Assembly: GCA_028279745.1 (NCBI GenBank)
Contig: JANQNC010000001.1
Location: forward strand, 120,001 to 152,000
DNA from: Candidatus Nanoarchaeia archaeon
GTDB taxonomy: Archaea; Nanobdellota; Nanobdellia; Woesearchaeales; JANQNC01
Reading direction: 5' to 3'
DNA: 32,000 nt
Every line of letters begins with the position of its first letter. The first letter of the stretch is position 1. A program made the translations under genes and the position numbers. Below are positions 1-32,000 of this stretch, in pieces. The notes beneath the pieces were generated by a model. It was not told where the DNA came from, ran no database searches, and saw only the letters and a program-made list of their open reading frames with translations.

Positions 1-519
1 GTAAGACATACCCATCAAAGTAGACGAGTTTGGAGGATTTAATGCAAAATCCAAAACCTTATGTTGAGGTCCAACAACATGAACATTACCTACAAATAAT
101 TTATCTTTGTAGTCGATACCTGCATTAACTAACTGGCTAATCTCTTTCTCCATGTAGTTGATAGGATCCATAACACACTCAGAACCGATTGCATTAACTT
201 TTCCAGTAAGAATTCCAGAAGGCGTTAGGTTGAAAACATATTTTTTACCATCTAACATAACAGTGTGGCCTGCATTCTCTCCTGAGTTAAATCTTGCAAT
301 CAATTGAACTAGCTCATTATTGGCAATAGCATCAGTTATTTTTCCTTTACCTTCATCACCAAAGTAACCTCCTGCAACAACTAAAACCTGATTAGCTTCA
401 ATTATTGGAAGTAGTACATCTTCAAAAGAGCTTGGAGAATAGCTGCCTGAATAATTTTCAGCTAGCGCTTCTATCACACTAATATCTTTTATTTCGTCAA
501 ATACATTTTGTATTGCCAT
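1..519 (-). CDS. purA: adenylosuccinate synthetase, N-terminal part (gene continues past the left edge)
   Basis: Absent from the ORF track because it is open at the window edge. Reverse-strand translation from ATG (517-519) reads MAIQNVFDEI...VVAGGYFGDEGKGKITD...FNSGENAGHTV..., showing the PurA GDEGKGK P-loop and GHT motif. AAGGTGA SD-like box lies in 520-532. Confidence 0.85.
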   Translation of the reverse strand, partial: MAIQNVFDEIKDISVIEALAENYSGSYSPSSFEDVLLPIIEANQVLVVAGGYFGDEGKGKITDAIANNELVQLIARFNSGENAGHTVMLDGKKYVFNLTPSGILTGKVNAIGSECVMDPINYMEKEISQLVNAGIDYKDKLFVGNVHVVGPQHKVLDFALNPPNSSTLMGMSY

Positions 520-532
520 TATTTCACCTTCG

Positions 533-1990
533 TTATTTTTTTACAGTCATGCTGTGAGTGTTACTCACGATCTGACTTGTTGTCGGAGAATTTAATTCTA
601 TAACTGCATTCTCTCTAAATTCGTTTAAGTTCATACTGCCTGAGTTAACTAGAGCAGCTTTTATCTTAGTCATGTCAACATTAAAGTTTGGCTTAAGTCT
701 CCCTTTGTAGAGAACTGTGCCTTCTTCACCTTCAGCAAAGAAAGTTTTTCTTGTAATGTGTCCGTAACGTTCAAGATTCTGAGCTCTCTTAGAACCTTCG
801 CCATAAGTAACAACTTCAACCATCTTATTCTCGTTTTTGGTTTCTTTACCGTCTTTGTCTAGCTTTTCACCTGCTGCTTCGTAGAAATGATTAAAGTAAC
901 CACCCATCATTATAGCATCTGCAACTGTTAATGCAATAATCATATCAGCAGGACTAGAAATTCCCCCGTCAGAAATGATTCTTACAAGGCGATTATGTTC
1001 TTTTAGGTAATCTTCTCTTGCTCTATTAGCTTCTAACAGAGCAGTGAATGGTGCTCTTCCAGTAGCTTTTTCTCTTTGAGTGCTGCAAATAGAACCAGAA
1101 GACATACCTGTCTTAATAATGTCTGCACCGTGCTTCATTAAGTAAAGGGCACCGTTGTATGTAATGACATTTCCAACACAGATAGGAACTCCTGTTTTCA
1201 TATCTTTGTATCTGTCAAGAACATTACTTGCAAACTCGCTGTAAGCATCAGAAGAATCAACAACAATTAAGTCAACACCTGCAGCAACACATTTCTCAAC
1301 TCTTTTCTCCCAACCTTTATGAGTTCTGATTGCTGCTCCAACTTGAAGTGTTTCAATATCCTTCTCAAAAGCTAACTTAACTAATCTATCTTGTTCATCC
1401 AATACAACTAAGTAGTTAGCATCTTTTTCTTTAATCATCGCTTTAGCTTCATCAACAGAAATATTTGGGTTATTGCAATAAGCTATTGGGTCTTGGCTTT
1501 CCCTTTTGAAAGGGGTCATAGCTTGAGTTACTCTTTCATCACTGCTAACTTCACTGTTCCAGTATTCTTGTTGATCAAAAACACCAAGTAAAAGATTATT
1601 TCTGTCGGTAACAGGAATTTTAGAATAACCGTGTCTTTCAATTAACTCAATAACTGATTCGACAGAGTCATTTTCATTCGCTATAACAGGATCCTCAACG
1701 AAATTCATCTCATAAGTCTTAATGTCTCTAATGATCTTCTCCTGTCTATCTATAGGTAAAGCAGCAGGTAAAATTCCCATGCCTCCTTCTTTACTTAGCT
1801 CTAAAGCCATATCATAACCAGTAACAGAACTCATAGCAGCACTTAACGTAGGAGTCTTAAGCTTAAGTTTGTCAGTAAGCTTAGTCTCTAAAGAAATTGC
1901 AGGAATTTCACAACCAAGTTTAGTTAAACCAGTAAGCAAACTGTACTCCTGAAAAGTTCTGCCAGGTTCGTTTATGATTTGTTTTACCAT
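533..1990 (-). CDS. guaB: IMP dehydrogenase with CBS pair
   Basis: 485 aa. IMPDH-like blocks: EGGMGILP, GVDLIVVDSSDAYS, active-site loop GMSSGSICSTQ, ISDGGISSPADMIIAL. The CBS-like insert is present. Lies 13 nt upstream of purA on the same strand. Confidence 0.85.
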   Translation of the reverse strand: MVKQIINEPGRTFQEYSLLTGLTKLGCEIPAISLETKLTDKLKLKTPTLSAAMSSVTGYDMALELSKEGGMGILPAALPIDRQEKIIRDIKTYEMNFVEDPVIANENDSVESVIELIERHGYSKIPVTDRNNLLLGVFDQQEYWNSEVSSDERVTQAMTPFKRESQDPIAYCNNPNISVDEAKAMIKEKDANYLVVLDEQDRLVKLAFEKDIETLQVGAAIRTHKGWEKRVEKCVAAGVDLIVVDSSDAYSEFASNVLDRYKDMKTGVPICVGNVITYNGALYLMKHGADIIKTGMSSGSICSTQREKATGRAPFTALLEANRAREDYLKEHNRLVRIISDGGISSPADMIIALTVADAIMMGGYFNHFYEAAGEKLDKDGKETKNENKMVEVVTYGEGSKRAQNLERYGHITRKTFFAEGEEGTVLYKGRLKPNFNVDMTKIKAALVNSGSMNLNEFRENAVIELNSPTTSQIVSNTHSMTVKK

Positions 1991-1992
1991 TC

Positions 1993-2781
1993 TTAGCTGA
2001 ACTGGTGTTCATAGCCCCCTACTTTCATCTTTTCTAAAAGTTCTTCTTTAAGCTCGGGGTAACCAACATTAAGAATCTTTTCACCCTTCTTTCTTGTTTT
2101 CTCATCTTTTAACATCTCTTCTAACTTTCCGGTGTGAAGTCTTAACGCGTTGTGAGCCCAAGCTCTCTTGTCTTTTAACCTGTCCATTAAAGAATCATAA
2201 ATGGCAGTTGTTACTATTCCTTTGTCCATTAAGAAAGTCCAAGCATTGCCGTCAAAAGGAACGACTGCATCACTTGGAATTTTAAGTTCTTCTAGTACTT
2301 TGAGTCCATCTTCCATCCTTTCAACATAAGGGTAAACATGAACAACTTCCCCGCCATTGTCCTTAATCTGAGGGACCCAATAATCTCGTATGGATGAACC
2401 TTCATTGTTCAGATCAGGAACAAGAATAACTCTTTTGTCTTTGATCAATCCAATTGGTTTCTTCTCTTTGTAAAGTTTTATGTGGGGTTTCTTTAAAGCG
2501 TAAGCAACAGGATTTGAGAAATCCCAATCTCTGGTTTCTCCTCCAGCAATTGCATCAAAACCATCTAAACCAATTGTTCCTTCAATAATCTCGCAAACAG
2601 CATTTATTGCATTATGATAATCTTGACCATCATTTTCTACAGCAATACTTTGAATGTAGTAATTGCCAATTTCACCTGAAGTGTAGGGAAACCAGATGTC
2701 TGTAAATTTGGGCTCTTTTTGTTTTGCAAGAGCAAGAAGTCCTTCTTGATGTAATTCTAATCTTCTTTTTTCTGTTATCAT
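1993..2781 (-). CDS. type I phosphoribosyltransferase, orotate-PRTase-like, with about 70-aa C-terminal extension
   Basis: 262 aa. PyrE-like N-terminal block FPYTSGEIGNYYIQS and PRPP-binding motif VILVPDLNNEGSSI. AAAGGTGAT SD box upstream of the ATG. Stop is 2 nt from the guaB start. Confidence 0.6.
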   Translation of the reverse strand: MITEKRRLELHQEGLLALAKQKEPKFTDIWFPYTSGEIGNYYIQSIAVENDGQDYHNAINAVCEIIEGTIGLDGFDAIAGGETRDWDFSNPVAYALKKPHIKLYKEKKPIGLIKDKRVILVPDLNNEGSSIRDYWVPQIKDNGGEVVHVYPYVERMEDGLKVLEELKIPSDAVVPFDGNAWTFLMDKGIVTTAIYDSLMDRLKDKRAWAHNALRLHTGKLEEMLKDEKTRKKGEKILNVGYPELKEELLEKMKVGGYEHQFS

Positions 2782-2924
2782 TTTCGCATCACCTTTTTAG
2801 TGTTTTTCAAAGTAGAATTAAGATATTAATCCCACCCCTCTTAGTTGGGTATTCCTAATATAAGTAGAATATAAATGTTACTATTTTACCGACGGTAGAA
2901 TTGTTACGAGTTGGTTATAAATAT

Positions 2925-2975
2925 CTGCAAATTTTAAATTTGCAGTATTCCCAAAAATTTGTAAACAAATTTTTG
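2925..2975 (-). terminator. two adjacent AT-rich palindromes downstream of the small lipoprotein gene (terminator or operator; ambiguous)
   Basis: 2925-2945 is CTGCAAATTT-T-AAATTTGCAG (perfect 10-bp arms). 2952-2975 is CAAAAATTTGT-AA-ACAAATTTTTG (perfect 11-bp arms). Both are built on the half-site CAAATTT and contain T5 runs on the transcribed strand. Confidence 0.35.
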
Positions 2976-3002
2976 ATGAAAAATAAAAAATTATAGTGAT
3001 CC

Positions 3003-3233
3003 TTATTCAAGCACTATGCTGTCAAGCTCTTTGTCAAGATCATCTAATTCGCTAAGATCAAGATCATCGTCTAGAGAGTCAAGACCTTCGATGTCTGCTT
3101 CAACATCGCTTGTGTCAACTTCGTTTGTTTCAGTTACATTGGTTGTATCTTTAGCTTCATCAGCGTTGTCAACAGATTGTGCACAACCTGTCAAAAGCAA
3201 TAAAGCGAATACGACAAATAAATATTTCAACAT
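3003..3233 (-). CDS. small acidic lipoprotein (lipobox LTGC)
   Basis: 76 aa. MLKYLFVVFALLLLTGC|AQS signal peptide with lipobox Cys, then a D/E-rich tail. GAGGTGAG SD box upstream of the ATG. Confidence 0.6.
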   Translation of the reverse strand: MLKYLFVVFALLLLTGCAQSVDNADEAKDTTNVTETNEVDTSDVEADIEGLDSLDDDLDLSELDDLDKELDSIVLE

Positions 3234-3310
3234 GTTTTATCTCACCTCACATTAATTATGGAGTTATGTTTGGATTTTTATTTTATAAAAGTATGGTTTT
3301 TAGCAAGGTT

Positions 3311-3318
3311 TTTAAAAT
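3311..3318 (+). promoter_or_regulatory. TATA-like box (TTTAAAAT) 28 nt upstream of the lgt ATG; leaderless geometry
   Basis: Sequence and spacing read directly. The same geometry recurs at 4104, 4637, 5259, 10240, 11175, 19432, 24979 and 25935. Confidence 0.45.
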
Positions 3319-3338
3319 AAGTCAACTATTTTTACAGT

Positions 3339-4094
3339 ATGTTTGTACACAACATAGATTCAGTAGCATTCAGCATAGGGAATTTCCAAATTTATTATTA
3401 TGGGATTATTTATGCGTTAGGATTCTTACTTGTTTACTTGATGATTCCTTGGCTAGCGAAGAAGAAAGGATTAAAGAGGTTGGATAGAGACAAAACAGCA
3501 GACTTGATCATCTATATGGTAATAGGAGATATAATCGGAGCAAGACTATTTCATGTATTGTTTTACAATCCTGCCTATTACCTCAATAATCTTATAGAAA
3601 TATTCCAGATATGGAAAGGAGGATTAAGTTTTCATGGTGCACTAGTTGGGCTAATAGCTGGAGTGATACTGTTTTGCAAGAAAAATAAGTTCAAGTTTTA
3701 TGATGTTGCAGACTTAGCAGTGATTCCGGGATCTTTGGCTTTATTCTTCGGTCGTATAGCTAACTTTATCAACGGGGAACTGGTTGGAAAGATAACCGAT
3801 GTAAATTGGTGTGTTATTTTTCAAGGGTATGAAGGGTGTAGACATCCATCACAACTGTATGAAGCGTTCAAGAATCTAGTAATATTCGGAACATTGATGT
3901 TTGTAAATGGTAAAAGTAGTAAGAAAGGAACTAATTTCTGGACATTTGTGTTGATGTATGGGATTTTGAGATTTAGTGTGGAGTTCTTTAAAGATGTCGG
4001 TTGGGTGTTTTTGAACCTGAACGCGGGACAATGGTTGACATTGCCGATGATAATAGTTGCAACTATCTTTTTGATCAGGATTCATAAGAAATAG
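3339..4094 (+). CDS. lgt: prolipoprotein diacylglyceryl transferase
   Basis: 251 aa, polytopic. Lgt signature blocks WKGGLSFHGALVGL and FFGRIANFINGELVGK, plus CRHPSQLYEA. Confidence 0.8.
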   Translation: MFVHNIDSVAFSIGNFQIYYYGIIYALGFLLVYLMIPWLAKKKGLKRLDRDKTADLIIYMVIGDIIGARLFHVLFYNPAYYLNNLIEIFQIWKGGLSFHGALVGLIAGVILFCKKNKFKFYDVADLAVIPGSLALFFGRIANFINGELVGKITDVNWCVIFQGYEGCRHPSQLYEAFKNLVIFGTLMFVNGKSSKKGTNFWTFVLMYGILRFSVEFFKDVGWVFLNLNAGQWLTLPMIIVATIFLIRIHKK

Positions 4095-4131
4095 AAAAAC
4101 CTTTTTAAATAGAAAGTTCTAAAATTATAAT

Positions 4132-4635
4132 ATGCCGACAGCAGTAGTACACGTATTATTGACAATAATCGCAATAGACCTATTTAGAGATTACTTCTTG
4201 CCAAAACATCATCTAAAGAAGTTTCCAAGATGGATGGTGCTGGTAGGAGGAATAGCAGGATTACTGCCAGATGTAGATATGCCATTTACATGGGCATACA
4301 ATTTTATATTTGGAACTAACGTGAATTTTCATGCGGGTGTAACACATGCATACATATTTGCAGCACTGTTCTTAGGGGTTGCATGGCTGTTACATTTTAT
4401 GAAAAAAGAAAAAGCATCAATGCTATTTGCAATAATATTTTTTGGTTATGCATTCCACATAACACTAGACTTTTTTGTATTAGGGGGAGCGTACATGCCA
4501 TTGTGGCCCTTCTCCGCATTTCAGATGCCAAGAACATTTATTTCACTCGATCACTTATTCGGGTTGGATGCAATACTCTTGATATTATGGTTAGTGCATG
4601 AAGAATTCAAGCATAAGATAAAAGATTACATATAA
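4132..4635 (+). CDS. membrane-bound metal-dependent hydrolase, DUF457/YdjM-like
   Basis: 167 aa, 4-5 TM segments. Motifs GLLPDVDMP, FHAGVTHAY and HITLDFF resemble DUF457. TATA box TTTAAATA at 4104, 28 nt upstream of the ATG. Confidence 0.5.
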   Translation: MPTAVVHVLLTIIAIDLFRDYFLPKHHLKKFPRWMVLVGGIAGLLPDVDMPFTWAYNFIFGTNVNFHAGVTHAYIFAALFLGVAWLLHFMKKEKASMLFAIIFFGYAFHITLDFFVLGGAYMPLWPFSAFQMPRTFISLDHLFGLDAILLILWLVHEEFKHKIKDYI

Positions 4636-4666
4636 GTTTATAAATGATAAAAGGTAAATTAAGAAA

Positions 4667-5236
4667 ATGAAAAGAATAACAATAGTTGCTTTGTTGGTGA
4701 TGTTCTTACTAGTTGGGTGTGGGTCTGATAGTGAGGTTATAGTCCCAAAAAGCAGCTATGATTTTGGTAAAGCTTTAGATGATATAAAGTTTGTGGACGA
4801 TAAATACGATGTTGTAGAAGGAAAAGTATTACCTCAACACTTTGAAGGATTGATATTTGATTATGAAGGATTAGAATCAAAATTGGAAAGCATGGACAGT
4901 TCACAAGATGTTGAAGCAGCAATATTATTGGTTAAATTCAAACTTAACATGTTTAGATCAAGAGACAAGATGAGAGTATCCTCATTTAACATAGGAGACA
5001 ATGTATGTGGAAGGATGCAAGAGTTTGACGAATCCGTAATGAACGCAGAAGACGCAGTAGACAAAGGAAAAGAAGCGATAAGTTCTGTAGATAATTTCAT
5101 TAAAAACTATCCTGCACAGTTGAAAAAAGCAGGTTCCGACGATGTTCTTGGGCTAAGAGAAGAGTTAGAATCAGATGTCAATAGACTGGAATCAAACACA
5201 CAAGGTTTGAAAGATTACGTAGCATCAATCTGTTAG
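4667..5236 (+). CDS. lipoprotein (lipobox LVGC), function unknown
   Basis: 189 aa. MKRITIVALLVMFLLVGC|GSD, with the remainder predicted helical and acidic. TATA box TTTATAAA at 4637, 30 nt upstream. Confidence 0.6.
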   Translation: MKRITIVALLVMFLLVGCGSDSEVIVPKSSYDFGKALDDIKFVDDKYDVVEGKVLPQHFEGLIFDYEGLESKLESMDSSQDVEAAILLVKFKLNMFRSRDKMRVSSFNIGDNVCGRMQEFDESVMNAEDAVDKGKEAISSVDNFIKNYPAQLKKAGSDDVLGLREELESDVNRLESNTQGLKDYVASIC

Positions 5237-5291
5237 TTCTGTCACTACTCCAGAAAAGTTTATATAAGATCTAGTTTCTAGTTTTAGAAAT

Positions 5292-6866
5292 ATGTGCGGG
5301 ATTGGAGGGGTGTATATTAAGAATCATAAACGAAATAGACTGAATGCTCTTCTTTATGCTCACAGGATAGGGGTTGCACAGCAGAACAGAGGAGATTTCT
5401 ATTCGGGTATGAGTTGGTATAAGCGAGCACCAAGGAAAGACAGAGATCCATTTAATGTCTTAGTGAATGAAGGTTCTTTCTTAACTGCGTTCGGCACACC
5501 TGAATCTTATGAATTCAAAAATTTGATCAGAACTAACAACGCCAAAGTTGCAACTTCGCACAACAGGTACAAAACAGAAGGAAAAAAGAAAGAAGGACAT
5601 CCAGTCGTAACAAGACATGACAGAGCATTCAAACAATTCTCATTGGTTCACAATGGAACAATGTATAAAGATCACATGAAAAACCAACTCAGAGGAGATA
5701 AAGCAAACTACATAAAAAGGTCAGACATGGATACGGAGTATGCAAGAATCATGCTTGCAAGAGCACTGAAAGATTTTGACAACATTCCAAGCATAGATGA
5801 TTACGTAAATATTTTTAGCGAGCTAAGCAAAAAAGAGTTCACACCTTCATACTCTTTCGGGTTCTTAGATACTAATGCACAACTGATAGCTGTGAGAGAT
5901 CCCCAAGGGATAAGACCTTTATGCTATTTTGAAGACGATGAAGTTTTTGCATTTGCATCACAGACAGATGCACTACTAAAAACCTTTTCTGGAAGGGTTG
6001 GCGATTCAGACATAAAGATGTTAGAGCCTGGACATATGTTGGTCGCAAGAAAGAATAAGGTAACCAAACATAAGTTTGCCGAATCAAAAAAGAAATCCTG
6101 CTGCATATTTGAAGCAATATACTTCATGAATACAGGGGGGAGATTTGAGGACATAATGATCCAAACTTCACGTAACTCTTTGGGTGAGAAACTAGGATCA
6201 AACCCTGAAGTGTATCAAGAGATGCAAAAAGATATTGCTAATGGGTTGGAGCCAGTAATCGCACCTGTGCCGGGAACAGGGATACCAATAGCAAATTCAG
6301 TACAGGAGGCATTGTACAACACGTATAACCAATTTGTTCCTATGAGTGACGTATTAATAAAAGTCGGAGCATTCAGATCATTTATAGCAGAAGGAGACAA
6401 ACTAGAGAAAGTAAAGTTTAAATTTGATGTATCTCACAGACTTTTTAAAGGAAAAAGTGTTTATTTAGTTGATGACAGCATAGTTAGAGGAACTACAAGT
6501 AAAGAAATAACACAATATGTAAAAGAAGTTGGTGGCGCAAGTAAAGTTAATTGGTTAGTTGCGGCATCCCCTAATAGGTTCCCTTGCTTCTATGGTATAA
6601 ACATGCCAACGCTTGATGAACTAATAGCATCAAATAAAACCATATCTCAAGTGAGAGAAGCAATTGCAGCAGACTTTTTACATTACAACTCTAACGAAGA
6701 TATGAGGGATGCAGTGGAGTCATGCTCTGAACTTTTAGGAAGAAAAGATTTTTGTGATTCCTGTTTCACAGGAGATTATCCTACACGAGAAGGACAGACA
6801 ATGTACTGGAGAGCTTATAGAAAAGCAGAAAAGAATGGTTGGAAACCTAACGGATTTAAGAATTAA
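5292..6866 (+). CDS. purF: amidophosphoribosyltransferase (Fe-S cluster type)
   Basis: 524 aa. N-terminal nucleophile MCGIGG, SHNRYKT, HNGTMY, PRPP motif VYLVDDSIVRGTTS. Cluster cysteines in CCIFEAIYF, CFYGINMP and CDSCFTGDYP. Confidence 0.85.
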   Translation: MCGIGGVYIKNHKRNRLNALLYAHRIGVAQQNRGDFYSGMSWYKRAPRKDRDPFNVLVNEGSFLTAFGTPESYEFKNLIRTNNAKVATSHNRYKTEGKKKEGHPVVTRHDRAFKQFSLVHNGTMYKDHMKNQLRGDKANYIKRSDMDTEYARIMLARALKDFDNIPSIDDYVNIFSELSKKEFTPSYSFGFLDTNAQLIAVRDPQGIRPLCYFEDDEVFAFASQTDALLKTFSGRVGDSDIKMLEPGHMLVARKNKVTKHKFAESKKKSCCIFEAIYFMNTGGRFEDIMIQTSRNSLGEKLGSNPEVYQEMQKDIANGLEPVIAPVPGTGIPIANSVQEALYNTYNQFVPMSDVLIKVGAFRSFIAEGDKLEKVKFKFDVSHRLFKGKSVYLVDDSIVRGTTSKEITQYVKEVGGASKVNWLVAASPNRFPCFYGINMPTLDELIASNKTISQVREAIAADFLHYNSNEDMRDAVESCSELLGRKDFCDSCFTGDYPTREGQTMYWRAYRKAEKNGWKPNGFKN

Positions 6867-6867
6867 A

Positions 6868-8760
6868 TTATTTCTTACTGATAACTTCTTCAATAAGTTG
6901 AGAAGCAAAGTCAGCAACTTCAGATTCACCTTTAACTTCATTATCTCTAGTTCTTACGTTAACGGTTTTATTCTCTTCTTCTTTGTCGCCTATAACTAGA
7001 ATGTAATTAACGTGAGCAAGTTCAGCTTCTCTAACTTTCTTAGAAGTTGTCATAGCTCTTTCATCGATTGTAACTCTTAAGCCAGCATTAGTCAACTCTT
7101 TCTTAACTTCTTCAGAATACTTAACGTGTCTGTCAGCTATAGGTAAGATCCTAACTTGTTCAGGGTTAATCCAAAGAGGGAACTTACCTGCATAATGTTC
7201 TACTAGAATGCCAATAAATCTTTCTAAACTTCCAACAATAACTCTATGAAGCATAACAGGCCTATGTTTGTTGCTATCAGAACCTTCGTAAGTTAAGTCA
7301 AACTTTTCAGGCATCTGGAAATCTAATTGGATGGTGCCACATTGCCAAGTCCTACCGATAGCATCCTTTAGATGAAAGTCAATCTTAGGACCATAAAAAG
7401 CACCATCTCCTTCGTTGATCTTGTAATCTTTTTTTGTTTCATCTAAGACTTCTTTTAACTTAGTTTCTGCTAGCTCCCATAGTTCTTCATTACCCATTGC
7501 TTTTTCTGGCTTGGTTGAGAGTTCGATATCGTATTCGAAACCAAACACTGTGTAAACTTCGTCTATGAAATTGATTAGATCCTTTATTTCGTCCTTGATT
7601 TGGTCTTCAGTACAGAAAACGTGAGCGTCATCCTGAGTAAACGCTCTTACTCTGAACAAGCCAGATAGTACGCCTGATAATTCATGCCTGTGAACTAATC
7701 CAAATTCTCCAGCTCTTATCGGCAAATCTCTGTAGGAATGTGCTTTTGTCTTGTAGACAAGAATGTTTCCTGGGCAGTTCATCGGTTTAACAGCATAATC
7801 CTGTTTATCTACTTTAGTGAAATACATATTTTCTTGATAGTGATCCCAGTGTCCAGATTGTAACCAAAGTTCTTTGTTAAGAATGATTGGAGTTTTGTTG
7901 ATTTCATAATTCCTTTGGATCATCAGCTCTTTAACAAACTCATGTAATGTATTCCAGATGAATGAACCTTTAGCGTGGAAGAAAGGCATACCTGGCGCTT
8001 CTTCATGGAAACTGTAAAGGTCCATCTCTTTGCCAATCTTTCTATGATCTCTCTTAGCAGCCTCTTCTAGTAAATTTAGGTATTGTTTTAGTTCTTTTTT
8101 GTCAGGATATGAGATACCATAAATTCTTTGTAACTGAGTATTGTCAGCATCACCTTTCCAGTAAGCACCTGCGACCTTCATAAGCTTCATTGCCTTAACT
8201 TTTCCGGTGTTTATCACATGGGGGCCTCGGCATAGGTCTGAGAAATTGCCCATCGTGTAGATAGAAACAGTTTCGTCGTCGGGTAATTCTTGGATTAATT
8301 GTGCTTTGTAAGGATTATCTTGGAACATTACTTCTGCTTCTTCTTTAGAAACTTCTTTTCTCTCAAAAGGAAGCTTTTCTTTAATGATTTTTTTCATCTC
8401 TTCTTCAATCTTCGGAAGATCTTCTGGTGTTATAGGTGGCATATCAAAATCGTAATAGAAACCTTCTTCCACCGTGGGGCCTATTGTAGGCTTAGCTTCA
8501 GGATAAAGTTTTATTACTGCTGCTGCTAAGATGTGAGCAGATGAATGTCTGAATACTTCTATGCCTTCCTCATCTTTGAATGTAAGAATTTGAACATCTG
8601 AGTCGTGTTCTATGGGAGTTGTTAAGTCTTGAACATTGCCATTAACGTTAACTGCAACTGCAGCTCTAGCTAAACCTTCTGAAATTGATTGAGCTATCTC
8701 TAAACCATTAACTCCCTGACTGAAATCTTTTTCACTCCCATCTGGAAACTTAATCTTCAT
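6868..8760 (-). CDS. thrS: threonyl-tRNA synthetase (TGS + editing/SAD + class II core + anticodon domain)
   Basis: 630 aa. MKIKFPDGS (TGS), HSSAHILAAAV, class II motifs GLVHRHELSG..FRVRAFTQDDAHVF. Clear full-length ThrRS. Confidence 0.95.
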   Translation of the reverse strand: MKIKFPDGSEKDFSQGVNGLEIAQSISEGLARAAVAVNVNGNVQDLTTPIEHDSDVQILTFKDEEGIEVFRHSSAHILAAAVIKLYPEAKPTIGPTVEEGFYYDFDMPPITPEDLPKIEEEMKKIIKEKLPFERKEVSKEEAEVMFQDNPYKAQLIQELPDDETVSIYTMGNFSDLCRGPHVINTGKVKAMKLMKVAGAYWKGDADNTQLQRIYGISYPDKKELKQYLNLLEEAAKRDHRKIGKEMDLYSFHEEAPGMPFFHAKGSFIWNTLHEFVKELMIQRNYEINKTPIILNKELWLQSGHWDHYQENMYFTKVDKQDYAVKPMNCPGNILVYKTKAHSYRDLPIRAGEFGLVHRHELSGVLSGLFRVRAFTQDDAHVFCTEDQIKDEIKDLINFIDEVYTVFGFEYDIELSTKPEKAMGNEELWELAETKLKEVLDETKKDYKINEGDGAFYGPKIDFHLKDAIGRTWQCGTIQLDFQMPEKFDLTYEGSDSNKHRPVMLHRVIVGSLERFIGILVEHYAGKFPLWINPEQVRILPIADRHVKYSEEVKKELTNAGLRVTIDERAMTTSKKVREAELAHVNYILVIGDKEEENKTVNVRTRDNEVKGESEVADFASQLIEEVISKK

Positions 8761-8783
8761 AAAGCTGATATTTTGAGGGTGTA

Positions 8784-8791
8784 TATTTAAA
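8784..8791 (-). promoter_or_regulatory. TATA-like box (TTTAAATA on the minus strand) 31 nt upstream of the thrS ATG
   Basis: Read directly. Same spacing as the plus-strand leaderless promoters. Confidence 0.4.
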
Positions 8792-8811
8792 TTTATCTAT
8801 GACAGAATGAG

Positions 8812-9702
8812 TTATTTGAGAATTCTATTGTATAATTCGATAGTTCTTTTAGTCTGTTCTTGATACACTTCTTTTTGTGTAAAGTCAATTCCTAATCTTT
8901 CTTTGCTTACTTTTTGAACTATGTTTTTAGCAAAGCCTGCAGGGTCTATGTTTTTTGGAAATATTGAGTTTCTTGAAGGGTGGAAGGTATGTTTTAAGTT
9001 TGAAAGATCTGTGTGCTTGTCAATAATACAAATAGAAATACAAGGAAGAAAAGTAGCGTCTATTTGTACAGTTTTCCTAAATCGATCGTACTTGCCAACT
9101 ATTTTGGAATAATGCATCCTGTCTAGCTCTTTAGCAATTTTTCTACCAAATCCTATTGTATCTGGTGCAATGTGTGTGTGATCGTGAGCTATCTTTTGAT
9201 AAGTCGATTTAAGATTTCTATTGTGTTCTTTGTAAACTTTTCCGTCTAGTTTGCATGCAAATACAATGTTGTCTTCACCTCTTATGATGCCTTCATTTTC
9301 GGATTCAATCTGGGTCTCATTTCCGATTCCGTTATTAGACCAAATAACAACCTCTTTGAAACCTTCCCTTAGTAGTGCTTCTGCAATATAAGCAATGTTT
9401 TTATCTCTATTTTTCGCCAAAGGATCGTATCTTTTGTCTGGGTCAACTGAAGAATCGGGAGCAATTGCACTTTCTGAAACTTCGTCTACTTTTTCTTTTG
9501 TGTCTAGGTCTTCAAATTTTAGAATTTTTCCATCTAAAGTTATTGGTCTTGAAGCGTAAAGAATGTGAAATGGTGTGTGAGGTCTTGCCATAGGAACAAC
9601 AAAAGCTTCTTCAAACTCGTAAATTGCGTTGATTCCTCTCACTTTGTATCCCTCGATCTCTTTTGGGAGACATAAGCTTGTGCAAAAGTTTAGTCTGTGC
9701 AT
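8812..9702 (-). CDS. hypothetical protein with HxHxH cluster (orphan)
   Basis: 296 aa, no family recognised. Contains PHTPFHILYASRP, SNNGIGNETQ and IAHDHTHIAPD. Start is 3 nt after the stop of the upstream ORF, suggesting translational coupling. Confidence 0.5.
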   Translation of the reverse strand: MHRLNFCTSLCLPKEIEGYKVRGINAIYEFEEAFVVPMARPHTPFHILYASRPITLDGKILKFEDLDTKEKVDEVSESAIAPDSSVDPDKRYDPLAKNRDKNIAYIAEALLREGFKEVVIWSNNGIGNETQIESENEGIIRGEDNIVFACKLDGKVYKEHNRNLKSTYQKIAHDHTHIAPDTIGFGRKIAKELDRMHYSKIVGKYDRFRKTVQIDATFLPCISICIIDKHTDLSNLKHTFHPSRNSIFPKNIDPAGFAKNIVQKVSKERLGIDFTQKEVYQEQTKRTIELYNRILK

Positions 9703-9705
9703 TTT

Positions 9706-10164
9706 TTAGTAATCATAATCACATTCGTCTTTTATGGGTGTGTTAATAATTTCAACAACTAATTCTTCTAGTTCTTTTCTTTCTTTTTTTTCGAGGTTGT
9801 GAATGTCTATTTTTTTACCTTGATATTGTGTGATGGAACTGGTTTGAGGAGGTAACCTTTTCTTGATAATTGTTGTTTCAGGTCCATCATAGCATATATT
9901 GAATTTGTAGTGTTTGGTTTCTAATTTAGTGTGTTGGAGTAAATGTTTTCTACTACTGCTTTCTGTGCCTTTATTTGTTTCTTCTATATCGGTTCTATGT
10001 GATTTTATAGACCAGTTTGCAATCTCTTTAGCTAGGTCATTTAGACTGAATCTTTTTTCTGCAACTTTAGTTACCAAGTCAGAGTTTCTTCTATAGATAT
10101 AATGAGAATTTCCAAATAGTCTCTTTTCTCCTACTCTGTATACATAAAAACAAACGTCTTTCAT
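9706..10164 (-). CDS. hypothetical protein (orphan), basic with acidic C-terminal tail ...DECDYDY
   Basis: 152 aa, no recognisable motif. First gene of a two-gene minus-strand unit. TATA-like AATTATAA about 32 nt upstream. Confidence 0.4.
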   Translation of the reverse strand: MKDVCFYVYRVGEKRLFGNSHYIYRRNSDLVTKVAEKRFSLNDLAKEIANWSIKSHRTDIEETNKGTESSSRKHLLQHTKLETKHYKFNICYDGPETTIIKKRLPPQTSSITQYQGKKIDIHNLEKKERKELEELVVEIINTPIKDECDYDY

Positions 10165-10205
10165 CTCTTGTTAGGGATATCTGATTAAGTCTTATAATTA
10201 GCTTA

Positions 10206-10234
10206 TATTATTTATATTCTGAATATAAATAATA
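10206..10234. promoter_or_regulatory. perfect 29-nt palindrome (14-bp arms) centred between two divergent TATA boxes; candidate operator
   Basis: TATTATTTATATTC-T-GAATATAAATAATA checked base by base. Flanked by a minus-strand TATA (10191-10198) and a plus-strand TATA (10240-10247). Confidence 0.45.
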
Positions 10235-10270
10235 GAAAGTTATATAAATAATGCTTCATTTCTATATATT

Positions 10271-11167
10271 ATGAAGAGGAAATTGATCAAGCAAGGTAAA
10301 GGAGCATTAACAATCTCTTTACCTAAAGAATGGGTAGAATTCCATGGGTTGAAAGCAGGAGAAGAGGTAGATGTAAATGAAGAAGAAAATGATCTTTTAA
10401 TCAAAGCAGGTGATTCAAACTATGTTAAAACCGCAAGTATAAATTTAGATTTTGACACTTCTGAAAGTTATAGAAGTATTATTGGCGGGTTATATAGGGG
10501 CGGGTTTGATGAGATAAATGTTGACTTTACAGATAAAAGAGTCATCCCTGATCTTCAGAAAGCAGTTGACTCATTATACGGTTTTGAAGTTTTAGATGTT
10601 AATGAATCAGGTTGTACCATAAAATACATACACAAAGGAGAGTCAACAGACATAACTTCTCACATAAGAAGAATAATCCATACAATAAAGACAATGCAAA
10701 CTATCTTGGGTGAAGACATAAAAGCTAAACAAACAAATTCTAAAAATGAGATCCTTCAATTCAGAAATAATGTGTTAAAACAGAGAGATCTGATTTTGAA
10801 AATAATCAAAAATCAGAAATTACTTGATAATCAACATTTTCCTTACTATAACATTTCAATATGTTTATGGAATGTGGCAAGAAATTACTACCTTATGTAT
10901 CTTAATCTTGGATCTGGTAAAAAATATTCTCCAAAAAGTATAAACTTCCTTAACAAGACAAACAAATTCTTTTCAGACCAGTTTAATGGATTTACTTCAC
11001 TAAGTGCTAAAGATTTTATCAAAAGAAACAAAGACTACCAGAAAATAAGATCAGAAGGACTTAACCTGATGAATAGTGAAAATTCTATCTTAGTTTCATT
11101 CTGTATCAACATAATCTTGTCGATCCAATCAGCAGACTCATCAATATTCCTTCTGAACCATAAATAG
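10271..11167 (+). CDS. AbrB/SpoVT-domain DNA-binding protein with PhoU-like C-terminal region
   Basis: 298 aa. N-terminus MKRKLIKQGKGALTISLPKEWVEFHGLKAGEEVDV is a typical AbrB/SpoVT swapped-hairpin motif. The helical remainder resembles archaeal PhoU-type regulators. Confidence 0.55.
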   Translation: MKRKLIKQGKGALTISLPKEWVEFHGLKAGEEVDVNEEENDLLIKAGDSNYVKTASINLDFDTSESYRSIIGGLYRGGFDEINVDFTDKRVIPDLQKAVDSLYGFEVLDVNESGCTIKYIHKGESTDITSHIRRIIHTIKTMQTILGEDIKAKQTNSKNEILQFRNNVLKQRDLILKIIKNQKLLDNQHFPYYNISICLWNVARNYYLMYLNLGSGKKYSPKSINFLNKTNKFFSDQFNGFTSLSAKDFIKRNKDYQKIRSEGLNLMNSENSILVSFCINIILSIQSADSSIFLLNHK

Positions 11168-11202
11168 CAACCTTTTTATACAGTTAACCCTTGGGAACAG
11201 TT

Positions 11203-12273
11203 ATGGACTGTAAAGAGCTGATGCAATTCTTGACAAAACAAAAACTGTTTGATGTTGTGAAAGAGAATGCGTACTATTTCAAACGAGTGTTCAAGCAATG
11301 CCTAGATGCAAAACCAGATGATGAAATTCTGTTGGTGAGTGATTTAGGTGAAGGAAAGAAAAGTGTTGCAGCTATGGTGGCAGGAGCATACTGTCTAGCA
11401 GCACAATCATTAGATCTAGATCTTAAGACAATCTTACAGAAGAATCCTAATCCCAGGCTAGCAGATGAAAGAGTAGTTGAAGCATTAGGATCAATGCCAA
11501 AAGGAAGTATTGTATTAATGTCATTAACGAATAAATTAGGGTCATTAAAAGAAGGAGAAAAAAGTTATAGAAAACTAGTAAAAGCAAGAGGATACAAGTT
11601 TACATCATCAACAAGTTTAGGAGGATTACCAAATAAACATTTTGAAAGCTTTGTGAAAGCTGTAGATATCGATTATACAGACCTGCAGATGAGAATGCAG
11701 GCAGTAAAAGAAAAATTAGATGCAGGTACAGATGTAAATGTTACAACTCCTGCAGGCACAGATGTCAATCTGAGAATAAAACATCACGGTGCAATAAGCG
11801 TATCTGGAGACTACACAAAAGAAGGCTCTGGCGGAAACATACCTGTAGGAGAAGTTTATCTAGCGCCTGATAAGAAAAAAGTAGAAGGCACAATAGTGAT
11901 AGATGGAAGTATGAGAAACGATAGAGGCACAAAATTGATCAAGACTCCTATAAAGATGACTGTTGAAGACGGTTCTGTGGTGGATATATCTGGAGGAAAA
12001 GAAGCAGAGCTATTAGATAAATCGTTACAAGCAGCAGAAAAAAGAGCAAAATATCCTTGGGGGATCAGAAGAGTTGGGGAGTTAGGGATAGGAATGAATC
12101 CTGGAGCTAAGATAATCGGCAGTACTTTGATTGATGAGAAAACATTAGATACATGTCATTTTGCTTTAGGAAGCAATTATTGGTTTGGCGGCACAATAAA
12201 AGCAATCATACATTATGATCAAGTTCTAAAGAATCCTAAGATAACTATTGATGGAGAAGAGCTAAAGATTTAA
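11203..12273 (+). CDS. M29-family aminopeptidase (AmpS/PepS/aminopeptidase T-like)
   Basis: Blocks GGNIPVGEVYLAP, VGELGIGMNPGA, LIDEKTLDTCHFALGSNY. I prefer ATG 11203, which has the TATA box TTTATACA 28 nt upstream, over the track's TTG at 11191. Confidence 0.7.
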   Translation: MDCKELMQFLTKQKLFDVVKENAYYFKRVFKQCLDAKPDDEILLVSDLGEGKKSVAAMVAGAYCLAAQSLDLDLKTILQKNPNPRLADERVVEALGSMPKGSIVLMSLTNKLGSLKEGEKSYRKLVKARGYKFTSSTSLGGLPNKHFESFVKAVDIDYTDLQMRMQAVKEKLDAGTDVNVTTPAGTDVNLRIKHHGAISVSGDYTKEGSGGNIPVGEVYLAPDKKKVEGTIVIDGSMRNDRGTKLIKTPIKMTVEDGSVVDISGGKEAELLDKSLQAAEKRAKYPWGIRRVGELGIGMNPGAKIIGSTLIDEKTLDTCHFALGSNYWFGGTIKAIIHYDQVLKNPKITIDGEELKI

Positions 12274-12278
12274 TCTTT

Positions 12279-12536
12279 CTAGTCGTAATCTTTTTTTGGG
12301 TAATGTTCTGTAGGGTCAGGAATGTCGTGTTGTATGAATCCTTGAAAGTTAGGGTCAGTAAACCCTGCAGGGTGTACTGTGTGGCCTATGTTTTCAGCTA
12401 TTGGTCCAAGACTTGGTCCGACACCAATTTCTCCAACAGTATCGCTTATGTCTCCGAAGTCAGATCTTATTATTCCTTCTTTCTTTAGTTCATTCAGAAA
12501 GTTATCAATTTTTTTCATAAGAGTGTAGTTTTCCAT
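12279..12536 (-). CDS. small hypothetical protein (85 aa), last gene of the envelope operon
   Basis: ORF only. Starts 3 nt after the upstream stop. No motif recognised. Confidence 0.35.
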   Translation of the reverse strand: MENYTLMKKIDNFLNELKKEGIIRSDFGDISDTVGEIGVGPSLGPIAENIGHTVHPAGFTDPNFQGFIQHDIPDPTEHYPKKDYD

Positions 12537-12539
12537 TTT

Positions 12540-12953
12540 CTATTGAACAATTTTCAAATCAATAACTTCAACACCTGTGCCTTCGAATAAAAGGTCTGCG
12601 TTGTAGTTCTCTTTGTTACCTTCAACTTCTAAATTAACTTGGCTGGAAGGTTTTGGATTTGGTGGGAATTCATTTTTGCCGCACCATTCGCAATATACAT
12701 TATTAAGAAGCCTTGCCTTAATAATCTTATCGCCGTTTGTAAGCAAAACGCCTTTGTAAGTGTTATCGCACCCTTCACTATCTCTATAAGCTGTGTTGTA
12801 ACCGTCAAAATAATCTACTTTGTAAAATCCATTAAGGTGAGAAAGATCATCATCACTAACTTTTTCACCTGGTAAAAGTATGAGTAAGCCTATAGTTGCA
12901 ACTAATCCAATCAGTAAAACAAGTAAAGCTTTCATAAGTGTTTTTGTGTTCAT
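12540..12953 (-). CDS. N-terminally membrane-anchored hypothetical protein
   Basis: 137 aa. TM segment ALLVLLIGLVATIGLLILL followed by a Cys-containing extracytoplasmic domain. Confidence 0.5.
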   Translation of the reverse strand: MNTKTLMKALLVLLIGLVATIGLLILLPGEKVSDDDLSHLNGFYKVDYFDGYNTAYRDSEGCDNTYKGVLLTNGDKIIKARLLNNVYCEWCGKNEFPPNPKPSSQVNLEVEGNKENYNADLLFEGTGVEVIDLKIVQ

Positions 12954-12983
12954 TTTAAAAAAATAAATAAAAGAATACTGGGT

Positions 12984-14969
12984 TTACCAGTATCTCATTA
13001 CTAAGAATATTCCTAGGCCGATGAATCCAACAATTGCTAATACAAGAACTGTTGTCAAAGCGATACCTTCCCAGTTAACTTCCTCAACGTACTCAGCAAT
13101 AGCTGCTCCGCCTTGTCCGTTACCGCCAACAGTAATGTCTGAACCGATTACTCCAACTCCGCCAGGTGTTGTACCTGTCGAGGTTGTTTGGTCAGATGAT
13201 CCGGATGTAGAGTCTGATCCGCATTCTTTAACTGTTAGTTTTAGGGTTTCTGTTTCACTAACATCGTCGTTTTTAGCCTTAACAATTATTGTGTAATCGT
13301 CAGCACTAACTTCGTCAATGTTTAATGTGAAAGTATCGTCCCATTTATCGCCTTCATCTAGGTCAATATTGTCTTCTTCGATATCAATACCTAGTTTTGA
13401 ATTTTCGATTGAAAGCTCGATGTTGTTTTGATCATTTGAACCTGTGTTCTTCATCTCAACTTCAATCTCAATGCTTGTTTCATCACAAGCAAGCTCGTCA
13501 GGTGTAACTCTTAATGTTTCAAAGGTTAGTTCATCTTCTTCTCTGTCTATCTCTAGAGTGAAGTTCAGAACATCTTCGTGCTCAACATCGTTATCATCAG
13601 TTCCTGTTGCTGTGATTAAAACTTGGTATTTGTCATCATTTCTAACATCGCTGTCAACCTTAAATGAGAACTTAGCTTTTTCGTCATCATCCTTGTTTCT
13701 TTCGCCAGGGTCAAGTTTTCCAACTGATTCTGATTCTGAGTCATCCCAGTCATCATCGTCAAGAGGATCTATCTCAATCTTAACATCGATGCTTCTTATG
13801 TCAACATTTTCATCATCTGTAAATAAGTTCTTAACAACAACTTCAAACTCGATCTCTTCGTCAGGTGATACCTTTTCGTTATCTCCTTCGTTTATTGAGG
13901 TTGTGTCTCCATCAATTATCATGTCAACATCGTAGATACTTAGTTTACTTTCAAGCTCAACTGTTACAGGGATTGTTTTTGTGATTCCTGCTCCTTCAGC
14001 TCTTATTGTACCTGTGTATGTCTCAGCATCTAGGCTGTCTGAAGCTGCTAGTGTAACTAAAACATCTCTTGAAGCTCCTGCTTGAACTAAGAATGAGTCT
14101 TGATCAAATACAAGGTCTAGATCAGATACTGTTTCTGAAAGGTTAACCATAACATCAGCTGATCCTGTGTTGTTTATTGTAAATGTTGCATTCAATGATT
14201 CGTTCCAGCTTCCACTTAGGCTAACTGAGCTATCTTCAAACTTGAAGTCTGCTACAGGTGGAACAACATTCAATGTTATATCTGATGTATCAGCTCCGCC
14301 GTTAAATGCGCCTGTAAGTGTTCCTACGTAAGCACCATCTGCAATACCTGAAGGTATTGTTACTTGTACTTGGATAGGTTTTGTTTGGCCAACTGCCAGG
14401 TTTGTGGATTGTGGTGTGAATTGAACACTTGAAGATCCGATTGTTGTGTTTCCAGTTAGTCCTGTGCTTGATAATCCAACAGTAACTTCATCATTTCCAA
14501 CGTTTTGTACGCTTAGAACTCCTGTAACTGTCTGACCAGCAACTCCTGATATTACAACATCATTCATTGTAACGTTCATAACTGGCTCTTCTACATTTAG
14601 TACAAATACAAAGTCGTTGTTTGTTTCATCTTCTTCTGTAACTGTGTTTTCAGGATCCATTGAAACTGTAACGTTGTATGTTGCACTTTGGTTAAAATAT
14701 ACTTCTATGTTGTGTGTTGTTGCTGAGTTATCTGCAAAAACAGGGATTGTTCTTGTAGCTATAACTGAGTTATCAACACTTACGGTGTAATTAAACATAT
14801 TAGCTGTTTCGTTTCCGTTGTTTGCAAGGTCAATTACTAGTAAGGTGTTTGAATCTGCGATTGCAGGATCAACTAGACTTACATCCATGTCATCAACGGT
14901 TAGGTCTGGCAAAGCGAACACTGCTGTCATTGCCATCAATATTGTTAATATTAGTGTTAGTTTTTTCAT
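12984..14969 (-). CDS. acidic cell-surface protein with CARDB-type repeats, S/T/G-rich stalk and C-terminal TM anchor
   Basis: Start moved to MKKLTLILTILMAMTAVFA (ATG 14967-14969, GGTGAGGT SD upstream). CARDB hallmark ...VTVSMDPENTVTEEDETNND. C-terminus GIALTTVLVLAIVGFIGLGIFLVMRYW. Confidence 0.7.
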   Translation of the reverse strand: MKKLTLILTILMAMTAVFALPDLTVDDMDVSLVDPAIADSNTLLVIDLANNGNETANMFNYTVSVDNSVIATRTIPVFADNSATTHNIEVYFNQSATYNVTVSMDPENTVTEEDETNNDFVFVLNVEEPVMNVTMNDVVISGVAGQTVTGVLSVQNVGNDEVTVGLSSTGLTGNTTIGSSSVQFTPQSTNLAVGQTKPIQVQVTIPSGIADGAYVGTLTGAFNGGADTSDITLNVVPPVADFKFEDSSVSLSGSWNESLNATFTINNTGSADVMVNLSETVSDLDLVFDQDSFLVQAGASRDVLVTLAASDSLDAETYTGTIRAEGAGITKTIPVTVELESKLSIYDVDMIIDGDTTSINEGDNEKVSPDEEIEFEVVVKNLFTDDENVDIRSIDVKIEIDPLDDDDWDDSESESVGKLDPGERNKDDDEKAKFSFKVDSDVRNDDKYQVLITATGTDDNDVEHEDVLNFTLEIDREEDELTFETLRVTPDELACDETSIEIEVEMKNTGSNDQNNIELSIENSKLGIDIEEDNIDLDEGDKWDDTFTLNIDEVSADDYTIIVKAKNDDVSETETLKLTVKECGSDSTSGSSDQTTSTGTTPGGVGVIGSDITVGGNGQGGAAIAEYVEEVNWEGIALTTVLVLAIVGFIGLGIFLVMRYW

Positions 14970-14974
14970 TGTTC

Positions 14975-15667
14975 TTACCTCACCAAGTTTATTCTTTGTG
15001 TTTGGACGCCCTTGTCTGTTTCCATTCTGACTAAGTATGTGCCAGATGAAAGATCGTTTGCATTCCATCCCACAGTGTATCTTCCTGCGTCTAGTTTGCC
15101 GTTAACAAGGTTTTCAATCATTCTTCCTTTTGTATCATAGACACCTATCTTTACATCTCCTGCATTATCCAAATCAAATATTACATTTGTTGACGGGTTT
15201 GCAGGGTTAGGTGCTGCTGTCAATCCATATTCTGGATTTTGAGCTGGCTGCTCAATGCCAATGCCATTAACAACATCTTCGATACCTTTCAAATCTTTTT
15301 CAACTTCACTAACTGCGCTGTCTAGGTTAGCTGAAGTATCGATTGCTTTGAAGTATAATGAGTTTTCATATGTTGCAGAGTCTTGCAATGCTGCTGTTGA
15401 GTCATCTGCGAAACTTATGTATCCTGCTTGGAATACCATTTCTGGTTCGCTGTCTGCGTTGACCATTATACATTGGTTCATCTCTTGGAAATTGCCATTT
15501 CTATCATACTCATACTGTTTTGTCTTAAGACTGTCAGTTTGTTGAGCGGTAGGGAATTTTTCAACTAGCTTGTTGTAGAATTCTGCCATTGTAAAAGGCA
15601 TGGCTGCCTGAGCTGCAATTAACAATGCAGCGGTTGTAGCTACGATTTTTCCTTTTATGCTTTTCAT
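14975..15667 (-). CDS. secreted protein with C-terminal T9SS-type-A-sorting / FlgD-Ig-like beta-sandwich domain
   Basis: 230 aa. Signal peptide MKSIKGKIVATTAALLIAAQAAMP. Last 84 aa read NPANPSTNVIFDL..VKIGVYDTKGRMIENLV..AGRYTVGWNANDLSSGTYLVRMETDKGVQTQRINLVR. AAGGAGG SD plus an A7 spacer before the ATG. Confidence 0.6.
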   Translation of the reverse strand: MKSIKGKIVATTAALLIAAQAAMPFTMAEFYNKLVEKFPTAQQTDSLKTKQYEYDRNGNFQEMNQCIMVNADSEPEMVFQAGYISFADDSTAALQDSATYENSLYFKAIDTSANLDSAVSEVEKDLKGIEDVVNGIGIEQPAQNPEYGLTAAPNPANPSTNVIFDLDNAGDVKIGVYDTKGRMIENLVNGKLDAGRYTVGWNANDLSSGTYLVRMETDKGVQTQRINLVR

Positions 15668-15968
15668 TTTTTTTCCTCCTTATTTTAGCCCTTTTTAGTA
15701 GTCCGGAACTTTTTGGGCTTATTTTGGATTAAATACCGTTATAACGCCTGTTTTGGTGTTTTTTGGAATTTAATGTGCTTTTCTGCTGATTAAAAGTCAG
15801 CATCTGTTGTATTTTTATCACTGTTGAGTAACGATATATACTATTTAAAGCTTTCTATTGTCTTAAGTCTGAACTCATTTTGCTCTTTACCGACGTTCAA
15901 ACCAACCCCAACCGATTGATGTTAGTATTAGTCAGTAGTATATAAACATTGTGTCTATTTTGATAGAA

Positions 15969-16637
15969 TTAGGTGGTTTGAAGCAGTATTTTGTCCAAAC
16001 TGTATATTTCCTTTAATCTGTAGTCTGCAACCGTCTTTTGTCTAGGTTCGCCATTTACAAGCGCTGTAAGTATGTTTAAGCTGTTAGCTGGGACTATGTC
16101 TACCTGTTCTCTATCTCCTACAAACATCATCTGTTCCAGTGAAATTCCTAAAGTTGTGGCAACATATCTGAATGCAGAACCATCTTCTCTTGTGTGGTCA
16201 GTTCTGCCGTATTGTGGGATCGAGAATGTAGTTTCACTAATGCCTAATGCGTTAAGTTTTGAGATTGCATCATCTTTTTTACTGCTTGTTATTAGATATA
16301 GTTCGTATTCTTCGTGTAATTTCCTCATAAGTTCAACTAGTTTTGGATCTTCTTTGAGGTATTGTGCTATGTTCGCTTGAGCGATAGCTTCTTGAGCAAT
16401 CTTTGCTCCTTCGGGAATTCCCATTGCCAATAAAGAACGTCTAACACTTTGTTTTTCATCATAGAGTTTTTTGTAGCCTTCTTTTATCTCTTTAGTCGGG
16501 ATCCCTAGAATCTCATGCGCTTTTTGGATAACATATTTTTCGATCATATGAGAAGCTTTCCCGTCGGGCTTGTATAAAGTCTTGTCTAGATCAAAACCAA
16601 CCGCTCTTATCCCCCTATCGATAACCTTTAAGTCCAT
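15969..16637 (-). CDS. HAD-superfamily hydrolase/phosphatase
   Basis: 222 aa. Motif I VGFDLDKTLY, motif II LITSS, motif IV FVGDREQVDI. TATA box 30 nt upstream on the minus strand (16660-16667). Confidence 0.75.
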   Translation of the reverse strand: MDLKVIDRGIRAVGFDLDKTLYKPDGKASHMIEKYVIQKAHEILGIPTKEIKEGYKKLYDEKQSVRRSLLAMGIPEGAKIAQEAIAQANIAQYLKEDPKLVELMRKLHEEYELYLITSSKKDDAISKLNALGISETTFSIPQYGRTDHTREDGSAFRYVATTLGISLEQMMFVGDREQVDIVPANSLNILTALVNGEPRQKTVADYRLKEIYSLDKILLQTT

Positions 16638-16772
16638 ACTTTAGGTAGTGGTTATTATCTATATAAATATATCATTAATAGATAGTTACAAGATGTTTTT
16701 ATTATGAAATTAAGATAATTTTAAATAGTTCCAACTTTTGATGTTAGTTATCAATTTATGGGGTGGTTAATA

Positions 16773-18524
16773 ATGAAGAAGTTTGAATCAGCACAAGACG
16801 TTGTCAATTCTGTAATAGATAAAGATGGATTAGTCAAAAGTGGTTTTTCAGGAATAGGAAAATTTAGAGGAAGATCAGATTATAACGAGGATGAAAGAAC
16901 AGTACTATCATACTTTTTTACTAACATAGACTCAAATGTTACATGCGCAACAGACCAGATGCCTGGAGAGTTATGGGCTTTGTTAATGGGACAGTACGCA
17001 AGAAGCAGTCTAACAGCAAGAGATAGGTTATTAAAATTATTTGAGGATATGAGTTCAAAACAAGATGCAATTTCTGTTTCAGGTCTTGCAGGTAAAATAA
17101 GAAGCGGTTCTGGCGTGTATAATGAATTACAAGATCATATTCAAAAAGCAGGAAAATTTATTGAAGATTGGGGAATCAGTTATGGGCACGCATCACTAAG
17201 AGATTCAGGAGTAATAAGAATAGCATCAGAGGGAGTGAGCCAAAGAATAACAAAAGATTTTGAAGGAGCAAGAGAAGGGGCATACCAAGAACAATCAACA
17301 AGAGCGCTACCATTTACAGAAGAAATTCTAGGAATGCCTTATGAGTATAGAGGAAGAAAAGAGGAAGGGATTGTGGTTTCATTAGATGGGGAACTACTTG
17401 CTTTTTATGGTAAAATAAATGATAGATTAAATGATCACTTGCGAAGGAGTTTAGATTATCTGAGAAAAGAAGCAAATGAAAAAATTGCATCAGAGACTGG
17501 AAGAACAGACATAACTGTTACAGACATAGAATGGAATTCATTGATTGGAGCAAAAACGTTTGATGTTGCAAGATATTTATTGCCTCAGAACATGACAACT
17601 TCGTTGGGGATTACTCTGAATACAAGAAGATTCCAAGATCAACTAACTGAATGGCAATCATCCCCGCTGTGGGAATTGCAAGTTCTTGGAAAAGTTGCGC
17701 AAATAGAAGCAATGAAAGTAAGCGGTAATTTAATGAAGTATGGAAATAAAAGTGAATTCTCATCAGAAATACCTTATAAGCTAAAAGAAATATGCGCAGA
17801 TTTCCTTCCAAAGGAAAAAGGCATGGAATACAAACATTATGATGTGTCTTCAGAACTAGTTGGTGTAACAGAAGACTTAGAAGATGTAGTGTTAGCAAGT
17901 GTAATGCTTAATGGATCAGACGGAAGCAGATCATTCTCAGAACTGAAAGAGATTGCAAGCAAGTTATCTGCAGAAGACAGAAGAAAAATAGCACAAAAAG
18001 TACTAGAAGGAAAACAAAGTCATGAACTTTACCCAAAGATAATGGAAGCAGGAAACGTGATGTTTGATAGACTTTATGATATTGGGGCATATAGAGATCT
18101 TCAAAGACAGAGAGGAGATAGGCAACAAAGAAATATGTATTCAGTTGTAGGATACAACATGCCTAAAGAGATTGCAGAAATAGGTCTTGATGGGGAGTAC
18201 AAAGCACTGATGTTAGAGGTTAAACAAGTCTATGATGACTTCTCAAAAGGAGAATTTCCTTTCGCAGCAGAGTACATACCTGTAATGGCTAACGTGTTAA
18301 GACACTTCGCTCAAGCAGACCCAGTGCAAAAGTTCTATGAGGCAAAGTTAAGAACACAACCAGCAGGAATAGACTCATACAGATCAATAATGATCCAAGA
18401 GACTGAAGCTTTATTGAAACATCTGCCTGCATTTAAGGGACTAGTTGAGTATGATAACAACAACTACATACTTGGTAGATTGCCTGAGATGGTCAGAAGA
18501 AAGATCGAGAAAGCGAAAGAGTAA
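16773..18524 (+). CDS. ThyX (Thy1)-like protein, apparently two Thy1-like repeats, non-canonical RHR motif
   Basis: ARYLLPQNMTTSLGITLNTRRFQDQL and ...IPVMANVLRHFAQ resemble the ThyX AR..LP...N.R.L.HF helix. YRDLQRQRGDRQQRN sits where RHR.......S is expected. Start moved to ATG 16773, which has a GGGGTGG SD upstream. Confidence 0.5.
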   Translation: MKKFESAQDVVNSVIDKDGLVKSGFSGIGKFRGRSDYNEDERTVLSYFFTNIDSNVTCATDQMPGELWALLMGQYARSSLTARDRLLKLFEDMSSKQDAISVSGLAGKIRSGSGVYNELQDHIQKAGKFIEDWGISYGHASLRDSGVIRIASEGVSQRITKDFEGAREGAYQEQSTRALPFTEEILGMPYEYRGRKEEGIVVSLDGELLAFYGKINDRLNDHLRRSLDYLRKEANEKIASETGRTDITVTDIEWNSLIGAKTFDVARYLLPQNMTTSLGITLNTRRFQDQLTEWQSSPLWELQVLGKVAQIEAMKVSGNLMKYGNKSEFSSEIPYKLKEICADFLPKEKGMEYKHYDVSSELVGVTEDLEDVVLASVMLNGSDGSRSFSELKEIASKLSAEDRRKIAQKVLEGKQSHELYPKIMEAGNVMFDRLYDIGAYRDLQRQRGDRQQRNMYSVVGYNMPKEIAEIGLDGEYKALMLEVKQVYDDFSKGEFPFAAEYIPVMANVLRHFAQADPVQKFYEAKLRTQPAGIDSYRSIMIQETEALLKHLPAFKGLVEYDNNNYILGRLPEMVRRKIEKAKE

Positions 18525-18529
18525 TTCTT

Positions 18530-19357
18530 TCAATTTTTTCTTTTATTGTTTTTTGGGTATATGAATATTGGGTTGAAGTTTAATGTCGTATCTGATTTTA
18601 AGTTTTGGTAATCTTTGTCATGTAACTGTCCTATGACTATTGCAACGTCTTTGTTTGTTGTTATTCCCTTTTTGTAAAGGAGGTCTGAATGAGATATTGC
18701 GTAGTTTAGTGCATCTTTGCTTCTTTTGATTCTTTGAGTCGTTATCATATCTTTGATTTTTCTCATATTTATTTTTCCGCTTCTTTGATGTTCTTCTATG
18801 ATGCTCTTGTGAGAGTCAAACATTTTTTGATATTCAAAACCAACAAGGTATGTTTCTGGATCGACTAAACAGTAAAGCTGTGCTCCAAGATAGGGCAAAT
18901 CTATTATTTGTTTTTCCAAGAAGGAATCTTCTTCGCTGATCCTTCTTTTTAGCGAGGGAAAATCTTCCCCTTTTCGTTTTATTCTTTTTTGAAACGAGTT
19001 TGGTCTTTCGATATCGCTTTTTTCATGATACTTTACGCCTTCACAACAGACAACCTGTAGATCTTCTTTTTTGTGCAGATGTTCAAGAATTCTGTATATG
19101 GAGGTTTGATTGGGAAAAGCATAATTTTTGTTTATGAACTCTTCCTCATCCTTAGGTATCATTCCGCTGTTTATTGAAGGGTGTATTTGAAATATAAAAT
19201 AAACATTTCTTTGGTTTGTTCTTTCTTTTTGTTCTAATTTGCCGACATACTTTTCAATAGGGTTTAGATTTAGATGTTGAAGGGGCTGATTACAACTTAG
19301 TGATGTTGCCAGATATGTGGCCAACAGCGTGTTTAGAGCCTTCTTGATAAGTTTCAT
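18530..19357 (-). CDS. hypothetical exported/anchored protein (weak Tiki/ChaN/TraB-like pattern)
   Basis: 275 aa with an N-terminal hydrophobic segment. By-eye pattern FIFQIHPS ... VVCCEGV ... AIVIGQLHDKD recalls the paired GxxH/E motifs of the Tiki/ChaN/TraB superfamily, but this is unverified. Confidence 0.45.
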   Translation of the reverse strand: MKLIKKALNTLLATYLATSLSCNQPLQHLNLNPIEKYVGKLEQKERTNQRNVYFIFQIHPSINSGMIPKDEEEFINKNYAFPNQTSIYRILEHLHKKEDLQVVCCEGVKYHEKSDIERPNSFQKRIKRKGEDFPSLKRRISEEDSFLEKQIIDLPYLGAQLYCLVDPETYLVGFEYQKMFDSHKSIIEEHQRSGKINMRKIKDMITTQRIKRSKDALNYAISHSDLLYKKGITTNKDVAIVIGQLHDKDYQNLKSDTTLNFNPIFIYPKNNKRKN

Positions 19358-19378
19358 TTTTTTCGGTATTCTTTTGTT

Positions 19379-19440
19379 CTATTTAAACTTTTGCAATGTT
19401 ATTACTTATAGGTGGTTAAAAAAAAGAAAGATTTAAATAG
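19379..19440. promoter_or_regulatory. bidirectional promoter: mirror-image TATA boxes (CTATTTAAA / TTTAAATAG), each 30 nt from its start codon
   Basis: Minus-strand TTTAAATA starts at 19387 and the ATG at 19357. Plus-strand TTTAAATA starts at 19432 and the GTG at 19462. The two 9-mers are exact reverse complements. Confidence 0.45.
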
Positions 19441-19461
19441 TAATCTAGCACCCTGTGAGTT

Positions 19462-21141
19462 GTGAACCTTGAAACGCCCCTGCAAAAGCTGAAACACATA
19501 GCAAAGAACACATTTTACTCTATTCTAATCGCTGCAAATACTGCATACGCGGGCTTACCATTGAATACAAAAATAGATGTCTCAAAAGAGACTAGAAAAA
19601 ATTTGCCAGTCATGCAAGGGTTTGAGCCATATCACAGGATTGATGTAGAACAAAACTTGCCTGCTGATGTCCAGGAGGAGTATGACTTAGCAAGACAGAT
19701 AGAAGATCCAATTACAAGGGAGCTAGAAATTTTTAAGATTTTAACGCCTCTTTCTATGGAGTTAAACAAATATGCACACCAATCAGAATATTTGAAATAC
19801 AGGTTATTAAGAGGTGATAATTTCTCAATAGAAGATTCAAATGAAGAATATGCTGAGAATACTGAGAGAGTAAAATTGACCGCTCTTTCGTTGATCGGGC
19901 AAGAAGCTGAAGAAAACTATGAGTTTGAAAGAGATGATATTTTTAATATGGATTATGAAAGAACCGAAACAGAAATACAAGAAGCCATCAGAGATGAAAC
20001 TGGAAAAGCAGGAATTTGTGCGGATATACACTACTTCATAAGTAAATGTGCTGAAAGGTTGGGCTTTAAAGGGGTAGGAGAATCACATGTTTCACAGACT
20101 GGAGGGGACCATCTGATATCTTTCTTAAGAACCGAACGAGATGGAATTGCGTTTGTTGATTACGGAAATGTTTACCTAACAAAAACAAATAATCTCGAAG
20201 ATGCTTTATCACTTTATCAACAACGACAAGGGGTTGTGAGCTTTTTCCATGGAATAGCAACAGATAGATATCTTTTTACTATCGTGACTCCTGAAGGAAA
20301 GGCATTCAGAGAGTTTACGGGTATGTACCCAGACTTAGAAGACTTAGTCGAGGATGAAAGAAAAAATGAAGGTATAGAATTGGATGTGTCAAACTCCAGA
20401 TCATCTATTCAATTACAAAGAGGTAACTTTACAATTAAAGCAGGGAGACTTAACACCGACCTTAAAGACCCAATGAAAAGCGCTTACATCGAGATGGCAA
20501 GATATAATTTCCCTTTTATCCAAGAGATAGGTATAGGACATTTACGGATACATGAAACAAGCGGAATAAAAAATAGCATATTTTTAACATCAAAATTTAG
20601 GAAAGGAATACACATAAAAAATTTCTCGGGATACTTGGGAGTTAATACTTCTATAGACCAAGGTATCCTGTCGGACGATCAAAACGTAAGGCAAAGTGTT
20701 ATCCTGCCAGAAGCAAATCTTGATGCAGGGCTGAACGGTGATTTGCGGCTGCTGAACATCTATTTGTTGAATAGACTTTCTTTGTCTCTTAACAGCCCTA
20801 CTTTACAAGTTACAAAACTTATCAACAAAGAGACTGCGTTAGGGATAAGAGTTGGGAATAAAAACACTTTAACGCAAGAAGTGGGAGTTGATGATAAAGA
20901 GTATTATCTAAATACTAACTTAACTTTAAACAATGACTTATTCAGCTTAATGCTGGAAGGGAAATTAACAAAATCAAAATACCCTTACTTTAACCCACAT
21001 AAAAAAATAATTAACATTCTTTTATCAAAAAATGTTTTTGGCACTAATGTAGGAGTTGGGTTGGATTATAAGCTTATCCAGGGACCAGACTTAAACGAAA
21101 ACACATTTAATCCAAAAATTCATATTGAAACCCAATTCTGA
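19462..21141 (+). CDS. exported protein with transglutaminase-like Cys-His-Asp core and beta-rich C-terminal half ending in Phe
   Basis: 559 aa. Signal-like FYSILIAANTAYA. GKAGICADIHYFISKCAERLGFKG (Cys186), GGDHLISF (His217), IAFVDYGN (Asp233). The last approx. 230 aa have alternating-polarity strands and end ...KIHIETQF. Confidence 0.5.
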   Translation: MNLETPLQKLKHIAKNTFYSILIAANTAYAGLPLNTKIDVSKETRKNLPVMQGFEPYHRIDVEQNLPADVQEEYDLARQIEDPITRELEIFKILTPLSMELNKYAHQSEYLKYRLLRGDNFSIEDSNEEYAENTERVKLTALSLIGQEAEENYEFERDDIFNMDYERTETEIQEAIRDETGKAGICADIHYFISKCAERLGFKGVGESHVSQTGGDHLISFLRTERDGIAFVDYGNVYLTKTNNLEDALSLYQQRQGVVSFFHGIATDRYLFTIVTPEGKAFREFTGMYPDLEDLVEDERKNEGIELDVSNSRSSIQLQRGNFTIKAGRLNTDLKDPMKSAYIEMARYNFPFIQEIGIGHLRIHETSGIKNSIFLTSKFRKGIHIKNFSGYLGVNTSIDQGILSDDQNVRQSVILPEANLDAGLNGDLRLLNIYLLNRLSLSLNSPTLQVTKLINKETALGIRVGNKNTLTQEVGVDDKEYYLNTNLTLNNDLFSLMLEGKLTKSKYPYFNPHKKIINILLSKNVFGTNVGVGLDYKLIQGPDLNENTFNPKIHIETQF

Positions 21142-21142
21142 C

Positions 21143-21163
21143 AGGGTTAAGGGTAACCTTTTT
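21143..21163 (+). terminator. short hairpin plus T5 run after the 559-aa gene
   Basis: GGTTA-AGGG-TAACC stem-loop (21145-21158), extendable by G-U and A-U pairs, followed by TTTTT (21159-21163). Confidence 0.3.
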
Positions 21164-21256
21164 AAACAGATCGCGAATTCTTTTGGTTAGGAGATGTGGG
21201 ACTGCTTACATTTGGAGGCCTGAATCCTGAAATATACTATATTAGAGGTAAACAAA

Positions 21257-21802
21257 ATGGGATTTTACAAATACCTAAGAGACATGTGGAAAAAACCAAA
21301 TGAAAATATGAGGGAAGAGTACAAGAAACACCTCATACAATGGAGAAAACAACCAGTAACCGTAAGAGCTGAAAGGCCAACAAGAATAGACAGAGCAAGA
21401 ACTCTGGGATACAGAGCAAAACAAGGATTCTTAATCGTTAGACAGAGAGTTAACAGAGGCGGAAGAAAAAGAGAACAAGTTGCTGGTGGAAGACGACCAA
21501 AGCATTACAGAAAAGTAAAAGTTCTTGATATTAATTATCAACACGTAGCTGAAATGAGAGCTGCAGTTAAATACAAAAACTGCGAAGTTCTAAATTCTTA
21601 CTTTGTTGGAAAAGATGGACAACACTACTGGTATGAAATCATAATGGTAGACAAAAGTCATCCAGTTGTGAAAAAAGACCAAAGAATAAAGTGGATAACT
21701 CAATCACAACACAAAGGAAGAGCTCATAGAGGAATAACTTCAGCAGCAAGAAAAAGCAGAGGCCTAAGAAAGAAAGGTAAAGGCGCGGAGAAAGTAAGAT
21801 GA
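21257..21802 (+). CDS. rpl15e: 50S ribosomal protein L15e
   Basis: 181 aa. MGFYKYLRDMWKKP...RPTRIDRARTLGYRAKQGFLIVRQRVNRGGRKR... is unmistakably L15e, an archaeal/eukaryotic-only protein. AGAGGT SD upstream. Confidence 0.95.
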   Translation: MGFYKYLRDMWKKPNENMREEYKKHLIQWRKQPVTVRAERPTRIDRARTLGYRAKQGFLIVRQRVNRGGRKREQVAGGRRPKHYRKVKVLDINYQHVAEMRAAVKYKNCEVLNSYFVGKDGQHYWYEIIMVDKSHPVVKKDQRIKWITQSQHKGRAHRGITSAARKSRGLRKKGKGAEKVR

Positions 21803-21979
21803 GTCAGTTAGAAGCGATAGCAGTTAAAGGAAAGAGATTTGGAAATGGTGGAGGTTATATTTAACACCACAATATCCTCCAACACAGAAAGATCTAAACC
21901 AAGCATTAAAAGAAGGGGAACCTGAGTTAGCTCAGGAAATCTCCGAAGAAATGCAACCAAACTACGATTTTTAATTTTT

Positions 21980-22636
21980 TTATTTTAATATTTCATCAAG
22001 GTGTTTTCTTACTTCTAGATGAATTCTTTGGATGTTTTCTTCCATAGAAAGATTTTTGTCGTAATGTTCAGTATCAATCACTCTAAATCTTTCTTCTTTT
22101 TTAGCAAGATCTAGGTAGCCTGCCCTAACTTTTTCATGGAATTCTCTGCCTGCTTGTTCCATCCGGTCTAATCCGTTAAACTCTTCAGTTGTCACTCTCG
22201 AAAACCCAGTTTCAACAGATACGTCTAATAAGAAAGTTAAGTCTGGTTTAATTCCATCAGTCGCATATTGATTTAGTTTTCTAATCCAGCTCATGTCAAT
22301 TCCTCTTGCATAGCCTTGGTAAACTGTTGTGGAATCATAGAACCTGTCAAAAGTTACAATTTTTCCAACTTCAAGCCAAGGTTTAACCCTCTCATCAATG
22401 ATTTGAGCTCTTGCTGCTTCGAATAATAACAGTTCTGCCCTTGTGGACATGGTAATTCCCTCTTGTCGGGGTCGTTTTAGAGTCTTTCTAATCTCTTCAG
22501 AAATCTCGGTTCCACCCGGTTCTCTACTGGTAACAACTTCGTAACCTTTACTTTCTAGATACTCTTTTGCTAATTTAATCTGAGAACTTTTACCTGTGCC
22601 TTCTCCGCCTTCAAACGTAAATAATTTTCCATACAT
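21980..22636 (-). CDS. tmk: thymidylate kinase
   Basis: P-loop FEGGEGTGKSSQ, SREPGGT, DRFYDSTTVYQG. Start moved to ATG 22636 (GAGGGGTG SD upstream). The track's start at 22657 is a TTG too close to the TATA box. Confidence 0.9.
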   Translation of the reverse strand: MYGKLFTFEGGEGTGKSSQIKLAKEYLESKGYEVVTSREPGGTEISEEIRKTLKRPRQEGITMSTRAELLLFEAARAQIIDERVKPWLEVGKIVTFDRFYDSTTVYQGYARGIDMSWIRKLNQYATDGIKPDLTFLLDVSVETGFSRVTTEEFNGLDRMEQAGREFHEKVRAGYLDLAKKEERFRVIDTEHYDKNLSMEENIQRIHLEVRKHLDEILK

Positions 22637-22748
22637 CTTAACACCCCTCTGATTCAATTTCAGAATAAATAGTATATAAAAATTTCTATTCTAAAATAGT
22701 AACATATAAATAGATGTGGCAGACTTGATTATTGTTAAAGGTGGTCTA

Positions 22749-23885
22749 ATGGTTAACGAAACTCTAAGTGAAATTGGTGCATTTTCCTCGCAAGAGATAA
22801 GATCGTTGATAGATGGGGGAGTAATCAGTTCTAACGCAAAAATAGAAGAGGATCAGATACAACCAGCAAGTTTAGATCTGACATTGAGTGATAGAGCATT
22901 CAGAGTTAGAGGAAGTTTCATGCCAAGAAAAGGTGAAAAGATAGAAGACTTACTAAAAGAGATTACACTATATGAACAGGATCTAACAGTAAAACCTATC
23001 CTAGAAAAAGGGGCAGTATACATAGTAGAATTGAATGAGTCATTAAAACTAAAAGATAACTTTTACGCTTACGCAAACAACAAAAGTTCAACAGGAAGAA
23101 TAAACCTACAGACAAGATTACTGGCAGATGGAAACCCAAGATACGAGCTAGTCGAAAGAAACTATAATGGAAAATTATACGCAGAAGTAATACCAAAATC
23201 ATTCTTAGCAAGCGTAAATCCTGGAGACTCACTAAACCAACTAAGACTATTTACAGGAGACTCAAGAATTGGGGATGTAGAACTAGGGTTACTTTATGAC
23301 AATTACAAAGGGCTTCTTTACGATAAAGACTCTGTGGCAATACCAAGAACATCAGAAATAATCGACAATGGGTTAGTTATGAGTGTAGACTTAGAATGTG
23401 ATGTTGTGGCGTATGTAGCAAAGAATGTAGATGAAGTTGTAGAAGTAAGCAAGAAAAAGAATCACGATCCAAGAGATTTCTGGGAAAGAATAACAAGGCC
23501 TGCAGATGGCAGACTGATGTTGAATAAAGGCCAATTTTACATTTTAACCACAAGAGAGTTCATAAGAGTTCCTCCAGAATTAAGCGCTGAGATGGCAGCA
23601 TACGACGTTACAAAGGGCGAGTTTAGAACACACTACGCAGGATTCTTTGATGGTGGATTTGGACATGGGGAAGATGGTTCGGTGATGGGAACTCCAGCAA
23701 CACTTGAAGTGATACCAAACGATAATGCTTTCATACTAAGACATGGACAACCAATCTGTAAAATGATCTATGAGAAAAATAGAAAACTTCCAGATAAGAT
23801 CTATGGCGGTAAAGTATTAAGTTCAAATTATCTGTATCAAAGAGGACCTAGTTTAGGAAAACAATTTAAAGATTGGAACGCTTAG
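22749..23885 (+). CDS. dcd: 2'-deoxycytidine 5'-triphosphate deaminase, long (two-domain) form
   Basis: IQPASLDLTLSDRAFRVRGSFMP and overall dUTPase-fold pattern in a protein of about 380 aa. Start moved to ATG 22749 (AAAGGTGG SD upstream). The GTG at 22716 is only 12 nt from the TATA box. Confidence 0.7.
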   Translation: MVNETLSEIGAFSSQEIRSLIDGGVISSNAKIEEDQIQPASLDLTLSDRAFRVRGSFMPRKGEKIEDLLKEITLYEQDLTVKPILEKGAVYIVELNESLKLKDNFYAYANNKSSTGRINLQTRLLADGNPRYELVERNYNGKLYAEVIPKSFLASVNPGDSLNQLRLFTGDSRIGDVELGLLYDNYKGLLYDKDSVAIPRTSEIIDNGLVMSVDLECDVVAYVAKNVDEVVEVSKKKNHDPRDFWERITRPADGRLMLNKGQFYILTTREFIRVPPELSAEMAAYDVTKGEFRTHYAGFFDGGFGHGEDGSVMGTPATLEVIPNDNAFILRHGQPICKMIYEKNRKLPDKIYGGKVLSSNYLYQRGPSLGKQFKDWNA

Positions 23886-24328
23886 ATTTCTAATTCAAAA
23901 CCAATCGCATTATTTCCTTCTGTAGAATGTGCAAGATCAATACCGGTTATCTTATAGTCTCGTTTTAGAAGAAGTTTTTGCATGTCATTAGAAACTTCAT
24001 AAACTTTAGTAGTAACCAACTCAAATCCGTTAACTCTAGCAAAATCTTCAGTGTTTTGTAAGAAGTTATCTGCAATTCCTTGTCGTCTATACTTTTTATC
24101 AACACCCAGTATCCAGATGTAGAATGAGTCGGATTTTTCAAATGCGATAGAGTTTCCTATAATTTGTTTATTATCTCTCGCTAAGTAAATCAAAGGTTTT
24201 TTGTCTGAGAGTTTTTCTTTATAATGTTCTAAAGAATAAGGAGGGTTTTCATACATTCCCTGAAAGATTTTCTGATTAAGCTTTACAATCTCTTCTAGGT
24301 TTTCTATACTTCCTTGAATAATCTCCAT
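23882..24328 (-). CDS. GNAT-family N-acetyltransferase
   Basis: 148 aa. Motif A WILGVDKKYRRQGIADNFL. Confidence 0.75.
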   Translation of the reverse strand: MEIIQGSIENLEEIVKLNQKIFQGMYENPPYSLEHYKEKLSDKKPLIYLARDNKQIIGNSIAFEKSDSFYIWILGVDKKYRRQGIADNFLQNTEDFARVNGFELVTTKVYEVSNDMQKLLLKRDYKITGIDLAHSTEGNNAIGFELEI

Positions 24329-24329
24329 T

Positions 24330-24989
24330 TTAGTCTTTCAATATTTTCTCAAACTGTTTTGTATTAAAGTCTAGGAACGGTTTTTCGGTGAAATAAATTC
24401 TAGCATTAGAGCTATCCCATATCAAAAAACCTCTAAGTTTTCTCTTTTTTCCAGTCTTTATGATTAGTGCAGGGGGCAAGAAGCCAGAGGTAGAAAGATT
24501 TTCTTTCAAGTCAGCTTTGGTTAGTGTTTCAGGATCGATCTTTCCTGTCTTGATCTTTATCCCAATAACTTTACAAGCATCGACAATCTCTTGCTGTCCA
24601 TCATAGTTGATGCAAAAGTTCAAGAAAAAATTATCATAATCTTTAGTGTCAGACATTATCTCTTTAATCGTATCAACAAGTTCAGAGTTAAGATCGTACC
24701 ATTTACCCACAACAGAAACTTTAACTTGCCGCTCTTTAATAAAGTTGGAATCTTTCAAAAATTTAAAGTAAGCTTTTGCAGCGTCATTCTCAATCTGCTT
24801 AGGCAAGTATAAGGTAAGCATCCTAAGATTGTTTTCTAACTGAAATCTGACTAGTTCATCAATCCTTTTGAAATAGTCCTTAGTTATCTCATGATTGTCA
24901 TCACTAGCAACAATAATCCCTGCGTGTTTAATCTCAATCTTATCGTTACTGAACATGTTATGGGGGAATATGAAAAACTTTATAAGCAT
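24330..24989 (-). CDS. cis-prenyltransferase (UppS) fold protein lacking the N-terminal catalytic motif
   Basis: C-terminal blocks INYDGQQEIVDA and LIIKTGKKRKLRGFLIWDSSNARIYFTEKPFLDF align to UppS NYGGR.EI and IRTGGE.R.SNFLLWQ.AYAE.YF. The N-terminal HAGIIVASDDNHEI replaces H.AIIMDGNGRWA. The true start may be Met12 (24956). Confidence 0.6.
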   Translation of the reverse strand: MLIKFFIFPHNMFSNDKIEIKHAGIIVASDDNHEITKDYFKRIDELVRFQLENNLRMLTLYLPKQIENDAAKAYFKFLKDSNFIKERQVKVSVVGKWYDLNSELVDTIKEIMSDTKDYDNFFLNFCINYDGQQEIVDACKVIGIKIKTGKIDPETLTKADLKENLSTSGFLPPALIIKTGKKRKLRGFLIWDSSNARIYFTEKPFLDFNTKQFEKILKD

Positions 24990-25009
24990 TTAGAGACCCT
25001 ATTTAAAGG

Positions 25010-25927
25010 ATGATAGATGTTGTATTGTTAACATTAGGATTATTGGGGCTGATAGTAGGTTCTATCACAGACATAAAAACAAGAGAAGTACCCGATTGGG
25101 TAAACTATTCTCTGATAGGATCGGGATTAGGATTAAGATTATTGTATTCAGTATCTAGTTTTGACTTTGGTTATTTCTTATGGGGGTTAGCAGGCTTTGG
25201 AATCTTTTTTGCATTGGCTTGGATAATGTATTATACTGGGCAATGGGGTGGAGGAGATTCAAAAATGTTAATGGGAATGGGCGCATTATTTGGAACATAT
25301 CCTGAATTCTTGTTTAAAGTGTTTAACCCTAAACTAAGTCATATCTTGTTGCCTGAAGTCTTGAATAATTCACTAAGTTTCTTACTGGCATTCTTAGTCA
25401 ATCTCTTATTTGTAGGTGCAATCTATGGCTTGTTTTGGAGTATCGGTCTGTCGATCAAGAACAGAAAGAAGTTCATGGTTGATTTTAAGAAAAGGATGAA
25501 AGTAAAGAAAGTAGTTGTGTTAAGAAGAGTGATTTTGATTTTAGGCTTGTTAATTTTGTTATCAATATTATTTGTTACTAATGCAGTTTATCAAGTGCTG
25601 GCATTAATAGGTGTGTTTGTTGCTTTGTTAACATTCTATGTCTGGGCTTATGTCAAGAGTGTGGAGAATGTCTGTATGTATAAGACAGTAAGTGCAACAA
25701 AAGTAACTGAAGGAGATTGGATAGCAGAAGATGTAATGCATGATGGAAAGAAAGTTTATTCTGCAAATCAGTTGGGCATAGAAAAGAAAGATATGTTGAA
25801 ATTGGTTAAGTTAAAAGTTAAAAAAGTTGTAGTGAAGGAAGGAATACCATTTGTGCCTTCATTTTTAGTTTCATTTATTATTTCTTTAACGTTGGGGAAT
25901 TTGATGTTTTTGATGCTTAAATTTTAG
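25010..25927 (+). CDS. A24-family prepilin/preflagellin (class III signal) peptidase
   Basis: 305 aa, polytopic. Catalytic Asp motifs GSITDIKTREVPDW and WGGGDSKMLMGMGALFG. TATA box TTTATAAG 31 nt upstream. Confidence 0.8.
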   Translation: MIDVVLLTLGLLGLIVGSITDIKTREVPDWVNYSLIGSGLGLRLLYSVSSFDFGYFLWGLAGFGIFFALAWIMYYTGQWGGGDSKMLMGMGALFGTYPEFLFKVFNPKLSHILLPEVLNNSLSFLLAFLVNLLFVGAIYGLFWSIGLSIKNRKKFMVDFKKRMKVKKVVVLRRVILILGLLILLSILFVTNAVYQVLALIGVFVALLTFYVWAYVKSVENVCMYKTVSATKVTEGDWIAEDVMHDGKKVYSANQLGIEKKDMLKLVKLKVKKVVVKEGIPFVPSFLVSFIISLTLGNLMFLMLKF

Positions 25928-25963
25928 AAAGGTATTTAAACAGAAAGTGCCAGTATAGGGCTT

Positions 25964-26467
25964 ATGAAGTATGTATTAGCGATATTGATTCTTCTTATGG
26001 TTACAGTTGTAGTTGCACAACCAAGACCGCCTCTTGATTGTGCGGAACAAGGAATGGTGCATGTAGGTAATTGTAGAACTTATGATGGGGATCCATCATG
26101 TGAAAACTATTATTCAGACAACATTTCAATATATGGAAAGAACCGATCCTGTATTGTGAGTGGAAACTTCTGTATTGAGGGCGGAACTTATTGTAGTGAT
26201 GGTGTTGATTGTTATGATTTAACTTATGTTTCAGAATGTCCCGCTGTCGATTCTCAAGCTTGTTTAGAATACTATACTGATAACTATGGGGCTCTGCCTT
26301 ACAATGTAACTTGTTTTGATGATGATGGATGTAATATAAGAGTTGGAGATATATGCTTTAATGGTTTAGGGTCTGAGAGTGAGATACCTGAGTTCGGAAG
26401 CAGTGCAATGATTATAGTTGTGTTAGTTGCAGTTGTTGCAGGATTTGTATTTGTTAAGAAAAAATAA
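25964..26467 (+). CDS. Cys-rich secreted protein with PEF-CTERM-like sorting tail
   Basis: 167 aa. Signal peptide, 12 Cys, two C-x-[NE]-YY-[ST]-DN repeats. C-terminus EIPEFGSSAMIIVVLVAVVAGFVFVKKK has a PEF motif, a TM helix and a basic tail. TATA box 29 nt upstream. Confidence 0.6.
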   Translation: MKYVLAILILLMVTVVVAQPRPPLDCAEQGMVHVGNCRTYDGDPSCENYYSDNISIYGKNRSCIVSGNFCIEGGTYCSDGVDCYDLTYVSECPAVDSQACLEYYTDNYGALPYNVTCFDDDGCNIRVGDICFNGLGSESEIPEFGSSAMIIVVLVAVVAGFVFVKKK

Positions 26468-27055
26468 TTAAGGAATTCTTTCTAAAGTTTTATTGAGATT
26501 ACTTTCTTCTTTAACTTCTTCTTTCTTCTCTTCCTTAATCTCAATAGGCTTAGCTTTAACCTCTCCAATTTGGATTGGTTTAGAATTAATCTTATCAAAT
26601 AATTTTGCTAAGTCTTCATCAGCAATCTTTTGAGGATTCCAACTAAACTGTAATCCATCATTTTCAGTTCTAGGAATAACGTGAATAATAAAATGTGGTG
26701 CCCTTTGATCTGCAGCAGGACCGTTTTGTATTAAGATATTCGTACCTTGAATGTTCATAGTCTCAAATAAGTTGTTAGTTATGGCTTTAGAAACTCGAGT
26801 CATAATTGCGAGAGTTTCTTCAGGAACCTGACTAATGATCTGATAATGTTCTTTAGGAATTACAAGAATATGGCCTGGGCTAGCAGGATTTATGTCTAAT
26901 ATTGCTATGCAAACCTCATCTTCGTATAATTTCTTAGCAGGAATCTTTCCACCTACAATCATACAAAAAGGACAGTTCTGTTTCTGTAATTCTGCCAACT
27001 TTTCAGGAGGTAAATCCTTTAGTTGTTGTTCTTGTTCTGGTGTCAATTCAGGCAT
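26468..27055 (-). CDS. HIT-family protein with K/E-rich C-terminal extension; middle His of the triad replaced by Ile
   Basis: CPFCMIVGGKIPAKKLYEDEVCIAILDINPASPGHILVIPKEH, then NGPAADQRAPHFIIHVIPR. Codons at 26681-26695 read CAT TTT ATT ATT CAC on the minus strand. Confidence 0.8.
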   Translation of the reverse strand: MPELTPEQEQQLKDLPPEKLAELQKQNCPFCMIVGGKIPAKKLYEDEVCIAILDINPASPGHILVIPKEHYQIISQVPEETLAIMTRVSKAITNNLFETMNIQGTNILIQNGPAADQRAPHFIIHVIPRTENDGLQFSWNPQKIADEDLAKLFDKINSKPIQIGEVKAKPIEIKEEKKEEVKEESNLNKTLERIP

Positions 27056-27130
27056 TTTAAGAAATTGTGATTGAATTCATTTAATAATTTTGCTAATTTA
27101 TACTTGATACACCAAAACCTTTATAAATCC

Positions 27131-27156
27131 TTAATAAGAATTATAATTCTTAATAA
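27131..27156. promoter_or_regulatory. 26-nt near-perfect palindrome (perfect 18-nt core TAAGAATTATAATTCTTA) over the predicted TSS of the RHH gene; candidate operator
   Basis: Checked base by base, with one mismatched pair. The TATA box TTTATAAA at 27120-27127 sits immediately upstream. Confidence 0.45.
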
Positions 27157-27172
27157 AATAAGGGGTGTTTGG

Positions 27173-27358
27173 GTGAAAAAAGCATTAGCAGTAAGTTTAG
27201 ACAAGGAATTAATAGATTGGATAAACTCAAAAGCAAATTCTAAAGGATTCAGAAATAGATCACACTTAGTAGAAGAAGCAATAAACAAATTCAAGAATGA
27301 AATAACTGGAGAAAATAAAGCATTAGCTGAGAATGAGGAGGAAGCAGATGAAGAGTAA
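27173..27358 (+). CDS. ribbon-helix-helix (CopG/Arc-like) DNA-binding protein
   Basis: 61 aa from GTG 27173 (AAGGGGTG SD upstream). VKKALAVSLDKELIDWINSKANSKGFRNRSHLVEEAINKF fits a beta-strand, helix, helix layout, followed by an acidic tail. The N-terminal 34 codons in the track cover the promoter and are rejected. Confidence 0.6.
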   Translation: MKKALAVSLDKELIDWINSKANSKGFRNRSHLVEEAINKFKNEITGENKALAENEEEADEE

Positions 27359-30300
27359 ACTAATGCTTTGGATGTTAGTAATGTTCTCATTAGTTGGTTC
27401 TGCTTTAGCTGTTAATGTAGCACTAGAAGCACCAGTAACTTGCGAATCAAAATTTGGTGGAGCAAGTTTAGCATTCTACTGCAACAATTCAGTAGACGGA
27501 GTCAAAGGAACATCAAGCTTTGATGAATGGGCGGCAGACGGAAACCCAAACGCAACAAGAGAGATATGGGTAAATATTTCATTTGTTCCTTCTGCAAACA
27601 TAGATGAGATATGGATATACCCTAGAAAGGATTATACGCAAAATGATGGGATCAATGATTCTTACATCAGGTTCTCAGACCTATCAACCTACCGAACAGG
27701 ACAGATCGCAGGCAGCTTTAGTGTACCTCACAAATTCAACACAACAGACTTTGGAACAAAAGACAACATCCAGTGGTTAGAGTTTGTAATCAACGGGTCA
27801 GAACCCGGAGGAAATGTAGGGTTGTCAGAAATAGAAGTCTTTGGAGAATTTTTAGAAGCATGTAAAACAATAAATTCAGCAGGAACACATAAACTCTTTG
27901 AAGATGCAGAGTCTAACGGGACATGTATAACAGTAAATGCTTCGTCTGTAACTGTAAATTGTCAAGACTTTACAATAACTGGAAACGGAACAGGCTATGG
28001 AGTTACAGCATCAGGAGTGTCAAATGTAGTTGTAGAGAATTGTACTTTTGTTAACTTTAGTTCAGGAATAAACTTTAATGGCAATAGTGGCGATTCAGTA
28101 ATAAGGAACAATTTATTCTCTGGTTCTGGAAGTTCAGGTATAAGGATTGCCGGAGCAGATACAATCAATGTAACCAATAATACCTTCGAGGACAACCATC
28201 ATGGAATAGTGGTCAGTTCAGCATACGGTATGTACATAGAAAGAAATGACATAAGAAACAGCACAAGCAGAGGAGTTTACCTGTTTAACACATTTAACAC
28301 AACACTCTTCCTGAACAATGTATACTATAACTTAGTCGGGTTATTCTTGGATCCTTCATATAATAACCAGATAATAGAAAACCAAATCTTTGGAAATGCA
28401 GATGCAGGTTTGGAGTTAGTAGATTCTTACAACAACACCGTAATCAATAACACATTCTACAACAACACTAAAGGTGTGTCACTTAATCTATCAGAGAATA
28501 ACACATTTGTTAATAACAATTTATTTGAAAACTATGTTTCATTCTTACTATTTGGATTCTCATCAGGAAATAATTTATCAAATAACAGCATAGATTCAAC
28601 TGTGTTGGCAAATTTAACTCAAGCAGAAAATTTGACAGCACAATTCAACTATTGGAACACAACAAACGCAACAGAGATAGTAGCAAGAATGTTTGACTAC
28701 CATTTCCATAACTCATTAGGATTTGTTGATTTCTGTCCTTATCTGAATGAAACATTTGAAATCGACAGCGGTAATTATTTGATCGGGTCAGAACTATTTG
28801 GGGTGACAAACTATAACTGCTGTGACACAGAGGATTATTGTATCTCATCAAGCGGGGAATGCATAGCAGAAGGAGAGATACTAAACGGATATGAGTGTCA
28901 AGATGGAGGAATATGGCAAAGCATATGTGGATTGCCTTTAGACCCAGATACAGTTCTAGAACTAACAGGAGAGATAAGTTGTGCAGGCGATGGAATTGTA
29001 TTAGATAATAACTCATTCCTTAACTGTACAGACGCAGTGATAGTAGGAGACGGAACAGGATCAGGAATAGTGATGAATGATGTATTCAACACAACAGTAC
29101 AAGGATGTAATGTTACAAATTTCACAACAGGAATAAAAATAGATCCATCATTCAATAACACACTAATACAAAACAACATTTATGCAAACTCAGTTGCAGG
29201 ATTAGACTTATATGATTCTTATAACAACACAATCTTCAACAATACAATTTTCAATAATAGCCAATATGGGTTGGGATTGAATAATTCAGACGGCAACTTG
29301 ATTTATACAAATACTATTTTCAATAACTCATTAGCAGTAAGAGTTGTAGAAGGATCATCAGATAACAACTTCACAAATAACACCGTAGATGATACATCAC
29401 TAGTTAATCTGTCACAGGCAGATGATTTCTCAGCAGAGCTAAACTATTGGGGAACAGATTTAACTGCAACAATAGCGAATAGTGTTATGGATCTGTTTGA
29501 TAATGCAGCTTATGGAATTGTAGACTTTTGTCCTTACCTAAACAGCACAGGAACAGTTACAGGTGACTTAGTTATAGAATCAGTTCAAGGACCTAGTGTG
29601 TATTGGGGATGTTGTGACGATAGCACAAACTGTGTAAACTCTTCTGGAGAATGTGTAAGTTTCGGATCAATGGAAAATGATTATCTGTGTGTAGGTGATA
29701 ATGACTGGGCAGACTTAGGGGGTGTGTGTGAGGAAGATGTTGTAAACATAACATATCCTGCAGCATCTGAAACAGTTAATGATACGCTAAACATAACCTT
29801 TGTGCTTGATAGTTCTTTAGCACCATATGATGCACACTATGCAGTAGATGGGGGAGATTGGATTAATTGTACAGACGATTGTATATGGAATACCTCACAA
29901 TGGGAAGATGGAGAACATATGATACAAATCAATGATCCAGCACAAGACTGTGCAAAATCAAGACTAAGATTAGTTGTAACGGATAACTACTTAGAAACTT
30001 ATTTGGTCAATATTACTTCACCATTAGCTTCAGAAGTTGTAAATGAAACAGTAAATGTAACATTTGATGTTGATTCATCATTATTGCCTTACGATGCACA
30101 CCTAGCGATAGACGGAGGAGATTGGATCAACTGTTCAGGAGATTATTGTGAATGGGATACAACCTCAGAAGACGATGGGGAACACATAATACAACTCAAC
30201 GATCCAAATCAACAATCTGCAGAATCAAGAATAAGATTAATACTTGTTAATAACTTAGGAACAACAATGCCTAATGGTTCTATCTTTATCAACAATACAT

Positions 30301-32000
30301 TAGATAATGCTTACGAGATTGCAGATGAAAATAAAACAACATCGCGATCAGTTGTTCTTAACCTTAATTACTTAGATGATTATCTAAAAGATTGTAGATA
30401 TGCAAATGAAAATGTTTCAAACTTTGGAAGTTATGAAACATGTGTAACAGAAAAGAGCTGGGTGTTAAGTGAAGGAGCAGGAAATAAAACAGTCTTTTAT
30501 GAAATAAGGAATTTAGCTGATGTTTCAATAGTGTTAAATGATACAATAGAATTAGAAGGCAATCCCCCAACAACACCTGTAATAGACAGTTCACATGTTG
30601 AGGGTGCGTTCTCTAATGTTAATAATGTAAGCTTTAACTGGACATCAACAGATGCAGAATCACTAGTTGTGTTGTATAGCTTCACATTGGATCAAAATAA
30701 TGAGACTGAGCCAGCAACTGCTTTATCTTCTGCAACAGATGTAGATTATGTGAATTTGCCAGACGGAGATTATTGGTTCCACGTTAAAGCATATGATGAG
30801 GCAGGAAATCCAAGCGGTACTGCACACTACAATGTAAAAATAAGCACGGGAGTTGGAGGAGGAGACATAATACTATTCGGAGCACCAAGCTATACAAACT
30901 CTGCGTTTAATGTAAGTGGAGCAGTAAGTTCGGGATTAGGAAACGTAACAGTTAACCTTTACAGTAATGGAACATTATCAGGAACTACTGTGTTGAGTAA
31001 CATTGAAGGAGGATTTGAATTCACTTCAATAGACTTCATCGGAGACGGAGCTTATACCTTATGGGCAAACGCAACAGACAACGCATCAAACGAATACATG
31101 TCAAATGTTTTAGTTGTAAACTATGATACAGATGCTCCAGACATAACTGTGATAAGTCCTGGAGGATCACTGGGGCCAGGATCAATACCATTTATCTCAG
31201 TAGTCACAGATGAAGATGCATACTGTGAATATGACGGAGGAGAGGGTTATTTGAAATTCCAAGTAACAAACAACACAAGATTCCACGAGACAATCCTAGA
31301 AACAGATGGAAGTTATGATGTGAGGTGTACAGATCTGGCAGGAAATTCAGATGAGGACACAAATGCTGTTTCTTATTCAACAGGATGTTCACTATCTTCC
31401 TTCAGTATTCCTTCAACAATACTAGGAAATGCTGGAGAGACAGTTAACTTCACAGCGTCAGGAATAGGTTGTGCGGCAGTACACCATGCACGGTTTGGGA
31501 TGACATTGAATAATGTTCCCGTAGATGTAAGTGCTAGACAAACTGCAGGAACAGATTATCTTATACAATTCCAAGCACCGACTGTACAAGATGAATATGC
31601 TCTTGTGTTAACAGTTAATGACATAAGTGATTCAGGAACCCTTGACACCACAGAAGGCGCATCAGAAAGCGTAAACCTAGAAGTAACTTATGATGGGGGA
31701 TTAGATGACAGTTCAAACCACATAGTATACGCATCAGAAAATGACTATACTGTGGGGATAGCATCAGACTCAGGCAACACTGAAACAGATGAAGGCGGAA
31801 ATAAGATAACAACAAACCCCTCAGACGGCTCAGTCTACATATTTGTAACGGAACCAGGAGCAAATGTTGAAAATAGAGAAAGAAACTTGGAAGAAAAAGA
31901 ATTCATAGACTTCCAGAACCCAAGCTTCGGTTATAATATCAAAAAAGGAAAATACACAGTACAAGCATCAATCAATTATGACGACATACAGATAGAAGGA
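27348..32000 (+). CDS. giant secreted surface protein (over 1,551 codons, 3' end outside the window): discoidin-like domain, two right-handed beta-helix (PbH1/NosD-like) modules, Cys-rich knobs, Ig-like repeats
   Basis: Not in the track because no stop falls in the window. The frame is open from ATG 27348 (GAGGAGG SD upstream; alternative ATG at 27333) to base 32000. Signal peptide MKSKLMLWMLVMFSLVGSALA. ...NIQWLEFVINGSEPGGNVGLSEIEVFG is discoidin-like. Repeated N-x-x-I/V-x-N-N coils, NYW(N/G)T...VDFCPYLN, and DxAGN Ig-like motifs (YDEAGNPSG, CTDLAGNSDE). Confidence 0.85.
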   Translation, partial: MKSKLMLWMLVMFSLVGSALAVNVALEAPVTCESKFGGASLAFYCNNSVDGVKGTSSFDEWAADGNPNATREIWVNISFVPSANIDEIWIYPRKDYTQNDGINDSYIRFSDLSTYRTGQIAGSFSVPHKFNTTDFGTKDNIQWLEFVINGSEPGGNVGLSEIEVFGEFLEACKTINSAGTHKLFEDAESNGTCITVNASSVTVNCQDFTITGNGTGYGVTASGVSNVVVENCTFVNFSSGINFNGNSGDSVIRNNLFSGSGSSGIRIAGADTINVTNNTFEDNHHGIVVSSAYGMYIERNDIRNSTSRGVYLFNTFNTTLFLNNVYYNLVGLFLDPSYNNQIIENQIFGNADAGLELVDSYNNTVINNTFYNNTKGVSLNLSENNTFVNNNLFENYVSFLLFGFSSGNNLSNNSIDSTVLANLTQAENLTAQFNYWNTTNATEIVARMFDYHFHNSLGFVDFCPYLNETFEIDSGNYLIGSELFGVTNYNCCDTEDYCISSSGECIAEGEILNGYECQDGGIWQSICGLPLDPDTVLELTGEISCAGDGIVLDNNSFLNCTDAVIVGDGTGSGIVMNDVFNTTVQGCNVTNFTTGIKIDPSFNNTLIQNNIYANSVAGLDLYDSYNNTIFNNTIFNNSQYGLGLNNSDGNLIYTNTIFNNSLAVRVVEGSSDNNFTNNTVDDTSLVNLSQADDFSAELNYWGTDLTATIANSVMDLFDNAAYGIVDFCPYLNSTGTVTGDLVIESVQGPSVYWGCCDDSTNCVNSSGECVSFGSMENDYLCVGDNDWADLGGVCEEDVVNITYPAASETVNDTLNITFVLDSSLAPYDAHYAVDGGDWINCTDDCIWNTSQWEDGEHMIQINDPAQDCAKSRLRLVVTDNYLETYLVNITSPLASEVVNETVNVTFDVDSSLLPYDAHLAIDGGDWINCSGDYCEWDTTSEDDGEHIIQLNDPNQQSAESRIRLILVNNLGTTMPNGSIFINNTLDNAYEIADENKTTSRSVVLNLNYLDDYLKDCRYANENVSNFGSYETCVTEKSWVLSEGAGNKTVFYEIRNLADVSIVLNDTIELEGNPPTTPVIDSSHVEGAFSNVNNVSFNWTSTDAESLVVLYSFTLDQNNETEPATALSSATDVDYVNLPDGDYWFHVKAYDEAGNPSGTAHYNVKISTGVGGGDIILFGAPSYTNSAFNVSGAVSSGLGNVTVNLYSNGTLSGTTVLSNIEGGFEFTSIDFIGDGAYTLWANATDNASNEYMSNVLVVNYDTDAPDITVISPGGSLGPGSIPFISVVTDEDAYCEYDGGEGYLKFQVTNNTRFHETILETDGSYDVRCTDLAGNSDEDTNAVSYSTGCSLSSFSIPSTILGNAGETVNFTASGIGCAAVHHARFGMTLNNVPVDVSARQTAGTDYLIQFQAPTVQDEYALVLTVNDISDSGTLDTTEGASESVNLEVTYDGGLDDSSNHIVYASENDYTVGIASDSGNTETDEGGNKITTNPSDGSVYIFVTEPGANVENRERNLEEKEFIDFQNPSFGYNIKKGKYTVQASINYDDIQIEG
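27861..29735 (+). repeat. intragenic duplication: two beta-helix + NYWxT/CPYLN + CC-rich knob modules
   Basis: Module 1 spans 27861-28931 and module 2 spans 28932-29735. Landmarks FNYWNTT (28644) and LNYWGTD (29439) are 795 nt apart. Knobs: NCCDTEDYCISSSGECIAEGEILNGYEC versus GCCDDSTNCVNSSGECVSFGSMENDYLC. Confidence 0.7.
29739..30250 (+). repeat. tandem pair of approx. 89-aa (approx. 267-nt) repeats inside the giant gene
   Basis: VNITYPAASETVNDTLNITFVLDSSLAPYDAHYAVDGGDWINCTDD...GEHMIQINDP versus VNITSPLASEVVNETVNVTFDVDSSLLPYDAHLAIDGGDWINCSGD...GEHIIQLNDP. Confidence 0.75.

Follow-up and report, generated by a model that had tools for sequence, protein, structure and literature searches.

How is the gene of a large secreted protein controlled in a Woesearchaeota-type (DPANN) archaeon, where a small ribbon-helix-helix (RHH) gene with a palindrome at its promoter stands immediately upstream and overlaps its start? 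Host contact of DPANN archaea is believed to rely on proteins of the cell surface, and most lineages of the group, Woesearchaeota included, are uncultured; to our knowledge, almost nothing is known about the control of their surface-protein genes. The locus lies at the 3′ end of the window, i.e. the whole 32,000-nt stretch of DNA analysed here. With a probability of about 0.6, as judged from the sequence, its RHH operon would be negatively autoregulated, the RHH protein acting on the palindrome and the operon forming one transcription unit with the large surface-protein gene (27114–32000 plus ~100 nt beyond the window). Autoregulation of its own operon by a small RHH protein is classical logic, and the gain lies in biology and annotation, not in a new mechanism.

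The RHH gene (27173–27358, plus strand) comprises 61 codons from a GTG start at 27173 to a TAA stop at 27356–27358, and is preceded by the SD box AAGGGGTG (27160–27167, plus strand), with G-rich boxes present in the same place in related loci. The predicted layout of the protein was a beta-strand at residues ~3–9, helices at residues 11–21 and 29–47, and then an acidic tail. Pfam RHH_1 (PF01402) matched residues 7–41 with 22.2 bits against a gathering cut-off of 20.5, and the AF2 model, based on an alignment of 60 sequences, was extended over residues 1–10 and helical at 11–21 and 29–47, with a pLDDT of ~90 over residues 11–40. The strand was not called by DSSP in this model, as is expected for a monomer; RHH proteins are obligate dimers, in which a two-stranded sheet enters the major groove of a repeated operator. 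The best Foldseek matches of the model in the PDB were ParD, NikR, Arc and CopG (TM 0.6–0.73), and nearly all top matches were RHH proteins, with E-values that were weak owing to the small size. By Pfam, predicted topology and nearest PDB folds, the 61-aa ORF is a genuine RHH protein, as its layout had suggested in an earlier note made from the letters of the window.

In the loop and start of helix 2 (K-G-F-R-N-R-S-H), residues R27, N28, S30 and H31 were invariant in 60 homologues, and the segment aligned with the NikR motif GYNNRSE. The loop and helix-2 N-terminus of RHH proteins (of the G-x-S/T/N type) form the DNA backbone anchor. The C-terminal tails varied, being either acidic or provided with a GTLxKF motif. 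In total, the family had 439 members, many of them already annotated as PF01402 or “CopG family” at NCBI, and a protein identical to that of the window (P0001) was found in the NCBI data; the window itself contains one member only. The names of the homologues, together with the synteny, point to a Woesearchaeota-type source of the window.

Assignment to better-known RHH groups was rejected on several grounds. Similarity to the N-terminal domain of NikR was weak (14–17 bits against cut-offs of 83–175), and the 61-aa protein aligned in the N-terminal RHH region only, without the C-terminal ACT-like nickel-binding tetramerisation domain; the total length of NikR is ~130–150 aa. A type II toxin-antitoxin (TA) module was rejected since the downstream gene encodes a secreted beta-helix protein and the upstream gene a HIT protein, with no adjacent small toxin gene; the NCBIfam MazE match reached 20.2 bits, far under the cut-off of 65. 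From CdrS the protein was set apart by gene context and by the description of CdrS, the downstream gene not being ftsZ.

The RHH operon shares its intergenic region (27056–27172) with a divergent gene for a HIT-family hydrolase (26468–27055, minus strand; Pfam HIT). The operon promoter consists of the TATA box TTTATAAA (27120–27127, plus strand), recognised from the sequence and by comparison with the other promoters of the window, and of a BRE-like purine-rich element, AAAACC (27114–27119, plus strand), read directly 5′ of it. An A-rich motif in front of the TATA box was also seen in related loci and at other promoters of the window. Behind the TATA box lies the candidate operator, the 26-nt palindrome TTAATAAGAATTATAATTCTTAATAA (27131–27156), with arms of 13 nt, one mismatched pair and a perfect 18-nt core (27135–27152). 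It comprises the subsites TTAATAA (27131–27137), TTATAA (27141–27146) and TTAATAA (27150–27156), the centres of which are 9.5 bp apart, and occurs once within the window.

The TATA box of ~10 other genes in the window was located ~28 to 38 nt before the start codon, and these genes are therefore leaderless. At the RHH gene the box is at −53 from GTG 27173, the extra length corresponding to the palindrome and the SD box. Calibrated on the leaderless genes, the TSS is predicted at ~27150, within the right arm of the palindrome, which would cover roughly −19 to +6 of this site, in agreement with the previous suggestion that it overlies the start of transcription.

Symmetry by itself does not make the palindrome significant, as arms of at least 9 nt arose in 64 of 300 Markov shuffles of the window, and a perfect 18-nt palindrome is unremarkable alone; it gains significance by being conserved elsewhere, in the genomes of relatives. 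Reading the palindrome as an RNA hairpin or riboswitch was rejected (dG −6.2 kcal/mol, z = −0.29, no match in Rfam). Further long AT-rich palindromes were also present in the window.

In the related loci, a core with three TTATAA-like subsites ~9.5 bp apart, ATTATAAT, was invariant in 10 aligned promoters. The conservation of the palindrome, proposed earlier as a check, was thereby borne out: its core was retained just 3′ of the TATA box at nine operon heads (L001, L002, L004, L007, L023, L033, L035, L039 and L042), and the TATA box was conserved in 9 related loci. The 18-mer TAAGAATTATAATTCTTA, allowing up to 3 mismatches, gave 11 matches in 275 kb against 0.4 expected by chance, and the 7 independent matches all fell at RHH operon heads, each with a TATA box a few nt in front of it. 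The match at L023 was identical to the 18-mer of the window, with an RHH protein 49% identical to that of the window, and the window and L023 agreed at 26 of 28 nt. Among loci, the left half of the element was variable, as was the distance between element and TATA box (3–9 nt), and in L039 and L042 the element consists of three TTATAA copies spaced at 9 nt. Operator variants did not clearly covary, within the group, with the residues of the RHH beta-strand; the strand of the first RHH reads ALAVS or FPVS in loci that share an identical operator.

The large gene (27348–32000, plus strand) begins with ATG 27348, which overlaps the end of the RHH ORF by 11 nt (27348–27358). Its SD box, GAGGAGG (27335–27341, plus strand), is inside the RHH coding sequence, and no TATA box was found in the 70 nt upstream of the ATG. 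On re-reading, the positions given in the earlier note were exact throughout, i.e. the TATA box, the palindrome and its perfect core, the SD box, GTG and stop of the 61-aa ORF, and the ATG, SD box and 11-nt overlap of the downstream ORF, which stays open to base 32000. The window includes the first 1,551 of 1,583 codons, and full length was obtained from an identical protein (P0121, 1,583 aa), placing the gene end at ~32099, 32 codons past the window. The ORF is thus intact, not fragmented beyond the window edge, and what had been described as a giant protein of more than 1,551 codons is complete at 1,583 aa, “giant” applying in a relative sense only.

The N-terminus of the large protein, where a signal peptide had been noticed before, has a Sec-type layout, with basic residues, a hydrophobic stretch and A-L-A (MKSKLMLWMLVMFSLVGSALA, 27348–27410, plus strand; read from sequence). 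DUF7402 follows at aa 23–165 (27414–27842, plus strand; Pfam 37.9–45.1 bits, cut-off 27). The region had been called discoidin-like, which was not upheld: Pfam returned DUF7402 only, and a single-sequence AF2 model was poor (pLDDT 46.5). Pfam agreed with the earlier note on two beta-helix modules and Ig-like domains, all on the plus strand: a right-handed beta-helix module with its best Pfam stretch at aa 263–415 (28134–28592; Beta_helix E = 2.6e-43, with NCBIfam para_beta_helix repeats), a beta-helix/NosD module at aa 548–703 (28989–29456; NosD E = 2.8e-35), which also had a weak PDB match to AlgG C5-epimerase, and an Ig-like region with DxAGN motifs (30672–31130; Y_Y_Y at aa 1109–1158, Big_13 at aa 1187–1261). 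By its Beta_helix/NosD repeats and the export signal read from sequence, the protein falls among right-handed parallel beta-helix/NosD-like surface proteins; the score for the NCBIfam NosD equivalog was 79.6 bits against a cut-off of 300. N-glycosylation sequons (NxS/T) numbered 69, with 31 ± 4.8 expected, and the protein could accordingly be heavily N-glycosylated. The anchor sought by the earlier note was not present, as no C-terminal anchor or TM segment was found in the 1,583-aa protein. A surface or adhesin function, or a part in host attachment, is what we infer for this protein.

Of 14 distinct Woesearchaeota-type loci, 12 had 1–3 tandem RHH paralogues adjoining a large secreted-protein gene; the RHH genes lay directly upstream of it in 11 loci and directly downstream in one (L024). 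The paired loci were L001, L002, L004/L036, L007/L010, L023/L037, L024, L027, L033, L035, L039 and L042; in L003 and L025 the RHH family members were not beside a large gene. The neighbouring secreted proteins were 1,606–3,127 aa long or truncated by the contig end, and the overlaps between RHH and large gene were mostly 4, 8 or 11 nt (range 4–11 nt). Conservation of the small ORF upstream of large genes was in this way confirmed, and the pairing, previously regarded as unusual, is not a one-off but a lineage-wide feature. In the literature on Woesearchaeota or DPANN with ribbon-helix-helix, giant or surface proteins, the RHH/large-protein pairing was not found described. A scan of representative-genome contigs gave only 2 loci, and in a sister RHH subfamily (MKQSISVTVEK type) the downstream genes were variable.

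The surroundings of the operon recur as well. A cis-prenyltransferase gene of the UppS family (24330–24989, minus strand; Pfam Prenyltransf; same neighbour in L004, L033, L035, L039 and L042) and a peptidase A24 gene (prepilin-type signal peptidase, 25010–25927, plus strand; Pfam Peptidase_A24; same neighbour in L004/L036, L033, L035, L039 and L042) lie ahead of the operon both in the window and in five further genomes, and HIT genes were close to the operon also in L001, L007, L039 and L042. Across genomes RHH identity was 40–70%, where the cargo proteins were barely alignable; at a conserved address, a constant control region is thus combined with a very rapidly evolving cargo protein.

Some loci contain more than one pair. 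The array in L036 reads RHH, 3,127 aa, RHH, 1,856 aa, and in L036, L035, L027 and L024 each large gene has its own RHH gene, even within an operon and without a new promoter. Internal RHH genes, e.g. L036 10001 and L035 14437, were without an operator of their own, and autoregulation is therefore not the whole reason for the RHH gene at each large gene.

From the structure of the genes, the assigned RHH fold and the conserved gene pair, overlap and cis element, all of them observed here, we propose the following mechanism. Dimers of the RHH protein would occupy the three phased TTATAA-like subsites of the candidate operator (27131–27156), probably cooperatively and on one face of the helix, and the bound protein would leave the TATA box accessible but prevent RNA polymerase from being recruited or the promoter from opening; the direction of regulation would thus be repression. 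The RHH and large genes are probably co-transcribed and translationally coupled, because the large gene is without a promoter of its own and its SD box is buried in the RHH gene. Negative autoregulation would then cap or switch the output of a costly surface protein.

A different view, which we consider rather unlikely, is that the conserved AT-rich element belongs to the promoter itself (several TATA-like boxes in a row for TBP/TFB) or is the site of another regulator, the RHH protein acting elsewhere or activating the downstream gene as CdrS acts on ftsZ2. The TTATAA and TTAATAA subsites are of the same word class as the TATA boxes of the genome, a point at its plainest in the threefold TTATAA of L039 and L042, and the RHH strand does not covary with the operator variants. 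CdrS, the best-studied archaeal RHH protein co-transcribed with its target, is moreover an activator (PMC7439475). However, the element was confined strictly to RHH operon heads and found nowhere else in 275 kb, it is missing from the other promoters of the window, and the stretch shared by the window and L023 is much longer than a TATA hexamer. It is also located 3′ of the BRE/TATA box, which is where archaeal repressors typically bind and where activators are not expected.

It is very doubtful that the RHH gene serves the large gene chiefly as a partner or as part of a cassette, and not through a transcription factor, either as a ribosome-loading leader ORF or as an antitoxin-like or chaperone-like protein with a tail contacting the cargo or export. 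A mere leader ORF would not hold its level of identity and the RHH fold next to cargo that barely aligns, the invariant residues are hallmarks of DNA binding (the beta-strand and the R-N-R-S-H start of helix 2), and a toxin-like small gene is absent nearby, the MazE match being far too low; in favour of this view are the presence of an RHH gene at each large gene inside operons, the conserved stop/start overlaps, the variable tails and the identity of the weak NCBIfam match as an antitoxin. Chance adjacency, or a mobile-element remnant in which an RHH gene from a plasmid, virus or TA module landed upstream of a surface gene, is exceedingly improbable and already disfavoured. RHH proteins are common on mobile elements, and the sister subfamily with its variable downstream genes would fit such an origin, but the chromosomal neighbourhood is conserved in several MAGs and the GC content of the window is flat (0.33–0.38). 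A mobile or viral origin was rejected, 2.9 million viral contigs having yielded neither RHH relatives nor operator matches.

The proposed negative autoregulation through the palindrome has precedents in the CopG-RepB copy-control operon of plasmid pMV158 and in Arc/Mnt of phage P22, in which an RHH protein of 45–53 aa is encoded by the first gene, and cooperating dimers on a pseudo-symmetric operator over their own promoter autoregulate the downstream gene. Both CopG and Arc appeared as structural matches of the window protein, relatives of which are named “CopG family” by NCBI. These systems are, however, bacterial, sigma-70 dependent and carried on mobile elements, their cargo being a replication initiator or antirepressor, whereas the window operon is chromosomal, with an archaeal BRE/TATA promoter and a surface-protein cargo. 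Type II TA antitoxins (ParD, RHH-type MazE, CopG-like) gave the best fold matches and are similar in having a small RHH with a disordered tail, first place in the operon, a stop/start overlap and autoregulation (proposed for the window); their modules carry a toxin gene, in place of which the window has a gene for a 1,583-aa exported protein.

Among archaeal systems, aCcr1 is a 58-aa RHH repressor of cdvA in Sulfolobales (PMC9976878) and, by description, resembles the window protein as a small archaeal protein with an RHH domain only. It acts in trans on ~13 promoters of cell-division genes from outside the target operon, through a box, A(T/G)G(A)TA(G)A(T/G)TACN, unlike the window element, whereas the window RHH heads its own operon with a surface protein as cargo. 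The CdrS-ftsZ2 operon of Euryarchaeota, with synteny conserved across the lineage, likewise has a small RHH gene immediately 5′ of a co-transcribed structural gene that CdrS controls, but CdrS activates ftsZ2, the operon is under a second RHH protein, CdrL, and CdrS is reported absent from DPANN (PMC7439475); in the window, repression is the likely direction and the cargo is a secreted glycoprotein. On the cargo side, the nanohaloarchaeal SPEARE proteins (8,900–9,400 aa, membrane-anchored and containing a VirB4/TraG-like ATPase domain) are also very large, Sec-exported, Ig-like-rich proteins of small-genome archaea; they are thought to mediate host contact and vary between otherwise collinear genomes (PMC10266531). 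An RHH partner is not described for them, and the beta-helix-based window protein, at 1,583 aa and without ATPase domain or anchor, was rejected as a member of this group (>5,000 aa, VirB4/TraG-like ATPase, membrane anchor).

The locus offers a defined regulator family, a conserved DNA element and a genomic address (UppS, peptidase A24, RHH, large protein), and its regulation is a question open to recombinant protein and synthetic DNA, without cultivation. The RHH gene together with the operator is a simple marker for a variable surface-protein locus in new genomes, and the recurrence of the arrangement in Woesearchaeota-type (DPANN) archaea hints at how variable outer-surface proteins may be controlled. 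A bolder idea, which we regard as quite unlikely, is that the RHH and large gene form a cassette duplicating as a unit, the paralogous RHH proteins, perhaps as heterodimers on a shared operator of phased TTATAA sites, making up a combinatorial switch that determines if a hypervariable surface glycoprotein is displayed, and which one. If true, episymbiotic DPANN cells would possess an archaeal equivalent of surface-antigen or host-range switching. The L036-type arrays, and the operon heads with 1–3 RHH paralogues, fit this cassette idea.

The region 26800-27700 was reread, and the coordinates proposed in the earlier note for the TATA box, palindrome, SD box, GTG start, gene overlap and open frame each proved right. 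On the plus strand, a TATA box (TTTATAAA, 27120-27127), part of a BRE/TATA promoter at 27114-27127, is followed by a palindrome (TTAATAAGAATTATAATTCTTAATAA, 27131-27156) whose 13-nt arms pair throughout but for one mismatch, with a perfect core of 18 nt (27135-27152), and then by an SD box (AAGGGGTG, 27160-27167). The 61-codon ribbon-helix-helix (RHH) gene begins at GTG 27173, the correct start since its homologues all begin MKK(A/x) there, and ends with TAA at 27356-27358. It overlaps by 11 nt a large ORF on the same strand, which starts at ATG 27348, has an SD box GAGGAGG at 27335-27341, and stays open to base 32000 (1,551 codons inside the window). The 70 nt upstream of this ATG contain the SD box but no TATA box, evidence for joint transcription from a single promoter and for coupled translation.

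In about ten window genes the TATA box (TTTATAAA, TTTAAATA or TTTATATA, with an A-rich BRE ahead of several) starts 28-38 nt 5′ of the start codon, mostly near -30, and these genes are leaderless. Across the window this is the pattern of most genes, for example upstream of 4132, 4667, 5292, 6868-8760 (-), 15969-16637 (-), 18530-19357 (-) and 19462: TATA begins some 30 nt ahead of the start codon, an SD box is lacking, and leaderless transcripts therefore predominate. The RHH operon, with its leader and SD box, belongs to a small minority. The TATA box of the RHH gene, exceptionally, begins at -53, and the palindrome and SD box make up the additional ~23 nt. When the genome's own TATA-to-start distance is applied to this promoter, the predicted TSS falls in the right arm of the palindrome (about 27148-27153), in agreement with the earlier placing of the TSS within the palindrome. 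A stable RNA structure was ruled out for the element by the stability of its hairpin (z = -0.29) and by zero Rfam matches.

The small ORF encodes a ribbon-helix-helix protein of the RHH/CopG superfamily, as had been suspected from its layout. It scored 22.2 bits against Pfam RHH_1 (gathering cut-off 20.5), and the AF2 model, built on a 60-sequence alignment, displayed an extended N-terminus and helices at residues 11-21 and 29-47, with pLDDT of ~90 over residues 11-40. The top Foldseek PDB matches were ParD, NikR, Arc and CopG (TM 0.6-0.73), with the weak E-values expected for a length of ~45 residues. Sequence searches of PDB and NCBIfam returned weak matches to the NikR RHH domain and a MazE-type antitoxin, all far under the family cut-offs, and the identities TA antitoxin, NikR and CdrS were each rejected on testing for membership. 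Profile searching gathered 439 relatives, several named "CopG family RHH" and originating from Candidatus Woesearchaeota or Nanoarchaeota MAGs. Residues K2, R27, N28, S30, H31, E34 and A36 were invariant in the 60-sequence alignment. Many paralogues in this alignment, often the one directly before a large gene, share the C-terminal tail motif G-T-L-x-K-F/Y (in the related loci fetched for comparison, here numbered L001-L044, e.g. L001 914-1075, L023 5992-6159 and L033 10001-10186); the single RHH of the window has an acidic tail instead.

The large ORF is identical to the NCBI protein P0121 (1,583 aa, from a 1.30-Mb contig) and thus ends 32 codons past the window, which dispels the earlier concern that it might be fragmented there. 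This cargo is a beta-helix/Ig surface protein. Its signal peptide (MKSKLMLWMLVMFSLVGSALA, recognised as Sec-type by reading the sequence), two beta-helix/NosD modules and Ig-like Y_Y_Y and Big_13 domains (Pfam) match the earlier description. Residues 23-165 match DUF7402, and the label discoidin-like was not confirmed. The protein contains 34 cysteines and 69 N-x-S/T sequons, where its composition predicts 31 ± 4.8; identity as a SPEARE-type giant was rejected. No C-terminal transmembrane segment was found in the 1,583 aa. The last ~90 residues form a domain without a Pfam model (...YIFVT...NPSFGY...YDDI.I.G...V.I.N.G...; ~31730-32000, aa ~1460-1583 of P0121), also present in large proteins of L003 (10626-~10900, -) and L024 (~900-1207), which may act as a surface attachment or sorting domain in place of a TM anchor. 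A host-attachment role of the cargo is speculative.

The palindrome occurs once in the window and by itself is not improbable: perfect palindromes with arms of at least 9 nt were present in 64 of 300 Markov shuffles, and the window contains further long AT-rich palindromes. Its weight derives from comparison with other genomes. When 3 mismatches were allowed, TAAGAATTATAATTCTTA matched 11 times in the whole 275 kb of fetched DNA (0.4 expected). The seven independent matches (window, L001, L002, L004, L007, L023, L035) each sit in front of the first RHH gene, within a few nt 3′ of a BRE/TATA box, which bears out the conservation on which the earlier proposal depended. In L023 the 18-mer is identical to that of the window and 26 of 28 nt are shared, despite divergent RHH proteins (49% identity for the matched RHH). 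L033 carries a 4-mismatch version at the same position, and in L039 and L042 the element reads TTATAATAATTATAATAATTATAA; ATTATAAT is invariant in the alignment. The shared design is three TTATAA/TTAATAA subsites, 9-10 bp apart, which in the window happen to form a 26-nt palindrome.

RHH relatives were gathered from protein and contig collections and analysed by ORF lists and six-frame HMM scan. RHH genes adjoin a large secreted protein gene in 12 of 14 distinct Woesearchaeota-type loci, window included. A single RHH gene precedes the 1,583-aa protein in the window and, in L002, a signal-peptide beta-helix protein resembling the start of the window's N-terminal beta-helix. Two precede a secreted ELW-repeat protein (L001) or proteins of 1,797 aa (L023/L037), 2,430 aa (L033) and 1,621 aa (L042/43), and three precede proteins of >1,468 aa (L007/L010) and 1,606 aa (L039-41). 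The order is RHH, 3,127 aa, RHH, 1,856 aa in L004/L036; two RHH, 2,531 aa, two RHH and at least 1,426 aa in L035, where the gene continues beyond the fetched locus; large-gene tail, RHH and new large gene in L027; and large gene, RHH and small proteins in L024. The exceptions are L003 (RHH, then a 77-aa membrane protein) and L025 (RHH, then an HTH protein). Stop and start usually overlap by 4, 8 or 11 nt. UppS and peptidase A24 lie ahead of the operon in the window, L004, L033, L035, L039 and L042, and HIT genes are close to it. Cargo identity between equivalent loci is 25-33%, restricted to beta-helix repeats, with other cargoes LamG- or PQQ-based; the RHH proteins keep 40-70% identity.

The best-supported reading, to which as a whole we assign a probability of roughly 0.6, is negative autoregulation of the operon by the RHH protein. 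Transcription would proceed from the BRE/TATA promoter, and RHH dimers on the three phased subsites, covering about -19 to +6, would leave the TATA box accessible and block RNA polymerase recruitment or promoter opening, so that synthesis of both RHH and the large glycoprotein would be repressed by RHH itself; translation of the two genes would be coupled through the 11-nt overlap and the SD box lying within the RHH gene. RHH binding, direction of regulation and TSS are all three predicted, and the autoregulated switch of the earlier note is upheld overall with binding and repression as putative steps. CopG-RepB is the bacterial textbook analogue of a self-regulating RHH operon. An archaeal precedent is CdrS-ftsZ2, in which an RHH gene shares one transcript with its structural target (PMC7439475), as proposed here.

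Alternatively, the element beside the TATA box could be a site for TBP or some other factor, or RHH could be an activator, a reading that we regard as unlikely. Internal RHH genes precede second large genes without any operator, and this prompts the idea of RHH as primarily a cassette, leader or partner component, which we judge distinctly improbable. Neither the element nor the RHH family was found in 2.9 million viral contigs, and adjacency as a chance event or mobile-element remnant is scarcely credible beside its recurrence across loci.

No description of RHH paired with large surface-protein genes was found in the Woesearchaeota/DPANN literature searched. The control logic is classical; new are the lineage-wide, previously undescribed association, the hypervariable cargo, the tandem RHH paralogues and the alternating RHH/large-gene cassettes. 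The locus is of moderate to good interest as a concrete, cultivation-free handle on DPANN surface-protein regulation.

Where an RHH gene lies between two successive large genes, it overlaps the stop codon of the first and the start codon of the second and brings neither a TATA box nor an operator of its own (L036 449-15746; L035 6530-16852; L027 28-1278; L024 65-1349); RHH and large gene are apparently duplicated together, as one cassette. The lead RHH genes of L035 (~6542) and L039/L040/L041 (~8733), missed by gene finders, apparently start with ATA/ATT directly after the SD box; with GTG in the window and L001, weak start codons may be a recurring feature of the lead RHH. Between peptidase A24 and HIT, at a point from which related genomes pass directly to the RHH operon, the window has an inserted gene (25964-26467) for a cysteine-rich protein of 167 aa that carries a signal peptide and a C-terminal hydrophobic anchor and has no Pfam match.

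The window (GC 33-38%) encodes archaeal markers, among them ribosomal protein L15e, ThyX and peptidase A24, and its homologues come from Woesearchaeota/Nanoarchaeota MAGs. A second probable surface protein (694 aa, CARDB/Ig-like) is encoded at 12984-15068 (-). Upstream of gene 10271-11167, in a divergent intergenic region, there is a near-perfect palindrome of 35 nt (TTATATTATTTATATTC-G-GAATATAAATAATAGAA, 10203-10237). The product of this gene has a DNA-binding domain of MazE/AbrB type at its N-terminus; the locus may be another case in the window of a gene with its own operator. The intergenic region 2782-3178 contains two adjacent perfect inverted repeats: CTGCAAATTT/AAATTTGCAG (2925-2945, 10-nt arms) and CAAAAATTTGT/ACAAATTTTTG (2952-2975, 11-nt arms). 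Among the related loci, a sister RHH subfamily (MKQSISVTVEK...; L005-L022, L028, L029, L044) is preceded by a strongly conserved region distinctive of it, TTATAGGATAAAATATATAAGCC ... GTGTAAAATATAAAAGGAG, but occurs in unrelated contexts with variable downstream genes, none for an associated large protein. In L003, labelled Methanosarcinales, possibly by binning error, four tandem 15-nt repeats (GTTTAGAAAAAATAT-like, 6236-6300) precede an RHH paralogue without the palindrome. A more distant RHH subfamily in L030 (6001-8122) forms three consecutive cassettes, each of an RHH followed by a ~280-aa protein.
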